From Alphaproteobacteria bacterium (lineage in GTDB: Bacteria > Pseudomonadota > Alphaproteobacteria > SHVZ01), in contig JBGALV010000001.1 of assembly GCA_044223515.1 (NCBI GenBank), forward strand, positions 74,864 through 138,863: a stretch of DNA of 64,000 nucleotides, in the 5' to 3' direction. Below, in pieces: positions 1 to 64,000 of this stretch. The position numbers and the translations under genes were made by a program. The number at the start of each line of letters is the position of its first letter. The stretch's first letter is position 1. The notes beneath the pieces were generated by a model. That model saw nothing but the letters and a program-made list of their open reading frames with translations, was not told where the DNA came from and ran no database searches.

Positions 1-214
1 CCTGTCGACGTCGGTTTTCACGACCTCAAGAACTCTCAAGGCCTCCCCCGGAGATCCTTCTCGACGCCATAGTAGCTCGGGTGCCGAGCCGAGCGCACTA
101 CGGTTGCGCCGGCGCGGAGGCCTACCTGCGGATCGACGAAGTGTTTTGGCCCATGCTAGACACCCCTGCCTCCCAACCAGACCGAGCAAAGCCGTGAAAC
201 CCGCCAATTCGGTG

Positions 215-1360
215 ATGTCCAGCTACGGGACGACCGTGTTCGAGGTCATGTCCCGCCTCGCCATGGAGCATGGCTCGATCAACCTCGGCCAAGGGTTTCC
301 GGACGGAAACGGGCATCCCGAGGTGGTCAAGGCCGCACAGGCTTTCCTCGACGACCGGCCGAACCAGTACCCGCCGATGATGGGCGTGCCGGAGCTGCGC
401 CAGGCCGTCGCGCGCCACGACAAGCGCTTCCATGGTCTCGACGTCGACTGGCAGTCCGAGGTGATCGTGACCTCTGGCGCCACCGAGGCGCTGGCGGCGT
501 GTCTCTTCGGCCTGATCGAGCCCGGCGACGAGGTCGTGCTGTTCGAGCCGCTCTACGACTCCTACCTGCCGATCGTGCGCCGCGCCGGCGGCATCCCGAA
601 GCTGGTGCGGATCTCTCCGCCCGAATGGAAGCTCGACGAGAAGGCGCTCCGCGCTGCGTTCTCCGACCGCACCAAGCTCGTGCTGCTCAACAACCCGCTG
701 AACCCCGCCGCCAAGGTCTTTACCCGTGCCGAGCTCCAGCTGATCGCCGACCTGGTGCTCAAGCACGACGCGGTCGCGGTCTGCGACGAGGTCTACGAGC
801 ACATCGCCTTCTCCGACGCGCCGCCGTTCATTCCGCTGATCTCGCTGCCGGGCATGCGCGAGCGGTGCCTCCGGATCGGCTCGGCCGGCAAGACCTTCTC
901 GCTGACCGGCTGGAAGGTGGGATACGTCACCGCGGCGCCCGAGCTCCTGCGCGCCGTCACCAAGACGCATCAGTTCCTGGTCTTCACCACGCCGCCGAAT
1001 CTGCAGCGGGCAGTCGCGGCCGGGCTCGACCTCGGCGACGAGTACTATCGCGACCTGGTCGGCGACATGCAGGCCAAGCGCGACCGCTTCGCCAAGGGAC
1101 TCGCGGAGATAGGATTCGGCGTGCTGCCGAGCCAGGGGACGTATTTCATCACCGCCGACTTCCGGCCGCTCGGATTCAACGGTACCGACGAGGATTTCTG
1201 CCGCCACATCACAGTCGAGGCCAAGGTGACGGCGGTTCCGGTCAGCGCTTTCTTTACCCCGGGGGAACCCCCGCGAGACTTCGCCCGTTTTTGCTTTTGC
1301 AAGAAGGACGAAGTCTTAGACGCCGCCCTCGAAAGATTACTGAAACACTTCAAGGGTTAG
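215..1360 (+). CDS. PLP-dependent class I/II aminotransferase (methionine/aromatic aminotransferase YbdL-like)
   Basis: ORF 104..1360 trimmed to the ATG at 215 (MSSYGTTVF...). The N-terminal GQGFPD motif, the central SAGKTFSLTGWKVGY motif (PLP-binding Lys region) and the length of about 381 aa are typical of fold-type I aminotransferases. Confidence 0.85.
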   Translation: MSSYGTTVFEVMSRLAMEHGSINLGQGFPDGNGHPEVVKAAQAFLDDRPNQYPPMMGVPELRQAVARHDKRFHGLDVDWQSEVIVTSGATEALAACLFGLIEPGDEVVLFEPLYDSYLPIVRRAGGIPKLVRISPPEWKLDEKALRAAFSDRTKLVLLNNPLNPAAKVFTRAELQLIADLVLKHDAVAVCDEVYEHIAFSDAPPFIPLISLPGMRERCLRIGSAGKTFSLTGWKVGYVTAAPELLRAVTKTHQFLVFTTPPNLQRAVAAGLDLGDEYYRDLVGDMQAKRDRFAKGLAEIGFGVLPSQGTYFITADFRPLGFNGTDEDFCRHITVEAKVTAVPVSAFFTPGEPPRDFARFCFCKKDEVLDAALERLLKHFKG

Positions 1361-1404
1361 CAATCACAAGTGACGGGTTGCGCCCCCCCACTTGAGACGC
1401 CAAT

Positions 1405-1728
1405 ATGCCGCCCGACATGCAGCTCGATAAGACCACAGTCAAAGCGGTCGAGATCCTCGCGGACTCGACGGCGCGCGTCGTCGGCACCGGATCGATCGTC
1501 TACCTGAAGCTCACCCGGGTGGTCAGCGTCGGCTCGCCCCAGGCGCTGGATTCCGCCCGCACCGAATTCGACAAGCTGCCGCCCGACAGGCGCCAGTCGA
1601 TCCGGGTTGACGCGGTGACCCAGGCGCAGAAGCTGAACGCCAACAAGAACACGGTCGCCGCGATCGAGGCGATGTTCAAGCCGTTGGCCCCGATGGACGG
1701 CAAGGTTCCGCGTCTCGTCGTCCGCTAG
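1405..1728 (+). CDS. hypothetical small protein (107 aa)
   Basis: An intact ORF with high-GC3 codon usage consistent with its neighbours. It sits between the aminotransferase and the phosphotriesterase-like gene. I recognise no domain. Confidence 0.45.
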   Translation: MPPDMQLDKTTVKAVEILADSTARVVGTGSIVYLKLTRVVSVGSPQALDSARTEFDKLPPDRRQSIRVDAVTQAQKLNANKNTVAAIEAMFKPLAPMDGKVPRLVVR

Positions 1729-1767
1729 CCTTCGTCGTTCCGCTACGTCGCCGCAGGGGAGGGAGCG

Positions 1768-2823
1768 ATGGCCCGTACACGGCTTTCGCGCAGCGATCTC
1801 ACGGGCAAGGTCCAGACCGTCCGCGGCCTGATCGACCCAAGCGAGCTCGGCCAGACCCTGATGCATGAGCACGTGCTCTGGGACCTCCGCACCCCCGAGA
1901 TCAGGGCCAAGAACGACCTCGGCCCGGAGCTCACCTTCAAGAACATCTTCGGCATGAACTACGGCGAGACCTATTCGCCGAGGAACATGCTGTTCGACGA
2001 CGTCGCGATCGCCATCGACGAGCTGCAGATGATGCGCGACGTCGGCGGACAGACCGTGGTCGAGCTGACCTGCGGCGGCATCCGCCCGGATCCCAAGGGT
2101 CTGGCGCAGGTGTCGGAAGGCACCAGCGTCAACATCGTCATGGGCTGCGGCTACTACGTCGAGGAATACCAGGACCCGAAGAACCGCGAGCGCAGTCCCG
2201 ACGACTTCGCCGCCGAGATGGCGGGACAGGTGCTGGAAGGCGCCTGGGGCACCAACGTGCGATCCGGGATCATCGGCGAGATCGGAACCACCACGCCGTG
2301 GGGCGAGCTCGAGCGGACGGTGCTCAAGGGCGCGATCCTGGCCCAGCAGGAGACCGGCGCCTGCCTCAACATCCATCCCGGACGTAACGACGACCTGCCG
2401 CAGGAGATCGCCGAGTTCGTCGCCGCGAACGGCGGCGACACCTCGCGCACGGTCATCAGCCATATCGACCGGACGATCTTCGACGAGGACCGGCTGCTCC
2501 GCCTCGCCGACATCGGGGTCACCGTCGAGTTCGACCTGTTCGGGCTGGAGCAGGCCTTCTACAAGCTGAACACCAACATCGACCTGCCGAACGACGCGGT
2601 CCGCCTCGAGCTTCTCAGGACCCTGATCGACGCCGGCCATCTCGAGCGCATCGTGATCAGCCACGACATCTGCTTCCGCACCCGCCTGGTCAATTTCGGC
2701 GGCCACGGCTATGGGCACATCTTTCGCAACGTCGTGCCGATGATGAAGCGGCGCGAGTACAGCGACGCCGAGATCCAGACGATCCTGGTCGAGAACCCGA
2801 AGCGGCTTCTCACCTTCGCCTGA
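1768..2823 (+). CDS. phosphotriesterase-related protein (PTE-family amidohydrolase)
   Basis: An HEH-containing N-terminus (MHEHVLWD) is typical of the binuclear metal site of the PTE/amidohydrolase family. Length 351 aa. Confidence 0.8.
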   Translation: MARTRLSRSDLTGKVQTVRGLIDPSELGQTLMHEHVLWDLRTPEIRAKNDLGPELTFKNIFGMNYGETYSPRNMLFDDVAIAIDELQMMRDVGGQTVVELTCGGIRPDPKGLAQVSEGTSVNIVMGCGYYVEEYQDPKNRERSPDDFAAEMAGQVLEGAWGTNVRSGIIGEIGTTTPWGELERTVLKGAILAQQETGACLNIHPGRNDDLPQEIAEFVAANGGDTSRTVISHIDRTIFDEDRLLRLADIGVTVEFDLFGLEQAFYKLNTNIDLPNDAVRLELLRTLIDAGHLERIVISHDICFRTRLVNFGGHGYGHIFRNVVPMMKRREYSDAEIQTILVENPKRLLTFA

Positions 2824-3160
2824 GGGCGAGTCGCGTCCGGAAAAGGGCGATCAGAGGGAATTCCCTCAAAAGCGACTAAAAGTAGTGTTCGAAAAATTCG
2901 CGCTTTCCGGCCTTTTCGGCTGGAACCCGATGCGACCTTAAGTATTTGGATACCGCGACACCGCTCTTATTGCTGGTTACCGCATGTTCCTCTTAGAATT
3001 AACCTTGTTTGTGGCTGTAACTCACCTGTTTGGCGACGTTCGCTGGCTGGGCGACCTGAAGCGCGCGTCGTGCTCCGATCTTTCCTGGAAATTTCCATGA
3101 GCCTTGCGGCCGCGCGGCGTGCCGCTCTGGCTTGTAACTTCAGCGTGTGCAGGAGGCCGG

Positions 3161-4042
3161 ATGGCTGAGCGATCGAAGAACCTGGATGACGTGATCCGGT
3201 CGAACCGGAACGGCATCCTCGAAGACTGGCTGCGCCAGCAGACGGCTCAGACCAAGGTCTCGGACGTTGTCAGTGCGGCGGATCTTCGCGACGAATCCAG
3301 CCGCTTCCTCGAGGCCTTCACCGCTGGTCTCGCCGCCAATCAGAGCGAACTCGCCGGCGGTGCGTGGAGCGAGGCGCGCGCCCTGATCGGCTATCTGTCG
3401 CGCTCTCGCGCCAAGGTCGGGCTCACGCCGTCGGAAACCGCGACCTTCGTCTTCTCGCTTAAGCAGGCTCTGTTCGACCGCCTGGTCGCCGTATCCAAGG
3501 ACCCGGGCAGGCTCGCCGCCGATCTCTGGGTCGTCAGCCTGCTCCTCGACAAGCTCGGCCTCTACTCGGTCGAAGTGTTCATGGAGAGCCGGGAGGAGAT
3601 GATCCGGCGCCAGCAGCAGGATCTGCTGGAGCTTTCTACGCCGGTGGTCAAGCTCTGGGACCGCGTGCTGGCGCTGCCGGTCATCGGCACGCTCGACAGC
3701 GCCCGTACCCAGTCGGTGATGGAGGCGCTGCTGCAGGCGATCGTCGACGAGGGCGCGGAGATCGCGATCATCGACATCACCGGCGTGCCGACGGTCGACA
3801 CGCTGGTCGCTCAGCATCTTCTGAAGACCGTATCGGCCGCCCGCCTGATGGGCGCGGATTGCATCATCAGCGGCATCCGCCCGCAGATCGCCCAGACCAT
3901 CGTGCATCTCGGCGTTTCGCTCGACGTGGCGACCAAGGCGACGATGCGCGATGCCTTCGCGCTGGCGCTTCGCCGGATCGGCATGTCGGTGACGACGAGA
4001 AAGGCGCAACCGAGGAACGAAGCCGCTGACGCCAATGGATAG
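3161..4042 (+). CDS. rsbR: RsbR-like stressosome sensor (N-terminal RsbR non-heme-globin-type domain plus C-terminal STAS)
   Basis: The ATG at 3161 is preceded by AGGAGG. The C-terminal segment IIDITGVPTVDTLVAQHLL matches the RsbR STAS region, including the conserved phosphorylatable Thr residues. The N-terminal helical domain resembles RsbRD_N. Confidence 0.8.
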   Translation: MAERSKNLDDVIRSNRNGILEDWLRQQTAQTKVSDVVSAADLRDESSRFLEAFTAGLAANQSELAGGAWSEARALIGYLSRSRAKVGLTPSETATFVFSLKQALFDRLVAVSKDPGRLAADLWVVSLLLDKLGLYSVEVFMESREEMIRRQQQDLLELSTPVVKLWDRVLALPVIGTLDSARTQSVMEALLQAIVDEGAEIAIIDITGVPTVDTLVAQHLLKTVSAARLMGADCIISGIRPQIAQTIVHLGVSLDVATKATMRDAFALALRRIGMSVTTRKAQPRNEAADANG

Positions 4043-4430
4043 GATCCCTATCCTCAAGTTCGGCCGTTCGCTGCTGGTCACCATCCAGGTCGACATGCAC
4101 GACCAGCTGGCGATGACGCTGCAGGACGATCTGACCTCGCGCCTGGTGAAGGAAAGGGCGCGCGGCGTCCTGATCGACATCTCGGCGCTCGAGATCGTCG
4201 ACTCGTTCATGGGGCGCGTGCTGAACAACATCGCCGCCATGGCGAAGATCCTGGACGCGGTCACCGTCGTCGTCGGCATGCGTCCGGCGGTCGCGATCAC
4301 GCTGGTCGAGCTTGGGCTCGACCTCCCGGGCGTCAAGACCGCGCTCAACGTCGAGCGCGGCATGGACCTGATCCGGGCCAGCATCGAGGAAGAATACTCG
4401 GCCGCCGATGTCGACATCGACTCCGACTGA
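4035..4430 (+). CDS. rsbS: RsbS-like STAS-domain stressosome scaffold / anti-sigma-factor antagonist
   Basis: A 131-aa single STAS domain with the conserved ...LEIVDSFMGRVL... Ser motif. It overlaps rsbR by 8 bp. Confidence 0.8.
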   Translation: MDRIPILKFGRSLLVTIQVDMHDQLAMTLQDDLTSRLVKERARGVLIDISALEIVDSFMGRVLNNIAAMAKILDAVTVVVGMRPAVAITLVELGLDLPGVKTALNVERGMDLIRASIEEEYSAADVDIDSD

Positions 4431-4815
4431 GCGCGTCGAGATCCGGACGCCCGAGGACATCGTCCGCGTCCGGCAGCTCGTGCGCACCCGGGCACAGGCC
4501 GCGGGCCTGACGATCGTCGACCAGACCAAGGTCATCACGGCGGCCAGCGAGATCGCGCGCAATACGCTCGACTACGGTGGCGGTGGCGACGTCGAGATCG
4601 AGATGGTGGCCGAGCCGAAGAAGAATGGTGTCCGGCTGACGTTCCGCGATCAGGGGCCGGGAATCCCGGATATCGAGCAGGCGTTGCGCGACAACTTCAC
4701 CACCGGCGGTGGCCTGGGACTGGGGCTCGGCGGCGCCAAGCGGCTGGTCAACGAGTTCAGGATCGAGAGCAAGGTAGGGGCCGGCACGACGATCATGCTG
4801 GCGCGATGGAAATAG
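4408..4815 (+). CDS. rsbT: RsbT-like GHKL serine kinase (anti-sigma regulatory factor)
   Basis: A 135-aa protein with the N-box (ASEIARNTLDYGGGG), G1 (RDQGPGIPD) and G2 (GGGLGLGLGGAKRL) motifs of HATPase_c. It overlaps rsbS. Confidence 0.8.
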   Translation: MSTSTPTERVEIRTPEDIVRVRQLVRTRAQAAGLTIVDQTKVITAASEIARNTLDYGGGGDVEIEMVAEPKKNGVRLTFRDQGPGIPDIEQALRDNFTTGGGLGLGLGGAKRLVNEFRIESKVGAGTTIMLARWK

Positions 4816-5795
4816 TGATCCGCATCGAGCACGACTCCGATGTCGGCGTCGCCAGGCGCTCGGCCCGCGAGGCGGCGGAGTCCGCAGGCCTCGACGAAGA
4901 GGATGCCGGACGCGCCGCCCTGGTGGCGACCGAGGCCGCGACCAACCTGGCGCGGCATGCCAGCTCCGGTGCGTTCTTCGTTCGTCGTCTCGATCCGGCC
5001 GAAGGGCACGGCGTCGAGATGGTGGCGGTCGATCGTGGCCCCGGCATCGCGAACCTCGCGAACTCGATGGTCGACGGCGTCTCGACACGCGGTACGCCGG
5101 GCCAGGGCCTCGGGGCGATGAAGCGCATCGCCGATCTTCTGACCATCGACTCGCGCCCAGGCGAGGGAACCATCGTGGTCGCCCAGGTCCGCAACGGCAG
5201 CGCGGCCGCACCGTTGCCGATGGCGGTCGGCGGGATCGCCGCCGCCATTGCGCCCGACGGATGCGGAGACGCTTTTGCCTTCTCGCCGAGAGTGCGCGGC
5301 GTCGCGGTCATCATGATCGACGGCCTCGGCCATGGCGCCGATGCCGCGGTCGCGGCCGAAGCGGCGGTCGAATGCTTCCATCGGCGCAGCACGGACGACC
5401 TTGTGAATCTCTTTCAGGCGCTCGACCGCGAGCTCAGGCCGACGCGCGGTGCTGCGATCGCCATCGCCCATGTCGACCTGCAGGACAGGGCCGTGCACTT
5501 CATGGGCGTCGGCAACATCTCCGGGATCCTGATCTCGGGCGGCAAGGCGCGGAACATGGTGTCGCACAACGGCATCGTCGGCCACACGATGCGCCGCGTG
5601 CAGCAGTTCGACTATCCGTTCGCCGAAGACCCGACGGTGATCCTGCATTCCGACGGGGTAGGGACCCGCTGGCAGCCGATGGCTCTGATCGAGCGCGGGC
5701 TGACCAACCCCACCGCGATCGCGGCGCAGCTCTGGCGAAGCGACGCGCGCGGCCGCGACGATGCCGGCGTCGTCGTCGTCCGGGGGCGGACATGA
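4806..5795 (+). CDS. fusion protein: N-terminal RsbT/RsbW-like GHKL domain plus C-terminal PP2C (SpoIIE/RsbX-like) phosphatase
   Basis: The N-terminus has E..N..H, DRGPGI and GQGLG motifs, so it is GHKL-like. The C-terminus has IDGLGHGADAA, the PP2C metal-binding motif. It overlaps rsbT by 10 bp and the downstream kinase by ATGA. Confidence 0.75.
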   Translation: MEIVIRIEHDSDVGVARRSAREAAESAGLDEEDAGRAALVATEAATNLARHASSGAFFVRRLDPAEGHGVEMVAVDRGPGIANLANSMVDGVSTRGTPGQGLGAMKRIADLLTIDSRPGEGTIVVAQVRNGSAAAPLPMAVGGIAAAIAPDGCGDAFAFSPRVRGVAVIMIDGLGHGADAAVAAEAAVECFHRRSTDDLVNLFQALDRELRPTRGAAIAIAHVDLQDRAVHFMGVGNISGILISGGKARNMVSHNGIVGHTMRRVQQFDYPFAEDPTVILHSDGVGTRWQPMALIERGLTNPTAIAAQLWRSDARGRDDAGVVVVRGRT

Positions 5796-7874
5796 GCGAG
5801 CTGGTGCTGGCCACTCGCGTCGCCGAAGAGGGCGATGTCGTGCGCGCACGCCAGCAGGCGCGCCGGGTCGCGAGCCTGCTCGGCTTCGAGGGCCAGGATC
5901 AGGTGCGGATCGCGACCGCGGTCTCCGAGACGGCCCGCAGCGCGCTCGAATACGCCCATGGCGGCAGCATCGAGTTCGCGGTGGAGCGGCGAACCAAGCC
6001 GCAGCTTCTGATCGTTTCCGTGACCGATGCCGGGAAGAACGTGCATCCCGACAAGGCCGAGGAGCGGGATCATGGTTTCCTCGGCGCCCGGCGGTTGATG
6101 GACAAGGTCGATGTCGACATGACCGAGGCGGGGACGGTCGTTCGCCTGACCAAGCGCTTCCCCCGGACGGCACCGGCGGTCACCTCCAAGGTGATAGCCA
6201 AGATCTCTGCCGCCGTCGAAGGCGAGGCGAGCAACCCGCTGGAGGAGCTGGCCCGCCAGAACCGCGAGCTGATGCAGTCGCTCTCCGACAACAAGCGTCA
6301 GACCGACGCGGTCCAGCAGCTGAACCAGGAGCTGCAGGAGACCAATCGCGGCGTCGTCGCCCTCTACGCCGAGTTGGACGAGAAGGCGGCGAGCCTGAGG
6401 CGCGCGGACGAGCTCAAGTCGCGCTTCCTTTCCGATATGAGCCATGAGTTCCGGACGCCGCTGAACGCGATCCTGGCGCTTTCCAGCCTGTTGTTGGACG
6501 AGACCGACGGAAGTTTCGACCGAGCAGCGTCGCCAGGTGGTCTATGTCCGCCGGGCCGCCGAGTCGCTGAGCGGACTGGTCAACGACCTTCTCGACCTTG
6601 CCAAGGTCGAGTCGGGGAAGATCGAGATCCACCGCGCGCAGTTCGACGTGGCCGACCTGACCAGTGCGCTTCGCGGCATGTTCCGGCCGCTGGTGATCGG
6701 TGACGTCTCGCTGGTGATCGAGGACCCGGACGGGCTCGCGATCGTCTCGGACGAAGGCAAGCTCTCGCAGATCCTGAGGAACTTTCTCTCGAACGCAGTC
6801 AAGTTCACCGAGCAGGGCGAGATCCGCCTGTGCGTCACGGAGCCCAAGCCCGGCGTCGTCCGGTTCGACGTACGTGATACCGGCATCGGCATCGCGCCTC
6901 AGGATATCGAACGGATCTTCGATGATTTTGTCCAGGTCGACGGGCCGCGCCAGCGCCGTGTCCGCGGCACGGGCCTGGGGCTGCCGCTGTCGAAGAAGCT
7001 TGCCGGGCTCATCGGCGGGCACATCGAGGTGACGAGCGAGCCGGGCAAGGGCTCGACTTTTTCCATGATCCTGCCGGACGGCCTGACCGAGACCCCGGAC
7101 ATCGTGATGGAGCATGCAGCCGAGCTGACGAAGCAGTCGCCGGTTCTGGTGGTCGAGGACGAGCAGGCGGACCTGCTGGTCGCGGTGACCCTGCTGGACG
7201 CGGCGTCGATCCGAAGCCGGCAGGCGCGCACCTTGGCCGAGGCGCGGGCATCGATCGCCGCCGAGCGGCCCGCGGCGATCGTCCTCGACATCCGCTTCGA
7301 CAAGGGCGATGCCTGGACCTTCCTCGAGGAGATCAAGTCGTCGCCGGAGACTGCGGAGATCCCCGTCCTGGTGATGACTGCGACCGACGATGAGGAGCAT
7401 GCGGTCAAGCTGGGTGCTGAAGCATTTGTGAAAAAGCCCGTGGATCGACGCAACCTTGTGCGCTCGCTGCTTCGGCTCTTGAACAGGAAGCCTGCGCTCA
7501 ACGTCCTGCACGTTGACGACGACGAAACCGCCCGCTACGCGGTTCAGCAGATGCTGTTCGGCACCGGCCGGCATCTTCGCCAGGCTGAGAGCGTGGAGCA
7601 GGCGATGGCGTCGATCAGCCGCGATCAGCCGGACGTGGTCCTTCTCGATCTGCACTTTCCGGATAGCGACGGCTATGCGATGCTTTCCCGGCTGCAAAGC
7701 GACCCGGTACTGCGGATTCCAGTCATCATGCTGACGTCGGCCGTCCTCGATGATGCTGACAGACACCGCCTGGCCGGAGCCTTCGCCATTCTTTCCAAGC
7801 GCGATCTCGCCCGCGACACCTTGATCGACTCGATCGACGCCGCCTCGGCCTTCGGACACGGAGGCGCAGCATGA
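5792..7874 (+). CDS. hybrid sensor histidine kinase with an apparent +1 frameshift near 6509 (degenerate GHKL/RsbW-like N-domain, coiled coil, HisKA, HATPase_c, REC, REC)
   Basis: It starts MSELVLATR at 5792, in the frame of ORF 5261..6703. The H-box FLSDMSHEFRTPLNAI lies in frame A. The rest of HisKA plus HATPase_c and two receiver domains lie in ORF 6537..7874, in frame B. The shift occurs between 6506 and 6512. Confidence 0.7.
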
Positions 7875-8905
7875 CCGCGCATCCGGCGATCCTGGTGGTC
7901 GATGACGACGAGGCATCGCGCTACATCAAAACCCGTGTGCTCGAAAGCCAGGGCTTCGACGTCTCCCAGGCGGGAACGGGTGAAAAGGCGCTCGACCGCA
8001 TCGAGGAGAAGACGCCCGACCTGGTCCTGCTGGACGTGAAGCTTCCGGGGATGGATGGGATCGAGGCCTGCCGCATCATCAAGGAGCGGTGGCCGTCCGT
8101 CTTCGTGCTTCATACCTCCGCGGCCTACCGCAAGCCGTCGGACCGCACGCGCGGCCTCGACAGCGGCGCCGACGGCTATCTCGCCGAGCCGGTCGAGCCG
8201 GGCGAGCTCGTCGCCAACGTCAAGTCGCTGCTCCGCATCCGCCAGGTCGAGAACGAGCTGCGGGCGGTGGTTGAGCGCAACCAGGTGCTTCTCCGCGAGG
8301 TCCAGCACCGCACGATGAACAACCTGCAGCTGGTGATCAGCTTCCTCAACCTCGAGTCCCGCGGGCTTTCCGACCAGCATGCGAAGGACCGCATCAAGGC
8401 GGTGATCCAGCGCGTCAGCGCGCTGGCGGCGGTCCACCACCACCTCTACAGCCGGGGCGCGATCGACCGCATCGACTTCGGCTCGTACGTCGCCGACCTG
8501 GTCAAGGACATCGGCAACGCGACGGGAGAGGAGCGCATCGTCTTCCGCACGCAGGCGGATCCGGTATGGATGGAGGCGGATCGCGCCATCCGCCTCGGCC
8601 TCGTGGTCAACGAGCTCGTGACCAACTCGATCAAATACGCCTTTCCCGGCGGGGAAAGCGGCCAGATCAGCCTGAGCCTGCATGCGACGGGCAACGAGGC
8701 GGTACTGACGGTCGAGGACGACGGGCGCGGCTTCGAAGGCAGCAGCTCCACCGGATCCACACGCTCGGGCCTCAGCCTGAGCCAGGCGCTGGCCGAGCAG
8801 TCGGATGCCGAGCTGATCCGGGACGAGACGACGCGCGGCACACGCTGGCGGATCGTTCTCCACAGCCCCGAGGCGCGCCGCGCCGTAGCGCGCGAGGGCC
8901 GCTAG
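7871..8905 (+). CDS. response-regulator receiver fused to a HisKA_2-type histidine kinase (REC-HisKA_2-HATPase)
   Basis: An N-terminal REC domain (ILVVDDDE...DLVLLDVKLPGMDG), then HRTMNNLQLVISFLNL (HisKA_2 H-box), then an ATPase domain with NELVTNSIKYA. There is an ATGA overlap with the upstream kinase. Confidence 0.8.
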   Translation: MTAHPAILVVDDDEASRYIKTRVLESQGFDVSQAGTGEKALDRIEEKTPDLVLLDVKLPGMDGIEACRIIKERWPSVFVLHTSAAYRKPSDRTRGLDSGADGYLAEPVEPGELVANVKSLLRIRQVENELRAVVERNQVLLREVQHRTMNNLQLVISFLNLESRGLSDQHAKDRIKAVIQRVSALAAVHHHLYSRGAIDRIDFGSYVADLVKDIGNATGEERIVFRTQADPVWMEADRAIRLGLVVNELVTNSIKYAFPGGESGQISLSLHATGNEAVLTVEDDGRGFEGSSSTGSTRSGLSLSQALAEQSDAELIRDETTRGTRWRIVLHSPEARRAVAREGR

Positions 8906-8913
8906 GCATCGGC

Positions 8914-8943
8914 CCCCCTCTCCCTGCGCAGCAGGGGGAGGGG
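8914..8943. terminator. GC-rich hairpin between convergent genes (putative bidirectional terminator)
   Basis: The arms cccctctccctgc and gcagggggagggg are a near-perfect inverted repeat. The hairpin lies between the kinase stop at 8905 and the fadD stop at 8962. There is no clear U-tract. Confidence 0.3.
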
Positions 8944-8961
8944 ATCCGAGGAGTGCGCAGC

Positions 8962-10714
8962 CTACGCCTTCTGGACCTTCGCCGCTTCCTCGGCGACGAG
9001 TTCCTTCTTCGACAGTTTCCCGATCAGCGTTTTCGGCAGGGCGGCGCGGAATTCGATCTCGCGCGGCATCTCGATCGGATTGAGCTTGTCCTTGAGGAAC
9101 TGGGTCAGCTCCTCCGAGGTGAGCGTCTTGCCGGCCTGCAGCTTGACGAAGGCCTTCGGGCTCTGGCCGCGATAGCTGTCGTCGACGCCGATCACCGTGC
9201 ATTCCTCGACCGCGGGATGCTGGTAGACCGCTTCCTCGACGACGCGCGGGTAGACGTTGAAGCCGCTGCAGATGATCAGGTCCTTCATCCGGTCGACGAT
9301 GAAGAAGTAGCCGTCGTCGTCCATCATCGCGATGTCGCCGGTCCTGAGCAGGCCGTCGACCATCTGCTGCTGGGTCGCCTCGGGCCGTCCCCAGTATCCG
9401 GCCATCACCTGCGGCCCGCCGATGCAGATCTCGCCACGCTCGCCCTTCGGCACCACCTTGGTCGCATCCGCGATGTCGCGCAGCTCGACCCGGGTCAGCG
9501 GCAGCGGCAGGCCGATCGATCCCGCCTTGTTGACGCCGCCCAGCGGATTGCAGTGGGTCACGGGCGAGCTCTCGGTCAGGCCATAGCCCTCGACCAGATG
9601 GCAGCCGGTCACCTGCTCGAAGCGCTGCTTGACCTCGAGCGGCAGCGGGGCGCCGCCGGAGATGCAGTTCCGGATCGAGGAGAGGTTGCGCGGCTGCTTG
9701 GCGACCGCGCCGTTGAAGGCCGTGTACATGGTGGGCACGCCCGCCATGAAGGTCGGCTTTTTGGTCTCGATCACCTTCAGCGCCGCCTCGACCTCGAAGC
9801 GCGGCAGCATCACGATCTCGGCCCCGACCGACAGCATCTGGTTCTGGATCACCGTCATCGCGAAAACGTGGAAGAACGGCAGCACGCCGAGGACGCGCTC
9901 CTTGCCGAACTCGAAGGTGTGGAACCAGCGCCGGCACTGGATCGCGTTGGCGTAGAGATTGGCGTGGGTCAGCATCGCCCCCTTGGGGATGCCGGTCGTG
10001 CCGCCGGTGTACTGCAGCACCGCCGTGGTCTTGACCGGGTCGATCGCGACCGCTCGGTAACGGCCGTCGTTGGCCGTGAGCTCGGCATAGCGCGGATGCG
10101 CCTGGTCGCGCGGCGGCGTCGCAAGGTCCTTGCGGCGGACGATCGGGAACAGCAGCTTCTTGATGAACGGCAGCGCATCCGCCATCGAGCAGAGGACGAT
10201 CGTCTTCAGCGGCGTCGTCCCCAGCATCGGCTGGAGCTTGGCATAGAGGGCCTGCAGGTCGAGCGTGACCATCACCTCGGTGCCGGAGTCCCGGATCTGC
10301 TGCTCGATCTCCTTGGCGACGTAGAGCGGGTTGAAATTGACGACGATGCCGCCCGCCTTGAGGATCCCGAAATAGGCGATGATGAAGTAGGGGCAGTTCG
10401 GCAGGAACAGGCCCACACGGTCGCCGGGCTTCAAGCCCCGGTCCTGCAGCCCCTTGGCGAAGCGGTCGACCTGGGCTGAGAGCTCGCCATAGGTCGTCTT
10501 CCTGTCGAGGAAGTCGATCGCGCTCTGGCCGGGGATCCGCGAGGAAGTCGATCGCGTTCTGGGCGGGGATCCGCCTGACCGGCTCGTCGAGCAGCTCGTA
10601 GAGCGGCTTCGGATCGATCGGGTCGTGCCAGTCGACCGAGGCCGGATAGAGGGCCGAGTAGTCGCGGCCGCCGCTTGCGATCGACAATGCCCCAGTTGTC
10701 CCGGCGCCAGTCAT
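8962..10714 (-). pseudogene. fadD: long-chain-fatty-acid--CoA ligase (FadD family) disrupted by a 34-bp tandem duplication frameshift
   Basis: ORF 8962..10434 encodes the AMP-binding core (TGGTTGIPKGAML, etc.). The N-terminus (MTGAGTT...YELLDEPVRRIPAQNAIDFL) is in another frame upstream. Removing one copy of the duplicated 34-mer at 10507-10574 restores a continuous FadD of about 572 aa. The ATG at 10714 is preceded by GGGAGG. Confidence 0.75.
10507..10574. repeat. imperfect 34-bp tandem direct repeat (2 copies, 2 mismatches) inside fadD
   Basis: Copy 1 (10507-10540) is gaggaagtcgatcgcgctctggccggggatccgc. Copy 2 (10541-10574) is gaggaagtcgatcgcgttctgggcggggatccgc. Confidence 0.9.
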
Positions 10715-10778
10715 TCTGCCTCCCGTTTTCGTTCTTCCCATCCTGCGGGGGAGGGCGACCGAGGGCAATGGGGAAGCG

Positions 10779-11759
10779 TCAGGCGAAGTGGCAGGCGGCC
10801 CGCTGCCCGGGCTTCACTTCCCTGAGGGCCGGGTCCTCGGTCTGGCAACGCGCCTGCGCCATGGGGCAGCGAGGCGCATAGGAACAGCCTTTCGGCGGCG
10901 GCGGAATCGTCTCGGTCGAGACCGCGGCGAGCTTCACGCCGCGCCGATCGCGCCGGCGCGTGCCGCCGGCGAGGCCCGGGATCGCCGCCATCAGCGCTTT
11001 CGTATAGGGATGGCGGGGATCGGCGAAGAGATCCGCCGACCGCGCCTGCTCGACGATGCGGCCCTGGTACATGACCGCGACCTCGTCGCAGACATGCTCG
11101 ACCACGGCGAGATTGTGGCTGATGAAGAAGTAGGTGACGCCGTGCTTCTGCTGCAGGTCCTGCATCAGGTTCAGCACCTGCGCTTGAACCGAGACGTCGA
11201 GGGCGGAGACCGGCTCGTCGGCGACGATCAGCTTCGGCCGCGTGATCAGCGCGCGCGCGATCGCGATGCGCTGCCGCTGGCCGCCTGAGAACTCGTGCGG
11301 ATAGCGCGTCGCGGCATCGCTGGGAAGACCGACCTCGTCCAGCGCCTCGGCGACCTTCTCGGCGCGCTCCGCGGCGCCCACCTGGATCGCGAGCCCGTCC
11401 AGCGGCTCGGCGACGATGCGGCCGACGGTATGACGCGGATTCAAGGATCCGAACGGATCCTGGAACACCATCTGGAAGTTCCGCCGGTGGCGGCGAAGGT
11501 CGAGATCCGCCAGCGCGAACGGATCCTTGCCGACGGTCTCGATGACTCCCTTGTCCGGCCGGTCGAGCGCCATGACCAGGCGGGCCAGCGTCGACTTGCC
11601 CGAACCGGACTCGCCGACGACGCCGAAGCTCTTGCCGGTCGCGACCGTGAAGCTGATGCCGTCGACCGCCTTGATCCAGCGCCTCGGCGCGAACGGCGAG
11701 GGGCGCGGCAGCGGGAAGTGGCGGAAGAGATCCTGGCCGAAGACGAGCCTGTCGGTCAT
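10779..11759 (-). CDS. dppF: dipeptide/oligopeptide ABC transporter ATP-binding protein (DppF/OppF-like)
   Basis: It carries Walker A (GESGSGKST), the signature LSGGQRQR and a C-terminal oligopeptide-ABC extension. It starts MTDRLVFG at 11759. There is an ATGA overlap with dppD. Confidence 0.85.
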
Positions 11760-12724
11760 GCGGTCACGTCCGTCCGCCGGCAGAGCGCTGTGTGGGTCGG
11801 GCCGACTTCGACGTTTGGCGGCAGGGCCGCGCGGCAGGCGTCCTCGACCAGCTGACAGCGGTCGGCAAAGGCGCAGCCGCCGGGGACGCGCCAAGGATCG
11901 GGAACGGTGCCAGGGATGGCGTAGAGCCGGCTGCCGCGGTCGCGGCCCGGCTCGGGCAGCGCACCGAACAGGCCGCGGGTGTAGGGATGCGCGCGCCGGC
12001 GGAAGAGGTCGACCGTGGGACCGCCCTCGACGACGCGTCCCGCATACATCACCAGCACGCGGTCGGTGATGTCGCCGACGATGCCGAGGTCGTGGCTGAT
12101 CAGCACCAGCGCCATGCCGAGTTCGTCCACGAGGTCGTGGATCAGGTCGAGGATCTGTGCCTGGACGGTTACGTCGAGAGCCGTGGTCGGCTCGTCGGCG
12201 ATCAGGATGTCGGGCTGGCAGGCAAGCGCGATCGCGATCATGACGCGCTGGCGCTGCCCGCCGGAAAGCTGGTGCGGGTATTGGGCAAGACGCGCCTTGG
12301 GTTCCGGCATGCGCACCAGCTCGAGCAGGCGCACAGCCTCTGCCTCGGCGTCGGGCCGGTACATGCCGCGATGCAGGATCAGGCTCTCGGCGATCTGATG
12401 CCCGATCGTGTGCACCGGGTTCAGCGCGCTCATCGGCTCCTGGAAGATCATCGCCAGTCGGTTGCCGCGGAGCTTGCAGAGCTTGTCTTCCGGCAGTGCC
12501 AGAAGGTTCTGGCCCTCGAAGCGGATCGCACCCGACGGGATCGCCCCGTCGGGGAGCAGTCCCATGAGGGCCAACGCGGTCATCGTCTTGCCGCAACCGC
12601 TTTCGCCGACGATGCCGAGCGTCTCGCCGCGCTCGATCGAGAAGCTGACCTCACGCACCAGCGGCACCTGCCCACGCGAGGTCGGCATGTGCACCGCGAG
12701 CTTGTCGACCTCGAGCAGGGGCAT
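11756..12724 (-). CDS. dppD: dipeptide/oligopeptide ABC transporter ATP-binding protein (DppD/OppD-like)
   Basis: It carries Walker A (GESGCGKT) and the signature LSGGQRQR. I chose the start MPLLEVDKL at 12724 to avoid overlapping dppC. Confidence 0.85.
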   Translation of the reverse strand: MPLLEVDKLAVHMPTSRGQVPLVREVSFSIERGETLGIVGESGCGKTMTALALMGLLPDGAIPSGAIRFEGQNLLALPEDKLCKLRGNRLAMIFQEPMSALNPVHTIGHQIAESLILHRGMYRPDAEAEAVRLLELVRMPEPKARLAQYPHQLSGGQRQRVMIAIALACQPDILIADEPTTALDVTVQAQILDLIHDLVDELGMALVLISHDLGIVGDITDRVLVMYAGRVVEGGPTVDLFRRRAHPYTRGLFGALPEPGRDRGSRLYAIPGTVPDPWRVPGGCAFADRCQLVEDACRAALPPNVEVGPTHTALCRRTDVTA

Positions 12725-12740
12725 CAGCGCGACCTCGCCG

Positions 12741-13562
12741 TCATCGTGACCTCGAGAGGCGTGGGTCGAGCGCGTCGCGGAGGCCGTCACCCAGCAGGTT
12801 GAGCCCGAGGACGACGATCATGATCGCCGCACCCGGGTAGATCGCCAGCATCGGCGCGCGGAAGAGGAAGGTCTGGGACTCGTTCAGCATCCGCCCCCAG
12901 CTCGGGTTCGGCGGCTGGGTCCCGAGGCCGAGATAGGAGAGCCCGGCCTCGGCCAGGATCGCCAGCGCGAAGTTGATCGTCGCCTGGACGATCAGCACGT
13001 TCGAGATGTTGGGCAGCACGTGCTCGAGCGTGATCCGGACGCTGCCCTTGCCGGCGGCGCGGGCGGCGAGGATGAAGTCGCGGGCGAGGATGGCGTTGGC
13101 GGCGCCTCGCGTGATCCGGGCGAAGACCGGGATGTTGAAGATGCCGATCGCCAGGATCGAGTTGAAGGTCCCGGGGCCGAGGATCGCGGTGATCAGGATC
13201 GCTGACAGGATCGCCGGGAAGGCGAAGGTGAAGTCGGCCATCCGCATCACCAGGTCCTCGACCCAGCCGCGCTTGGCGGACGCCAGCAATCCTAAGCCCA
13301 CGCCGGTCAGCACGCCGATCGTGACCGCGACGAGGCCGACCGCGATCGAGTTTCGCGACCCCACCAGGATCATCGAGAAGACGTCCCGGCCGAAGTGGTC
13401 GGTACCGAACCAATGCGTGGCAGAGGCGGGCGCGAGCCGGCCGGGCACGTTGATCTTTGCCGGCGGATGCGGCGTCCAGAAATAAGAGAGGAGGGCCGCG
13501 GACAGGACGATGCCGACCAGGGTCAGGCCGATCACGAAGTTCCGCTGGCGGAGGCAGCGCAT
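12741..13562 (-). CDS. dppC: dipeptide ABC transporter permease (DppC-like)
   Basis: A multi-TM permease with the binding-protein-dependent-transport signature. The alternative start is at 13583. Confidence 0.8.
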   Translation of the reverse strand: MRCLRQRNFVIGLTLVGIVLSAALLSYFWTPHPPAKINVPGRLAPASATHWFGTDHFGRDVFSMILVGSRNSIAVGLVAVTIGVLTGVGLGLLASAKRGWVEDLVMRMADFTFAFPAILSAILITAILGPGTFNSILAIGIFNIPVFARITRGAANAILARDFILAARAAGKGSVRITLEHVLPNISNVLIVQATINFALAILAEAGLSYLGLGTQPPNPSWGRMLNESQTFLFRAPMLAIYPGAAIMIVVLGLNLLGDGLRDALDPRLSRSR

Positions 13563-13596
13563 GATGATGCCGTCGCGCTTCATCGGCCCTCGCGCT

Positions 13597-14541
13597 TCAT
13601 CTGGCTGTCCTCAGGCGCGGGTCGATCACGGCGTAGAGCAGGTCGACGACGAAGTTGATCACCACGACCTTGGCGGCCAGCAGCACCACCACGTCCTTCA
13701 CCACGATCAGGTCGCGCTGGTTGATCGACTGGAAGATCAGGCGGCCGAGGCCGGGCAGGTAGAAGACGTTTTCGATGATGATCGTGCCGGCCAGCAGGTT
13801 TGAGAACTGCAGGCCCATGATCGTGATCACGGGGATCAGCGAGTTCCGGAGCACGTGGCGCCACAGCGTCTGCGTGCGCGTGAGCCCCTTGGCGCGGGCG
13901 GTGCGGACGAAGTCCTCGCGCAGCACCTCGAGCACGGCCGAGCGGGTGACGCGGGCGAGGATCGCCGCCTGCACCAATGCCAGGGCAAAGGCCGGCAGGA
14001 TCAGCGACTTGAGCGCGACCGGGCCCTCGCTCCAGCCGGGGAAGCCGCCGGCGGGAAGCCAGCCCAGGAACACCGCGAACAGCAGGACCAGCAGGATCGC
14101 GAACCAGAAGTTCGGGATCGCGATGCCGAGCTGGGTCGCGGTCATCACGCCGTAGTCGCCGATGGTGTTGTGCTTGGAGGCGGCGTAGACGCCCAGGGTC
14201 AGCGCGATCAGCGTCGTCAGGCTCATCGAGATCAGCGCCAGCGGCAGGGTCACCACCAGGCGCTCGCCGATCAGCTCGGCGACCGAGGAGCCGTAGGTGT
14301 GGCTGATGCCGAGGTCGCCACGTACGAGCCCGCCGACCCAGATGAAATAGCGCTCGACCGGCGGCAGGTCGAGGCCGAGCTTGGCCCTGAGGGCCGCCAC
14401 CGCGTCCGGCTGCGCGTCGATGCCGAGCATCAGCAGCGCCGGGTCGCCCGGCAGCACTTCCAGCACCAGGAACACCACCAGCGAGGTGGCGACCAGGGTG
14501 GCGATGAAGGCGGCGAGCCGGCGGAGCGTGAAGGAGAGCAT
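13597..14541 (-). CDS. dppB: dipeptide ABC transporter permease (DppB-like)
   Basis: A 314-aa polytopic permease with the typical DppB N-terminus (MLSFTLRRL...). Confidence 0.85.
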   Translation of the reverse strand: MLSFTLRRLAAFIATLVATSLVVFLVLEVLPGDPALLMLGIDAQPDAVAALRAKLGLDLPPVERYFIWVGGLVRGDLGISHTYGSSVAELIGERLVVTLPLALISMSLTTLIALTLGVYAASKHNTIGDYGVMTATQLGIAIPNFWFAILLVLLFAVFLGWLPAGGFPGWSEGPVALKSLILPAFALALVQAAILARVTRSAVLEVLREDFVRTARAKGLTRTQTLWRHVLRNSLIPVITIMGLQFSNLLAGTIIIENVFYLPGLGRLIFQSINQRDLIVVKDVVVLLAAKVVVINFVVDLLYAVIDPRLRTAR

Positions 14542-14620
14542 GCTTGGAAAGGCGTTTATAGCGAAAGCCCCCTCCGGGAGGGAGGGGGCTCTCTTCTAGG
14601 TCAAGCCTGCGGCCAGAGGG

Positions 14621-16147
14621 TCAGTCGACCCAGCGGAGCGAGGCGAGGTCGGTGACCGACACCGGCGAGCTCTTCCAGAAGCCGCGGAGCTTGGCGGCGT
14701 AGACGCCGGTGCGCGGCAGCTGGAACATGAAGGCATGGACCGCCTCTTCGGAGATCTTTCGCTGGATCTGCTGGTAGAGGTCCTTCTGCTTGTCGGTGTT
14801 GCTCTCGACCAGGACCGCCTTCATCAGCTTGTCCATCTCGTCGTTCTGGTAGCCGTAGTAGTAGTCCTTGCCGCGCGTGTAGTTGTCCTGATCCCAGGGC
14901 GACACGTGCGCGACCACGGTCATGTCGTAGTTCTTCTGCTTGTAGACGATGTCGAGCCACTGGGCCCATTCCATCGGCTCGATCTTCACGCGGATGCCGG
15001 CTTCCATGAGCTGGGCCGCGACGATTTCCGCGGAACGGCGTGCGTAGGCGAAGGGCGGCGGCTTGATGTTGATGTCGATGCCGTTCGGGTAGCCGGCCTC
15101 CTTCAGCAGCTCCTTCGCCTTGGCGATGTCGTGCGGGTAGCGGTTGGTGAGGTCGACGTACCACGGGTGATGCGGCGGGAAGTGGCTGCCGATCGGGATG
15201 CCGTAGCCCGAGGTCGCACCGTCGATGATCGCCTTCCGCTCGATCGCGTGGTTGACCGCGCGGCGCACGCGGATGTCGTCGAAAGGCTTCTTGTTGTTGT
15301 TCAGGATCAGGGGAACTTCGCCCTCGGTCGAGCCGATGATCACCTGGAAGCGGCTGTCGGACTTGAAGCGGTCGAGGGTCTCGGTCGCGCCGATGGTCGG
15401 GAAGGCATCGATGTCCCCGGCCAGGAGCGCCGGCACCTGGGCCGCCGCGTCGGGCACGAACTTGAAGGTCGCCTGCCTGATCTGGGCCTTCGCCTGATCG
15501 CGATAGGTCGGCGACTTCTCAAGGACGACGCGGTCGCCCTTGACCCACTGCTTGAACTTGTAAGGACCTGACCCGACCGGGTTGGTCTTGTTGTTGTCGG
15601 CGGACTTCGGATCGAAGATCGCCGCACCGCCCGAGGCCATGAAGGAGAGGAACAGGCTGTTCGGCTCCTTCAGCTTCAGGACGACCGTCGTCGCGTCCGG
15701 CGTCTCGACGCCGGCGATGTTGGCGTAGTGGCGCTTGATCGGGTTGGTCGAGGTGGGCAGCGCGTTGCGGTCGAAGTTCCACTTGACCGTCTCCGACGTC
15801 AGCTTCTCGCCGTTGTCGAAGACAATGCCCGGTGCCAGCTTGAAGGTGTAGGTCTTGCCGTCCTCGGCGACGGTCCACGAGGTCGCGAGCGAGGGCTGGA
15901 CGGTCCCGTCCTCGCCGATGCGCGTCAGGCTCTCGTAGACGTTGACGCTGAAGATCACGTCGATCGCGGCAGCGGCGTTTTGCGTCGGATCGAGCACAGG
16001 CGGCTCGTCCTGCATTCCGATGACGATCGTGTCCTTGGCGGCGAGCGCGGCGGAGGCGCTCATCAGCAGTGCGACGGCGAGGGACGTCGAAAGAATACGC
16101 ATCGTCGTGCTCCCAGAAATCGAGGGGGCGAAACCGTGCCGAAGCAA
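14621..16147 (-). CDS. ABC transporter substrate-binding protein, family 5 (peptide/nickel)
   Basis: A signal peptide, then an SBP_bac_5-like sequence of 508 aa. Confidence 0.85.
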   Translation of the reverse strand: MLRHGFAPSISGSTTMRILSTSLAVALLMSASAALAAKDTIVIGMQDEPPVLDPTQNAAAAIDVIFSVNVYESLTRIGEDGTVQPSLATSWTVAEDGKTYTFKLAPGIVFDNGEKLTSETVKWNFDRNALPTSTNPIKRHYANIAGVETPDATTVVLKLKEPNSLFLSFMASGGAAIFDPKSADNNKTNPVGSGPYKFKQWVKGDRVVLEKSPTYRDQAKAQIRQATFKFVPDAAAQVPALLAGDIDAFPTIGATETLDRFKSDSRFQVIIGSTEGEVPLILNNNKKPFDDIRVRRAVNHAIERKAIIDGATSGYGIPIGSHFPPHHPWYVDLTNRYPHDIAKAKELLKEAGYPNGIDINIKPPPFAYARRSAEIVAAQLMEAGIRVKIEPMEWAQWLDIVYKQKNYDMTVVAHVSPWDQDNYTRGKDYYYGYQNDEMDKLMKAVLVESNTDKQKDLYQQIQRKISEEAVHAFMFQLPRTGVYAAKLRGFWKSSPVSVTDLASLRWVD

Positions 16148-16174
16148 GGTTGCGCCGCGGTGACGGTTATATGA

Positions 16175-17659
16175 CTAGTTCAGCCAGCGCACCTCGGTCA
16201 GGTCGTTGGCCTGGACCGGGCTGTTCTCCCAGAGGCCCTCGATCTTCGCGTTCCACACGCCCGTCTTCGGGAGCATGAAGAGGAAGCCGTTGACCGCGTC
16301 GGTCGCCAGCATGCGCTGCGCGTCGCCGAAGGCCTTGTTGCGGATCTCGTCCGTGCCGGCCGAGACCGTGAGGTCGATCAGCGCCTTGAACTCGGGCTTG
16401 CCGTACTGGAAGTAGTAGTTCGGGTCGGCGTAGATGTTGATGTCGAGCGGCTCGGTGTGGCTGATGATCGTCAGGTCGAACTGCTTGTTCTTGAACACCT
16501 GCTCGAGCCACTGCGGAAACTGCAGCTGCTCGATCTGCGCCTTGATGCCGACCTGCTCCAGCATCGCCGCGATCAGCTCGCCGCCGCGCTGCGCATAGGC
16601 CGGCGGGGGCAGGCGGAGCGACAGCGTCAGGTTGGTCTTTCCCGCTTCGGCCAGCAGAGCCTTCGCCTTCGCCGGGTCGTACGGATAGACGCCGGTCAGG
16701 TCGACATAGGCCGGATGGTTCGGCGAGAAGTGCGAGCCGATGGCGGTCGCGGTGCCGCCGGCGGCGCCGATGATGATCGCCTTGCGGTCGATCGCATGGC
16801 TGATCGCGCGGCGAACGCGGACGTCGTCGAGCGGCGCCTTCTTGTTGTTCATGGCGAGGATGGTCTCGCCCTCGGTGTTGCCGACCACGACCTTGAGCTT
16901 GGGATCGGCCTTGAGGCGGTCGAGGGCATCGCCGGCGCCGGTGTTGGGCGAGGCGTCGACGTCACCGGCGAGCAGGGCTGCGACAGTCGCCGCCGGATCC
17001 GGGATGAAGCGGAAGGTCGCCTTGTTGAGCTTGATGTTGGCGGCGTTCCAGTGATCGGGATTCTTCTCGATCTCGAGACGGTCGCCCTTGTTCCAGCGCA
17101 CGAACTTGAACGGCCCGGTGCCGACCGGCTTCGCCTTCGCGTCCGCGATCGCGCCCGGCGCCACGACGACGGCCTCGCCCATGCCGACGAGGTAGGGCAC
17201 GAGTCCGACCGGCTTCTTCAGCTTGATGACGACGGTGCCCGGGTCCGGTGTCTCCACCTCCATGCCGTTGTCGGTCAGCATCGACTTCTTCGGGTTGGCG
17301 CTGTCGGCCGAGGTGGTACGCGCCAGCGACTGCGCGACCGCGGCCGAGGTCAGCTCGGTGCCGTCGTGAAACTTGACGCCGCGGCGAAGCTTGAACGTGT
17401 AGGTGAGGCCGTCCTGCGAGAGGGTCCACTCGGTCGCCAGCGCCGGCTGCACCAGGCTCTTGCGGTCGAGGCGGGTCAGGCCTTCGTAGACGTTGGTGTA
17501 GAGGATTTCCTTGATCGCGGCGGCCGGGCTCAGGACCGGATCGAGATGCGGCGGCTCGAGCGCCATGCTAAGCGTGATCGAGTCCTTCTGGGCGTGCGCG
17601 CCGGCGGCGGCGAGCATGGCGGACGCGAACGCGGCCGCGAACAGCGAGGGCTTGCGCAT
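16175..17659 (-). CDS. ABC transporter substrate-binding protein, family 5 (second paralog)
   Basis: It starts MRKPSLFAAAF at 17659 with a signal peptide. It is paralogous to the neighbouring SBP. Confidence 0.85.
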   Translation of the reverse strand: MRKPSLFAAAFASAMLAAAGAHAQKDSITLSMALEPPHLDPVLSPAAAIKEILYTNVYEGLTRLDRKSLVQPALATEWTLSQDGLTYTFKLRRGVKFHDGTELTSAAVAQSLARTTSADSANPKKSMLTDNGMEVETPDPGTVVIKLKKPVGLVPYLVGMGEAVVVAPGAIADAKAKPVGTGPFKFVRWNKGDRLEIEKNPDHWNAANIKLNKATFRFIPDPAATVAALLAGDVDASPNTGAGDALDRLKADPKLKVVVGNTEGETILAMNNKKAPLDDVRVRRAISHAIDRKAIIIGAAGGTATAIGSHFSPNHPAYVDLTGVYPYDPAKAKALLAEAGKTNLTLSLRLPPPAYAQRGGELIAAMLEQVGIKAQIEQLQFPQWLEQVFKNKQFDLTIISHTEPLDINIYADPNYYFQYGKPEFKALIDLTVSAGTDEIRNKAFGDAQRMLATDAVNGFLFMLPKTGVWNAKIEGLWENSPVQANDLTEVRWLN

Positions 17660-17823
17660 CTGAATCTTTGTCCTTCCCGAGAGGCGCCGAGGATACGAGT
17701 CAAATGCTCGCCCATCGGCCGCCGTGAGGCAAGGGGGAGGGGCCGGAAAACAACGGTTTTCCGTCGAAGTCACGAGATAGGGAACGTCATCCGGCCGAGG
17801 CCGTGCGGGACGCGCGTGACGTC

Positions 17824-18822
17824 CTAGAGCGTCTTCCAGCCGGGGAAGCGGCCCAGCGTCTCGGCGTGGTAGACGGCGCGGGCGACGGCGCGGGAAAGGC
17901 AGTCGGCCGCCATGTGGCCGACCAGGGTCAGCATCGAGAGGTCGGCGAGCGGCAGCCTGCCGGTCGAAAGCGCGAAGACCGTGTCGCCGTCGGCCGGCGT
18001 ATGAACCGGCCGGATCGCGCGCGCCAGGCCGTCATCGGCCATCAGCGCCATGCGCCGGGCCTCGCCCTTGTCGAGCCTCACATTGGTCGCGACGATCGCG
18101 ATCGTCGTGTTGGCGGCGGGGGACGGCGGCAGCGGCGGCCGCGGCATCTCCAGATCCAGCGATCCGGTCAGCTTGGGCGGGCCGAGGCCGCCGAACTCTC
18201 CGTCCTGCTCGAAGGGCCAGGCCCAGAAGTGGCGGGAGCCCGGCATGACCGTCTCGCCCCAGGAATTGACCGCGACCAGCGCGCCGACCTGGATGCCGTC
18301 CGACGAGACCAGCGAGGCCGAGCCCAGGCCGCCCTTGAGCCTGCCGGCCTTGGCGCCAAGCCCGGCGCCGACATTGCCGAGCGGGAAGTCGAGCCCGATC
18401 GCACGCGTCGCCTCGGCGCCAAGCCGGCGATAGGGCGGATCCTCGCCCCAGGACTTGTCGCCGCCGTTGATGAGGTCGAACAGGATCGCGGCCGGCACGA
18501 TCGGGACGACAGCCGTGTTGATCTTGTAGCCCCGGCCAGTCGCCGCCAGCACGTTGGTGGCACCGGCCGCCGCATCGATGCCGAACATCGAGCCGCCCGA
18601 GAGCACGATAGCGTCGATCGCATCGACCCGGCAGGAGGGGTCGAGCGCGTTGATGTCGCGGGTGCCGGGCGCGCCGCCGCGGACCTCGGCGGCGGCGACC
18701 GCGCGCTCGTCGGGAACGACGACGGTCGAGCCGCTCCAGGCCTTGGCGTCGACCGCGTTGCCGACGCGGATGCCGTCGACGTCGGTGATCAGGTTGCGCG
18801 GCCCGGGCTTCAGGCGGCTCAT
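17824..18822 (-). CDS. DmpA/OAT-family peptidase (S58; L-aminopeptidase/D-Ala-esterase-amidase type)
   Basis: A 332-aa protein with a Gly-rich autoproteolytic region (...LSGGSMFGIDAAAG...) typical of the DmpA/ArgJ fold. Confidence 0.8.
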   Translation of the reverse strand: MSRLKPGPRNLITDVDGIRVGNAVDAKAWSGSTVVVPDERAVAAAEVRGGAPGTRDINALDPSCRVDAIDAIVLSGGSMFGIDAAAGATNVLAATGRGYKINTAVVPIVPAAILFDLINGGDKSWGEDPPYRRLGAEATRAIGLDFPLGNVGAGLGAKAGRLKGGLGSASLVSSDGIQVGALVAVNSWGETVMPGSRHFWAWPFEQDGEFGGLGPPKLTGSLDLEMPRPPLPPSPAANTTIAIVATNVRLDKGEARRMALMADDGLARAIRPVHTPADGDTVFALSTGRLPLADLSMLTLVGHMAADCLSRAVARAVYHAETLGRFPGWKTL

Positions 18823-19232
18823 GCGTCCTGGTCCTTGAGCGTGACGCCGAGCACGATGAAGGTGACGGCGAGGCCGGCGGCCGAAAGGGCCGCCAGTGTG
18901 CCCCAGGTCCAGCCGTATTGCGCGCCGACGAAAACGACGCCGCCCCAGAACGACAGGAAGGCGAAGGTCGAGGAGAGGATCATGAAGCCCGCCCGCACCA
19001 TCTGCTTGGCGATGCGGGACGCCTTCATCGACTCCTTGATCGAGGTGGTCATCTGGGTATGGCGGATGGCCGAGGCAATCTCTTCGCGCGCCATCTTCTG
19101 CCAGTCGCTCAGATACATGCCGGTCTGGCCGATCTCGAGCTTTTCCTTGTCGGGGTTCTCGATCGCCTCGCGCAGGCGGTCGACGATCTCCTTCGCCTGC
19201 TCTTCGGGCGATTTCTTCTTTCTGCCTAGCAT
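18819..19232 (-). CDS. hypothetical membrane protein (137 aa, two C-terminal TM helices)
   Basis: It has an ATGA overlap with the DmpA gene. It has a charged N-terminus and a hydrophobic C-terminus. Confidence 0.5.
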   Translation of the reverse strand: MLGRKKKSPEEQAKEIVDRLREAIENPDKEKLEIGQTGMYLSDWQKMAREEIASAIRHTQMTTSIKESMKASRIAKQMVRAGFMILSSTFAFLSFWGGVVFVGAQYGWTWGTLAALSAAGLAVTFIVLGVTLKDQDA

Positions 19233-19244
19233 TCGGCGCGCACC

Positions 19245-19616
19245 TTAACGGGAGTCGCTTCCTTGAGCCAGCCAGCGCCGCATGGCCTGGGCGGCGAGGT
19301 CGGGGTGGCGCTGCAGCAGCTCCGCCAGCCGCCTGGTCGAGGCCGCGTTGATCCTGCCCTCGATACGCCGGACGTTGATCACCGCATCCAGCATGTCCTC
19401 CGGCTGCTCCTTGCGGACGGACACCGGCGCTCTGGGATCGATGCGCGGCGCCGCGAGAGGCCCGCTGGCGGGCGGCAGTGCAGGGCGGGGCGTACCCGGA
19501 GCCGGCGGCGTGCCATGGGCGGCATTCAGTTGCAGCGCACGGACGAGCATCGACTTCGCCAGCATGGCGACGGCGAGGACCACGATCCCGGCGAAGAACG
19601 ATTTGAGAAAGGCCAC
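19245..19616 (-). CDS. hypothetical protein with N-terminal TM helix and Pro-rich linker (123 aa)
   Basis: It fits tightly in the operon (11 bp after the kinase gene). Codon usage is consistent. Confidence 0.45.
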   Translation of the reverse strand: MAFLKSFFAGIVVLAVAMLAKSMLVRALQLNAAHGTPPAPGTPRPALPPASGPLAAPRIDPRAPVSVRKEQPEDMLDAVINVRRIEGRINAASTRRLAELLQRHPDLAAQAMRRWLAQGSDSR

Positions 19617-19626
19617 GCCGGCAGCC

Positions 19627-20526
19627 TTAAGCCGCCTGACCCCTGGCCGCCAGGCGGGCAGCGGCCTCGACCGGCGGCTGGGTCACATGGCGGAGCGTGG
19701 CGTCGCGCGGTAGCGACGCGCGGAAATGCGAGAAGATCAGCGGGCTCGCCCGGGACGCACCACCGGCCAGCGTGACCGGCTGCTCACGCCCGAGCCGCTG
19801 TATCAGCACGCGGGCGAGCCTGGCGAGTTCCTCGCCGGCCGAGCTCAGGATCGCGGTCGCGATCGAGTCGTCGCGGGCGGCGGCCTTGGCGACGGCCGGA
19901 GTCAGGGCGGCAACGGCCGCCCGTCCCCCGCCATAGACGTGGCGGCGGACATGTTCCCAGTCGAGGGCGCCGAGGGCATGTCCGAGCTCCTGGCCGAGCG
20001 CGCCGGGATCGCGGCCTTCGTCCTGGGCGCGCACCAGAGCGGTCAGCGCCCGCCGGCCGATCCAGTAGCCTCCGCCGGCGTCGTCGATCAAATAGCCGTG
20101 TCCGCCGGCGCGCTCGGTCCTGCCGTCGGGGGCCAGGTGGAAGGCGACCGAGCCGGTACCGGCATAGACCAGGATCCCTTCGCCCGGCTCGAAGGCCGAG
20201 CGGTAGGCGATCCGCATGTCGTCGACGACCTGGACCGCGCCCGGGGCGAGCCGGAAGGCGCTGGCGAGCCAACCGGCCATCAGCTCGGCGGTCTCGGACC
20301 CGGTCGAGAGCCCGGTGATTCCGGCGCAGATGCGGTCAGGCTTGCCGGCGGCCTCGACCTGGATCAGCAGCTCGGTGATCGCCGCTTGGGCCGCGGCGCG
20401 CGCGGCGGAATCGAAGACGTGCCCGGTCAGCGGGCCCAGCGTGCCTTCGCCGAGGATCCGCCCGCTTTCGTGCTCCAGCCGCCAGCGGGCGCCGGTGCCG
20501 CCGCCATCGAGACCGAGTCCGATCAT
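19627..20526 (-). CDS. BadF/BadG/BcrA/BcrD-type ATPase (N-acetylglucosamine/N-acetylmannosamine kinase-like)
   Basis: The MIGLGLDGGGTGAR N-terminal phosphate-1 motif and the length of 299 aa are typical of eukaryotic-type GlcNAc kinases. Confidence 0.7.
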   Translation of the reverse strand: MIGLGLDGGGTGARWRLEHESGRILGEGTLGPLTGHVFDSAARAAAQAAITELLIQVEAAGKPDRICAGITGLSTGSETAELMAGWLASAFRLAPGAVQVVDDMRIAYRSAFEPGEGILVYAGTGSVAFHLAPDGRTERAGGHGYLIDDAGGGYWIGRRALTALVRAQDEGRDPGALGQELGHALGALDWEHVRRHVYGGGRAAVAALTPAVAKAAARDDSIATAILSSAGEELARLARVLIQRLGREQPVTLAGGASRASPLIFSHFRASLPRDATLRHVTQPPVEAAARLAARGQAA

Positions 20527-20539
20527 AAAGCCCAGATTA

Positions 20540-21217
20540 TCAGCGCCCGTTGCCGGGTACAGCCGCGGTGAATCGACGCGTGATCTCGCGCGGATTGGTG
20601 ATGGCGGTGCCGATCACCACGGCCGCGGCGCCGAGCTCGAAGGCGTGGGCGACTTCCTCCGGCGTCCAGAACCGGCCCTCGGCGATCACCGGCAGCCGGA
20701 CATGCTCGAGGACCTGGCGCAGAAGATCGAGGTCCGGGCCGGGCGAGCGGGCTCTGGCGTCGGTATAGCCGGCGAGCGTCGTCGCGATCGCGTCGGCGCC
20801 GTGGCCGAGCGCGCTCATCGCCGTCTCCAGCGTGTCGACGTCGGCCAGCACCGGCTTCTTCAGGTCCGTATGGATGCAGCGGATCAGGTCGGCGACCGGC
20901 TCGCCGGCGCGCGGCCTGGACGTCGCGTCGATCGCGATCATGTCGGCGCCGGCCTCGGCGACGGCGCGGGCGGCTTCCACGCTCGGCGTGATCGCGACAG
21001 GATGGTCGTCGTAGATCTTGTTGATGCCGATGATCGGCAGCCGCGTCACGGCGCGGATGGCGCGGACGTTCTCGGGGCCGTTGGCGCGGATCGCCCCGGC
21101 GCCGCCGGCCTCGGCCGCCTGTGCCATCGCCGCCATGAAAACGTCGCCGTGCAGCGGATTGTCGACGCGGGCCTGGCAGGAGACCACGAGCGTGGGAGTC
21201 GGGAAGGGAAGCGTCAT
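20540..21217 (-). CDS. nanE: N-acetylmannosamine-6-phosphate 2-epimerase
   Basis: A 225-aa protein with the NanE-like TIM barrel (...LIVSCQA..., ...IAIDAT...). Confidence 0.8.
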   Translation of the reverse strand: MTLPFPTPTLVVSCQARVDNPLHGDVFMAAMAQAAEAGGAGAIRANGPENVRAIRAVTRLPIIGINKIYDDHPVAITPSVEAARAVAEAGADMIAIDATSRPRAGEPVADLIRCIHTDLKKPVLADVDTLETAMSALGHGADAIATTLAGYTDARARSPGPDLDLLRQVLEHVRLPVIAEGRFWTPEEVAHAFELGAAAVVIGTAITNPREITRRFTAAVPGNGR

Positions 21218-22038
21218 CCCTTCACCGCGCCCGAGGTCAAGCCGGCGATGAACTGCCGCGAGAGGGCGATGTAGACCAGGGTCAGGGGTAGGGCCGACAG
21301 GGTCAGGCCGGCGAACAGCACGCCCCAGTCGGTGGAGTATTCACCCATGAACACGGTCAGCCCCTGCGGCAGCGTCTTGGCATGATCCGACTGGATCAGA
21401 ACAAGCGGGAAGAAGAAGTCGTTCCAGATGGGCACCGCGTTGTGAATGCCGGCGATGACCAGGGCGGGGCGCGAGAGGGGGATCATGATCCGCCCGAGGA
21501 TCAAGGCCTCGCTGGCGCCATCGATCCGGGCGGCCTCCTCGAGCTCGGCCGGGATGGTCTTGAGGAACCCGGTCATGATGAAAACGGTCGAGGGCAGCCC
21601 CATCGCCGCATAGACCAGGATCAGGCCGAGCCGGCTGTCGATCAGGTCGAGGGTCTTGAGCTCGATGAACAAAGGGATGATCGCGAGCTTGAGCGGCACC
21701 ATCAGCCCGGCGAGGAAGAAAAGGTAGATCGCCTCGTTGCCGCGGAAGGCGTATCGCGCGAGCGCGTAGGCGGCGAGCGTGCCTGAGGCCAGCATCAGCG
21801 CGATCGAGGCGACGGTCACCAGGACCGAGTTCCCGAGATAGGCGATGAAGCGCGTCTCGCGCCAGATGGTCTCGATGTTGGCGAGGTTCCAGGCCGACGG
21901 CAGCGCGAAGGGCGAGGCGTAGATCTCCGCCGTCGGCTTGAACGCTGAGAGCACCATCACCAGCACCGGATAGAGCATCAGCAGCGTCGTCATCGCGAGC
22001 ACCGCTTGATACATCGCCGCTTGCCAGGATTTGAGCAT
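21214..22038 (-). CDS. carbohydrate ABC transporter permease (MalG/UgpE-like)
   Basis: It starts MLKSWQAAMY at 22038, with an ATGA overlap with the upstream permease. It has the EAA-loop (...AARIDGAS...). Confidence 0.85.
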   Translation of the reverse strand: MLKSWQAAMYQAVLAMTTLLMLYPVLVMVLSAFKPTAEIYASPFALPSAWNLANIETIWRETRFIAYLGNSVLVTVASIALMLASGTLAAYALARYAFRGNEAIYLFFLAGLMVPLKLAIIPLFIELKTLDLIDSRLGLILVYAAMGLPSTVFIMTGFLKTIPAELEEAARIDGASEALILGRIMIPLSRPALVIAGIHNAVPIWNDFFFPLVLIQSDHAKTLPQGLTVFMGEYSTDWGVLFAGLTLSALPLTLVYIALSRQFIAGLTSGAVKG

Positions 22039-22952
22039 CAGACGTCGATCTCGCGGCGGCGGAGCACCCGGATCCACCAGGCCGAGATCGCGAGGATGAA
22101 GAGGAAGATCAGCACCGCGAGCGCGCTGCCGCGGCCGAAGTCCTGCAGCGCCGAGGACACGGTACCGAAGGCGGTCCGGTAGAAGTAGAGGCCGAGCACG
22201 TCGGTCGTGTGGAACGGCGGGCCTTCGAGCCCGGACATGATGTAGGGCAGCTCGAACCAGTTGAACGAGCCGATGAAGGTCAGGATCACGACGATCGTCG
22301 TCGCCGGCGCCACCAGCGGCCAGACGACCTTGGTCAGCCGCTTCCATTCGCCGGCGCCGTCGATCTCGGCCGCTTCGAGGATCTCGCGCGGGATTCGCTG
22401 GATGCCGGCGAGGTAGACCAGCGTCGGGAAGCCGACCCAGTGCCAGGCATTCACCAGGATCAGCGATGCCAGGGCCGTCGACGGCTGGCCGAGCCATGGC
22501 TGCGCCCATGACGCGAGCCCGACCGCGATCAGCGTTTGGTTCACGAGGCCGAACAGCGGATTGAGGAACAGCTTCCACAGGAAACCGATGATCACGGTCG
22601 AGAGGATCACCGGCAGGAACAGCGACACCTGGTGGAAGCGGTGCAGCCGAAGGCCCTTCGACAGCATCCAGGCGAGGAAGAAGGCCGTGCCGTTCTGCAC
22701 CGCCATCAGCGCCAAGAAGACGATGATGTTATGGAAGAACGCATTCCAGGTGAGCGTGCTGAACGGTTCCTGGAACAGGATCAGGCGGAAGTTATCGAGT
22801 CCGGCGAAGCTGATCCGTGCCAGCCCCTGCCATTTATAGAACGCGTAGACGAACGCCGAGAGGATCGGCAGCGTGACGAAGCCGACGAGCAGCAGCAGCG
22901 CCGGCGCGAGAAGCGCTGCGATCCAAAGCGCGCGGCGAAGGCGAGGGGACAT
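22038..22952 (-). CDS. carbohydrate ABC transporter permease (MalF/UgpA-like)
   Basis: A 304-aa polytopic protein with the EAA motif (EAAEIDGAGEW). Confidence 0.85.
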   Translation of the reverse strand: MSPRLRRALWIAALLAPALLLLVGFVTLPILSAFVYAFYKWQGLARISFAGLDNFRLILFQEPFSTLTWNAFFHNIIVFLALMAVQNGTAFFLAWMLSKGLRLHRFHQVSLFLPVILSTVIIGFLWKLFLNPLFGLVNQTLIAVGLASWAQPWLGQPSTALASLILVNAWHWVGFPTLVYLAGIQRIPREILEAAEIDGAGEWKRLTKVVWPLVAPATTIVVILTFIGSFNWFELPYIMSGLEGPPFHTTDVLGLYFYRTAFGTVSSALQDFGRGSALAVLIFLFILAISAWWIRVLRRREIDV

Positions 22953-23015
22953 CCGGGCGTAGACGAAGCCCGGCCCGCCCCTTGGGAAAGGGGCGAGGCG
23001 GGCTTGCTCAGTCGT

Positions 23016-24239
23016 CTACTTCTTTGTAGTAGGTGGCGCCTTCGTGACCTCGGCGCCCGCCGGTGTCGCCTGGCCGGCCATCATCTTCTGGACGGCGGTC
23101 TGGATCAGCGCCGAGCCGGTCGGCTCCTGGTAGCGGAAGTTGACCAGCATCACGTACGGGGTCGACGAGGCGTTGGCCTTGGCGACCTCGGCGAGCAACC
23201 CGTCCTCGATCTTGACGCCCTTGATCGGCGAGATGTTGCCGAGCTTGTTGGCAAAGAGATCGCCGAAGCGCGGCGACGCGGTGTAGCGGATGAACTTGAT
23301 CGCATCCGCCTTGTGCTCGCTCTTGGCGTTGATGCCGTAGCCGCCGTCGACGAACAGCGAGACCAGCCTGGGCGCGCCCTTGGTCGCGGGCGGCGTTGCC
23401 ATCACGCCGATGTCGAGCTTCGGGTTCTGGCGGCGGAAGTTGGCGATCTCGAACGATCCGGCAGCGATCATCGCGGCGCGGCCCGAGATGAAGAGCTGCT
23501 GCATCGTCGGATAGTCGACGCCGGTGAAGCCTTGCGGGAAGTAGTCCTTGAGCTCGGCGATCTTCGTCATCGCGTCGACGAAGCGCTTGTCCTCGAAGGT
23601 CGCCTTGCCGGCGACCAGGTCGCCGTTGAACTGCGGTCCGTAGATGCTGGGCGCGATCGCGCCCATCAGGATCTCGTTCTGCCAGGCGGTCGCGGTGCCG
23701 TTGGCGAAGGGCTGCACGCCCTTGGCCTTGAGCGCCTTCGACGCGGCGATCAGGTCGTCCCAGGTCTCGGGCACCTGGATGCCGTGCGTCTTGAAGAGAT
23801 CCTTGTTGTAGAGGATCAGCACCGTCTGCGTTGCGAACGGCACGGCGTAGATCTTGCCGTCCTCGCGCATGGTCTCGGCGGCGAGCGTGTCGGCGGGGAT
23901 GTTCTCTAGCTCCGGCACCGTCGCCTTGTCGAGCGCCAGCAGGTATCCGGGCTTAGCGATCGCCTCGATGCCGCCATAGGCGCGGGTCTGCATGATGTCC
24001 GGGCCCTTGCCTCCGGCCAGCGCGGTCGAGAGGATCGTGTTGTAGCTCGTCGGCTCGAAAGCCTCGAACTTGATCTTCACGTCGGGGTGCAGCTTGGTGA
24101 AGTCGGCGATGATCTCCTGATAGGCGGCGCGGTCTTCCTGGCGCCAGCTCCAGAAGGTCAGCTCGGCCGCGACCGCCTGCTGGCCGAGGCCCGCGGCGAG
24201 AAGCACTGCGGCTCCGATCCGCGAGAGTAGGTTCTTCAT
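23016..24239 (-). CDS. carbohydrate ABC transporter substrate-binding protein (family 1)
   Basis: It starts MKNLLSRIGAAVLL at 24239 with a signal peptide. It is about 407 aa and of the SBP_bac_1 type. Confidence 0.85.
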   Translation of the reverse strand: MKNLLSRIGAAVLLAAGLGQQAVAAELTFWSWRQEDRAAYQEIIADFTKLHPDVKIKFEAFEPTSYNTILSTALAGGKGPDIMQTRAYGGIEAIAKPGYLLALDKATVPELENIPADTLAAETMREDGKIYAVPFATQTVLILYNKDLFKTHGIQVPETWDDLIAASKALKAKGVQPFANGTATAWQNEILMGAIAPSIYGPQFNGDLVAGKATFEDKRFVDAMTKIAELKDYFPQGFTGVDYPTMQQLFISGRAAMIAAGSFEIANFRRQNPKLDIGVMATPPATKGAPRLVSLFVDGGYGINAKSEHKADAIKFIRYTASPRFGDLFANKLGNISPIKGVKIEDGLLAEVAKANASSTPYVMLVNFRYQEPTGSALIQTAVQKMMAGQATPAGAEVTKAPPTTKK

Positions 24240-24265
24240 GACGATCCCTCCTTGTTCGTTTCGCT

Positions 24266-25507
24266 TCAGGATGCGGCCCTGAGCCGGGGCGACGCCGCGG
24301 CGGACTGGTCGCGTTCGGACTCGGCGATGTAGTCGCGGGTCAGCGGCACGGTGGCGACGTCGTGGGCGAGCTGCATCTGGAAGACGATGTTGAATCCGTG
24401 GCGGAAACTCAGCTCGCTGCCGACCAGGTAGAATTCCCACATGCGCAGGAACCTGTCGTCGTACAGCTGGCGGATCTCCTCCCGGTTTGCGTACACGTTC
24501 TGACGCCAGGCTTTCAAGGTCTCTGCGTAGTGGAGCCTGAGGATCTCGATGTCGGTGACGATCAGTCCGGTGCGCTCGACGACGGGCAGGACTTCCGACA
24601 GCGCCGGGCTGTAGCCGCCCGGGAAGATGTATTTCCGGATCCAGGGATTGGTGAAGCCCGGCCCGTCGGTGCGGCCGATCGAATGCAGGAGGGCGACGCC
24701 GTCCTTCTCGAGGAGGCTGTCGACCTTGCCGAAGAACTCGGGATAGTGGCGGACGCCGACATGCTCGAACATGCCGACCGAGACGATGCGGTCGAAGCGC
24801 TGGTCGAGCAGCCGGTAGTCCATCAGCTCGAAGCGCACGCGGCCGGCAAGCCCGGCTGTCTCCGCGCGCTCGCGGGCGAGGGCCAGCTGCTCGGTGGACA
24901 GCGTCACGCCGGTGACCTCGACGTCGGCGATCGAGGCGAGGTGGATGGCGAGACCACCCCAGCCCGAGCCGATGTCGAGCACGCGCTGTCCGGGGGCGAG
25001 CCGCAGCTTCGCCGCGACGTGGCGGAGCTTGGCGCGCTGCGCCTCGGCGAGCGATTGGCCGGGATGCTCGAAGTAGGCGCAGGAGTACTGCAGGCTTGGG
25101 TCGAGGAAGAGCTCGAACAGGCGCCGGCTCAGGTCGTAGTGGTGATGGACGTTCGCCTGGGCGCGGCCGACCGGATTGAACTGGGTTAGGCGGCGGATCG
25201 CTCGGTTCAGCCCGTTCACGACCTTGAGCCAGGCGAAGCCATCGAGCCCGGCCTGGTTCGCGGTGCCGAGATCGACCAGGTCGTAGATCGTGGTGCCGTC
25301 CTCGCAGGTCAGCGTGCCGTCCATATAGGATTCGCCGACCTTGAGCCACGGGTTCAGGAAAAGCTGCGTGTGCAGCTTCGCGTCATGGAGGCGGATCACG
25401 GACCTGGGCCCGGTGCCGTCGCCGAAGCGATGCGTCCTGCCGTCGGCGTCGATCATGGTGAGGTCGCCGCGGCGGACGCTGTGGCGCAAGAGCAAGGCGA
25501 AGAGCAT
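24266..25507 (-). CDS. cfa: cyclopropane-fatty-acyl-phospholipid synthase
   Basis: It has the SAM-binding VLDIGSGWGG motif and is 413 aa. Confidence 0.85.
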   Translation of the reverse strand: MLFALLLRHSVRRGDLTMIDADGRTHRFGDGTGPRSVIRLHDAKLHTQLFLNPWLKVGESYMDGTLTCEDGTTIYDLVDLGTANQAGLDGFAWLKVVNGLNRAIRRLTQFNPVGRAQANVHHHYDLSRRLFELFLDPSLQYSCAYFEHPGQSLAEAQRAKLRHVAAKLRLAPGQRVLDIGSGWGGLAIHLASIADVEVTGVTLSTEQLALARERAETAGLAGRVRFELMDYRLLDQRFDRIVSVGMFEHVGVRHYPEFFGKVDSLLEKDGVALLHSIGRTDGPGFTNPWIRKYIFPGGYSPALSEVLPVVERTGLIVTDIEILRLHYAETLKAWRQNVYANREEIRQLYDDRFLRMWEFYLVGSELSFRHGFNIVFQMQLAHDVATVPLTRDYIAESERDQSAAASPRLRAAS

Positions 25508-25555
25508 GGCCTACCTCCTCGGTGGGAGACACAGGCGCGGATCCGAGGGCGTTGC

Positions 25556-26329
25556 CTACGGCGTGAACTGCTCTTTCAGGATCCGGGCTTCGAGGTTGTG
25601 CTCGGGATCAAACAACATGTGGCAGGCGCGGTTCCTGTCCTCAGCGATGGATACGGAGACCACGTCGCGGACTTCGGTCGAGTCGGCGGTCGCGCTGACC
25701 GGCCGCTTGTCAGGATCCAGGATCGTGAACTCGATCTTGGCTTCGTGCGGGACCAGGGCGCCGCGCCAGCGCCGGGGGCGGAAGGCGCAGATCGGCGTCA
25801 TCGCCAGGACGCCCGCACCCAGGGGCACGATCGGCCCGTGGGCCGAGAGATTGTAGGCAGTCGAGCCGGCCGGCGTCGCGACCAGGATGCCGTCGCAGGC
25901 GAGGTCGTTCATCCGCTCGATGCCGTCGACATGGATGCGGACATGGGCGGTCTGCCGGGTCTGGCGAAGCAGCGAGACCTCGTTGATCGCGAGCGCGGTC
26001 CGCGTCCGGCCGCTGCGGGTCTTCGCCTTCATGACCAAGGGTCGGACCTTGACCGTGGAGGCATGCTTCAGCCTGAGGATCAGGTCGTCGTCGTCCTCCC
26101 GGTACTCGTTCATCAGGAAGCCGACCGAGCCGCGGTTGATGCCGAAGATCGGCTTCTTGCGGTCAAGGTGGGTGTGGAGCGTCTCCAGCATCAGCCCGTC
26201 GCCGCCGAGCGCGACGATGATGTCGGCCCTGGCGGCCGGGACCGAGCCGTAACGACGGGCGAGCGCCGCCTTGGCTGAGCGGGCTTCGGGCGTCGGGGCG
26301 GCGGCGAAGTGGAGCCTGGGGCGGTTCAC
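25556..26329 (-). CDS. nadK: NAD kinase
   Basis: It carries the GGDG motif ([11 protein letters not shown]) and the NadK C-terminal domain. A proposed GTG start at 26329 gives a GTGA overlap with the moaA stop. The start is uncertain. Confidence 0.75.
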
Positions 26330-27318
26330 CCGCCGGTCACGCTCATGTGCCGGGCGACGGCGGGCCCGGTGTGCTGGCGATCGATGACGAAGTCGTGCCC
26401 CTTGGGCTTGCGCGAGATCGCCTCGCGGATCGCGGTCTTGAGCGCTTCGTCGGATTCGCTGGCGCGAAGCGGCGCGCGCAGGTCGGCTGCGTCGTCCTGG
26501 CCCAGGCACATGAAAAGCGTGCCGGTGCAGGTGAGGCGCACGCGATTACAGCTCTCGCAGAAATTATGGGTGAGCGGCGTGATGAAGCCGAGCCTCTGCC
26601 CGGTCTCCTTCACGTGTACGTAGCGGGCGGGCCCGCCGGTCCGGTAGTCGATGTCCTCGAGCGTCCAGTCGCGCTTGAGGCGCGAGCGCACCATGCTGAG
26701 CGGCAGGTACTGGTCGAGGCGTTGCTCGCCGCCGATGTCGCCCATCGGCATGACCTCGATGATGGTCATGTCGTGGCCGTGCTTGCCGCACCAGCCGACC
26801 ATCTCCGAAAGCTCCTCGTCGTTGACGCCGCGAAGCGCCACCGCGTTGATCTTGACCTTGAGCCCGGCCGCCTTCGCCGCCTCGATGCCCTCAAGCACCT
26901 GAGGCAGGCGGCCCCAGCGCGTGATCTCGGCGAACTTCGTCGGGTCGAGCGTGTCGATGGAGACGTTCACGCGCTTCACGCCGCAGGCCGCGAGCTCCTC
27001 GGCATGCTTGGCGAGCTGGCTGCCGTTCGTGGTGACGGTCAGCTCGTCGAGATCGCCGGTCTTCAGATGGCGCGAGAGCGAGCGGAACAGCTGCATGATG
27101 CCGCGGCGGACCAGCGGCTCGCCACCGGTCAGGCGCAGCTTCCTGACGCCGAGGCCGACGAAGGCCGAGCAGAGCCGGTCGAGTTCCTCGAGCGACAGGA
27201 TCTCCGCCTTCGGCAGGAAGGTCATGTCCTCGGCCATGCAGTAGACGCAGCGGAAATCGCAGCGGTCCGTGACCGAGACGCGCAAGTAGCTGATGTGGCG
27301 GCCGAACGGGTCGATCAT
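26326..27318 (-). CDS. moaA: GTP 3',8-cyclase (molybdenum cofactor biosynthesis MoaA)
   Basis: It starts [28 protein letters not shown] at 27318, with the radical-SAM CxxxCxxC motif, and is about 330 aa. Confidence 0.9.
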
Positions 27319-27409
27319 CAACCTTAATTTAGGCTCGCCGGGGCGGAAAATCAGCCACGTTCTTGTCGTGGTCTTGCGCTGGCCGGGAGAGGCCCCCAAT
27401 GTCCGCCTC

Positions 27410-28288
27410 ATGAAGGAATTCGCGATCCGGCCGGATCCGGCTGATCCAAGGCTGACCCAGAAGGTTGCCGCGACCGACGAGGAAGGCCGCCCGGCCGAGC
27501 TCTCGGTGCCGACCGAGCGCCCGCTGACGCTCTATCTGAACAAGCGCGAGATCGTCACCATGATGACGATCGGCGACTATCCCGAATATCTCGCGCTGGG
27601 ATACCTGCTGAACCAGAACATGCTGAAGGCGGGCGATCCGATCGACGGCATCGACTACGACGACGAGATCGAGACCGTGGTCGTGCGCACGCCGGTCGCC
27701 ACCGACTTCGAGACCAAGCTCAGGAAGAAGACGCTGACGTCGGGCTGCGCCCAGGGCACCGCTTTCGGCGACGTGATGGAGACCTTCGATGCCTCGCGCC
27801 TGCCCAGGGACGCGATCCTGAAGACCTCCTGGCTCTATACGCTCAGCCGCAAGATCAACGCGACGCCGAGCCTCTACCTCGAGGCCGGCGCGATCCATGG
27901 CTGCGTGCTCTGCGAGCAGGACCGGCCGCTGGTCTACATGGAGGACGTCGGCCGCCACAACGCGATCGACAAGATCGCCGGCTGGATGGCGATGAACCGC
28001 GTCGCCGGCGGCGACAAGATCTTCTACACGACCGGGCGCCTCACCTCCGAGATGGTGATCAAGTGCGTGCAGATGGGGATCCCGATCCTGATCTCGCGCT
28101 CGGGCTGCACGGCCTGGGGCGTCGACCTGGCGAAGCGCGCCGGGCTCACGATGATCGGCCGTGCCAAGGGAAGGCGCTTCCTGACGCTCTCGGGCGCCGA
28201 AAGGATCGTCTACGACGCCGATGCGCGGGCGGTCGCCGAGGAGGCGAAGCACCTCCGTCGCAAAGGCGCGGAGGAGGACGCGGCTTAA
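27410..28288 (+). CDS. fdhD: formate dehydrogenase accessory sulfurtransferase FdhD
   Basis: It starts MKEFAIRP at 27410 and is divergent from moaA. It has the FdhD-family motif ...GRHNAIDK.... Confidence 0.85.
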
Positions 28289-28986
28289 GCCCGATAGGCG
28301 CCGTCGATCAGGCGTGGCGCCCGGTCGGAGCCGTCGAGCTCGGCGGCGATGTCGACATCGCGGATGTAGCCCTCCTGGGCGAGCTCCTGGCCGGACTGGC
28401 TGCCATGCAGCAGGCGCATCAGGTCGGCCTGCGCCGCGCGCCAGGACGTGCGCGCGAACTCGGCCTCGGGCGAGAGCGTCCCCTGGATTTCCTCGACGAT
28501 CGCGCCGACGCCGAGCCAGTCCTCGATCGCGGGCCGGAGGCTGCGGTCGGGCCAGCGCTCGCCGGCGGCGAGCACGCCGATGCGCGGGAAGGCCGAGAGC
28601 GCCTTCGCGACCGCGCGGCGGTTGCGAGGGCAGCCGGCGAAGGTCGCGACCCTGGGCGCGCGCGCGGCGATGGCCGAGAGCGCCGAGCCGTTCGGCGAGG
28701 GCAGCACGATCGTGCCTCCCTCCGGCACGTTCATCAGGCTGAGCGGCGACAGGCTGAGGTCGGTGGGGCCCGCCTCGACGCGCCGTTTGGCGAGCCGGGC
28801 GCCGAGCTGGTTTGCGAGCTTCTCGCCGGTCTCTCCGGTCGGCACCGGGTAGAGGGTGATCTCGCGGTCGGCCGCGACCGTGACGCAGGTCGAGAACGAC
28901 AGCACGTCGACGATGGCGACGGCGTCGCACCAGGTGAGAAGACGGGCGAGACCGAGCTCGCCCCAGTCGACGTCGATGCTGGTCAT
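28285..28986 (-). CDS. 2-phosphosulfolactate phosphatase family protein (ComB-like)
   Basis: A 233-aa protein with ComB family-like conservation. It overlaps the fdhD 3' end by 4 bp in convergent orientation. Confidence 0.7.
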   Translation of the reverse strand: MTSIDVDWGELGLARLLTWCDAVAIVDVLSFSTCVTVAADREITLYPVPTGETGEKLANQLGARLAKRRVEAGPTDLSLSPLSLMNVPEGGTIVLPSPNGSALSAIAARAPRVATFAGCPRNRRAVAKALSAFPRIGVLAAGERWPDRSLRPAIEDWLGVGAIVEEIQGTLSPEAEFARTSWRAAQADLMRLLHGSQSGQELAQEGYIRDVDIAAELDGSDRAPRLIDGAYRA

Positions 28987-28991
28987 CCGGT

Positions 28992-29669
28992 TCAGTAGCC
29001 GAACGTGATGCCGTCTTCGGAGACCCGCAGCAGGAACCGCTGCATGTCGCGGTCGGCGCTGTTGTGCCGGCTCGGGATGTAGCCCGTCAACGCGCCGACA
29101 TCCGGCATAGCCCGCGGCGGATTGCCGGGCTTGCCGCTGCGGTCGAAGCGGGCGAGCTCGAGCGGGAAGTTGAATGGCGTCGAGCCGTCGGGCGGGTAGT
29201 TGAACGCGGCGACGACGAAGCGTCCGTCATGGCAGCCGGCGGAGGTCCAGAAGAAGCGATCGGCGCGAAGATGGCCGACGGGCTTCACCGCCTTGGGCAG
29301 GTCGCCTTCCCAGACGGAGACCAGACGTCTCAGGTCCTCGGGCGCGATCGGCACGGCGCTGGCCGCGCCGTGAAGGAATTCCCCCAGGCTGAAGGTCGTC
29401 ATGTAGCCGATGCCGAGCCGCTCGAAGACGCGTGTCTCAACGGTACCGCCGGCGATGTCGTAGCTGCGCACCTGCTCGGAATAGATCGCGTTGTAGACGA
29501 AGCGCCAGCGTTCCGGCGCGCCGGGGCCGCAGGCGGCGCGGATGTCGGTGCCGGCCATGATGTCGGGCCACTGCAGGGTCCGGCTGATCGGGTTGCCGGA
29601 GATTCCTTGCGCGGCGGCGGCGCCGGCGCAGGCGAGGAGGGCGGTGAGGCCGAGAAGGATGCGTTTCAT
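28992..29669 (-). CDS. secreted hypothetical protein (signal peptide, 225 aa)
   Basis: An N-terminal signal sequence (MKRILLGLTALLACAGAAAAQG). I recognise no domain. Confidence 0.55.
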   Translation of the reverse strand: MKRILLGLTALLACAGAAAAQGISGNPISRTLQWPDIMAGTDIRAACGPGAPERWRFVYNAIYSEQVRSYDIAGGTVETRVFERLGIGYMTTFSLGEFLHGAASAVPIAPEDLRRLVSVWEGDLPKAVKPVGHLRADRFFWTSAGCHDGRFVVAAFNYPPDGSTPFNFPLELARFDRSGKPGNPPRAMPDVGALTGYIPSRHNSADRDMQRFLLRVSEDGITFGY

Positions 29670-29732
29670 CTCGTGAATCCGACGCCCGAAATGTGGCGGC
29701 TTGTTGGTGGCCTTGCCTGAACGGAAACGGGC

Positions 29733-29760
29733 CGCCGGAGAACCGGCGGCCCGTTCCTTG
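29733..29760 (-). terminator. rho-independent-type hairpin after the OmpA-family gene
   Basis: A perfect 10-bp inverted repeat (gggccgccgg agaa ccggcggccc) lies about 20 bp downstream of the stop at 29781. It is followed, on the transcribed strand, by tttccgttc. Confidence 0.5.
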
Positions 29761-29780
29761 GCCGCTATGCCCGGGAAAGG

Positions 29781-30665
29781 TTAGCGGAAGGCGATCTCGA
29801 CCCGGCGGTTCCGCGGCTCGCGGGCGCCGTCCGGCGTGGCGACGAGGTTGTCGTTCTCGCCGCGACCCGACATCTGGATCGTTGAGGCCGCGACGCCTTC
29901 GCGGACAAGCGCGGCCCGGACGGAGGCGGCGCGACGCTCGGACAGACGCTGGTTGTAGTCGGTCGCGCCGGAGCGGTCGGCATGGCCGGTCACCACCACG
30001 CGGACGTTGCCGCGCTTCGCATCGCCGGCGGCCTGCCGGATGATGTTCGCGGCTTCCGGCGTGATGTCCGACCGGTCGAAGTCGAAGAAGACGAGATAGG
30101 TCTTCGGCACCGACGGGGCCGGGGCGGGGGCCGGCGCGGGAGCGGGAGGCGGGGCTGCCGCCGCGATCACCCAGGAGGCAGGGTTGAGGCCGCAGGCCGC
30201 GACGTCCTCGACGTGATCCTCCGACATCTCTTCCAGCCAGCATTCGAAGGCGACCTGCTGGGTGGCGGCAGCGGCGGGATCGCGCGCCTTGGTCGCGTCG
30301 ATCCAGGCCGCGAGGCGCGTGCGGTAGTCGAGCGCGGTCGCGAGCGTCTGCTTGTTGTCGAAGCCGACGACCCAGCGTCCCCACATCGGCGGATGGCCGC
30401 GGCGGGCGTCCCATTCCTTCGGGTCGCCGACGGGCACCGCCTGGCCGCGTGCGGCCATGCCCGCCTTCTCGTACATCATGTTCGCGCCGATCGGGTCGTA
30501 CTCGGCCGACTCGATGTCGCCGCGGGCCTTGTAGCCGTCGGCGAGCGCCAGGAGGAAGCGGTCGGTGGTGGTGCGGGGACCGGCGGCGAGGTTCGGATCG
30601 GCGATGGTGCAGGCCGAGACCAGCGCCGCGGCGATGGCTGGGAGGATCAGGGCGCGGAAGTTCAT
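29781..30665 (-). CDS. OmpA-family lipoprotein (N-terminal domain of unknown function, Pro/Ala linker, OmpA_C peptidoglycan-binding domain)
   Basis: A lipobox-like signal (LVSAC), an (AP)n linker and C-terminal OmpA_C motifs (TGHADRSG..YNQRLSERRA..V). Confidence 0.8.
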   Translation of the reverse strand: MNFRALILPAIAAALVSACTIADPNLAAGPRTTTDRFLLALADGYKARGDIESAEYDPIGANMMYEKAGMAARGQAVPVGDPKEWDARRGHPPMWGRWVVGFDNKQTLATALDYRTRLAAWIDATKARDPAAAATQQVAFECWLEEMSEDHVEDVAACGLNPASWVIAAAAPPPAPAPAPAPAPSVPKTYLVFFDFDRSDITPEAANIIRQAAGDAKRGNVRVVVTGHADRSGATDYNQRLSERRAASVRAALVREGVAASTIQMSGRGENDNLVATPDGAREPRNRRVEIAFR

Positions 30666-30771
30666 GGGTTTCCTTTCTGGAACGGAAGGGGCGAAGCCCC
30701 ATCATCGTTACTCAGATACCGCGCACCTGTCTTCGGGAAATGAAGGGTTTCGAGTAGAACGCGTCTGAAAG

Positions 30772-31689
30772 TCATTCGCGCCCCTGATGTTCCCAAAAAC
30801 CTGAAGCCCCAAAAGAAACGGGCCGCCGGAGAACCGGCCCGTCCGGCGTGGCGACGAGGTTGTCGTTCTCGCCGCGACCCGAGGTCTGGATCGTGCTGGC
30901 CGCGATGCCTTCGCGGACCAGGGCGGCCCGGACGGAGGCGGCGCGGCGCTCGGACAGACGCTGGTTGTAGTCGGTCGGGCCGGAGCGGTCGGCATGGCCG
31001 GTCGCCACGATCAGACGGACGTTGCCGCGCTTCGCGTCGTCGGCAGCCTGCCGGATGATGGCAGCGGCCTCAGGCGTGATGTCCGACCGGTCGAAGTCGA
31101 AGAACACCAGGTAGGTGCGCGGAGCCGGTGCCGGCGCGGCAACCGGGGGCGGCGTGACCACCGTGGTCTGCTGGGTGACCCAGAGCGACGGGTTGAGGCC
31201 GCAGAGCTCGACCTCCTCGTAGTCGTCCTCGGCCATCTGCTCGAGCCAGCACTCGAAGGCGACCTGCTGGCCGGCGGTGGTGATCGGATCCCGCGCGCGA
31301 TTGGCGGCGATCCACGCGCTCAGGCGAGCGCGATAGTCGAGGGCGGTGTCGAGGGTGCGCTTCGACTGGAAGCCGACGACCCAGTGGCCGAACATCGGCG
31401 GATGGCCGCGGCGGCGGTCCCATTCCATCGGATCGCCGACCGGGACCGGCTGGCCGGTGCCGGCCATGACCGACTTCTCATAGAAGATGCCGGCCGGGAC
31501 GTAGTCCCAGTGCCAGGTGCTGTCCTCGAACTGGCCCAGCTTGCGATAGCCGTCGGCGAGCGCCTGCTGGAACGGGTCCGAGTTGGGACGGAGGTTGTGG
31601 GAGTCGGTGCGGGCGGGCTCGGCGATCCACGTGCATCCCGCGGTCAGCAGGACGGCCGCGAGAGCCGGGATAAGGCGATGGAGTTTCAT
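30772..31689 (-). CDS. OmpA-family lipoprotein paralog with replaced C-terminus (possible pseudogene)
   Basis: It starts MKLHRLIPALAAVLLTAGC at 31689. The OmpA_C region is about 90% identical at DNA level to the neighbouring copy. The last roughly 13 codons, the stop and the hairpin are deleted, so the ORF reads on through the remnant hairpin into former intergenic sequence (...PVLRRPVSFGASGFWEHQGRE). Confidence 0.65.
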   Translation of the reverse strand: MKLHRLIPALAAVLLTAGCTWIAEPARTDSHNLRPNSDPFQQALADGYRKLGQFEDSTWHWDYVPAGIFYEKSVMAGTGQPVPVGDPMEWDRRRGHPPMFGHWVVGFQSKRTLDTALDYRARLSAWIAANRARDPITTAGQQVAFECWLEQMAEDDYEEVELCGLNPSLWVTQQTTVVTPPPVAAPAPAPRTYLVFFDFDRSDITPEAAAIIRQAADDAKRGNVRLIVATGHADRSGPTDYNQRLSERRAASVRAALVREGIAASTIQTSGRGENDNLVATPDGPVLRRPVSFGASGFWEHQGRE

Positions 31690-31951
31690 GCAACTGTCCC
31701 CATACGTAAGGTTAAGGCGGCAACACGGCCGTCGTGATGCGGGCCGAGCGGACCCGCGCGCATCGCTGTCAGTGCCCGTAAATACCCAGGTACCGCCGGA
31801 TGGTTCCCCGCTCCGGACGCATTTTTTGAGAAAGAGGGACGTGCACATGATTTGGCGGGCGGTATCGAGGCGGCTGTGACCCGGATGCAACGGCCTTGAC
31901 CGCCGGGAGCGCTGTCGCCATGGTCGCCGCCTCCCGACGGAACGACCTGCC

Positions 31952-33118
31952 TTGAGCGCCCGCAAGACCATCCTCGTCCACCACTTCGTCGGCCAGATGC
32001 CGCTCGCCGGCATCGCCTGGCAGGCGACCCAGTACCTGTCGGCGCTGCGCCGGCTCGGCCACGACGTCTGGTACATCGAGGACAACGGGGTGAACCCGTA
32101 CTCGCCGAAGGAGAACCAGCTCGTCTGGGACTCGACCTACAACATCGGCTACGTGCGCTCGATGATGGAGCGCCTCGGGCTCGGCGACCGCTGGGCCTAC
32201 TGGGACCCGGTCAAGGACGGAGCCTGGGAGGGGATCGGCCGCGACCGCCTGATGCAGCTCTACGGCGAAGCCGACGCCCTGATCAATCTGTGCGGCTCGA
32301 CCAAGCTCCGCGAAGAGCACATGAAGTGCCCGGTCCGGATCCTGATCGACACCGATCCCGGCTACGAGCAGATCAAGATCGCGCAGGACGACGCGTACTC
32401 GACCGAGTTCGTCGACGCGCACACGCATCTCTTCACCTACGGCCAGAACATCGGCGACGCCGATTGCCTGATCCCCGCCGGCACGCGGCCGTGGAAGCCG
32501 ACGCGCCCGCCGGTCGACCTCGAGCTCTGGCCCTACGACGACCGCCCGGCGCCGTCCGCCTATACCTCGGTCGCGACCTGGCAGAACAAGGGCAAGAACG
32601 TCCGCTGGCAGGGTCAGTCCTACCAGTGGTCGAAGCACACCAACTTCCTCAAGTTCCTCGACCTGCCGAAGCGGAGCGGGCGGGAATTCGAGCTGGCGCT
32701 GATCACGCCCGATCCGTCGGTCAACAAGCAGGTCGAGGAAGCCGGCTGGCGCGTGCTCGACGGTGCCGTGCAGTCCGAGACGATGGACTCCTACGGCGAC
32801 TTCGTCCGCCGCTCGCGCGGCGAGTTCACGGTGGCGAAGGACATCTACGTCCGCACCAACTCCGGCTGGTTCTCCGACCGCAGCGTCTGCTACCTCGCCT
32901 CGGGCCGGCCGGTGATCATGCAGTCGGCCGGGTTCGAGAAGACGATCCCGGTCGGCAAGGGCCTCTTCTCCTACACCGACCACGATCAGGCGATCGCCGC
33001 GCTCGATGCGATCGACAAGGACTACGAAGGCAACCGCAAGGCCGCCCGCAAGATCGCCGAGGACCACTTCGAAGGCACGTCCGTGGTCAAGGACATCCTC
33101 GACAAGGTCGGCCTCTAA
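31952..33118 (+). CDS. hypothetical protein (388 aa; possibly glycosyltransferase-like C-terminus)
   Basis: An intact ORF with good codon bias. I cannot recognise a confident domain from the sequence alone. Confidence 0.55.
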   Translation: MSARKTILVHHFVGQMPLAGIAWQATQYLSALRRLGHDVWYIEDNGVNPYSPKENQLVWDSTYNIGYVRSMMERLGLGDRWAYWDPVKDGAWEGIGRDRLMQLYGEADALINLCGSTKLREEHMKCPVRILIDTDPGYEQIKIAQDDAYSTEFVDAHTHLFTYGQNIGDADCLIPAGTRPWKPTRPPVDLELWPYDDRPAPSAYTSVATWQNKGKNVRWQGQSYQWSKHTNFLKFLDLPKRSGREFELALITPDPSVNKQVEEAGWRVLDGAVQSETMDSYGDFVRRSRGEFTVAKDIYVRTNSGWFSDRSVCYLASGRPVIMQSAGFEKTIPVGKGLFSYTDHDQAIAALDAIDKDYEGNRKAARKIAEDHFEGTSVVKDILDKVGL

Positions 33119-33263
33119 CGGCGTTCCATCAACGTCCCTCACGCTTCGACAAGCTCAGCATGAGGGACTAATGCGTTATCTCAGCAGCCTCATCCTGAGC
33201 AAAGGCGGCGTCTTCGCCGCCGGCGTCGAAGGGTGAGGCGTCACTCCGTTCTGGGGATCTCTC

Positions 33264-34730
33264 ATGCGTGTCTTCGCTGCGGCGCTGGCGACCGAAACCA
33301 ACACCTTCGCGCCGATCCCGACCGACCTCGCCATGTTCAGGGAGGGCATGTACGCGAAGCCCGGCGAGCATCCGCCGGAGCCGACGCTGTGCACGGCCCC
33401 CCTCGCCATCGCCAAGCGCCGCGCGCGCCAGGACGGGTTCACGTTGATCGAAGGGACCTGCGCCTGGGCCGATCCCGCCGGGCACGTGAATCGCGGCGTC
33501 TACGAAGGGCTCCGCGACGAGATCCTGGACCAGCTCAAGGCGGCGATGCCGGTCGACATCGTGCTGCTCGGCCTGCACGGCGCGATGGTGGCGCATGGCT
33601 ATGACGACTGCGAGGGCGACCTGATCCAGCGCGCCCGCGCCATCGTCGGCCCGAAGGCGATCATCGGCGCCGAGCTCGACATGCACTGCCACATCACGCG
33701 CGAGATGACGACGGGCGCCAACGTGCTCATCGCCTTCAAGGAGTTTCCGCATATCGACTTCGCCGAGCGCGCCGAGGAGCTGCTGTCGATCTGCCTGCGC
33801 GCCGCCAAGGGCGAGGTGAAGCCGGTGATGTCGGTCTATGACTGCCGCTCGATCTCGGGGTTCATGACCAGCCGCGAGCCCGGCCGCAGCTTCGTCGACC
33901 GGATCAAGGCGATGGAAGGCCGCGACGGCATCCTCTCGATCACCATCGCGCATGGATTCAACGCCGGCGACGTCGCCGAGATGGGCACCAAGGTCATCGT
34001 CGTGACCGACGGCAGGCCGGAGTCCGGCCGCGCGCTCGCCAAGCAGCTCGGCGACGAGATCATCGGCTTCCGCGTCTCCGGCGCCACGCCGCACATGAAG
34101 ACCGACGAGGCGCTCGACCACGCCATCGCGGCCGCGAAGGGCCCGGTGGTGCTCGCCGACCGCTGGGACAATCCGGGCGGCGGCGTCGCCGGCGACGGCA
34201 CCTTCCTTCTGCGCGGCCTGATCGAGCGCAAGTTCACCGACGCCTGCCTCGGCGCCCTCTGGGACCCGATCGCGGTCCGCTTCTGCATGGCGGCCGGTCC
34301 GGGGGCGAAGCTGCAGCTCCGCTTCGGAGGCAAGTGCACGCCCGATGGCGGCGAGCCGATCGACGCCGAGGTCGAGGTGCTGAAGTGCGTGGCCGAGGCG
34401 ACCCAGACCTTCCGGGGATCGGTGGTGCCTATGGGCGACGCGGTCGCGATCCGCGTCCACGGCATCGAGGTGGTGCTGAAGACCAGCCGCTCGCAGACCT
34501 TCGATCCGTCGCTGTTCACCGTCGTCGGCATCGATCCGACGAAGAAGAAAGTCGTGATCGTGAAGTCGAGCAACCACTTCTACGACGCCTTCGCCAAGTT
34601 CGCGGCCGAGATCATCTACGTCGACTGCGGCGGCCCCTATCCGGGCGACCCGCGCAAATCGACCTTCACCAAGCTCCGCCGCCCGATCTGGCCGCTGGAC
34701 GAGGACGCGAAGGCGGAGATGTTTCAGTAG
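33264..34730 (+). CDS. M81-family metallopeptidase (MlrC-like; DUF1485/DUF1355)
   Basis: A 488-aa protein with the characteristic MlrC N-terminus (MRVFAAALATETNTFAP) and C-terminal domain. Confidence 0.8.
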   Translation: MRVFAAALATETNTFAPIPTDLAMFREGMYAKPGEHPPEPTLCTAPLAIAKRRARQDGFTLIEGTCAWADPAGHVNRGVYEGLRDEILDQLKAAMPVDIVLLGLHGAMVAHGYDDCEGDLIQRARAIVGPKAIIGAELDMHCHITREMTTGANVLIAFKEFPHIDFAERAEELLSICLRAAKGEVKPVMSVYDCRSISGFMTSREPGRSFVDRIKAMEGRDGILSITIAHGFNAGDVAEMGTKVIVVTDGRPESGRALAKQLGDEIIGFRVSGATPHMKTDEALDHAIAAAKGPVVLADRWDNPGGGVAGDGTFLLRGLIERKFTDACLGALWDPIAVRFCMAAGPGAKLQLRFGGKCTPDGGEPIDAEVEVLKCVAEATQTFRGSVVPMGDAVAIRVHGIEVVLKTSRSQTFDPSLFTVVGIDPTKKKVVIVKSSNHFYDAFAKFAAEIIYVDCGGPYPGDPRKSTFTKLRRPIWPLDEDAKAEMFQ

Positions 34731-34797
34731 AGCCGAACCTCTGAACGGCGGCGTGATGGACCCTGAATTCTCGACGATGTAGTATTTAAACGGTCAA

Positions 34798-34874
34798 CGG
34801 GCGCCGTCCTTGTGGAAGGGACGGCGCCCGCTCTAGGCAGCTCCGGTGGAAGGGAGCACCAAGGGCGGCGTCTC
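34798..34874. terminator. two stem-loops between convergent genes (likely terminators for each strand)
   Basis: The first is gggcgccgtcc..ggacggcgccc, a perfect 11-bp stem. The second is gggcggcgtctc..gaggcgccgccc, with 1 mismatch, followed by aatttgttt on the plus strand. Confidence 0.45.
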
Positions 34875-34899
34875 GTAGGGGAGGCGCCGCCCAATTTGT

Positions 34900-35616
34900 T
34901 TAAGTCGCTTGCTCTGACTTAGCCTTCGCCTTCTTGGTCAAGTACTGGATCAAGGTCCAGATCGCGTTGCGTTCGTTGTCGCCGATCTCGTTGTCCTTCA
35001 TCAGATCGACGAGCTTGTACTCCATCGCCTTGTCCGAGATCGGCTCGTTTCGAGCCGGCGGGATCGACTGCTCGACGGTCGACGAGTCGTCGTTGGTCTT
35101 CCTCACCTTCCGCTTGCCGCTGCCGCTATTGGGAACGCGCGGCACAGAACCCGTCAGGATACGGTTCCCCATGGGGACACCGGCGCGCTTCGCCGCGTGC
35201 AGGAAGAAGGTGCGACACTTCCGCGAAACATCTTCCTTCGCGCCGGTCACCTTGAAGGCGTCGGCCAACATCTGCGGCGTGGCCGTCAGGAGGTCGAGCT
35301 GGAACACGTAGGGGTAGGTGGCTTTCAGCCGCTCCAACAGCAGCGGCTCGAACGCGGGTGTCTCGAAGGCATTGACCAACTTCTTCAAGACTTCGGTGGG
35401 CTTGTCGCCATCCATGAGGCCTAACGACCTCAGGGCCATCTTCATCTGGCCCTGGATGCCGCCGGAAAGTTTGCTCAGCACCGATCGGTCGATCTGGGGA
35501 GGTACCCCGTCGGTCTTCAGCGCCTTGAAGAACGTGAGCAAGGTAGCGAAGGAAATGTACGGCGGGGTGCGGGCCGAAACTTCACTGCCTTCCCGTTCCA
35601 TCGTGTCGTCTGCCAT
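34900..35616 (-). CDS. hypothetical protein, ORFan-like, in a lower-GC islet (238 aa)
   Basis: It starts MADDTMEREG at 35616, with AGGAAGG 6 nt upstream. The local GC is clearly lower than the flanks. An AT-rich region of about 180 bp lies upstream. Confidence 0.6.
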   Translation of the reverse strand: MADDTMEREGSEVSARTPPYISFATLLTFFKALKTDGVPPQIDRSVLSKLSGGIQGQMKMALRSLGLMDGDKPTEVLKKLVNAFETPAFEPLLLERLKATYPYVFQLDLLTATPQMLADAFKVTGAKEDVSRKCRTFFLHAAKRAGVPMGNRILTGSVPRVPNSGSGKRKVRKTNDDSSTVEQSIPPARNEPISDKAMEYKLVDLMKDNEIGDNERNAIWTLIQYLTKKAKAKSEQAT

Positions 35617-35898
35617 GAGCCACCTTCCTGCAGCTTGAGCCGTAAGATTAGGGCGTGTGCCATCGTCTGTCCAGCGGAAATAGAATGGCACATGACGTGG
35701 ACAAATGGCACATATCAACAGGCGCCGAATGCGAGTGCGCGCATGTTTTTAATTATATGATTTTATTGATTGTTATCAGGTTTTTGGAATCTGATATGCG
35801 CTGGCGGTCGAGTTGGAATATTTAACAAAAGGCTAATGTTGAAAGAAAATTTAGGATGGAACGCGCTAGGATTCGGATGGACAAGTGTCCCTTGAGGG

Positions 35899-36303
35899 CT
35901 ATGGCATCCGCTTGAACCGCTCATCCACCTCGACCTGGTACGCCGTCACCAGCGCGTTGGTCTCGTTGGCCATGCCGACGACGCCGATCAGCTCGCCGAG
36001 CATCGGCTCGGTCAGTCCCTTGGCGCGGGCGGCGGCGGTGTGGGAGGCGATGCAGTACTCGCAGCCGTTGGTGATGCTGACCGCGAGGTAGATCATCTCC
36101 TTGGTCAGCGGGTCGAGCGCGCCGCCGGGGCCCATCACCTGCTTCAAGCTCTCCCAGGTGCGCTTCAAGGTCGGCGGGTGATGCGCCAGCACCTTCCAGA
36201 AGTCGTTGATCCAGTCGGTCTTGCGGGTGGCCATGATGTCGTCGAAGACGGCCTTGACCTCGGGGCTCGCGTCTTCCGGCTGGATCGGGCGGGCAATCGG
36301 CAT
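35899..36303 (-). CDS. carboxymuconolactone decarboxylase (AhpD-like) family protein
   Basis: A 134-aa protein with the CxxxH-type AhpD-like motif region (NGCEYCIASH). Confidence 0.8.
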   Translation of the reverse strand: MPIARPIQPEDASPEVKAVFDDIMATRKTDWINDFWKVLAHHPPTLKRTWESLKQVMGPGGALDPLTKEMIYLAVSITNGCEYCIASHTAAARAKGLTEPMLGELIGVVGMANETNALVTAYQVEVDERFKRMP

Positions 36304-36362
36304 CGGCTGAAGCTCCTGCTAGGGTGGGGCCACTCTAGACCGGCCTTGAGAGACCCACACCG

Positions 36363-36989
36363 ATGACCTTCGCCGACGCCATGACAGCCTTGCCGCTGGT
36401 CGCGATCCTCCGTGGCGTGAAGCCGGAGGAGGCCGTCGGGATCGGCGAGGCGCTGGTCACCGAGGGCTTCCGGCTGATCGAGGTGCCGCTGAACTCGCCG
36501 CAGCCCTTCGCCTCCATCCAGCGCCTGGCGACGGCGCTCGGCCGCAAGGCGGTTGTCGGCGCAGGCACGGTGCTGAAGCCCGGCGACGTCGATGCCGTGG
36601 CCGATGCCGGCGGCAGCCTGATCGTCATGCCGCACACCGACGTCGAGGTGATCAGGCGGGCGAAGGAGCTGAAGCTGACCGCGGTGCCGGGCTTCGCCAC
36701 GCCGAGCGAGGCCTTCGCCGCGCTGAACGCAGGCGCCGATGCGCTGAAGCTGTTCCCGGCCGAGGCCAATCCGCCGCATGTGCTGAAGGCGATGAAGGCG
36801 GTGCTGCCGAAGTCGGTCGCGGTGCTGCCGGTCGGCGGCATCGCGCCGGAGAGCATGAAGGCCTATGTCGAGGCCGGCGCCGGCGGCTTCGGCTTAGGCT
36901 CCGCGCTCTACAAGCCGGGCGCGAGCGCGGCCGAGGTCGCCGCCAAGGCGAAGGCCTTCGTCGCCGCCTGGAAGACGATCAGGGGATGA
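36363..36989 (+). CDS. dgoA: 2-dehydro-3-deoxy-6-phosphogalactonate / KDPG-type aldolase
   Basis: A 208-aa protein. Its LPLVAILRG N-terminus and the Lys-containing VLPVGGI region are typical of KDPG/KDPGal aldolases. Confidence 0.75.
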   Translation: MTFADAMTALPLVAILRGVKPEEAVGIGEALVTEGFRLIEVPLNSPQPFASIQRLATALGRKAVVGAGTVLKPGDVDAVADAGGSLIVMPHTDVEVIRRAKELKLTAVPGFATPSEAFAALNAGADALKLFPAEANPPHVLKAMKAVLPKSVAVLPVGGIAPESMKAYVEAGAGGFGLGSALYKPGASAAEVAAKAKAFVAAWKTIRG

Positions 36990-39876
36990 CCGGCGCGACC
37001 ACGCGGTTCCGCGGGAAGCGCACGGTGACTTTCGTGCCGCAGTCGATGCGGCTTGCGATCTCGATCGTGCCGCCATGCATCTCGGCGAGCCGCTTGCAGA
37101 TCGAGAGGCCGAGGCCGGTGCCTTCCTTGACGCGGCTGACCAGCGCGTTGGAGCGGTAGCGGAACGGCTCGAAGATGTGGGCCAGCTCCGACTCCGGGAT
37201 GCCGGTTCCGGTGTCGGCGACGACCAAGGCCAGCCTGCCGTCGTCTTCCTCGACCGTCTCGAAGGCGACGGTGCCGCCGGACGGCGTGAACTTGACCGCG
37301 TTGGTCAGAAGGTTGAGCAGGATCTGGCGGAGGCCGCGAGCATCGGCCTTGAGCGCCGGCAGGTCATCCGGAATCGCCTCGCGCCAGCGGACGCCGGCCT
37401 CTCGCGCGCGCTCGTCGAGAAGGCGGATGCAGTCGCGCGCCAGGCTCGGCACGTCGAGCACCTCCTCGACCAGCTCGGCCCGTCCGGCCTCGATCTTCGA
37501 GAGGTCGAGCACGTCGTTGATGAGCTGCAGCAGGTGGTTCCCCGACCACCTGATGTCGGAGGCATAGGCCACGTAGCGGCTGCTGCCGAGCGGCCCCAGA
37601 AGCTGCTGCTCCATCACCTCGGCAAAGCCCAGGATCGCGTTCAGCGGCGTCCTGAGCTCGTGGCTCATGTTGGCGAGGAAGGCCGACTTCGCGCGGTTCG
37701 AGGACTCGGCGCGGTCGCGCGCGTCCTGGAGCTGGATCATCGTCCGCCGCTCCTTGGTCACGTCGCGGACGACGATCACATGGCCGATGCCGGCGACCGG
37801 CAGGCCCATCAGCTCGATATGCGTGCCGTCGGCGCGCTGGCGCTCGACATGGACCGGCTCCCGGGTCGCGATCGCGCGCCGCCACCCCTCGATCACGTCG
37901 GCGACGCTGCCGGGATCGATCTCGCCCGAGCGCGCCTGCTCGGCGATGGCGTCGGCAAGCGTGCCGCCGGTGAAGTCGACCGGCAGCCCGCCGAGCTGCG
38001 CGTAGGGCCGGTTCCACGCGAGGAAGCGCCCGGAGAAGTCGACGACCGCGACGCCTTCGCCGAGGCTGTCGAGGGTGGCGCGCAGCAGGCTCGACTGCGC
38101 GGCGAGCTCGGCCCCGCGCTGCTTCAGCTGCGTGATGTCGGTCATCAGGGTGACGTAGCCGCCGTCCTCGGTCCGGTGGTTGCTGGCGCGGATCCAGGAG
38201 TTCTCGATCTTGAGCTCGATCGGGTTGCCGGGCGACTCGTGCGCGACGATGCGTCCTTCGATCCAGGCTTCCTTGTCGGTCATGCCGGAGGCGCGGTGTG
38301 CGCCCGAGTCGGCGAGGCCGCGCACCAGCTCCTCGAACGGGATGCCGCGGCGGAGCAGGCGCTGGATGCGCGCGCGCCCGTCGGGGATCGCCGCATCGGC
38401 CGAGGCCGACCAGAGATCGGCATATCGGCTGTTCCAGGCGACCAGCCGGTCGTTGGCGTCGAACATCGCGAAGCCGGCGTTGATCGCCTCGATCGCGTCT
38501 TTGAGGCGGGCTTCGGCCTGGCGCTGCTCGGTCACGTCGATCGCGACCGAGAGGATCGAGATCGTGCCGCCCTCGTCGAGCTTCAGCGGCAGCCGGGTGG
38601 TGAGATAGGCGTGGTCGGCGCCGTCATGGTCGGCGAGGTGGATCTCGTGGAACGGCACCGCCTTGCCGCCGTCGAGCACGCGGCGGTCGATCGCCTCGTC
38701 GCGCTGGCCGAACTCCTCGCCGAACACCTGGGTCGCGCGCCGCCCGAGGATCTGGCCCCCCTGCTCATACGAGGCGGCATCGCGCGAGAGAAACTGCACG
38801 CGCGCCTTCAGCGCCTCGTTGACCAGGAGGTAGCGGAGCTCCTTGTCCTTGACGCTGATCGCCGCCGGCACCGTGTCGATGATCGCCTGGAGGAGGTGGC
38901 GCTGCTGGTCGAGCTTCGACTGCGCCTTGGCGGCGATGTCCCAGGCCTCGATCTCGGCGGTGATGTCGCGCCCGGTGCCGCGATAGCCCAGGAACGCGCC
39001 GTCCTCGTCGAAGAAGGGACGGCCGCTGACCGAGATGTGCCGGCGCTTGCCGGCGGAGTCGACGCGGGCGAAGGTGAAGTTGCGGAACGGCCGGCGCTGC
39101 TGGAGGTCGGCCTCGTGTGCGGCGAGCACGCCTTCCGAGACCAGCGGCTGCGTCTCGCGCCGCGTCTTGCCGACCTCGTCGGGCCCGCCATGGGCCGCGG
39201 CATGGGCCGAGACGTAGCTGAAGCGGAGATCGGTGCCTTTCTCCCAGAACCAGTCCGAGGTCGACTCCGCGAAGTCGCGGAAGCGCCCTTCGCTCGCGTG
39301 GCGATGCTTCACCTCGCGGATCAGCATCTCGTTGAGGCCGATGATGCCGGCGACGACCAGGAGCGCGAACACGGCGCTGCCGGCGAAGACCGGAAGCCAT
39401 CCGCGCGTCACCTCGCTGCGCGAGACGGCGACGGCGGCGACCAGCGGCCAGCCGGCGACCGGCCGGTAGTGGACGACATGGGAGGTTCCGTCGCTGCGCT
39501 CGGCCGCGAGCAGGCTCGTCGGCATCTGCACGGACTTGCCGGCGATCGCACGCGCGATCCAGGCGGCGTCGGTCTGCGGCGGCTGGATCGAGACGATCTC
39601 GCCGTCTTCGTTCAGCAGGGCTGCGGCACCCGTGGCGCCGGCGAGCTCGGCGAGGAGGGGATCGATGCGGGCGAGGTCGAGGCTGCCGCCCGCGTCGAGC
39701 ACGCGCTGGACGCGCTCCTCGATCACGCAGGCGCCGACGGCCGCATGCTCGGCCGCGGTAGCGAGGCGCTGCTGGTAGCCCGCCGCCATCCCCCAGGCAT
39801 AAAGCCCGAGCACGCAGGCGATGATGGTGAGGCCGGCGACCCGAAGCCACCGGCGTCGGCTGCGTCTGAACTCCAT
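36979..39876 (-). CDS. multi-PAS sensor histidine kinase (TM-periplasmic sensor-TM, several PAS domains, HisKA, HATPase_c)
   Basis: It starts MEFRRSRRRW at 39876. It has the H-box MSHELRTPLNAILGF and C-terminal G-boxes (GTGLGLSICKRL). It is not hybrid. Confidence 0.85.
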   Translation of the reverse strand: MEFRRSRRRWLRVAGLTIIACVLGLYAWGMAAGYQQRLATAAEHAAVGACVIEERVQRVLDAGGSLDLARIDPLLAELAGATGAAALLNEDGEIVSIQPPQTDAAWIARAIAGKSVQMPTSLLAAERSDGTSHVVHYRPVAGWPLVAAVAVSRSEVTRGWLPVFAGSAVFALLVVAGIIGLNEMLIREVKHRHASEGRFRDFAESTSDWFWEKGTDLRFSYVSAHAAAHGGPDEVGKTRRETQPLVSEGVLAAHEADLQQRRPFRNFTFARVDSAGKRRHISVSGRPFFDEDGAFLGYRGTGRDITAEIEAWDIAAKAQSKLDQQRHLLQAIIDTVPAAISVKDKELRYLLVNEALKARVQFLSRDAASYEQGGQILGRRATQVFGEEFGQRDEAIDRRVLDGGKAVPFHEIHLADHDGADHAYLTTRLPLKLDEGGTISILSVAIDVTEQRQAEARLKDAIEAINAGFAMFDANDRLVAWNSRYADLWSASADAAIPDGRARIQRLLRRGIPFEELVRGLADSGAHRASGMTDKEAWIEGRIVAHESPGNPIELKIENSWIRASNHRTEDGGYVTLMTDITQLKQRGAELAAQSSLLRATLDSLGEGVAVVDFSGRFLAWNRPYAQLGGLPVDFTGGTLADAIAEQARSGEIDPGSVADVIEGWRRAIATREPVHVERQRADGTHIELMGLPVAGIGHVIVVRDVTKERRTMIQLQDARDRAESSNRAKSAFLANMSHELRTPLNAILGFAEVMEQQLLGPLGSSRYVAYASDIRWSGNHLLQLINDVLDLSKIEAGRAELVEEVLDVPSLARDCIRLLDERAREAGVRWREAIPDDLPALKADARGLRQILLNLLTNAVKFTPSGGTVAFETVEEDDGRLALVVADTGTGIPESELAHIFEPFRYRSNALVSRVKEGTGLGLSICKRLAEMHGGTIEIASRIDCGTKVTVRFPRNRVVAPVIP

Positions 39877-39996
39877 CCCCTCGCTTACGACCGCGGATTG
39901 TTGATCGTTCTCGCCTGCGGTCGCGTTCTCCCCGATAAACGGAGCGTATAGCAATTCCGGCGGCATCAACAAGCAGGGCAAAAGGCGAAAAGATCA

Positions 39997-40878
39997 ATGT
40001 TTCACGGCATTTATCCGATCCTTTACGCATTCTTCGACGCCCAGGGACGGCCTGATCGCGAGCTGATGCGCCGCCAGGTCGAAGGGTGCCTTCGCCATGG
40101 GGCGCATGGGCTCGCGGTGATGGGCCTCGCGACCGAGGTGGCGAAGCTGCAGAACAGCGAAAGGCGCCAGATCCTCGAATGGGTCGGCGCCGATGTCGGC
40201 GGGAAGGTGCCGCTCGCGGTCACGATCGGCGAGCCCAGCGTTCACGGCCAGATCGAGATGGTGCGGGCGGCGAAGGAGGCGGGCGCCTCGTGGGTGATCC
40301 TGCAGCCGCCGCCGGTCGCGGGCCTGGCCGAGATCGAATATCTCCGTTTCTTCGGTGCCGTCGCCGAGAAGTCGGAGCTGCCGGTCGCGATCCAGAACGC
40401 GGCGATGTACATCGGCATCGGGCTTTCCAATGTCGGCCTCAAGACGCTCAACAAGAACCACCCGAACGTCTCGATCCTGAAGGGCGAGGCGCCGGCGAAC
40501 GCGATCCGCTCGCTCGTCGAGGAGAGCGCCGGCGTGTTCAGGATCTTCAACGGCCGCGGCGGGCTCGAGCTCACCGACAATTTCCGCGCCGGCTGCGTCG
40601 GCATGATCCCGGCGCCCGAGGCCCATGACGTGCAGGTGAAGGTCTACGAGGCCTGGAAGCGCGGCGACGACGAGGAGGCGGAGCGTCTCTACCGCTCGAT
40701 CCTGCCGCTGATCACCTTCCTGATGTCCTCGATCGAGAACTTCCTCTGCTACGGCAAGCGCCTGACCGCGCGGCGCCTCGGCATCGCGGAAGTCCACGCG
40801 CGCGTGCCGAGTCAGCAGCCGACGCCGTTCGGCATGGAGATGCTGGCACGGCTGTCGAAGGATCTGGGGCCGCTCTGA
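39997..40878 (+). CDS. dihydrodipicolinate synthase / N-acetylneuraminate lyase family protein
   Basis: A 293-aa protein with DapA-family TIM-barrel conservation (...GLAVMGLATE...). Confidence 0.8.
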   Translation: MFHGIYPILYAFFDAQGRPDRELMRRQVEGCLRHGAHGLAVMGLATEVAKLQNSERRQILEWVGADVGGKVPLAVTIGEPSVHGQIEMVRAAKEAGASWVILQPPPVAGLAEIEYLRFFGAVAEKSELPVAIQNAAMYIGIGLSNVGLKTLNKNHPNVSILKGEAPANAIRSLVEESAGVFRIFNGRGGLELTDNFRAGCVGMIPAPEAHDVQVKVYEAWKRGDDEEAERLYRSILPLITFLMSSIENFLCYGKRLTARRLGIAEVHARVPSQQPTPFGMEMLARLSKDLGPL

Positions 40879-40918
40879 CTTCGTCCCCCTCCTCCGCGAA
40901 GCGGGGGGGATACGATTT

Positions 40919-42076
40919 CTAGATCGGCCCGGTGTAGTGCGCGCGCGGGCGGATCAGCCGCCCGGTCGCCTGCTGCTCGAGCGCGTGGGCGAGCCAGCCG
41001 ACGGTGCGGCCCAGCGTGAAGATCAGCATCGGTGCCGCCTCTGGCAGCTTCAGCACGCGGGAGAGCGCGGCCAGGCCGAAGTCGATGTTGGGCGGCGTGC
41101 CGGTCTGGGTCGCGACCGCGTCCGCGATCTCGCGCATCCGCCGTTGCGTCGCATCGCGCGGGAAGGCCTTGGCGAGGGCGTCGAGCAGGAAGCGTCCGCG
41201 CGGGTCGCCGTCTGGATAGAGCGGATGTCCGAAGGCGGGGAAACGGTCGCCGCGCCGGGCTCGCGCGCTGACGGCGCGCGGGATGTCCCTGATCTCGTCG
41301 AACTCCCGGAGCCAGGCGGCGGCGCGCCGGGAGGCACCGCCATGACGCGGCCCCTGCAGCGCCGCCAGGCCGGCGGCGACCGCGTCATACAACGACGCGC
41401 CGGTCGAGGCGACGCAGCGCGCGACGAAGGAGGACGGATTGAGCTCGTGGTCGGCGCACAGCACCAGCGCCGAGCGGACGAGACCGGCCCGCTTAGCGTC
41501 GAGCTTCCATCCCTCGGCGAGTACCGTGTGGGCCGAGCGGGCGCGCGGCGGCTTGCCGACCAGCGATGCCGCGACCAGGCGCAGCACGCGGCCGGCGGCG
41601 GCAGCGCGCGCCGCGGGTTCCTGGGCGATCGCTTCGACGTCGGCGGCGCCGGCGATCGGCAGTATCGCCTGCAGCCGTATGGAGGCGTCGCCTGACGTCT
41701 TCGGCGGGGCGATGGTCGAGGGGAGGTTGCGGGGGGCGAAGGCGACCTCGTCACGCGTCTGCCAGAGCAGGCAGGCGACCTCCTCCAGCGTCGCCGTCGC
41801 GGCGAGATCGAGCGCGTCCTTGCCGCGATAGGCGTAGCGGCCGTCGGCGATCCGGGTGAGCGCGGAGTCGAGGACCGGAGCGCCGAAATCGAGCGCGCCT
41901 TCGGCACCCTCGCGGCGCGAGATCAGTCGGTCGATGTCCTCGGTCCGATAGCGTCGGCTGCGGCCCGGGCCGGGCTCCGATTTCAGCATTCCGCGGCTGA
42001 CATAGACATAGAGCGAGGCCGGCTTGATGCCGAGGCGGGATGCCGCTTCGGCGGCGGTGAGGTGGCGAGACGGCAT
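40919..42076 (-). CDS. citrate synthase-family protein with N-terminal helix-turn-helix domain
   Basis: The N-terminus (LTAAEAASRLGIKPASLYVYVSRGML) is an excisionase/MerR-type HTH. The rest resembles the citrate synthase small/large domain (HGGA...). Confidence 0.7.
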   Translation of the reverse strand: MPSRHLTAAEAASRLGIKPASLYVYVSRGMLKSEPGPGRSRRYRTEDIDRLISRREGAEGALDFGAPVLDSALTRIADGRYAYRGKDALDLAATATLEEVACLLWQTRDEVAFAPRNLPSTIAPPKTSGDASIRLQAILPIAGAADVEAIAQEPAARAAAAGRVLRLVAASLVGKPPRARSAHTVLAEGWKLDAKRAGLVRSALVLCADHELNPSSFVARCVASTGASLYDAVAAGLAALQGPRHGGASRRAAAWLREFDEIRDIPRAVSARARRGDRFPAFGHPLYPDGDPRGRFLLDALAKAFPRDATQRRMREIADAVATQTGTPPNIDFGLAALSRVLKLPEAAPMLIFTLGRTVGWLAHALEQQATGRLIRPRAHYTGPI

Positions 42077-42163
42077 CCCATGAACTTAACAACTTAATCA
42101 ACATTGACAATGATCGTTAGGGCAGGGACGCTGACTTGGTTCATTCTTCATGAGGAGGCTGTC

Positions 42164-43249
42164 ATGGCAGGCGCATCCGGGCTCGACGGCATCGTCGCGG
42201 CGGACACGGTCTTGAGCGACGTCGACGGGGAGGCGGGGCGCCTGGTGATCCGCGGCGTGCCGGTCGAGGTGCTGGCGGCGCGCGAGGGCTTCGAGGGTGC
42301 GGCCGCGCGCCTGTGGGACGGCTTCGTCGCCGATAGGCTCGATCGGGCGAAGGTGCTCGACGTGCTCGGCCGAGCCCGTGTCGCCGCCTTCGCCCATGTC
42401 GGCAAGGCGGTCGCTGCCGGTACCGGGCTGGAGCCGGTTCCTGCGCTCCGCGCGGGGCTCGCGACCCTGCCCGCCCTGAAGGACTTTCATCCGGCCTATG
42501 CCTTCACGTCGGCGGCGCCGGTGATCCTCGCGGCGCTGCTGCGCCAGCGCGACGGTCTCGCGGCGATCGCGCCGGATCCGTCGCTGACCACGGCGCAGGA
42601 CCTGCTTCGCATGCTGCGCGGCAAGCCGGCGGCACTGGCCGAGGCGGCGGCGCTCGACGCCTACCTCACCACCGTCAGCGATCACGGCTTCAATGCCTCG
42701 ACCTTCACCGCGCGCGTCGTGGCATCGACCCAGGTCGGCGTCGGTCCCTCGGCGGTCGCGGCGCTGGCCGCGCTCGAAGGGCCGCTGCATGGCGGCGCGC
42801 CGGGACCCGTGCTCGACATGCTGGACGGCATCGGCGGCCGGGAGAACATCAAGCCGTGGCTGGAGTCGCGGCTGACATCGGGCGAGCGCCTTATGGGCTT
42901 CGGCCACCGGGTCTACAAGGTCCGCGATCCGCGTGCCGACGTGCTGAAGGGCGCGGTCCGCACGCTCTCGCGCGACGCGGGCCGGCTCGCCTTCGCCGAG
43001 CAGGTGGAGGCAGATGCGATCGCGATCCTGGCGCGGGTGAAGCCCGGCCGCCGGCTCGACACCAATGTCGAGTTCTATACGGCGCTGCTGCTGGAGGCGC
43101 TCGAGATCCCGCGCGCCGCCTTCACCGCGATCTTCGCGGTCGGCCGCATGGCCGGATGGACCGCGCATGCGCTCGAGCAGGCCCGCGACGGCCGGCTGAT
43201 CCGGCCCTTGTCCCGCTACGTCGGACCTTTGCCCAAGGAAGCCGCCTGA
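42164..43249 (+). CDS. citrate synthase-like / citryl-CoA lyase family protein
   Basis: It starts MAGASGLDG at 42164, preceded by GAGGAGG. It has citrate-synthase family motifs (GPLHGGA, GFGHRVYK). Confidence 0.75.
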   Translation: MAGASGLDGIVAADTVLSDVDGEAGRLVIRGVPVEVLAAREGFEGAAARLWDGFVADRLDRAKVLDVLGRARVAAFAHVGKAVAAGTGLEPVPALRAGLATLPALKDFHPAYAFTSAAPVILAALLRQRDGLAAIAPDPSLTTAQDLLRMLRGKPAALAEAAALDAYLTTVSDHGFNASTFTARVVASTQVGVGPSAVAALAALEGPLHGGAPGPVLDMLDGIGGRENIKPWLESRLTSGERLMGFGHRVYKVRDPRADVLKGAVRTLSRDAGRLAFAEQVEADAIAILARVKPGRRLDTNVEFYTALLLEALEIPRAAFTAIFAVGRMAGWTAHALEQARDGRLIRPLSRYVGPLPKEAA

Positions 43250-43289
43250 GATGTGCTAGGAAGGCCTCCCGATTTTCGAGGAGGTCTAG

Positions 43290-43709
43290 ATGAAGGCGCG
43301 GGCGAAGTGGATCGAGGGCCGGGCATTTCTCGGCGAGTCCGGCAGCGGTCATGGCGTTGTGATGGACGGTGCACCCGAGGCCGGCGGCCGCAACCTCGGC
43401 ATAAGGCCGATGGAGATGCTGCTGGTCGGCATGGCCGGCTGCACCGCCTTCGACGTCGTCCACATCCTCGAGAAGGGCCGCGAGACCGTCACCGGCTGCG
43501 AGGTCGAGGCCGAGGCGTCGCGCGCGACCGAGGAGCCCAAGGTCTTCACCGGCGTGCACGTGAAGTACAAGGTGAGCGGCAAGGGCCTCTCGCGCGACAA
43601 GGTCGAGCGTGCGGTCGCGCTCTCCCACGAGAAGTACTGCTCGGCGTCCGTGATGTTCGTCCGCAGCGGCGCCACGATGACCAAGGAGATCGAGGTCGTC
43701 GACGCGTAA
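43290..43709 (+). CDS. osmC: OsmC-family peroxiredoxin
   Basis: A 139-aa protein with the two conserved Cys (GCTAFD, EKYCSAS). Confidence 0.85.
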   Translation: MKARAKWIEGRAFLGESGSGHGVVMDGAPEAGGRNLGIRPMEMLLVGMAGCTAFDVVHILEKGRETVTGCEVEAEASRATEEPKVFTGVHVKYKVSGKGLSRDKVERAVALSHEKYCSASVMFVRSGATMTKEIEVVDA

Positions 43710-43712
43710 GGC

Positions 43713-44378
43713 CTAGACTCGGTCCAGCACTTCCGGTGCAAACAGGCTGACCACGTCGACGGTGACATGGGCGACGACGACCGGCACCAGGTCGCGCGTC
43801 CAGAGATAGACGACAGTGAGTACCGAGGCGGCGATCAGGATCGCGATCGCCGCCTCCATCCCCCAGAACGGCACATGACCGACGGTGAAGACCGCGAGCG
43901 AGATCGCGGCCGCGGCGGTCCTGTTACCGGTCACCCATGAGAGCCGCGTGATCGCGTATCCGCGGTAGAGCCACTCCTCGGCGACGCCGGCGGTGAGCGC
44001 GGTGAAGAGCTTGAGCCAGGTCGGGAGCACCGTGAAGGTCTCCTTGTCTCGGGCCATGCCGCTCATCACGTCGGAGTCGAGCGGGGCCAGAGCGACCTGC
44101 ATCGAGAGAAGGATCGCGGCGGCGGTGGCCAGGCCGAGCCCGACCGCGCGCAGCCGGATCCGTCCGAGTCCGATCGACAGCAGGGAGCGGTCTTCGGCGC
44201 CGATGACGATCGCGGCCGTGGCGATCACCAGCAGCCACATGCCGCAGAGGAAGGCGAAGATGCCGGTCGGCGAGGTCGGATCGCCGGCGAGGAAGGCCAG
44301 GGGGCCGGCGACGAACAAGGGCCCGAGAAGCGCCAGGAAGATGCCGAGCCAGGTCCATCTTCCCGGGCGCGGCGTCAC
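43713..44378 (-). CDS. CPBP-family (CAAX) intramembrane metalloprotease
   Basis: It has the EEWLYRG and FTVGHVPFW motifs of the Abi/CPBP family. Confidence 0.8.
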   Translation of the reverse strand: MTPRPGRWTWLGIFLALLGPLFVAGPLAFLAGDPTSPTGIFAFLCGMWLLVIATAAIVIGAEDRSLLSIGLGRIRLRAVGLGLATAAAILLSMQVALAPLDSDVMSGMARDKETFTVLPTWLKLFTALTAGVAEEWLYRGYAITRLSWVTGNRTAAAAISLAVFTVGHVPFWGMEAAIAILIAASVLTVVYLWTRDLVPVVVAHVTVDVVSLFAPEVLDRV

Positions 44379-44384
44379 GGCACG

Positions 44385-45014
44385 TCAGATCCCGCAGAGA
44401 CGGTCGGGGCCGGTGTCGAGATGGAAGTGGTCGTGATGGGCCTTGTCGTAGGCCGGCGTCAGCACGACGCGGAAGACCTGGCAGGCGCCGCGCGCGACGT
44501 CATGGAGGAAGTTGGCGCGCGCGCCCTTCGCGCGCCAGTCGCGGCTGACCAGGATGCGCGTGCCGTCGGTGAGGTCGAAGCCGATCACGTCGATCGCGTT
44601 GCCGAAGGCGTGCTGGCTCCACTTGCGCGAGCCGGCGATGCCACGGCAGGTGTAGCCGCCGACGTGATGGATCTTGGCGACGCGCTTGCCGAAGTGCTGC
44701 ATCGCCGCCGGCTGCAGAACGTCGAGGTCGAAGCGGGTGAGGGCCAAAGCGGTGGGGCAGGCGATGACCACCGGCTGGTTCAGCGCCGACGGAACCGCGG
44801 TGACCTTGACGCCTTCGGTGAAGCCGCAGCCGTTAGGCGTCGTCATCGGGCGCAGCGCCTCGAACATCACGCCCGATCCGTTTAGGCCCTCCTGACAGGC
44901 GAGAAAGCCGGGGTCATGAGGAGCGGTGGCGGCCGGTGGCGGAGGTGCGGGAGCGCGCGCGGCGCAGGCGGACAAGACCGCCACCGCCAGAAGCGCGAGG
45001 AACGCGCGCACCAT
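44385..45014 (-). CDS. extensin-like domain-containing secreted protein
   Basis: A signal peptide, a Pro-rich segment and a conserved C-terminal Cys/His-rich domain typical of alphaproteobacterial 'extensin family' proteins. Confidence 0.65.
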   Translation of the reverse strand: MVRAFLALLAVAVLSACAARAPAPPPPAATAPHDPGFLACQEGLNGSGVMFEALRPMTTPNGCGFTEGVKVTAVPSALNQPVVIACPTALALTRFDLDVLQPAAMQHFGKRVAKIHHVGGYTCRGIAGSRKWSQHAFGNAIDVIGFDLTDGTRILVSRDWRAKGARANFLHDVARGACQVFRVVLTPAYDKAHHDHFHLDTGPDRLCGI

Positions 45015-45079
45015 ATCGACTCCCCAGGGCTAGTCGCACCCGGGCGCAACATATCAACAGCTTGGGGGAGGTCAACGGC

Positions 45080-46399
45080 TCAGTCGAGCCAGCGATCAAT
45101 TCTGTCGCGCAGGCGGTACCAGGCTCCGACGGCCGGCAGGAACCAGGGGCGGCCGCTGTAGAGCGGGCGTGTAGGGAATCCCAATCCGTCGAACGCGGAC
45201 ACGCGGTTGGTGCCGCCGGCGATCTTCAGCGCAACCTGATGGCCGAGCCAGGTCTGCATGATGACGCCGGAGCCGTTGCAAGCGACGGCGTAGTGCATGC
45301 CGTCGTTCATGCCGAGATGCGGCATGAAGTCGAAGGAAAACGCCACGTTGCCGGTCCAGGCATGGGTCAGCTTTGTGTCGCTCAACTGCGGGAAGACCGT
45401 CGTCATGAAGCGGTGCAGGATCGGCGCGCTGGTCTTGGCGCCGACCTGGGTGAACCGCGCGCGCCCGCCGAACAGTAGGCGCCGGCCGTCCGGCGAGAGG
45501 CGGAAATAGTAGAGGATGCGCTTGGTATCGGCGATCACGCGCTTCTTCGGAATCAGCTCGGCGATCACCTTCTCCGGCAGCTCCTCGGTCGCGATGATGA
45601 AGCTCGCGACGGGAATCAGCCGGCGCCGGATCCACGGCGTCACGTGGCCGGTGTAGCCATTGGTCGCGATCATGACTTCGCGTGCCTCGACATTGCCCCG
45701 CGGCGTCGCCAGCAGGAATCGCCCCTGCGCGCCGGAGATGGCCTCGACGCGCGTGTGGCCGATGAGATTGGCCCCGGCACGCGCCGCCGCCTCCGCGAGG
45801 CCGCGAACATAGAGCGCCGGATGCAGGCCACCGGCGCGGTTGACGACGATGCCGCCGCGATAGAAGTCGGTGCCGATCTCCTCGCGCTGGCGCGGTTCCG
45901 GGATGACCTCGACCGAGTGCCCGGACGTTTCGGCGACCCAGGCGGCGCGGCGCTCGAGCATGCCGAACTGCTGGCGGCTGTGGGCGCCGACGAAGCGGCC
46001 GAAGCGCTGGTAACGGGCATCGATGCCCTCGCGCTCGAGGATCTGCTCCATATGGCCATAAGCCTGGCCGGCTTCATCGATCATCCCTTTGGCGCGGTCG
46101 GCGCCGTAGGTTGCGGTCAGGTCGATGCCCTTGCCGACATTGATGCCGCCCGAGACCATGCCGGCGTTGCGCGATGACGCCCCGTAGCCGATCGCCTCGG
46201 CGTCGAAGACAGTGCAGGAGATGTTGCGCCGCGCGAGCTCGAGCGCGCAGGAGAGCCCGGCATAGCCGCCGCCGACGATCGCCACGTCGGTCTTCTCGGG
46301 AACCGCCGGCGTCTCCGGCGGCGAGGCCTGGCCCGGGTCGGCCGCCTCCCACCAGTAGGGCGTCTCCTTGAAGTCGGACGCGAAGATCCGGGCGCTCAT
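45080..46399 (-). CDS. FAD-dependent oxidoreductase (DadA / gamma-glutamylputrescine oxidase-like)
   Basis: It starts MSARIFASDF at 46399. It has the Rossmann motif VAIVGGGYAGLSCA. Confidence 0.85.
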   Translation of the reverse strand: MSARIFASDFKETPYWWEAADPGQASPPETPAVPEKTDVAIVGGGYAGLSCALELARRNISCTVFDAEAIGYGASSRNAGMVSGGINVGKGIDLTATYGADRAKGMIDEAGQAYGHMEQILEREGIDARYQRFGRFVGAHSRQQFGMLERRAAWVAETSGHSVEVIPEPRQREEIGTDFYRGGIVVNRAGGLHPALYVRGLAEAAARAGANLIGHTRVEAISGAQGRFLLATPRGNVEAREVMIATNGYTGHVTPWIRRRLIPVASFIIATEELPEKVIAELIPKKRVIADTKRILYYFRLSPDGRRLLFGGRARFTQVGAKTSAPILHRFMTTVFPQLSDTKLTHAWTGNVAFSFDFMPHLGMNDGMHYAVACNGSGVIMQTWLGHQVALKIAGGTNRVSAFDGLGFPTRPLYSGRPWFLPAVGAWYRLRDRIDRWLD

Positions 46400-46442
46400 C
46401 GGGGACGGAGTGTAGAGTAAGCGGCAAGGGGGTAGAAGCCGC

Positions 46443-46661
46443 ATGGCGGAACCGAGGAAGGGTGATGACCCGGTACTTGCCGCGCAGGCGGCGAAGGCGC
46501 GCGAGGCGTTGAACCGTCGACTCCAGACCAATCTGGATCTCGGCCGGCTGATCCGCTTCCAGCCGAGCTATCGCGCTTCGACGGGCACCTGGAACCTTCT
46601 GATGGCGATCCTGGGCGGTGCGATCCTGGCCGCGATCGTCGTCATCAACGTCTTCTTCTAG
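46443..46661 (+). CDS. hypothetical small membrane protein (72 aa)
   Basis: Good GC3 codon bias and a C-terminal TM helix. It lies in the divergent region just upstream of the riboswitch. Confidence 0.35.
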   Translation: MAEPRKGDDPVLAAQAAKAREALNRRLQTNLDLGRLIRFQPSYRASTGTWNLLMAILGGAILAAIVVINVFF

Positions 46662-46679
46662 GCAGCGGCGTCGCGTTCG

Positions 46680-46960
46680 GCTAGCTTCCCCGCCGATGGT
46701 TCCCTTCGGGGATTCAATGGGAACGCGGTGAGGCTTCGGCCGACTCCGCGGCTGCCCCCGCAACTGTAAGCGGCGAGCCTTGCGCCCTCGTGCCACTGGG
46801 AAACCCGGGAAGGCGGCGCAAGGCTAGGACCCGCGAGCCAGGAGACCTGCCATCGCCGTGGTCATGCGCGAGAACATCGGGCGGGGTGCCCTGATGGAGA
46901 CCGGAGCCCTCTGAAGTTGGGCGCCAGCCTCGGTTCGCGGTGACGGATCACGTTCGCCGC
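46680..46960 (+). ncRNA. cobalamin (B12) riboswitch with expression platform, upstream of the TonB-dependent receptor
   Basis: It has the conserved core GGTGAG...CCGCGGCTGCCCCCGCAACTGTAAGCGG...GTGCCACTGGGAA...GGGAAGGCG, which includes the B12 box GCCACTG. Confidence 0.8.
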
Positions 46961-46973
46961 GAGGTCTCGTTCC

Positions 46974-48872
46974 GTGCATTCCCTCATCAAGCAGTCGGCC
47001 CTCGGGGCCGCGTTCGCTCTCGGCGTCGCCGTGCCGGCGTTCGCCGATCCTCTCGTCATCACCGTCACGCCGAACCGGCGCGAGGTGCCGATCGATCAGG
47101 TCGGCAGCACCGTCACGGTCGTGACGTCCGAGGACATCGAACTCAGGCAGCAGCGCACCGTGCCCGACGTGCTGCGCACGATCCCCGGCATCAGCGTGAT
47201 CCAGAACGGCGGCCCCGGCGGCTCGACCACGGTCTCGCTCCGCGGCACCAACACCAACCACGCGAAGGTCCTGATCGACGGCATCGACGTCGGCGATCCC
47301 TCGACCGCCAACGGTGCCTTCGACTTCGGCAACCTGCTGACGTCGGACGTCGAGCGGATCGAGGTCGTGCGGGGACCGCAATCCGGCCTCTACGGCTCGG
47401 ACGCGATCGGCGGTGTCATCAACATCGTGACGAAGAGAGGAAAGGGACCCGCACGGGCGACCGCGGCGATCGAGGGCGGGTCCTTCGAGACCCTGAACAT
47501 GGCGGCCGGGTTGAGCGGCGCCACCGGCCGCTTCACCTATGCGTTCGACGCGGCTCATCTCCATGCGGGCGACACCCCGGTGACGCCGCTCTCGCTGCTG
47601 CCGGCGGGACGCGCGCGGATCGGCGACAAGGCCGACAACCTGACGCTCTCGACCCGGCTCGGTGCGAAGCTCAGCGACGATTTCGATCTCGGCTTCGTCG
47701 CGCGCTACGTCGATGCGTCGCTCCGCTTCACCGGCGACGACTTCTCCACCTTCCCGGCGACGCCCGCGGCCGCGCAGAGCCGGTCGCTGAACACGATGTC
47801 GCTGACGCGGCTGGAAGCCACGCATCGCAGCTTCGAAGGCTTCGAGCAGCGTTTAGGAATCTCCTATACGGAGCACGACCGCGAGATCCGCGGCATCGAT
47901 GCCTTCACGCCGGACACGGCGTACACGGGCGATCGGACCAAGGTCGACTGGCTGGGAACGTACCAGCTCGTGCCTGGGCACAGCCTGATCGGTGGTCTGG
48001 AAGCCGCGACCGACAAGCTCGACGATCGCTCGACCCGGGCCGAGAACGACACGAGCGCCGGCTTCGTCCAGCTGGACTCGGTCTTCGGCGGCGCGCTCTA
48101 CAACAGCGTCAGCCTGCGTCACGACGACAACGACCGCTTCGGTGGCGTCACCACCTGGCGGATCGCACCCAGCTATCGCATCGAGGCGACCGACACGCGG
48201 CTCAAGGCGAGCTACGGCACCGGCTTCAAGGCGCCGAGCCTGTCGCAGTTGTTCGTCAGCTACCCGGCCTTCAACTTCTTCGCCAACCCCAACCTGAAGC
48301 CCGAGCGCAGCACCGGCTACGACGCCGGCTTCGAGCAGGCGGTGATGAAGGGGCGGCTCCGCTTCGGGGCCACCTACTTCCACAACGACATCGACGACCT
48401 GATCACCACCAACCCCGGCTTCACCTCGCTGGAGAACCGGCCGTCGGCGACCACCTTCGGCATCGAGTCCTTCGTCTCGTTCGCGGTGACGCCACACCTG
48501 ACGCTCCGAGGCGACCACACCTATACCGAGGCACGCGACAACGAGACCGGGAACGCGTTGCTTCGCCGCCCGAAGCACAAGGCGACTCTCTCGGCGACCT
48601 GGCAGGTGACCGAGGACTCGACGCTGAGCCTGAGCACCCTCTATGTCGGCGCGCGCGTGGACGGCAACCGGGACTTCTCGGTCCAGCGGCTGACCGCGCC
48701 GTCCTACACCGTGATCAATCTCGCCGGCACGCACGAGCTGAACCAGCGGACGACGCTGTTCGGTCGCGTCGAGAACCTGACGGACAAGCAATACCAGGAC
48801 CCGACCGGCTTCGAGCGGCCGGGCCTCGGCGTGTTCGTCGGCGTGAAGGTGAGGTACGACGCCGCGCCCTGA
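46974..48872 (+). CDS. btuB: TonB-dependent outer-membrane receptor (BtuB-like)
   Basis: A GTG start, a signal peptide, a TonB box (DPLVITVT), a plug and a 22-strand barrel ending in the aromatic C-terminus. It is preceded by a B12 riboswitch. Confidence 0.85.
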   Translation: MHSLIKQSALGAAFALGVAVPAFADPLVITVTPNRREVPIDQVGSTVTVVTSEDIELRQQRTVPDVLRTIPGISVIQNGGPGGSTTVSLRGTNTNHAKVLIDGIDVGDPSTANGAFDFGNLLTSDVERIEVVRGPQSGLYGSDAIGGVINIVTKRGKGPARATAAIEGGSFETLNMAAGLSGATGRFTYAFDAAHLHAGDTPVTPLSLLPAGRARIGDKADNLTLSTRLGAKLSDDFDLGFVARYVDASLRFTGDDFSTFPATPAAAQSRSLNTMSLTRLEATHRSFEGFEQRLGISYTEHDREIRGIDAFTPDTAYTGDRTKVDWLGTYQLVPGHSLIGGLEAATDKLDDRSTRAENDTSAGFVQLDSVFGGALYNSVSLRHDDNDRFGGVTTWRIAPSYRIEATDTRLKASYGTGFKAPSLSQLFVSYPAFNFFANPNLKPERSTGYDAGFEQAVMKGRLRFGATYFHNDIDDLITTNPGFTSLENRPSATTFGIESFVSFAVTPHLTLRGDHTYTEARDNETGNALLRRPKHKATLSATWQVTEDSTLSLSTLYVGARVDGNRDFSVQRLTAPSYTVINLAGTHELNQRTTLFGRVENLTDKQYQDPTGFERPGLGVFVGVKVRYDAAP

Positions 48873-48891
48873 GGGCGCGTCGCCCTAACGT

Positions 48892-49515
48892 CTACTCGCG
48901 CGAGGTGTGCTGGACCGACCCGATCAGCGAGAGGAACTCGCGGCGGGTCGAGGGATCGTCGCGGAAGGCGCCGGTCATCTTGCTGGTGACCATCGAGGTG
49001 CCCGGCTTGTGGACGCCGCGGGTGGTCATGCAGTGGTGGATCGCCTCGATCACGACGGCGACACCGCGCGGCTTCAGGGCACTCTCGATCGCGCCGGCGA
49101 TCTGCGCGGTCAGCTTCTCCTGGATCTGCAGGCGCTTCGCATACGCGTCGACGACGCGGGCGAGCTTGGAGATGCCGACGACGCGGTTGCGCGGCAGGTA
49201 GGCCACGTGCACCTTGCCGATGATCGGTGCCAAGTGGTGCTCGCAATGGCTCTCGAGACGAATGTCGCGGAGCACGACCATCTCGTCGTAGCCCTCGGTC
49301 TCGGAGAAGGTGCGCGACAGGATCTCTTCCGGGTCGGCGCCATAGCCCGAGCCATAGGCTTCGTAGGCACGACAGACGCGGGCCGGGGTGTCGTGAAGGC
49401 CTTCGCGCGACGGGTCGTCGCCGGTCCAGCGCAGGAGGACGCGGATCGCTTCCTCGGCTTCGGCCCGAGAGGGCTTGAGGCTCTTCTTGGGCGCAGTCTT
49501 CTTGGGTGCAGGCAT
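48892..49515 (-). CDS. folE: GTP cyclohydrolase I (FolE, type IA)
   Basis: It has the CEHH zinc-site motif and the C-terminal HHCMTTRGV motif. The ATG at 49515 has GGGAGGA 9 nt upstream. Confidence 0.85.
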
Positions 49516-49843
49516 CCGACACATTCCTCCCGGGCCGATCCGTTGAGACGGGACCGGCCTGTTTTGTAGCGATCCTGATCGAGAAGGCCGGGACCCGCAT
49601 TCCGGTGCGGTCCGCAGCCTGTAGGTCGCGGCTAAGCCCGAGCCTAGCCGATCGGATACCTACGAGGCGATGGCGAAGGTTGCAACCCGAAAACCCGGCC
49701 CTGCGTGGGTTGAAAGGTAAAAATCCCGTACATTCAATACGGTTAACGTGGTTGTGAGAAGCCGCCGCCGGCCAGGAATGCCCGGTGCGATCACTTCGGA
49801 ACCGGAACGTCGTTACTTTGGCCGAGCCCGGACACTTGATCCC

Positions 49844-50974
49844 TTACTTCTTCGAGACGGCAAAGGGATCGGCGAAGCGTGGATCCTTGATGAAATCCTC
49901 ATCGGTGAGCGTGCGGAGAAAGGCGATCAGGTCGGTGCGCTCGTCCGAGGTGACCTTGAAGCCCGCGACGAACAGGTCCTTGTTCGGGTGCTGCGAGCCC
50001 GCGCCGGCATAGGGGCCGGAGGCGATCGTCCGGCCGCCGGCGGCGTAGTGGTCGATGACCTCCTCCAGCGTCGCGATGCTGCCGTCGTGCATGTAGGGGG
50101 CGGTGAGGGCCACGTTGCGGAGCGTCGGCGCCCGGAACAGGCCGACATGCTCGGGCCGGCCGGTGACCTCGGCGACTCCGGCGTTGAACGGCGGATAGTT
50201 GCCCGTGCCGCCGATATTGTAGAGGCCGGTGTTGTGGAAGGCGATCTCGAGGAACTGCGTCCGCTCGTGGACCACGTTGTCGTTGAGGTTGAGGCTGCCA
50301 TGGCAGTGGTGGCACTCGAACCGCTCGGAGAAGAAGAGCGCTTCGCCGCGCTTTGCCGAGTCCGAGATCGCGTTCTGCTCGCGGCCGAAGCGATAGCGGT
50401 CGTATGGAGAGTTCGCCGAGATCAGCGTGCGCTCGAAGGTGGCGATCGCCATCGCGATCTTCGGAATCGTGACGTCGCCGCTTGCGTCCTCGGGGAAGGC
50501 GGCCCGCGTCAGCTCGCGGTAGGGCGGATCGGCATTGAGCAGGCCGAGCACGGCCTGCTCGCGGCCAGTGAGCCCCATCTCGACCGGCTGCTCGTTGAAC
50601 ATCGGCACCAACGCCTGGTTCTCCAGCATCTTCAGCAGCGGGTTTGCCCAGGTCAGCACCGGGTTGTAGGCGACGTTGGCCAGCGACATCGCGCTCCGCG
50701 GATGAACCTCGCCGGTGACACCGACCGAGCGTGCCTTGCCGTCGGTGAAGGCGAGGTCCTGTCGATGGCAAGAGGCGCAGGAAAAGGTGCCATCGAGCGA
50801 GAGCCGCTTCTCGTAGAAGAGATGGCGGCCGAGCTCGACCTTGGCCGTCGACATCGCGTTGCCCTCGGGCACCGCCGGCTTCGGCAGCCAGTCGGGAATG
50901 CGCCAGACATACTCCTCGGCACGGGTGCCGCCGATGCCCAGCAGCAGTATCGCGATGACGACGAGCCGGATCAT
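49844..50974 (-). CDS. mbnH: di-haem cytochrome c peroxidase family protein (MbnH/MauG-like)
   Basis: It starts MIRLVVIAILLLG at 50974. It has two haem motifs, CASCH and CHHCH. There is an ATGA overlap with the upstream partner gene. Confidence 0.8.
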   Translation of the reverse strand: MIRLVVIAILLLGIGGTRAEEYVWRIPDWLPKPAVPEGNAMSTAKVELGRHLFYEKRLSLDGTFSCASCHRQDLAFTDGKARSVGVTGEVHPRSAMSLANVAYNPVLTWANPLLKMLENQALVPMFNEQPVEMGLTGREQAVLGLLNADPPYRELTRAAFPEDASGDVTIPKIAMAIATFERTLISANSPYDRYRFGREQNAISDSAKRGEALFFSERFECHHCHGSLNLNDNVVHERTQFLEIAFHNTGLYNIGGTGNYPPFNAGVAEVTGRPEHVGLFRAPTLRNVALTAPYMHDGSIATLEEVIDHYAAGGRTIASGPYAGAGSQHPNKDLFVAGFKVTSDERTDLIAFLRTLTDEDFIKDPRFADPFAVSKK

Positions 50975-51840
50975 CGGTCGAGGCGGAAGAGGCTCTGCGT
51001 GCCGGACGGCAGTCCGAAGGCCGCCATCACCCCGGTGCAGTCCTTGTCGTCGGGTGCGGAGAGGCAGCCGAGCGCGGTGTCCGGCTGGTTGACCGTAACG
51101 TCGGTCTGCGCCAGCAGCGCGGCGATGTCGGCGACGATCACGTCCTTGCCCGGATCGAAGGCGGCGAAGGTCACGGTGGGACGGTTCGGGTTGTCGCATT
51201 TGGCCGGGCGCTGCGTCGCCGCGCCGACCGCACGGCCGTGGCCGGCATGTCCGCCCATCGCCATGCCGCCGGCCGGCTGACAGGCGGTCGATCCGAGATG
51301 CACGACGAAGCCGGGTCCCTTGGCGACGGCCATGTCGAGGCGGAGGAACTTGTAGCCGCCGAGCCAGCTCCAGAAGAGGCCGCTCAGGTTCAGCGGCGAG
51401 TAGGCCAGCAGCGCGTCCTCGTGGTTGAGGCCGAACGGCACGCCGAGCGTGAAGCGGAGGCCGACGTAGTCTCCGGCCGGCACGGTTCCGCCCACCGCCA
51501 GGTTGGTCTCGGTCGTGCCGTTGAGGCAGGGGCCCGACTTGTCCTCGAAGTCGAGCAGGGCCACGTCGCGGTGCTGCCACTTCCGGTCCTGGGTGAGATC
51601 GACCGGAACCGCCTTGCCGGCCCGGTCGACCAGCTGGACCTCGGAGACGTAGAAGCGGAAATCCTGGGGCGTAATCCGCGCCTTGGCGGTGCCGATGCCG
51701 TCGTAGCTCCTGCCGCAGGCGAAGGGCTCGTTTCCGACCATCGCCTTGAAGCGCAGCGTCACCGGCCTGGTCTGCGCCGCCGCCGCCGAAACCATCGTGG
51801 CCAGGACCAGCCCGGCCAGCACTGTCACCTTGCCCTGCAT
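50971..51840 (-). CDS. mbnP: MbnP-family periplasmic protein (metallo-mystery pair partner of MbnH)
   Basis: A signal peptide and a Cys- and Trp-containing periplasmic protein of 289 aa. It lies immediately upstream of a MauG-like di-haem enzyme and is translationally coupled to it, which is the hallmark arrangement of MbnP/MbnH. Confidence 0.6.
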   Translation of the reverse strand: MQGKVTVLAGLVLATMVSAAAAQTRPVTLRFKAMVGNEPFACGRSYDGIGTAKARITPQDFRFYVSEVQLVDRAGKAVPVDLTQDRKWQHRDVALLDFEDKSGPCLNGTTETNLAVGGTVPAGDYVGLRFTLGVPFGLNHEDALLAYSPLNLSGLFWSWLGGYKFLRLDMAVAKGPGFVVHLGSTACQPAGGMAMGGHAGHGRAVGAATQRPAKCDNPNRPTVTFAAFDPGKDVIVADIAALLAQTDVTVNQPDTALGCLSAPDDKDCTGVMAAFGLPSGTQSLFRLDR

Positions 51841-51973
51841 GACCCCTCCTGCGAGCGGGAAGATAACGTCGCCGGGGCTCCGGATCGACGGTCTTTCGGC
51901 TGCAGCGCGAACGGCTTGATCGGGCTCCCCTATTCGGAAATCCTACGGCCTTCCTTTTCATCCAGGATCCTCC

Positions 51974-52726
51974 ATGAACCAGATCGATCTGAAAGGCCGC
52001 GTCGCGGCGATCACCGGCGGCGCTCGCGGCATCGGCTATGCCATTGCCGAGCGCTTCCTGGCCTCCGGTGCCTCGGTGGCGCTTTGGGACGTCGATCCGA
52101 AGGCGATGGAAGAGGCGAAGGCCCAGCTGTCGAAGAAGGGCAAGGTCGACACCCAGAAGGTCGACGTGGTCGACCTCGCCTCGATCGAGGCGGCGGTGAA
52201 GGGCACCGAGGCCGCCCTGGGGCCGCTCGCGATCCTGGTCAACAACGCCGGCATCACCGGCGGCAACGGCAAGACCTGGGAGCTCGACCCCAAGGTCTGG
52301 AAGCAGGTCGTCGACGTGAACCTGATCGGTCCCTTTCTCTGCGCCCGCGGCGTCGTGCCGGGCATGCTGGCCCGCAAGTACGGCCGCATCGTCAACATCG
52401 CCTCGGTCGCCGGCAAGGAGGGCAATCCGAACGCCTCACACTATTCGGCCTCCAAGGCCGGCCTGATCGCGCTGACCAAGTCGCTCGGCAAGGAGCTGGC
52501 GCAGAACGGCGTGCTGGTGAACTGCGTGACGCCGGCCGCCGCCAAGACCGACATCTTCAAGCAGATGAAGCAGGAGCACATCGACTACATGCTCTCGCGC
52601 ATCCCGATGGGCCGCTTTGTCGAGGTCGACGAGATCGCGGCGATGGTCGCCTGGCTGGCCTCCGAGGACTGCTCGTTCACCACCGGCGCGGTCTTCGACA
52701 TCACCGGCGGCCGTTCGACCTACTGA
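51974..52726 (+). CDS. SDR-family oxidoreductase
   Basis: The TGGARGIG cofactor motif and the YSASK catalytic motif. Length 250 aa. Confidence 0.85.
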   Translation: MNQIDLKGRVAAITGGARGIGYAIAERFLASGASVALWDVDPKAMEEAKAQLSKKGKVDTQKVDVVDLASIEAAVKGTEAALGPLAILVNNAGITGGNGKTWELDPKVWKQVVDVNLIGPFLCARGVVPGMLARKYGRIVNIASVAGKEGNPNASHYSASKAGLIALTKSLGKELAQNGVLVNCVTPAAAKTDIFKQMKQEHIDYMLSRIPMGRFVEVDEIAAMVAWLASEDCSFTTGAVFDITGGRSTY

Positions 52727-53790
52727 TGACTCAACGGTACCGCGCGGACGATCTGGTTCGCTTCGCCGAAAGCCTGCTGGTCAAAGCCGGCGTCGCGGCC
52801 GATCACGCGCGGATCACCGCCGAGGTCCTGATCGAGGGCGATCTCATGGGCCACACGACCCATGGGCTCGCGCTCATGAACCAGAACCTCGGCGAGCTCG
52901 AGGCCGGCCGCTACGCCAAGGCGGGCGAGCCCGGCGTCATCTCCGACCGGCCGGCGGCCGTGGTCTGGGAAGGGGCGCCGGACGGCAAGCGTCTGCTGGG
53001 TCCGGTGATCGTGCGGAAAGGCTTCGCGCTTGCGGCCGAACGGGCAAAGACCTACGGCACCGGCACGGTGGTGGTACGGCGCTCGGGCCACATCGCCTGC
53101 CTCGCCGCGTACTTCCCCGAGGTGACGGCGCAAGGCCTCGTCGGGCTGCTCTACTCCAGCGACCCGACCGTCGCCGCCGTAGCGCCACATGGCGGCACTG
53201 CCGGCCGCTTCACGCCGAACCCGATGTCCGCCGGCTGGCCGACCGCTTCCGGCCCGGTGATCATGGACGTCAGCACGTCGATCACCACCAACGGCTTGAT
53301 CGCGCGCCGCAACGCCGAAGGCGCGAAGATGCCCGGCGCCTGGCTCAAGTCGCCGGAGGGCGAGGCGACCGACGATCCGGGCGTGATGTTCCGGAAGCCG
53401 GCGGGTTCGTTGCTGCCGCTCGGCGGCATGGATGCCGGCCACAAGGGCTACGCGCTGGCGCTGATGGTCGAGGCGCTGACCTCCGGCCTCGGCGGTTATG
53501 GTCGGGCCGATGGGGCCACCGGCTGGGGCGCCTCGCTCTTCATCCAGGTGATCGATCCAGCGGCCTTCGGCGGCGGCGATGCCTTCGCCCGCGAGACCGG
53601 CTGGCTCGCCGACTCCTGCCGGACGGCGCCGGTGAAGGCGGGCGACGCGGCGGTCAAGGTCCCTGGCGACGGCGCGCTCGCGCGCAAGGCCGAGCAGCAG
53701 GCGAAGGGCGTCGCCCTTCATCCATCGATCCTGCCTGGCTTGAAGACATGGTGCGAGAAGCTCGGCGTCGAGGCACCGAAGCCAGTTTAA
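52726..53790 (+). CDS. Ldh_2-family (malate/L-lactate/ureidoglycolate dehydrogenase type 2) oxidoreductase
   Basis: It starts MTQRYRADD at 52726, with a TGATG overlap with the SDR stop. It has the Ldh_2 conserved HGL and GHKGYALA motifs. Confidence 0.75.
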   Translation: MTQRYRADDLVRFAESLLVKAGVAADHARITAEVLIEGDLMGHTTHGLALMNQNLGELEAGRYAKAGEPGVISDRPAAVVWEGAPDGKRLLGPVIVRKGFALAAERAKTYGTGTVVVRRSGHIACLAAYFPEVTAQGLVGLLYSSDPTVAAVAPHGGTAGRFTPNPMSAGWPTASGPVIMDVSTSITTNGLIARRNAEGAKMPGAWLKSPEGEATDDPGVMFRKPAGSLLPLGGMDAGHKGYALALMVEALTSGLGGYGRADGATGWGASLFIQVIDPAAFGGGDAFARETGWLADSCRTAPVKAGDAAVKVPGDGALARKAEQQAKGVALHPSILPGLKTWCEKLGVEAPKPV

Positions 53791-53797
53791 GAGCGGC

Positions 53798-54568
53798 CTA
53801 GCGCTTGGCGCCGCGGACCTGGATCCAGGGATATCCCGCTTCGTCGACGCCGACCCGTGACTCGACGCCGTAGACGCGGCTGAGCAGTTCCTCGTCCAGC
53901 ACAGAGCGCGCGGTGCCGTCGACCCAGGTCATGCCCGGGCACAGCATGACCAGCCGGTCGGCGAAGCGCGCGGCCAGGTTGAGGTCGTGCAGCACGACCA
54001 CGGTGATCATCTTCCGTTCGCGGCAGAGGCGTTGGACGTCCTCCATCAGCAGGTGCTGGTGGCGAAGGTCGAGGGCGCTGACCGGCTCGTCGAGCAGCAT
54101 CACGCGCGGATCGCGCAAGAGTGCCTGGGCGAAGAACACGAGCTGCTTCTGGCCGCCGCTGAGCTCGTCGAGCGAGCGGTGCGAGACTTCGGCGAGGCCG
54201 AACTGGTCGAGCGCGATCGCCGCGCGGCGGAGCTCGTCCTCCGGCACATGCAGGGTGAGACGCTCGAGCGAGCCCAGCAGCACCGTCTCCATCGCCGAGA
54301 GGCCCATGCGGCTGCGGTTGTCCTGCGGCATATAGCCGATCGCCGATTGCCAGGTGCGGAGCGTGCGCGAGGCGAGGCTGGCGCCGTCGAGCAGGATGTC
54401 TCCTGATTTCGGCCGATGCTCGCCGAAGAGCGCGCGCAGCAGCGTCGACTTTCCGGCGCCGTTGGGACCGACCAAAGCGGTCAGCTCGCCCTCGCGGAAG
54501 GCGAGATCGAGGCCGCCGACCACCTCGAGGTCGCCATGCGCCAGCGTGAGGTCGCGGACCTGCAGCAT
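53798..54568 (-). CDS. iron-siderophore/cobalamin-type ABC transporter ATP-binding protein (FecE/BtuD-like)
   Basis: It starts MLQVRDLTLAHGD at 54568. It has Walker A (GPNGAGKST) and the signature LSGGQKQ. There is an ATGA overlap with the permease. Confidence 0.85.
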   Translation of the reverse strand: MLQVRDLTLAHGDLEVVGGLDLAFREGELTALVGPNGAGKSTLLRALFGEHRPKSGDILLDGASLASRTLRTWQSAIGYMPQDNRSRMGLSAMETVLLGSLERLTLHVPEDELRRAAIALDQFGLAEVSHRSLDELSGGQKQLVFFAQALLRDPRVMLLDEPVSALDLRHQHLLMEDVQRLCRERKMITVVVLHDLNLAARFADRLVMLCPGMTWVDGTARSVLDEELLSRVYGVESRVGVDEAGYPWIQVRGAKR

Positions 54569-55614
54569 CAGATGCCGATCCGCCGGCGCGACAGGATCAG
54601 GTGCAGGAAGAACGGCACGCCGACCACGGCCGTCACGATGCCGACCGGCACCAGCACGCCCGGCATCAGGATCTTGGAGATGACCGAGGCCGCGGAGAGG
54701 AGGAGGGCGCCGACCAGGCCGGACATCGGCAGCAGGAAGCGCTGGTCCTCGCCGACGAAGAAGCGCGAGAGATGAGGGGCGACGAGCCCGATGAAGCCGA
54801 TGGTGCCGACGAAGCTGATCGCGGTCGCGGTCATGAAAGAGATCAGCGCGATCGTCACGAACCGCAACCACATCACGTTGACGCCGAGCGCGCGGGCGCG
54901 CTGCTCGCCGAGGCGAAGGGCCGTCATCTTCCAGGATTCCCGCATCAGCAGCGGAATCCCGATCAGGCAGGCGACGGCGGTGATCTGGACGCTGGTCCAG
55001 GTCGCCTTGGCGAGGCTGCCGAACAGCCAGAAGACGATCTGCTGGCCGACCTCGGGCGTGGCGCGGAACTGCAGAAGCGACTGCAGCGAATGGAACATGA
55101 AGAGGAGCGCGATCCCGGCCAGCACCATGGTGTCGGTGCCCATGCCGCGGATGTTGCCGACGCCGTAGATCGTCGCCGAGGCGAGGCAGGCGAAGACGAA
55201 GGCGCAGACCGGCACGATGAAGCTGGGATTGAGCCCCCAGCCGCCGTTCTGGATGCAGAGCGACGCGCCGAAGCCGGCGGCGGCGGCGAGGCCGAGCGTG
55301 TAGGGACTCGCGAGCGGGTTGTCGAGCAGCGTCTGCATGGTGGCGCCGCTGGTGCCGAGCGCCACGCCGACGGTCAACGCCATCAGCGCCATCGGCAGGC
55401 GCAGGTCCCAGACGATCGCGCGGAGCATGGTGTCGGCCTCGGCCGGGCCGAGCAGCGTCGCGATCACGTCCTCGACGCGGATCAGCGCCGGGCCGGTCGC
55501 GATGTCGAGCACCAGCAGGCCGCCCAGGACGACGGCCAGGCTGAAGAACGCGACCATGCGCCGGCGCTCGACGCGCCGGTGCATGGCGATCGCATGTTGG
55601 ACGGCGTGGTTCAA
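54568..55614 (-). CDS. FecCD-family ABC transporter permease (BtuC-like)
   Basis: A 348-aa polytopic protein of the FecCD/BtuC family. There is an ATGA overlap with the SBP gene. Confidence 0.85.
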   Translation of the reverse strand: MNHAVQHAIAMHRRVERRRMVAFFSLAVVLGGLLVLDIATGPALIRVEDVIATLLGPAEADTMLRAIVWDLRLPMALMALTVGVALGTSGATMQTLLDNPLASPYTLGLAAAAGFGASLCIQNGGWGLNPSFIVPVCAFVFACLASATIYGVGNIRGMGTDTMVLAGIALLFMFHSLQSLLQFRATPEVGQQIVFWLFGSLAKATWTSVQITAVACLIGIPLLMRESWKMTALRLGEQRARALGVNVMWLRFVTIALISFMTATAISFVGTIGFIGLVAPHLSRFFVGEDQRFLLPMSGLVGALLLSAASVISKILMPGVLVPVGIVTAVVGVPFFLHLILSRRRIGI

Positions 55615-56732
55615 ACTTTGCCGCCGGACAGGTTGATCATGAAGGTGCCCTTGGGCTCGATCGGCAGGTACTTCCTGTAGAAGTTCTGATAGGTGGCCTC
55701 GGGATCGAGGTCGGCGAACAGCTCCGGATAGAGGACCTTGGCGACATATTGCAGCGAAGCGTGGTCCGGGATCGTGCGCGAGGCGCCGTGATAGACGGCG
55801 TGCACGCGGTTGGTCTTGACCGCCGGCAGGTCGGCCCAGCCCGGGCGCTTGGTGAAGCCGGCGAGGCGAGAGCGGGCCTCGTCAGGGGTTACGCCTTCGC
55901 CCATGAGCTGCGCGGTCGCGTGCTTCCGCCACTCGGATCCGGCGATCAGGATCACCTCGGGCTTGGCGGCGAGAACCTGCTCGGGCGAGACCGGCGCCCA
56001 GGTCTTCACCACCTCGCGGGTGATGTTGGCGCCGCCGGCGGTCAGCGCGATTGCGCCCCACATGTGATCGCCGTAGCTGACGCCCTGCTCGGCCGGGCCC
56101 TTGTTGCCGAGCTCGATGTAGATGCGCGGCTGCGGCTTGCCGGACCTGGCGACGCGTTCGCGGATCAGGGTGACCGTGTCCTGGTATTCCTTGTTGATCG
56201 CAGCGGCGCGGTCCTCGGTTCCGAGCACCTGCCCCAGTACCTTCGTGCTGGCGAGGTGCTTCTCCAGCGTCTGGGCGTGGTAGTCGACGACGATCACGGG
56301 AATGCCGAGCGAGACGAGGCGGTTGAAGTCGGCGCCGATGCCCTTCACCTGCCAGTCGCCGAGGATCACGAGGTCGGGCTTGAGCGCGATCACCTTCTCG
56401 ACCGAGAAGGTGTTGACCTCGACCTCGCCGACGTCGACCAGCTGGTCGAGCGACGGACGCTTCGCCAGATGCACTTCCCAGTTCTGCGGGCGCCAGTCCT
56501 TCCAGGCGGCTTTGGAGATGCCGACGACGCGATCCATCGCTTGGCTCCCGCCGACGGCGAGGAAATCCTCGAAGTAGAAGCCGAGCATGATGCGCTTGAC
56601 CGGCATCTCGACGGTGACCTCGCGGCCAAGTACGTCGGTGACCTTGAGCGGTGCGGCGGCGGCGGGGAGGGCGAGTGCGGCGAAGGCCGCGAATGCGGCC
56701 AGGAAGGTTCGGCGATGAAGGGAACGAAACAT
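55611..56732 (-). CDS. periplasmic substrate-binding protein, FecB/BtuF class (Tat signal)
   Basis: It starts MFRSLHRRTFLAAFAAFAALA at 56732 with a twin-Arg signal and a GAGGA RBS. It has the Peripla_BP_2-like fold. It is preceded by a B12 riboswitch. Confidence 0.85.
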   Translation of the reverse strand: MFRSLHRRTFLAAFAAFAALALPAAAAPLKVTDVLGREVTVEMPVKRIMLGFYFEDFLAVGGSQAMDRVVGISKAAWKDWRPQNWEVHLAKRPSLDQLVDVGEVEVNTFSVEKVIALKPDLVILGDWQVKGIGADFNRLVSLGIPVIVVDYHAQTLEKHLASTKVLGQVLGTEDRAAAINKEYQDTVTLIRERVARSGKPQPRIYIELGNKGPAEQGVSYGDHMWGAIALTAGGANITREVVKTWAPVSPEQVLAAKPEVILIAGSEWRKHATAQLMGEGVTPDEARSRLAGFTKRPGWADLPAVKTNRVHAVYHGASRTIPDHASLQYVAKVLYPELFADLDPEATYQNFYRKYLPIEPKGTFMINLSGGKV

Positions 56733-56769
56733 GGAATCCTCGCGGTGCGTTGTGGTCGTCACCGCGAAC

Positions 56770-57030
56770 GAGCTTGCCGGGTCGTCGTGACAACCGGCTC
56801 GCTACCGTCAGGGCACCCCGCCCGTCGGCTTCGCTAAGTGACCACGTCGGACGGCAGGTTTCCTGGCTCGCGGCTCTCTGCCTTGCCGTCGCCTTCCCGG
56901 GCCGAGGAAGCCCAGTGGCACGATGACGGAAGACTCGCCGCTCACAGTTGCGGGGGCAGCCGCGGATCGAAGCGATGGCTCCTACCGCGTTCCCTTTTGA
57001 TCCCCTTTCAGGGAACCGTCCGGACCGGAT
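56770..57030 (-). ncRNA. cobalamin (B12) riboswitch (second copy, minus strand) upstream of the BtuF-like SBP gene
   Basis: The reverse complement contains ...GGGAACGCGGTAGG...CCGCGGCTGCCCCCGCAACTGTGAGCGG...GTGCCACTGGG...GGGAAGGCG. The platform shares long identical stretches with the riboswitch at 46.7 kb (GGGCGGGGTGCCCTGA, CGGTTCGCGGTGACG). Confidence 0.75.
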
Positions 57031-57054
57031 GCTACGCGCCCGCGCCGGGCCGGG

Positions 57055-57462
57055 TCAATTTGCCTTCTTGGCGGCCTTGAGTGCGATACGGATCCGTTCG
57101 ACCACCATCTGGGTCGAGGCCGGCTTGACGATGTATCCGGCAATCCCGAGACCCTTGAGCTTGTGCACGCTCTCGGGATCGTTGGAGGCGGTCAGCATCA
57201 CGACCGGAATCTGCGCGCTTCCGGTCGGCAGCTCCCTGAGCTTGGCCAGGAACTCGAAGCCGTCCATGTTCGGCATCTTGAGGTCGCAGAGGATGACGTC
57301 GACGAACTCGCGATCGGCGGAAATCAGGTCGATCGCCTCCTTGCCGTCGCGGGCTTGCAGGATCTCCTTGAAGCCGATGCCGTTCAGCATCCGCGCCATC
57401 ATCGAGCGGATGAAAAGCTGATCCTCGATCAGCAGGATCCTGATGCTGGCGAACTCGCTCAT
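57055..57462 (-). CDS. single-domain response regulator (CheY-like receiver)
   Basis: It starts MSEFASIRILLIEDQ at 57462. It has the phospho-acceptor Asp in VILCDLKMPNMDG and the conserved Lys in YIVKP. Confidence 0.8.
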   Translation of the reverse strand: MSEFASIRILLIEDQLFIRSMMARMLNGIGFKEILQARDGKEAIDLISADREFVDVILCDLKMPNMDGFEFLAKLRELPTGSAQIPVVMLTASNDPESVHKLKGLGIAGYIVKPASTQMVVERIRIALKAAKKAN

Positions 57463-57554
57463 CGGTCCGTGCCATAGCACATGACCGCGGCGCAGCGAGG
57501 CCGGAATGCGGGGCTGCGGAAGAAGAACGATCCCGTTGGTTAATGACCGAACGG

Positions 57555-58457
57555 TTATTCTTTGACGGCGCCGGTCAGGCTCGAGACGTAGTACTCGACG
57601 AAGAACGAGTAGAGGATCGCCACCGGCAGCGAGCCGAACAGCGCGCCGGCCATCAAGGCGCCCCAGTGATAGACGTCGCCTTCGACGAGCTGGGTCAGCA
57701 CGCCGACCGGAACCGTCTTCTCCTCGGACGAGGAGATGAAGGCGAGGGCGTAGATGAACTCGTTCCACGACAGCGTGAAGGCGAAGATGCCGGCCGAGAT
57801 GAGGCCGGGCACCGCCAGCGGCAGCGTGATCCGCCACAGGATCTGAATGCGCGTGGCGCCGTCGATCAGCGCGCACTCCTCGAGCTCGTAGGGGATGGAC
57901 TTGAAGTAGCCGATCAGGAGCCAGGTGCAGAACGGGATCAGGAAGGTCGGGTAGGTCAGGATCAGCGCCCAGCTCGTGTCGTAGATGCCGAGCCCGTAGA
58001 CCATGGTGGCGAGCGGGATGAACAGGATCGACGGCGGCACCAGGTACGCGAGGAAGATCAGCAGGCCGACGGTCTGTGCGCCCTTGAAGCGGAGCCGCGT
58101 GATCGCATAGGCCGCGAGCACGCTGGCGAAGATCGAGAGTGCGGTCGCCGCGACCGCGACGACCATGGTGTTGAAAAGCCACTCCGGATAGTTGGTCTGA
58201 AAGAGCAGCTTGTTGATGTTGGCGAAGGTCGGGTTCTTGATCAGGAAGGGATTGTGTTCGCGGAGGCTGTAGAGTTCCTCGTTCGGTTTGAAGGTCGTGA
58301 CCCCCATCCAGTAGAACGGGAACAGCAGCACCACGATGAACACGATGAGCGGCACGTAGACCGTCACCAGCCGCCGGGGCAGCGTGTTCAGGTAGTCCAT
58401 GCCGGTCGAGTCGGCGGTCTTCACCTCGCGGACGGCGGTGTCAGTCATCGCGTTCAC
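57555..58457 (-). CDS. carbohydrate ABC transporter permease (MalG-like)
   Basis: A 300-aa protein with the EAA motif (ECALIDGATR). Confidence 0.85.
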   Translation of the reverse strand: MNAMTDTAVREVKTADSTGMDYLNTLPRRLVTVYVPLIVFIVVLLFPFYWMGVTTFKPNEELYSLREHNPFLIKNPTFANINKLLFQTNYPEWLFNTMVVAVAATALSIFASVLAAYAITRLRFKGAQTVGLLIFLAYLVPPSILFIPLATMVYGLGIYDTSWALILTYPTFLIPFCTWLLIGYFKSIPYELEECALIDGATRIQILWRITLPLAVPGLISAGIFAFTLSWNEFIYALAFISSSEEKTVPVGVLTQLVEGDVYHWGALMAGALFGSLPVAILYSFFVEYYVSSLTGAVKE

Positions 58458-59391
58458 CCTGCTGCCACTTGCGCCGCTGAAGGCCGAAGTAGCTGGACAG
58501 CGTTGCCGCCACCAGGAACGGGATCATGGCGGTCGCGATCGCCGCACCTTCGCCGAGCTGGCCGCCGGGGATGGCGCGCTGGAAGGCCAAGGTTGCCATC
58601 AGGTGCGTGGAGTTCACCGGGCCGCCGCGGGTGATCGCGTAGATCAGCTGGAAGTCGGTGAAGGTGAACAGCACCGAGAAGGTCAGCACGATCGAGAGGA
58701 TCGGCATCAGCATCGGCACGGTGACGTGCCGGAAGCGCTGCCAGGGCGTCGCGCCGTCGAGCGCCGCCGCCTCGTAGAGCGAGGGCGAGATCGTCTGCAG
58801 GCCGGCCAGGAGGCAGATCGCGACGAAGGGGATGCCGCGCCAGACGTTGGCGGCGATCAGCGAGGCGCGGGCGTTGGCGGGCCTGCCGAGGAAGTCGATG
58901 TACTGATCTATCAGCCCGAGGTTCTGGAGGATGTAGCTGAGGATCGAGAACTGGGCGTCGTAGATCCACCAGAAGGCGATCGCCGAGAGCACCGTCGGGA
59001 TGATGTAGGGAAGCAGGATGATCGCGCGGATGATCGCCTTGAACGGCATGTGGTTGTTCAGGAGCAGCGCGAGATAGAGGCCGAGGCCGAACTTCAGGAC
59101 GGTCGCGACCGCGGTGTAGAGGACCGTGTTGAAGACGACGAGCCAGAAGACGCTGTCGTCGAACAGCGAGATGTAGTTCTCGAGCCCGATGAAGATGCCC
59201 GGCCGGCCGATCTTGGTGTCGGTGAATCCCAGCCAGACGCCGAGGCCGAGCGGATATGTGAGGAACGTCAGCAGCAGGATCGCCGCCGGCGCCATGCAGA
59301 TGATGGAGAGGACGTTCCGGTTGTCGAGGAGTTCGACAAGCGGCCTGCGGGCGATGCTGCCCGTCCGGTTGAGCGCGGCGGTTGCCATCAA
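58441..59391 (-). CDS. carbohydrate ABC transporter permease (MalF-like)
   Basis: A 316-aa protein with the EAA motif (EAAALDGATPWQ). Confidence 0.85.
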   Translation of the reverse strand: MMATAALNRTGSIARRPLVELLDNRNVLSIICMAPAAILLLTFLTYPLGLGVWLGFTDTKIGRPGIFIGLENYISLFDDSVFWLVVFNTVLYTAVATVLKFGLGLYLALLLNNHMPFKAIIRAIILLPYIIPTVLSAIAFWWIYDAQFSILSYILQNLGLIDQYIDFLGRPANARASLIAANVWRGIPFVAICLLAGLQTISPSLYEAAALDGATPWQRFRHVTVPMLMPILSIVLTFSVLFTFTDFQLIYAITRGGPVNSTHLMATLAFQRAIPGGQLGEGAAIATAMIPFLVAATLSSYFGLQRRKWQQGERDD

Positions 59392-59458
59392 GAATCCCTG
59401 GATCGAGACGGGAAGGGGCGCGAGGCCGAAGCCCCGCGCCCGTCAGTTGCCCGGTCGA

Positions 59459-60775
59459 TCAGATCTTGTAGTAGCGCTCGACCCGCTTGTGCGCTTCGGC
59501 TGCGGCTTCCGCCGGTGTCTTGGCGCCGGAGGCGACCGAGGCGAACATCGTGACGATGATGTAGTCGGCGAGCGCGCCGGCCGACGCGTAGCCGAGAGAG
59601 CCGGCATAGCCCAGCCACAGCGCGTTCTTGATCACCGAGTTGTACGGCGTGTGCTTGGGGTCGACGGTCCAGATCTTGTTGTTCTCGTAGAACTTGAGCG
59701 GATGGCCCCAGTAGCCGATCGAAGCCTCGAGCCAGGGCTCGTACTGCTCCTTCTCCATCATGAAGCGGATGTAGTCCTTCGCCGCGTTCGGGTACTTCGA
59801 GTACTTGAACACGTAGGCCGGGACCATGCTGCAGGATTCCGACGGCTTGCCGACCGGGCCGATCGGGAACGACGCGTGCTCGATGTCGGCGGCCATCTCC
59901 TTCAGCTTCGGATCCGTCGCGGTCTTGGCGGCGTAGTAGACCGAGATGCCGTTCGCGGTCAGCGCGATCTGGCCGTCGAGGAACGCCTTGTTGTTCGACG
60001 GGTCGAGCCAGCTGAGCGTGCCCGGGATGAAGGTCGCGTAGAGCTTCTTGACGTACTCGAGCGCGGCGATCGTCTCGGGGCTGTTGAGCGTCACCTGGTC
60101 CTTCTCGTTGACCATGCGGGCGCCATGGCCCCACAGCACCCAGTGGCACCAGCCGTTGGTGTCGCCGATGGCGTTGCCGAGGGCGAAGCCGATGGGCGTG
60201 TTCTTGGCCTTGAGATCCTCGGCCATCTTGAGGAAGCCGGGGAAGTCTTTGGGCACGGCATCGTAGCCGGCGGCCTTCAGCATCGACTTGCGATACACCA
60301 TCTTCGAGCCCGAGGCGCCGAGCGGGATCGAGATCCAGTTGTTGCCCTTCTTGCCGTACTTCTGCGCGAGGTCGTACCAGCCGCCGTACTTGGCGCCGAG
60401 ATAGTTGGCGACGTCGTTCAGCACGACGACCTTGTCGGGGTACTGGTGCACGTTGTCGTGCCACCCGTAGACGACGTCCGGACCCTTGCCGACGTTGGCG
60501 GCGACCGCGGACTTCGGAACCAGGTCTTCCCAGCCTTCAGAGTCGACCCGGACCTTCACGCCGGTCATCTTCTCGTACTTGGCGGTGTTCTCGAGGAACA
60601 GAGTCTCGTCGCCCTGGACGAACTTGGCCGGCCGCATGATGCGGAGGCTGGCGCCCTTCTCAGGCTGGATCTTCCATTCGGGAGCCGACTGGGCCAGCGC
60701 CGGACCGCCGAGGGCGGTTCCCGCGGCCAAGCCGACGCCGATCTTCATTACGTCTCGCCTGTTGAAGTCAGACAT
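59459..60775 (-). CDS. carbohydrate ABC transporter substrate-binding protein (Tat signal)
   Basis: The N-terminus RRDVMKIGVGLAAGTALG is a twin-Arg signal. It is a 438-aa SBP_bac_1-like protein. Confidence 0.85.
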   Translation of the reverse strand: MSDFNRRDVMKIGVGLAAGTALGGPALAQSAPEWKIQPEKGASLRIMRPAKFVQGDETLFLENTAKYEKMTGVKVRVDSEGWEDLVPKSAVAANVGKGPDVVYGWHDNVHQYPDKVVVLNDVANYLGAKYGGWYDLAQKYGKKGNNWISIPLGASGSKMVYRKSMLKAAGYDAVPKDFPGFLKMAEDLKAKNTPIGFALGNAIGDTNGWCHWVLWGHGARMVNEKDQVTLNSPETIAALEYVKKLYATFIPGTLSWLDPSNNKAFLDGQIALTANGISVYYAAKTATDPKLKEMAADIEHASFPIGPVGKPSESCSMVPAYVFKYSKYPNAAKDYIRFMMEKEQYEPWLEASIGYWGHPLKFYENNKIWTVDPKHTPYNSVIKNALWLGYAGSLGYASAGALADYIIVTMFASVASGAKTPAEAAAEAHKRVERYYKI

Positions 60776-60844
60776 CGTGTTTCCTCCTGTTTTTAAACGT
60801 CTATGCGGGCCCTCTGCGCTTCTTCTTTTTGGACGCGCTTGCTC

Positions 60845-61912
<1,068 letters not shown>

Positions 61913-61952
61913 GACGTTCCCTTGTCCCTGAAGCTTCTAGTTGTCGTACATC

Positions 61953-63005
61953 TTAGCCGCGCTTCCGGCCCTTCGCCAAGGCGCGGCGCCGGCTGCCCAA
62001 AAATTCGGCATTCACGCAGTTGCGCAGCTTGCCGCCGTTCAGATAGTCGAGGGCGGTCTCGACCCCCTTGATGCGGGCATCGGCCTGGCTGGCCTCGCTC
62101 GACCAGGCCGAGTGCGGCGTCAGGATGAGCCGGTTGCGGACCCAGGGGACGTTCTTGCGGTAGGCGTCCACGAGGCGGCCGCCGGAGCGCGGCGGCTCCT
62201 CGGGGATCACGTCGATGCCGGCGGCGTCGATCCACTCGTTCTTGAGCGCGTCGGCCAGCGCGTCCTGGTCGATCACCGGCCCGCGCGAGGTGTTGATCAG
62301 GATCGAGCCCCGCTTCATCCGCTTGAGCTGGGGCGTGCCGATCATGTCGCGGGTCTCAGGCGTCAGCGGCGTGTGCAGGCTGACGACGTCGGACGTCGCC
62401 AGCAGCTCGTTCAGGCTGGAGAGGCGGCGGACGCCGACCGCGATCTCCTGGCCGTTCGATAGATACGGATCGTAGCACTGCACGTCGTAGCCGAAGGCCT
62501 TGGCGCGGAGCGCCGTCGCCGTGCCGATGCGCCCGAGGCCCACGATGCCGAAGGTCGATCCGCGCATGCGCCGCGTCGTCGGGCTGGAACGGTAGTCCCA
62601 GCCCTTGACCGGGTCGGCCTTCAGCGCGTTGTGCGCGGCGACGATGCCGCGCGTGAACGAGAGCAGGAGGGCGATCGCATGGTCGGCGACTTCCGATGTG
62701 CCGTAGTCGGGCACGTTGCAGACCGGGATGCCGACATTGCCGGCAGCCCTCAGGTCGACGTGGTCGAAGCCGACGCCGCAGCGCACGATCTGCTTGCAGT
62801 TCGCGAGCTTGGCGATCGCCTCGGCGCCCATCGGCATCTCGTGCCAGCAGAGCACGGCGTCCGCCGCGGCCCAGTCGCCCGCCTTGATGGCGGACAACTG
62901 GTGCTCGCGGTGGATCAGCCAACGAACCTGCTTGCCGGCGGTGGCTCGCTCGAGCTTCGCATCGTCCGCGAACTGGAAGTCCGGGACGAGGATCGTATGC
63001 GTCAT
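61953..63005 (-). CDS. D-isomer-specific 2-hydroxyacid dehydrogenase (CtBP-like)
   Basis: The NAD-binding motif GIVGLGRIG and a catalytic-domain His region. Length 350 aa. Confidence 0.85.
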   Translation of the reverse strand: MTHTILVPDFQFADDAKLERATAGKQVRWLIHREHQLSAIKAGDWAAADAVLCWHEMPMGAEAIAKLANCKQIVRCGVGFDHVDLRAAGNVGIPVCNVPDYGTSEVADHAIALLLSFTRGIVAAHNALKADPVKGWDYRSSPTTRRMRGSTFGIVGLGRIGTATALRAKAFGYDVQCYDPYLSNGQEIAVGVRRLSSLNELLATSDVVSLHTPLTPETRDMIGTPQLKRMKRGSILINTSRGPVIDQDALADALKNEWIDAAGIDVIPEEPPRSGGRLVDAYRKNVPWVRNRLILTPHSAWSSEASQADARIKGVETALDYLNGGKLRNCVNAEFLGSRRRALAKGRKRG

Positions 63006-63007
63006 GC

Positions 63008-64000
63008 TCAGTGGGACTCGCGCAGCGTGGGGGTGCCGGACTTGCCGACCAGGAAGTCGAGATCGACGCCCTTGTCCGCCTGCAGCACGGTGTCGACGTA
63101 CATCTTCGCGTAGCCGCGCTTCATCGGCGACTTGAAGCCCTTCCAGGCCTTGCGCCGCTTCTCGAGCTCGGCATCCGAGACGTGCAGGTGGAGCTTACGC
63201 GCCTTCACATCGAGCTCGATGATGTCGCCGTTCTGGACCAGGGCCAGCGGGCCGCCGACCGCGGCTTCCGGTGCCGTGTGCAGCACGACGGTGCCGTAGG
63301 CGGTGCCGCTCATGCGCGCGTCGGAGATGCGCACCATGTCGGTGATGCCCTTCTTCAGCACCTTGGGCGGCAGGCCCATGTTGCCGACCTCGGCCATGCC
63401 CGGGTAGCCCTTGGGCCCGCAGTTCTTGAGAACCATCACGCAGTTCTCGTCGATGTCGAGCTTCGGGTCCTCGATGCGCGCGTGATAGTCCTCGATGTCC
63501 TCGAAGACGACTGCGCGGCCCTTGTGCTTCATCAGGTGCGGAGACGCCGCCGACGGCTTCAGGATCGCGCCGTTCGGGCAGAGGTTGCCCTGCAGCACGG
63601 CGATGCCGCCCAGCTTCTTGAACGGCTTCTCCAGCGGGAAGATGACGTTGCGGTTGTAGTTCGGCGCGTCCTTGTTGTTCTCCCAGATGGTCTTGCCGTT
63701 GACCGTCAGGGCCTTCTTGTTGATGAACTTGCCCATCTCGCGGATCACGGCCGGCAGGCCGCCCGCGTAGTAGAAATCCTCCATCAGGTACTTGCCCGAC
63801 GGCATCAGGTTCACGATGCACGGGATCTCGCGCCCCAGGCGGTCCCAGTCGGCGAGCGTGATGTCGATGCCCATGCGGCCGGCGATGGCGAGCAGATGCA
63901 CGACCGCGTTGGTCGAGCCGCCGATCGCGCCATTGATCATGATCGCGTTCTCGAAGTTCTCCTTCTTGAGAACCTTCGACATGCGCATGTCCTCGCCGAC
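63008..64000 (-). CDS. IlvD/EDD-family dehydratase (dihydroxy-acid / sugar-acid dehydratase), 3' portion; the gene continues beyond the window
   Basis: C-terminal IlvD/EDD motifs (...ALITDGRFSG-like region, GTAYGTVVLH). The ORF is open to the window edge. Confidence 0.75.
   Translation of the reverse strand, partial: VGEDMRMSKVLKKENFENAIMINGAIGGSTNAVVHLLAIAGRMGIDITLADWDRLGREIPCIVNLMPSGKYLMEDFYYAGGLPAVIREMGKFINKKALTVNGKTIWENNKDAPNYNRNVIFPLEKPFKKLGGIAVLQGNLCPNGAILKPSAASPHLMKHKGRAVVFEDIEDYHARIEDPKLDIDENCVMVLKNCGPKGYPGMAEVGNMGLPPKVLKKGITDMVRISDARMSGTAYGTVVLHTAPEAAVGGPLALVQNGDIIELDVKARKLHLHVSDAELEKRRKAWKGFKSPMKRGYAKMYVDTVLQADKGVDLDFLVGKSGTPTLRESH

Follow-up and report, generated by a model that had tools for sequence, protein, structure and literature searches.

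Two facing cobalamin riboswitches precede a putative BtuB-like receptor gene and a FecCD-type importer operon in an alphaproteobacterium

The E. coli btuB riboswitch has an RF00174-type aptamer and lies before the gene of a TonB-dependent B12 receptor. Its loops L5 and L13 are complementary over 5 bp (PMC10327014), and downstream of P13 a second, distinct hairpin masks the ribosome binding site (RBS); there is no terminator. In this RNA and in env8, L5-L13 kissing stabilises P13 and favours the RBS hairpin; the RF00174 consensus of L5 is UCCCG (PMC10327014). E. coli BtuFCD is a type II importer composed of a FecCD-family permease, an ABC ATPase and a cluster A substrate-binding protein (SBP), and its homologs in many bacteria are controlled by B12 riboswitches (PMC2667541). 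YiuA of Y. pestis (6b2x) and the Veillonella parvula 'FepB' (4mo9) are cluster A-2 metal-chelate binders, with siderophores or heme as their assigned ligands (PMC5683015). As far as the comparative genomics cited in PMC2667541 goes, several cobalamin riboswitches can occur per genome, each before a transport unit. The locus described here has in common with btuB the class of the regulated gene, the aptamer type, the 5-bp complementarity of L5 and L13 and a predicted RBS hairpin after P13 without a terminator, and with BtuFCD the importer architecture and the B12 riboswitch.

The window analysed is a 64-kb stretch of DNA from an alphaproteobacterium, and a cmscan search returned exactly two RF00174 matches in it, RS1 and RS2. 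The aptamers and the genes around them are the following.

46680–46868, plus strand: RS1 aptamer (RF00174, 124.8 bits, E = 6.7e-31)
46974–48872, plus strand: putative BtuB-like TonB-dependent corrinoid receptor (632 aa; Plug and barrel domains)
49524–48892, minus strand: folE
50974–49844, minus strand: MbnH
51840–50971, minus strand: MbnP
51974–52726, plus strand: SDR
about 52732–53790, plus strand: Ldh_2
54568–53798, minus strand: ABC ATPase (ABC_tran)
55614–54568, minus strand: FecCD permease
56732–55611, minus strand: SBP (Peripla_BP_2, YiuA-like)
57035–56836, minus strand: RS2 aptamer (RF00174, 128.8 bits, E = 4.8e-32)

Both copies matched model positions 1-189 in full, at about four times the gathering score of 31.5 bits. 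The covariance-model check on either strand thus bore out the earlier note, which had proposed two cobalamin riboswitches on opposite strands: both are bona fide RF00174 members. Among the aptamer core strings that it had listed for both copies, CCGCGGCTGCCCCCGCAACTGT, GCCACTGGG and GGGAAGGCG are indeed common to the two, but GGTGAG occurs in the plus copy only and is replaced by GGTAGGAG in RS2. The B12 box (GCCACUG) and the conserved L5 are present in RS1 and RS2 alike (GCCACTGGG and GCTGCCCCCGC). The minus copy lies, as had been claimed, in what appears to be an intergenic gap, which here extends over 322 bp from the start codon of the SBP gene to the stop (57055) of the receiver-domain gene upstream, and a gene caller would miss it there. 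Orthologous riboswitch copies are kept in L001, L003 and L139. Judged by sequence, these are two genuine cobalamin riboswitches of the AdoCbl type, which would be expected to respond to corrinoids.

Gene calling also agreed with the note on what the two leaders precede, a TonB-dependent receptor gene in the case of RS1 and an SBP-permease-ATPase operon (56732–53798) in that of RS2. The receptor carries Plug (E = 1e-28) and TonB_dep_Rec_b-barrel (E = 4e-43) domains, which is the BtuB architecture of a plug and a 22-strand barrel. Its best NCBIfam match was the TonB-B12 model TIGR01779 (314.4 bits, below the cut-off of 599.7), and it did not qualify as a BtuB equivalog (NF007926, 261.5 bits, cut-off 836). 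RF00174 elements were found upstream of receptor homologs with identities from 97% down to about 30%, in several phyla. In the importer operon (53798–56732) neighbouring stop and start codons overlap, and its cluster A SBP, FecCD permease and ABC ATPase make up a type II importer. As the note had stated, the intervening folE, mbnH/mbnP, SDR and Ldh_2 are not obvious B12 genes; they form transcription units of their own (48892–53790) under neither riboswitch, folE and mbnP-mbnH on the minus strand diverging from SDR-Ldh_2 on the plus strand. A receptor gene and an importer operon each behind a B12 riboswitch is an ordinary arrangement of a known kind.

Downstream of the aptamers, both leaders could be resolved into a series of elements, listed here with the promoter motifs.

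46682–46687, plus strand: −10-like TAGCTT of RS1
46861–46872, plus strand: RS1 anti-sequestor strand (AS1), GUCAUGCGCGAG, pairing with 46934–46944
46875–46896, plus strand: predicted RS1 P13 hairpin, L13 loop CGGGG at 46882–46886
46897–46932, plus strand: RS1 variable spacer hairpin, conserved in neither sequence nor length
46934–46963, plus strand: RS1 Shine-Dalgarno (SD) sequestor hairpin, UUCGCGGUGACG (46934–46945) pairing with CGUUCGCCGCGAG (46951–46963)
46961–46964, plus strand: RS1 SD GAGG, GTG start codon at 46974
57029–57058, minus strand: RS2 promoter TTGACC-N18-TAGCAT, its −35 overlapping the stop codon of the upstream receiver gene
56830–56842, minus strand: RS2 anti-sequestor strand, GUCACUUAGCGAA
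56805–56828, minus strand: RS2 P13/L13 hairpin, containing a 16-mer shared with RS1 (56823–56808)
56739–56768, minus strand: RS2 SD-sequestor hairpin, UUCGCGGUGACG (56768–56757) pairing with CGCACCGCGAG (56749–56739)
56741–56737, minus strand: RS2 SD GAGGA, ATG start codon at 56732

The RS2 promoter was the only sigma-70-like site in a scan of 46300–57400, and the same layout was seen in L155, L156, L160 and L007. That scan revealed no recognisable −35 element for RS1, because a 72-aa ORF ends at 46661, and RS1 in the window retains only the −10-like box; its orthologs in L004 and L005 have TTGACG-N18-TAGGGT at the equivalent position.

The note had pointed to two long stretches identical in both platforms. 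The 16-mer GGGCGGGGTGCCCTGA does occur exactly twice (46879–46894 on the plus strand and 56823–56808 on the minus strand; 0.00 expected) and corresponds to the P13/L13 hairpin, the predicted kissing-loop partner of L5. The second shared stretch proved to be not CGGTTCGCGGTGACG, for which the minus copy carries CTCGTTCG, but the 13-mer GTTCGCGGTGACG, the switching strand, whose predicted alternative partners are the anti-sequestor and the SD strand. The two stretches are 42 nt apart in both leaders, and the platforms between the shared modules are essentially unalignable. Both stretches recur almost unaltered in more than 30 leaders of distant Alphaproteobacteria; leaders of Methylocella and of many contigs from soil metagenomes have them in equally identical form, and those of several MAGs and of records labelled Roseomonas or Mesorhizobium in nearly identical form.

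P13 was predicted by RNAalifold, with compensatory exchanges between AU and GC at two stem pairs (10 and 13 sequences). Its loop CGGGG is perfectly complementary to CCCCG of L5; both loops are invariant across the collected leaders, without loop-loop covariation. The SD sequestor was predicted in single-sequence folds of both leaders and in the consensus fold, and it showed compensatory double changes in L160 (G-C to A-U) and L162 (C-G to U-A) and a wobble change in L016. In L156 and L161 the switching strand is kept and the 3′ partner differs, so the sequestor is not universal in its details. The 11 pairs of the anti-sequestor were 100% pairable over 32 leaders, compared with 30-51% in slid controls. 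All six of its variable pairs change by pair-preserving transitions, but this variation is one-sided and covariation is not visible, because the search pattern that gathered most leaders fixed the 3′ partner. The anti-sequestor was the minimum free energy (MFE) structure of an intermediate truncated after the switching strand in the four leaders tested (AS1 included), and the sequestor was that of the full-length transcript. A second candidate ON-state helix, between the 3′ strand of P13 and a UUGG/UCGG that shortly precedes the switching strand, is 82.5% paired with AU/GC/GU covariation at one pair, and according to this prediction it may act alongside or in place of the anti-sequestor. As a by-product, the entire platform (anti-sequestor, P13/L13, spacer hairpin and SD sequestor) now has a well-supported model of its secondary structure, valid for many alphaproteobacterial btu leaders.

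In a complete unit, as seen in RS2 and in the RS1 orthologs of L004 and L005, a sigma-70-type promoter lies directly against P1 and is followed by the aptamer, an anti-sequestor of 11-13 nt, P13 with its CGGGG loop, a variable spacer hairpin and a predicted 12-bp hairpin that buries the SD. Without corrinoid, the anti-sequestor would capture the switching strand UUCGCGGUGAC upon transcription, leaving the SD free and translation on. When corrinoid is bound, L13 would dock on L5 and hold P13 together with the adjoining linker, preventing the anti-sequestor; the switching strand would then pair with the SD strand in the 12-bp SD hairpin and translation would be blocked. A scan of both leaders detected no terminator-like site, and control would therefore be translational; Rho termination or mRNA decay could follow the block. 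Structure prediction, pair conservation and the precedent of E. coli btuB make ligand binding and this direction of regulation likely. RS1 and RS2 would place the outer-membrane step (the BtuB-like receptor) and the inner-membrane step (the importer) of uptake under one feedback signal. All in all, we favour, with a probability of roughly 80%, the reading that RS1 and RS2 are two independent functional leaders, translational off-switches on corrinoid uptake and ancient paralogs of one family.

The earlier note regarded the leaders as paralogs and read the identical stretches as a sign that an entire riboswitch-leader unit had been duplicated. Common ancestry is plausible given their one overall architecture; the stretches, however, do not support that reasoning. 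They are functionally constrained modules, held constant by the two alternative partners of the switching strand and by the need of L13 to fit the invariant L5, and unrelated genomes conserve them just as well. A recent copying of the entire RS1 leader to a position before the ABC operon in this lineage could account for the shared stretches at equal spacing, and also for the situation at the syntenic loci L004 and L005, where btuFCD with RS2 is missing, which means that the module arrived at or left the locus (mbnPH is absent from both loci as well). We nonetheless consider such an event very improbable. The Jukes-Cantor distance between RS1 and RS2 (0.42-0.45) exceeds that from RS1 to the btuB leaders of other genomes with 47-52% BtuB identity (0.24-0.30), and RS2 ranked 32nd among the 33 nearest neighbours of RS1. 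In neighbour-joining (NJ) trees leaders clustered by regulated gene and not by genome: btuF-type leaders formed a clade (99% bootstrap), RS2 joined those of genomes with 66-69% SBP identity (bootstraps 99% and 63%), and RS1 and RS2 were sisters in just 0-8% of bootstraps. Moreover, RS2 retains the ancestral AUCAAAAGGGAAC, which is replaced by UUSAAUGGGAAC throughout the RS1 clade, L004 and L005 among its members. Any duplication is therefore ancient, and these sequence comparisons suggest that RS1 and RS2 are old paralogs from a family of leaders that is conserved in Alphaproteobacteria. Even less credible is the idea that one riboswitch is a decaying relic without a regulatory role. The missing −35 of RS1 in this lineage is what speaks for it; on the other side stand the high aptamer scores of both copies, the intact L5/L13, anti-sequestor and sequestor in each, and their joint retention in relatives with 88-97% BtuB identity, in which stem substitutions preserve pairing.

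The function of the importer called for a similar weighing. The label 'btuFCD-like' given to it earlier holds as a likeness; equivalence of the SBP to BtuF does not. The SBP reached 59.6 bits against the BtuF equivalog NF002894 (cut-off 234) and matched E. coli BtuF structures at an E value of about 2e-11 over 170 residues only, and its closest solved relatives are 4mo9 (E = 4e-74, full length) and YiuA (6b2x, 1e-48); it is not a BtuF ortholog. BtuC models were the top matches of the permease, below their cut-offs (186 versus 461 and 182 versus 334 bits); the ATPase scored 113 against BtuD (cut-off 281), which was not its top match. Homologous importer operons in L155, L156, L161 and L162 carry RF00174. 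We think it unlikely, though less so than the two possibilities above, that the importer transports not corrinoids but a metal chelate (for instance a complex of cobalt or copper, or something siderophore-like) whose uptake is tuned by B12 status. Besides the structural relatives of the SBP, this would fit its best NCBIfam family, the ferrichrome/ferrioxamine SBP PRK14048 (163 bits, cut-off 374), a sister SBP group linked to a cupredoxin gene in 3/3 cases and to a riboswitch in 0/3, and the presence of mbnP-mbnH nearby, in the window and in L156. Yet the riboswitch-linked SBPs form a clade of their own (100% bootstrap) apart from the cupredoxin-linked group, with RF00174 in 5/5 members tested; the best NCBIfam match of the permease is BtuC, and a leader of the btuB type co-regulates the operon. 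Regulation by a B12 element is the accepted criterion for BtuFCD among iron-type ABC systems, and FecCD-type importers so controlled are conventionally corrinoid importers (PMC2667541). Going by its riboswitch control, the importer probably carries cobalamin or other corrinoids.

Because this non-BtuF clade is consistently under a B12 riboswitch, its members are candidate alternative corrinoid-binding proteins. We tentatively propose, as a linked pair of ideas that we hold to be possible but somewhat doubtful, that the clade of 370-aa SBPs is an unrecognised family of non-BtuF binders of corrinoids or their precursors and that the platform is a deeply conserved module. Such a clade would have emerged inside the YiuA-like metal-chelate family by gaining a btu-type riboswitch leader. 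The module, consisting of promoter, anti-sequestor, P13, spacer hairpin and sequestor with the invariant switching strand UUCGCGGUGACG, would be conserved in sequence across several alphaproteobacterial orders. Riboswitch platforms normally diverge fast, and conservation across orders would therefore be unusual. Neither the platform model nor the SBP clade is likely to surprise specialists much. For annotation, the value lies in the flagged minus-strand riboswitch and in the indication that an uncultured alphaproteobacterium scavenges corrinoids, with the same sensor regulating the outer- and inner-membrane steps of uptake.

Compared with the known systems, the SBP (373 aa) is longer than BtuF (about 266 aa) and belongs to the length class of YiuA and 4mo9; riboswitch control is not known for those two proteins, in contrast to the clade described here. 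Two RF00174 copies are likewise present in the fetched loci L009 and L011. Unlike in other B12 regulons with multiple riboswitches, the two copies here point towards one another, with 10 kb of unrelated genes in between; only the close relatives L001-L003 and L008 have this layout, which L004 and L005 lack. The leaders differ from E. coli btuB in a platform sequence specific to an alphaproteobacterial group, in the long and variable spacer hairpin that separates P13 from the sequestor, and in the proposed anti-sequestor, which is predicted to be the linker immediately 3′ of P1 and not part of P13.

Scanning the whole window with Rfam at the gathering threshold returned exactly two matches, both to RF00174, one ahead of a TonB-dependent receptor gene on the plus strand (RS1) and one ahead of an SBP-permease-ATPase operon on the minus strand (RS2). 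Both span the complete model and score 124.8 and 128.8 bits, respectively, far above the gathering score of 31.5 bits, which bears out the claim of the earlier note that two cobalamin riboswitches lie here on opposite strands. The core strings quoted in that note are present, but GGTGAG occurs in the plus-strand copy only. Domain and family searches of the window ORFs also confirmed its gene calls, and the two riboswitch units are convergent.

Features of the 10-kb block, in window positions
46680-46868, plus strand, RS1 aptamer (RF00174)
46974-48872, plus strand, TonB-dependent receptor with Plug and barrel domains
49524-48892, minus strand, folE
50974-49844, minus strand, mbnH, NCBIfam cut-off passed
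51840-50971, minus strand, mbnP, NCBIfam cut-off passed
51974-52726, plus strand, SDR
about 52732-53790, plus strand, Ldh_2 protein
54568-53798, minus strand, ABC ATPase, operon gene
55614-54568, minus strand, FecCD permease, operon gene
56732-55611, minus strand, SBP (Peripla_BP_2), operon gene
57035-56836, minus strand, RS2 aptamer (RF00174)

The genes between the riboswitches form divergent units of their own, the minus-strand mbnP-mbnH and folE and the plus-strand SDR-Ldh_2, and therefore lie downstream of neither riboswitch. A search of the contig index with the window's FolE gave no record. No cob, cbi or metH-type genes were found among the Pfam-scanned ORFs from 24 to 64 kb. The riboswitch finding is thus real and correctly located, and its biology is ordinary, namely B12 uptake genes under cobalamin-riboswitch feedback. 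Among the neighbouring genes, the 375-aa 'response regulator' ORF (57055-58182, minus strand) is probably over-extended: its Response_reg match is limited to residues 249-364 and its 5′ part overlaps, in another frame, a BPD_transp_1 permease gene (57555-58523). This receiver gene follows a sugar-type ABC operon consisting of SBP_bac_8, two permeases and a MalK-like ATPase (about 57555-61936). On the other side of the block, two citrate-synthase-family genes lie in divergent orientation (40919-43249), and in the minus-strand one the citrate synthase domain is fused to an HTH_17 (excisionase-type) domain at its N-terminal side.

Among NCBIfam models the receptor matched TonB-B12 best, at 314 bits, below the equivalog cut-off of 600. 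RF00174 elements precede its homologs in Alphaproteobacteria, in Desulfuromusa and Geopsychrobacteraceae MAGs, and in MAGs labelled Gammaproteobacteria, Pseudomonadota and Actinomycetota, which supports its identification as a corrinoid receptor. As for the importer, the 373-aa SBP fits best a ferrichrome/ferrioxamine-type SBP model, and the solved structures nearest to it are 4mo9 and Y. pestis YiuA, both cluster A-2 metal-chelate binders (PMC5683015). PDB entries 9hrj, 9hrp, 9if3 and 9ht5 are close relatives as well; a literature search found no paper mentioning any of them. RF00174 was present upstream of all SBP homologs at 60-69% identity (L155, L156, L161 from a Mesorhizobium plasmid and L162 from a Roseomonas-labelled MAG) and of none at 54-57% identity (S. 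meliloti, Pannonibacter and Curvibacter). The riboswitch-linked SBPs formed one clade with 100% bootstrap in a protein neighbour-joining (NJ) tree. Because regulation by a B12 element is the standard sign of corrinoid importers among iron-type ABC systems (PMC2667541), a corrinoid importer is the best reading of the operon. The term 'btuFCD-like' used in the earlier note is apt in that respect, but strict BtuFCD membership does not follow, since the BtuF model, with its cut-off of 234 bits, gives the SBP a score of 59.6 and the SBP, by these comparisons, is not a BtuF ortholog. A non-BtuF SBP clade consistently under riboswitch control is a new, if modest, point.

The mbnP-mbnH pair (49844-51840, minus strand), encoding a copper-binding protein and a di-heme enzyme, is found in the window's clade and is absent from the same place in L004 and L005. 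In L156 a second such pair (1735-3755) precedes the SBP operon under riboswitch control by 2.2 kb, and in the riboswitch-free sister clade of the SBP a cupredoxin gene comes next in all three cases. These neighbours may indicate a copper link for this transporter family.

To what extent the two riboswitch units belong together can be judged from the 34 loci retrieved by a receptor protein search of species-representative genomes, the closest receptor relatives being encoded by uncultured Alphaproteobacteria MAGs (97, 90 and 88% identity). Synteny mapping by tblastn showed the same 10-kb block in L001, L002, L003 and L008, with both riboswitches wherever the contig extends far enough. L004 and L005, next in relatedness (73-74% BtuB identity), retain RS1-btuB-folE-SDR, and L004 also Ldh_2; both lack mbnPH and the entire RS2-btuFCD module. 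The bracketing layout is therefore lineage-specific and recent, a juxtaposition instead of a functional block under conservation. Because no traces of RS2 or btuD were found between Ldh_2 and the receiver gene in L004, where an unrelated ORF of ~128 aa (L004 12980-13365) stands in place of the window's btuFCD and RS2, the difference between the two loci is a replacement, not a clean insertion or deletion. The Ldh_2-to-receiver-gene site is a variable spot. In the more distant loci L009, L011, L012, L014 and L016 a single riboswitch is followed by btuB and directly by btuC and btuD homologs. RF00174 matches were also seen in pairs elsewhere, at 9312-9467 (minus) and 9590-9805 (plus) in L009 and at 3123-3280 and 9603-9804 in L011; the pair of a Geopsychrobacteraceae MAG is divergent, back-to-back and ~120 nt apart, and one of its matches barely exceeds the threshold, at 33.9 bits.

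The earlier note had taken the long identical stretches shared by RS1 and RS2 to imply duplication of a whole leader unit. The stretches are real, although the second is the 13-mer GTTCGCGGTGACG and not a 15-mer; the first, the 16-mer GGGCGGGGTGCCCTGA, occurs twice in the window against 0.00 expected from shuffles. The inference drawn from them does not hold. In bootstrapped NJ trees of full leaders, RS1 and RS2 were sisters in 0-8% of bootstraps; RS1 grouped with its counterparts from L001-L006 (86%) and RS2 with its orthologs and L155 in a btuF-type clade (99%, falling to 63% when L156 was added). The Jukes-Cantor distance between RS1 and RS2 was 0.42-0.45, against 0.24-0.30 between RS1 and the btuB leaders from genomes whose BtuB is 47-52% identical, and RS2 ranked 32nd among the 33 nearest neighbours of RS1. 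The leaders therefore cluster by the gene that they control. RS1 and RS2 are old paralogs, each co-inherited with its own operon, and not the product of a recent copy-and-paste. The identical stretches are working parts of a conserved expression platform and uninformative on the date of the split.

Leaders for the platform analysis came from the related loci, a plasmid collection, contigs with SBP homologs and one metagenome scan for the pattern GTTCGCGGTGACG-N5-20-CCGCGAGG. The scan gave at least 120 matches, and about three quarters of those listed were chance occurrences inside GC-rich coding sequence; the census of downstream genes is consequently a sample, biased towards leaders with exactly the pattern's sequestor. 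More than 30 distinct leaders shared one architecture, with the SD GAGG 5-9 nt upstream of the start codon.

Common leader architecture, 5′ to 3′
Part 1, TTGAC-N17-19 promoter, with the -10 box abutting P1
Part 2, aptamer
Part 3, GUCAYGCGCGR, immediately 3′ of P1
Part 4, P13 hairpin CAUUGG[GCGGGGUGCA]CCAAUG
Part 5, hairpin, variable in sequence and length
Part 6, 12-bp hairpin, UUCGCGGUGACG / loop / CGUUGCCGCGAG, whose 3′ strand enters the SD GAGG

The idea that this platform is exclusive to btuB leaders was rejected, because btuF-type leaders turned up through protein homologs. The family also includes a btuB leader that lies, together with the receptor gene, on a Methylocella tundrae plasmid (L160; NZ_LR536452.1, 1-7240), directly downstream of integrase and recombinase genes and with a VapBC pair ~2 kb past the receptor gene. 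Such riboswitch-btuB units may therefore travel on mobile DNA.

The 16-mer corresponds to P13 and its loop. L13, CGGGG, is the exact complement of the aptamer loop L5, CCCCG, both are invariant in the collected leaders, and two positions of the P13 stem show compensatory AU-GC changes (10 and 13 sequences). The 13-mer makes up the 5′ strand of a hairpin, the SD sequestor, that both single-sequence folds and the consensus fold predict; independent leaders carry double compensatory changes in it, from G-C to A-U in the M. tundrae plasmid and from C-G to U-A in L162. This switching strand is also predicted to pair, over 11 base pairs, with the segment following P1. Such an anti-sequestor was pairable in 100% of cells over 32 leaders, compared with 30-51% in slid controls, and its six variable pairs changed by pair-preserving transitions only, evidence that is one-sided because the search pattern fixed the 3′ partner. 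When transcripts were cut just past the switching strand, the anti-sequestor was the MFE structure for RS1, RS2, a typical btuB leader and a btuF-type leader; three of the four folds enclosed P13 and the spacer hairpin as a three-way junction, and the enclosed segment of RS1 folded otherwise. Full-length RNA, in contrast, favoured the sequestor. An alternative helix between the P13 3′ strand and UUGG/UCGG just 5′ of the switching strand was 82.5% paired, with one covarying pair. A further helix in single-sequence folds, from the linker after P1 to the start-codon region, was rejected, since that region is unconserved and the helix is absent from the consensus fold.

With two alternative partners for the 13-mer and an L13 that must match the invariant L5, freezing of sequence is expected, and this explains why the stretches are identical in RS1 and RS2 and nearly unchanged in genomes with only ~50% BtuB identity. 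In the btuF-type leaders of L156 (5902-6003; switching strand UUUGCGGUGACG, differing 3′ partner …CCACAUGAGG) and L161 (4775-4895; UUCGCGGUGACG and …CCACAACACAGG), the switching strand is largely or fully retained; it seems to be conserved more for anti-sequestor than for SD pairing. The window holds three exact copies of the 13-mer against 0.01 expected. The third (48479-48491, plus strand) lies inside the btuB coding sequence and encodes F-A-V-T; relatives differ there at synonymous positions (TTCGCCGTGAC, TTCGCGGCGAC), so it was rejected as a regulatory partner and is probably due to chance.

RS2 has the only promoter-like site in 11 kb, and neither leader contains terminator-like sites. 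RS1 keeps a -10-like TAGCTT, but across the window's clade its expected -35 position is taken up by the 3′ end of a 72-aa ORF. This ORF (46443-46661, plus strand), whose C-terminus is hydrophobic, stops 18 nt short of RS1 and had no match in Pfam or NCBIfam. It is conserved ahead of RS1 across L001-L006 (67-88% identity); the L004 copy is ~315 nt more distant from the riboswitch, and L004 has a TTGACG -35 element of its own there.

The aptamers, the RS2 promoter-like site, the absence of terminators and the three helices were computed from the sequence and its relatives, and we infer the switching logic as follows. Without corrinoid, the anti-sequestor would capture the switching strand co-transcriptionally, leaving the SD open and the ORF translated; the pairing of the P13 3′ strand with UUGG/UCGG upstream of the switching strand would be an alternative, weaker ON-state helix. 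With corrinoid, L13 would dock on L5, the spacer hairpin buying time for docking, and the linker would be unable to form the anti-sequestor, so that the switching strand would pair with the SD strand and block translation. Also new, though modest, is the explicit model of the platform shared by a large family of alphaproteobacterial leaders. In cobalamin riboswitches, ligand binding is documented to be coupled to the platform through L5-L13 kissing, which in E. coli btuB stabilises P13 and promotes an RBS hairpin (PMC10327014).

Follow-up and report, generated by a model that had tools for sequence, protein, structure and literature searches.

Two adjacent genes in a 64,000-nt stretch of DNA (hereafter, the window) most probably form a functional, ordinary MbnP/MbnH pair of an uncultured alphaproteobacterium. 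Judged by sequence comparison, the genes around the pair appear to be its neighbours by local synteny, not its partners. The family to which the products belong has already been named by NCBI. The features discussed below are collected in Table 1.

Table 1. Features of the MbnP/MbnH locus and its surroundings, numbered from the first nucleotide of the window.
Feature	Position	Strand	Description
Cobalamin riboswitch RF00174, before the BtuB-like TonB-dependent receptor	46680-46868	+	124.8 bits
BtuB-like TonB-dependent receptor	46974-48872	+	Best family TIGR01779 (TonB-B12), 314 bits, under its cut-off
folE (GTP cyclohydrolase I)	48892-49524	−	TIGR00063, 219.7 bits vs cut-off of 181.6
Terminator-like hairpin followed by a T-run	49726-49742	−	~100 nt past the mbnH stop; pattern scan
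mbnH	49844-50974	−	376 aa, predicted periplasmic di-haem MauG-like enzyme
ATGA overlap, mbnP stop / mbnH start	50971-50974	−	Read from the sequence; translational coupling
mbnP	50971-51840	−	Intact ORF, 289 aa, predicted secreted MbnP-family copper-binding protein
Met/His-rich loop	51205-51279	−	Residues 188-212, QPAGGMAMGGHAGHGRAVGAATQRP; subclade-specific insertion between Cys187 and Cys215
W157-S158-W159 codons (WxW motif)	51364-51372	−	Alignment to 7L6G
AGGAGG ribosome-binding site	51845-51850	−	4 nt before the mbnP ATG
Peripla_BP_2/FecCD/ABC transporter genes	53798-56762	−	Family matches
Cobalamin riboswitch RF00174, before the transporter operon	56836-57035	−	128.8 bits

Profile searches matched both products to the corresponding NCBIfam models above the curated cut-offs. 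For the mbnP product, the MbnP model TIGR04052 scored 276.8 bits (cut-off of 140, E 1.6e-82) and PF20243 scored 152.5 bits (cut-off of 27); an older name of this family is 'four-Cys motif protein'. The crystallised MbnP (PDB 7L6G) was also recovered as a sequence match (E 2.8e-35). An AF2 model of the protein reached a pLDDT of 87.4, and a Foldseek search of the PDB with this model returned 7L6G chains alone (TM 0.77, E 6e-21), the next match having an E-value of 0.03. Profile and fold agree that the gene upstream of mbnH does not belong to an unrelated family, and the first-pass annotation, which had described its product as a secreted MbnP, was borne out. The N-terminus, MQGKVTVLAGLVLATMVSAAAA-QT, is signal-peptide-like as judged by eye. 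Cysteines 42, 105, 187, 215, 259 and 268 show little or no variation across 122 MbnP sequences and align with cysteines of 7L6G. The dN/dS ratio against relatives ranged from 0.13 to 0.24, with mbnP and mbnH intact in all of them.

The closest characterised counterpart is the MbnP/MbnH pair of M. trichosporium OB3b (7L6G and 6E1C), which shares with the window pair the families, the folds, the P-then-H gene order and the secreted nature, at identities of ~30% for MbnP and ~50% for MbnH. Unlike the OB3b genes, the window pair lies outside a methanobactin operon, with no MbnT, MbnI or MbnR nearby. In gammaproteobacterial methanotrophs, the MopE/CorA and CorB genes present a similar combination of a secreted kynurenine-site copper protein beside a di-haem peroxidase-like gene (PMC3621798, PMC11951088). 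MopE/CorA, however, has a different fold and no sequence similarity to the window MbnP, consistent with the retrieval of 7L6G as the only structural match.

Copper binding by MbnP depends on kynurenine, and in the M. trichosporium protein it is the first Trp of a WxW motif that becomes kynurenine 174 (PMC11951088). Alignment places the W157-S-W159 stretch of the window MbnP on the AWNW segment of 7L6G, with W157 at the position of the kynurenine-forming Trp. Both W157 and W159 were invariant across the 122 aligned MbnP sequences, confirming that the conserved Trp expected of a genuine MbnP is in place. The same alignment revealed His140 and His181 to be invariant, with His at both positions in 7L6G too, so that the motif, the histidines and the six cysteines are all common to the OB3b and window proteins.

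Two features nevertheless set the window MbnP apart from 7L6G: the loss of Met at positions near the site and an extra Met/His-rich loop. M147 and M180 of the 7L6G chain, which lie near WxW and the conserved His, are replaced by Leu155 and Val179 in the window protein, and these positions are without conservation in the window's clade. Given these substitutions, the copper site of the window MbnP may differ from the crystallised one, although the loss of Met ligands is an apparent one, read from the alignment, and may not be real. The inserted loop comprises 24 residues, comes after the His181 strand and carries MxM and HxxH motifs; Met193 and Met195 fall inside it. A loop of 16–31 residues was found in 19 of 120 database homologues, mostly the closest relatives of the window and with the Met/His-rich composition kept, vs ~8 residues in the remainder and in 7L6G. 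The confidence of the AF2 model is lowest at this loop (pLDDT 54–58) and at the WxW segment (pLDDT 61–76). The presence of such a loop beside an invariant His is a minor peculiarity of this alphaproteobacterial subclade.

These features raise the alternative of a diverged MbnP variant with a metal site unlike the crystallised one, in which the loop supplies or replaces ligands. Such a variant might depart from M. trichosporium MbnP in its metal specificity or in its role, with capture or buffering of copper or another soft metal as the options. Loops rich in Met and His commonly bind Cu(I) in other periplasmic copper proteins, and the Leu155 and Val179 substitutions, together with the retention of the MxM and HxxH motifs among the loop-bearing homologues, speak for such divergence. 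Against it, the window protein retains the Trp, the two His and every Cys of the family, as well as its fold. Moreover, the loop appears to go with copper, because the loop-bearing close relatives L021, L022 and L023 are located in classical copper operons. We consider a diverged site unlikely and retain the reading of an ordinary MbnP.

The setting of the pair was compared with that of its relatives. All ORFs scanned from 29.8 to 64 kb of the window fell into other families, with no gene of the DUF692/MbnB type or the MbnC type and no other copper gene, confirming the earlier description of a pair standing outside an mbn operon. A tblastn search of the window with DUF2946, YcnI, CopCD, PCuAC, PepSY_TM, Cu-ATPase and receptor queries taken from the related loci L021–L026 produced a single match, in which the receptor plug region aligned weakly (28% identity) with the BtuB-like receptor. 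Likewise, the 64-kb window contained neither a copper regulator nor an upstream ORF for a DUF2946 protein. With no copper-related gene in the window, the argument for a copper role at this locus is one of homology.

In the loci L021–L029, the closest relatives beyond the window's own clade (47–63% identity for MbnP and 53–71% for MbnH), the genes show the same coupled P-H arrangement, and the Met/His loop recurs in several of them. MbnPH-like genes in copper operons have been described (PMC9426467). In nine of the 10 Pfam-annotated relatives, the operon of mbnPH also contains genes for copper or TonB uptake, counted as at least one of DUF2946, YcnI, PCuAC, CopC/CopD, PepSY_TM and a TonB-dependent receptor with TonB/ExbBD or an ECF sigma/FecR pair. 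The copper-uptake operons of the L021–L029 type combine a DUF2946 (CruR-type) gene, a TonB receptor, PepSY_TM, PCuAC, YcnI and CopCD, whereas the window lacks these partners within 64 kb. A Lacibacterium locus (L020) is similarly bare of copper partners. A stand-alone MbnP/MbnH pair is not unusual: pairs outside methanobactin operons have been described since 2013 (PMC3621798), and our search recovered 3,541 MbnP homologues at E <= 1e-10.

The ATGA overlap between mbnP and mbnH, already pointed out in the first-pass annotation, was confirmed, and gene coordinates give an identical 4-base overlap in L001, L021 and L023; co-directional adjacent pairing of the two genes is found in most related loci. 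Upstream, the block GCAGGAGGG at the mbnP ribosome-binding site is invariant across the window and its near-identical relatives L001–L004, and the 133-bp spacer between mbnP and an SDR gene contains conserved blocks. A promoter scan of positions 48800–52100 returned no sigma-70-like site. Downstream, a gap of 320 bp separates mbnH from folE on the same strand and holds the terminator-like hairpin and a conserved folE leader. The hairpin is weak evidence of termination, because the pattern scan found two sites vs 1.6 expected by chance; its sequence is conserved in L001. When compared with the folE/THF-II riboswitch and other Rfam families, the leader block gave chance-level matches only at E <= 10, and nhmmer and covariance-model searches found it absent upstream of 80 more distant metagenomic folE genes. 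Besides folE and the transporters, the neighbours of mbnPH include the SDR gene and an Ldh2-family gene.

The most conspicuous feature of the neighbourhood is the position of the pair between B12-regulated transporters and near folE. This arrangement, described in the first-pass annotation together with the B12-riboswitch control of the nearest TonB-dependent receptor, is real: two RF00174 matches and the TIGR00063 match support it. The annotation had further raised a connection with corrinoid or pterin (folE) metabolism, in which corrinoid uptake or pterin/folate synthesis would be functionally tied to the pair, for example, through a metal or redox step for B12 import or for FolE. Beyond physical adjacency, two observations lend this idea some substance. 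In L021, whose MbnP is just 57% identical to that of the window, an orthologous ABC transporter under a B12 riboswitch (55–70% identity to the window's) lies ~2 kb from the pair in a different arrangement, suggesting that the adjacency is older than the window's own clade; in L027, a CbiZ gene adjoins mbnH. The ABC transporter beside the pair in L024 was also considered as the same transporter and rejected, given its 33–38% identity to the window's.

The comparative evidence nevertheless weighs against a functional tie. The B12/folE neighbourhood is common only to L001–L004, near-identical relatives whose MbnP identity is 82% or more, and within the fetched flanks a cobalamin riboswitch was found near the pair in just one of 24 other MbnP lineages, namely L021. 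Strand or transcription unit sets the pair apart from the transporters, the SDR gene and the Ldh2-family gene, and each transporter has its own riboswitch. The folE gene adjoins the pair in L001–L004 only, behind the terminator-like hairpin and with its own conserved leader, and in L003 and L004 an additional 170–200 bp lies between mbnH and folE. Finally, the TonB receptors that accompany mbnPH elsewhere are not of the BtuB type, scoring ~30 bits on TIGR01779 vs 314 for the receptor of the window. The proposed link was thus left unsupported; we regard it as very unlikely, and the apparent connection to B12 transport and folE arises from local gene order.

A related possibility combines the two sets of observations. 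An MbnP with a remodelled metal site (Met positions gone and a Met/His loop gained), uncoupled from copper-import partners and found beside a B12-riboswitch ABC transporter in two lineages, might have a client other than copper import, although from the sequences at hand this seems highly improbable. If more than synteny were involved, the pair could serve, for example, in metal handling for corrinoid or cobalt uptake.

The mbnH product scored 506.2 bits on the MbnH model TIGR04039 (cut-off of 362.85, E 3.6e-152). Its two haem motifs, CASCH at residues 66–70 and CHHCH at 221–225, were read in the translation, in agreement with the di-haem MauG-like enzyme named in the first-pass annotation, and its N-terminus is signal-peptide-like. 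The best solved relative is 6E1C (E 1.5e-113, 383 bits), an entry entitled 'MauG-like protein associated with microbial copper homeostasis'. AF2 modelled MbnH with low confidence (pLDDT 63.5), and the model served solely to retrieve PDB entry titles. Across 25 MbnH sequences, 6E1C among them, no variation was seen in the two CxxCH motifs, the inter-haem Trp109 or Tyr310, which the OB3b and window enzymes therefore share.

Tyr310 lies where the window MbnH parts from the classical di-haem cytochrome c peroxidases (2C1U, 1IQC). These enzymes have the same overall fold, two haem motifs and an inter-haem Trp, but they match far more weakly and lack the MbnH-specific C-terminal part: their alignments stop at residues 307–309, short of Tyr310, where the peroxidases have their Met-ligand segment. 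In contrast, the MauG chain aligns through this region, its residues 264–354 corresponding to MbnH residues 280–361. If this stretch is ungapped, MauG Tyr294 would correspond to Tyr310, as suggested by coordinate arithmetic and by conservation with 6E1C. Tyr310 is thus a candidate for the MauG-type distal ligand of a six-coordinate haem, replacing the peroxidase Met. That the di-haem protein is an ordinary cytochrome c peroxidase detoxifying periplasmic H2O2, with an unrelated secreted protein encoded upstream, is scarcely credible: PF03150, which MbnH matches, does span peroxidases as well as MauG-like enzymes, and classical peroxidases were matched at E 1e-27 to 1e-36, but they reached at most 129 bits, the CytoC_perox model scored 30.9 bits against a cut-off of 150, and the ATGA overlap couples translation of the gene to that of a genuine MbnP.

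MauG itself, the enzyme acting on pre-methylamine dehydrogenase, belongs to the same di-haem superfamily and likewise oxidises Trp residues of its partner. The two systems differ in their products, MauG forming the tryptophan tryptophylquinone (TTQ) cofactor and MbnH-type enzymes a kynurenine in a copper protein. The window MbnH scored 166 bits on the MauG equivalog model, under its cut-off of 443.85, and the window is without mau genes.

Taken as an ordinary pair, mbnP and mbnH would have a short promoter region of their own and undergo coupled translation. By analogy with the characterised M. trichosporium proteins, both products would be exported to the periplasm, where MbnH, on reaction with peroxide, would reach a MauG-like bis-Fe(IV) state, with one haem ligated by His and Tyr310 and with Trp109 between the haems. 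It would then oxidise Trp157, the first Trp of the MbnP WxW motif, to kynurenine, and the modified MbnP would bind one Cu(I) at a site including the invariant His181 or His140. The pair would probably act in the acquisition or handling of copper in the periplasm. Its neighbours by synteny (folE, the B12-riboswitch transporters and the SDR and Ldh2-family genes) would have no functional part in this pathway, and the copper-import genes that usually accompany the pair may have been lost in this lineage or kept elsewhere in the genome.

Overall, the locus is a further orphan MbnP/MbnH pair and carries little weight beyond its correct annotation, opening no new question. Its main value is negative, in that the attractive idea of a tie to folE and B12 transport can be put down to local gene order. 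The physiological role of the MbnP/MbnH family in copper homeostasis is only partly understood, and a bare pair such as this one, with a Met/His loop and no copper-import partner, could be a minimal system for MbnP's own function.

Every feature tested places the gene pair examined here in the MbnP and MbnH families. On curated models and by their defining motifs, both proteins are assigned to these families: window MbnP scored 276.8 bits against TIGR04052 "MbnP family copper-binding protein" (cut-off 140, NCBIfam) and 152.5 bits against Pfam PF20243, while window MbnH reached 506.2 bits on TIGR04039 "MbnH family di-heme enzyme" (cut-off 362.85), bearing out the identity proposed in the first-pass annotation. 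The genes are translationally coupled, and the ATGA overlap reported earlier was read between the mbnP stop and the mbnH start. Both are intact in the window and four close relatives. Compared with L001, a member of the window's own clade, dN/dS was 0.13 for each gene; against L003 and L004 of the same clade it was 0.22–0.24 for mbnP and 0.13–0.15 for mbnH. These values therefore indicate purifying selection on mbnP and mbnH.

Features of the MbnP/MbnH locus in the window and of loci encoding MbnP relatives (L numbers; coordinates are those of the locus named)
Locus	Feature	Position	Strand	Remarks
Window	Citrate-synthase-domain gene	40919-42076	-	N-terminal HTH_17 domain, residues 6-55
Window	Citrate-synthase-domain gene	42104-43249	+	divergent from the preceding gene
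Window	Cobalamin riboswitch	46680-46868	+	Rfam, full-length, 124.8 bits; precedes TonB-dependent receptor
Window	TonB-dependent receptor	46974-48872		best family, B12 receptor model
Window	folE	48892-49524	-	passes TIGR00063
Window	~95-nt block	49525-49700	-	core ~49602-49700
Window	Terminator-like hairpin and T-run	49726-49742
Window	mbnH	49844-50974	-	376 aa, hydrophobic leader
Window	ATGA overlap	50971-50974	-	sequence
Window	mbnP	50971-51840	-	intact ORF, 289 aa
Window	mbnP ribosome-binding site, AGGAGG	51845-51850	-	sequence
Window	SDR gene	51974-52726	+	between mbnP and ABC operon
Window	Malate/lactate-dehydrogenase-family gene	52726-53790	+	between mbnP and ABC operon
Window	ABC operon	53798-56762		substrate-binding protein, permease, ATPase; Peripla_BP_2/FecCD type
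Window	Cobalamin riboswitch	56836-57035	-	Rfam, full-length, 128.8 bits; precedes ABC operon
Window	Single-domain response regulator	57055-57444	-
L010	c-di-AMP riboswitch	13159-13291
L011	c-di-AMP riboswitch	12631-12762
L012	c-di-AMP riboswitch	12247-12378
L013	c-di-AMP riboswitch	13428-13559
L020	129-140-aa ORF	7511-7933
L021	129-140-aa ORF	7017-7406
L023	129-140-aa ORF	6894-7307
L021	Cobalamin riboswitch	11988-12167
L021	ABC transporter	12267-15186
L024	~188-193-aa protein	7435-8004
L026	~188-193-aa protein	7423-8004
L027	~188-193-aa protein	5438-6004
L029	~188-193-aa protein	5438-6004
L027	CbiZ gene	8384-9115		opposite strand to mbnH
L027	Stretch without called gene	9116-11790		2.7 kb

The N-terminus of window MbnP, MQGKVTVLAGLVLATMVSAAAA-QT, resembles a Sec signal peptide, in keeping with the secreted, Cys- and Trp-containing protein described earlier. 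Its sole solved sequence relative is 7L6G (E 2.8e-35), entitled "MbnP from Methylosinus trichosporium". An AlphaFold2 model built from 69 homologues (pLDDT 87.4) matched only the six chains of 7L6G (E 6e-21, TM 0.77; next match E 0.03), and window MbnP is predicted with high confidence to have the MbnP fold. In an alignment with 7L6G and 120 database homologues, eleven positions showed no or almost no variation: Cys42, Trp88, Cys105, His140, Trp157, Trp159, His181, Cys187, Cys215, Cys259 and Cys268. The family WxW motif is W157-S-W159, and the expected conserved tryptophan was recovered as W157, which lines up with the leading Trp of the AWNW segment of 7L6G. According to a review, MbnH turns the first WxW tryptophan of MbnP into kynurenine 174, and this residue is needed for copper binding (PMC11951088). 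The 7L6G methionines nearest this motif correspond to Leu155 and Val179 in the window protein. MbnP of the window subclade also carries a 24-residue Met/His-rich insertion, QPAGGMAMGGHAGHGRAVGAATQRP (residues 188–212), between Cys187 and Cys215. Such a loop occurs in 19 of the 120 homologues, including most of the window's closest relatives and the proteins of L020 (Lacibacterium aquatile), L021, L022 and L023, three of them encoded in copper operons. With these differences, the metal site of window MbnP may depart from the crystallised one.

Window MbnH contains the two haem motifs noted at first pass, CASCH (residues 66–70) and CHHCH (residues 221–225). Across 25 MbnH sequences, 6E1C among them, neither these motifs nor Tyr310 or the inter-haem Trp109 vary. 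The best solved relative is 6E1C (E 1.5e-113, 383 bits), entitled [quoted passage not shown]. Classical peroxidases scored at most 129 bits and MauG ~75 bits; the structure model was weak (pLDDT 63.5), its best match still being 6E1C. Window MbnH stayed below the cut-offs of both the MauG equivalog (166 bits; cut-off 443.85) and the peroxidase subfamily model (30.9 bits; cut-off 150). MauG chain positions 264–354 align across residues 280–361 of window MbnH and, if this stretch is ungapped, MauG Tyr294 would correspond to Tyr310. Tyr294, the residue mutated in PDB 3ORV ("Y294H-MauG"), is according to the BthA paper the haem ligand required for the bis-Fe(IV) state (PMC6405878). Classical-peroxidase alignments end at residues 307–309, before Tyr310; together with the MauG-like tyrosine region, no classical-peroxidase signature is therefore present, and the enzyme's description as MauG-like holds. 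Several cyanobacterial di-haem (PF03150) MbnH homologues among our hits (P0135, P0139, P0190, P0204 and P0223) bear the NCBI or UniRef name "methanobactin export MATE transporter MbnM", which looks like a propagated annotation error.

The pair's relatives occur in copper-uptake settings. Pfam-annotated gene calls were available for ten additional neighbourhoods (L020–L029), and in nine of them mbnPH shares an operon with genes of copper uptake or TonB uptake. The accompanying genes are YcnI, a CopC-CopD fusion and a small ORF containing Cys (L022); PCuAC (L021 and L023, the former also adjoining a Cu-ATPase); CopCD (L025); combinations of DUF2946, TonB-dependent receptor, TonB/ExbBD, PepSY_TM and PCuAC (L024, L026, L027 and L029); and, in L028, an ECF sigma factor and FecR together with a TonB receptor that carries a signalling domain, a set resembling the methanotroph MbnI/R/T genes. 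These contexts match published accounts, which place MbnPH-like genes in DUF2946-led copper operons (PMC9426467). Only L020 is as bare as the window, whose pair, unlike these relatives, lies outside a DUF2946/TonB-receptor/PCuAC/CopCD copper operon and likewise outside a methanobactin operon. A tblastn search of the window with copper-partner proteins of the related loci returned nothing, and Pfam scans of the ORFs at 29.8–64 kb contained neither copper genes nor DUF692/MbnB, in agreement with the absence of mbnB noted earlier.

Several small genes and elements accompany the pair elsewhere. In four copper-uptake operons (L024, L026, L027 and L029), a ~188–193-aa protein absent from the window is encoded directly upstream of mbnP and shares 4 bases with the start of that gene; between L024 and L026 the copies are 44–45% identical. 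No Pfam hit is recorded for this protein, the L024 and L027 copies match nothing in NCBIfam, and it looks like an uncharacterised third MbnPH partner. In L020, L021 and L023, all alphaproteobacterial loci, the mbnPH or PCuAC-mbnPH unit opens with an ORF of 129–140 aa (mutual identity 36–48%), at the place taken elsewhere by DUF2946 (CruR-type) genes. Pfam hits are recorded for none of the three, and NCBIfam hits are absent for the L020 and L021 proteins, which have in common a motif resembling AALFG..A.CEPT. Four cyanobacterial loci of Calothrix type (L010–L013) have a c-di-AMP riboswitch on the mbnH strand, 0.2–1.4 kb downstream of that gene.

The first-pass annotation correctly placed B12 riboswitches on both sides of the pair and folE nearby, and suggested a link to corrinoid or pterin metabolism. 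Across 19 genome loci encoding MbnP relatives, the window's neighbours (ABC operon, Ldh2-family, SDR, folE, B12 receptor, FAD oxidoreductase and extensin-like genes) were found only in L001–L004 (MbnP identity 82–94%), and none in L005 (63%) or more distant loci. The only evidence for the link to B12 uptake is the recurrence of B12-transporter adjacency in L021 (MbnP 57% identical), which gene order inherited within one alphaproteobacterial branch explains equally well. In L021 a cobalamin riboswitch precedes an ABC transporter ~2 kb downstream of mbnH that is orthologous to that of the window (55–70% identity). That transporter, however, is on the opposite side of the pair from the window arrangement, separated from mbnH by a chemotaxis-receptor gene on the opposite strand. 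L021, which also has PCuAC and the Cu-ATPase, was the only one of 24 lineages outside the window's clade in which scans found a cobalamin riboswitch, and the receptors accompanying mbnPH in L024 and L026 scored ~30 bits on the B12-receptor model, against 314 bits for the window's receptor. The corrinoid link was accordingly not upheld. A CbiZ (cobinamide amidohydrolase) gene adjoins mbnH in L027, where no cobalamin riboswitch was found. In the window, a response regulator gene ends ~20 bp upstream of the ABC-operon riboswitch on the same strand, an arrangement kept in L001 and L003; farther off lies a divergent gene pair with a citrate-synthase domain in both members, one of them with a DNA-binding domain, an unusual architecture for a citrate synthase.

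The pterin link fared no better. The folE gene lies 320 bp downstream of mbnH, beyond a terminator-like hairpin that is weak evidence, as scan sites were near chance expectation. A ~95-nt block is nearly invariant in the window and L001–L004 within a diverged spacer, and L003 and L004 carry an extra 170–200 bp between mbnH and this block; folE therefore looks independently controlled. The RNAalifold consensus of the block is a long hairpin, with a second hairpin abutting the folE ribosome-binding site; five close sequences are too few to judge covariation. No Rfam family matched, the folE/THF-II riboswitch included (PMC6800512), and nhmmer and covariance-model searches of the regions preceding 80 more distant folE genes found no copy of the block, which is a candidate clade-restricted folE leader element or small RNA.

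Overall, the locus is already known in kind. Pairs that stand alone have appeared in publications since 2013 (PMC3621798), NCBI annotation models name both proteins, with homologues already called "MbnP family copper-binding protein" and "MbnH family di-heme enzyme", and NCBI contains a 100%-identical copy of the window MbnH sequence. The Met/His loop and the bare gene context are minor variations on a known family. By analogy with the characterised M. trichosporium proteins, MbnP and MbnH would be exported, MbnH would form a bis-Fe(IV) species with peroxide and oxidise Trp157 of MbnP to kynurenine, and MbnP would then take up one Cu(I).
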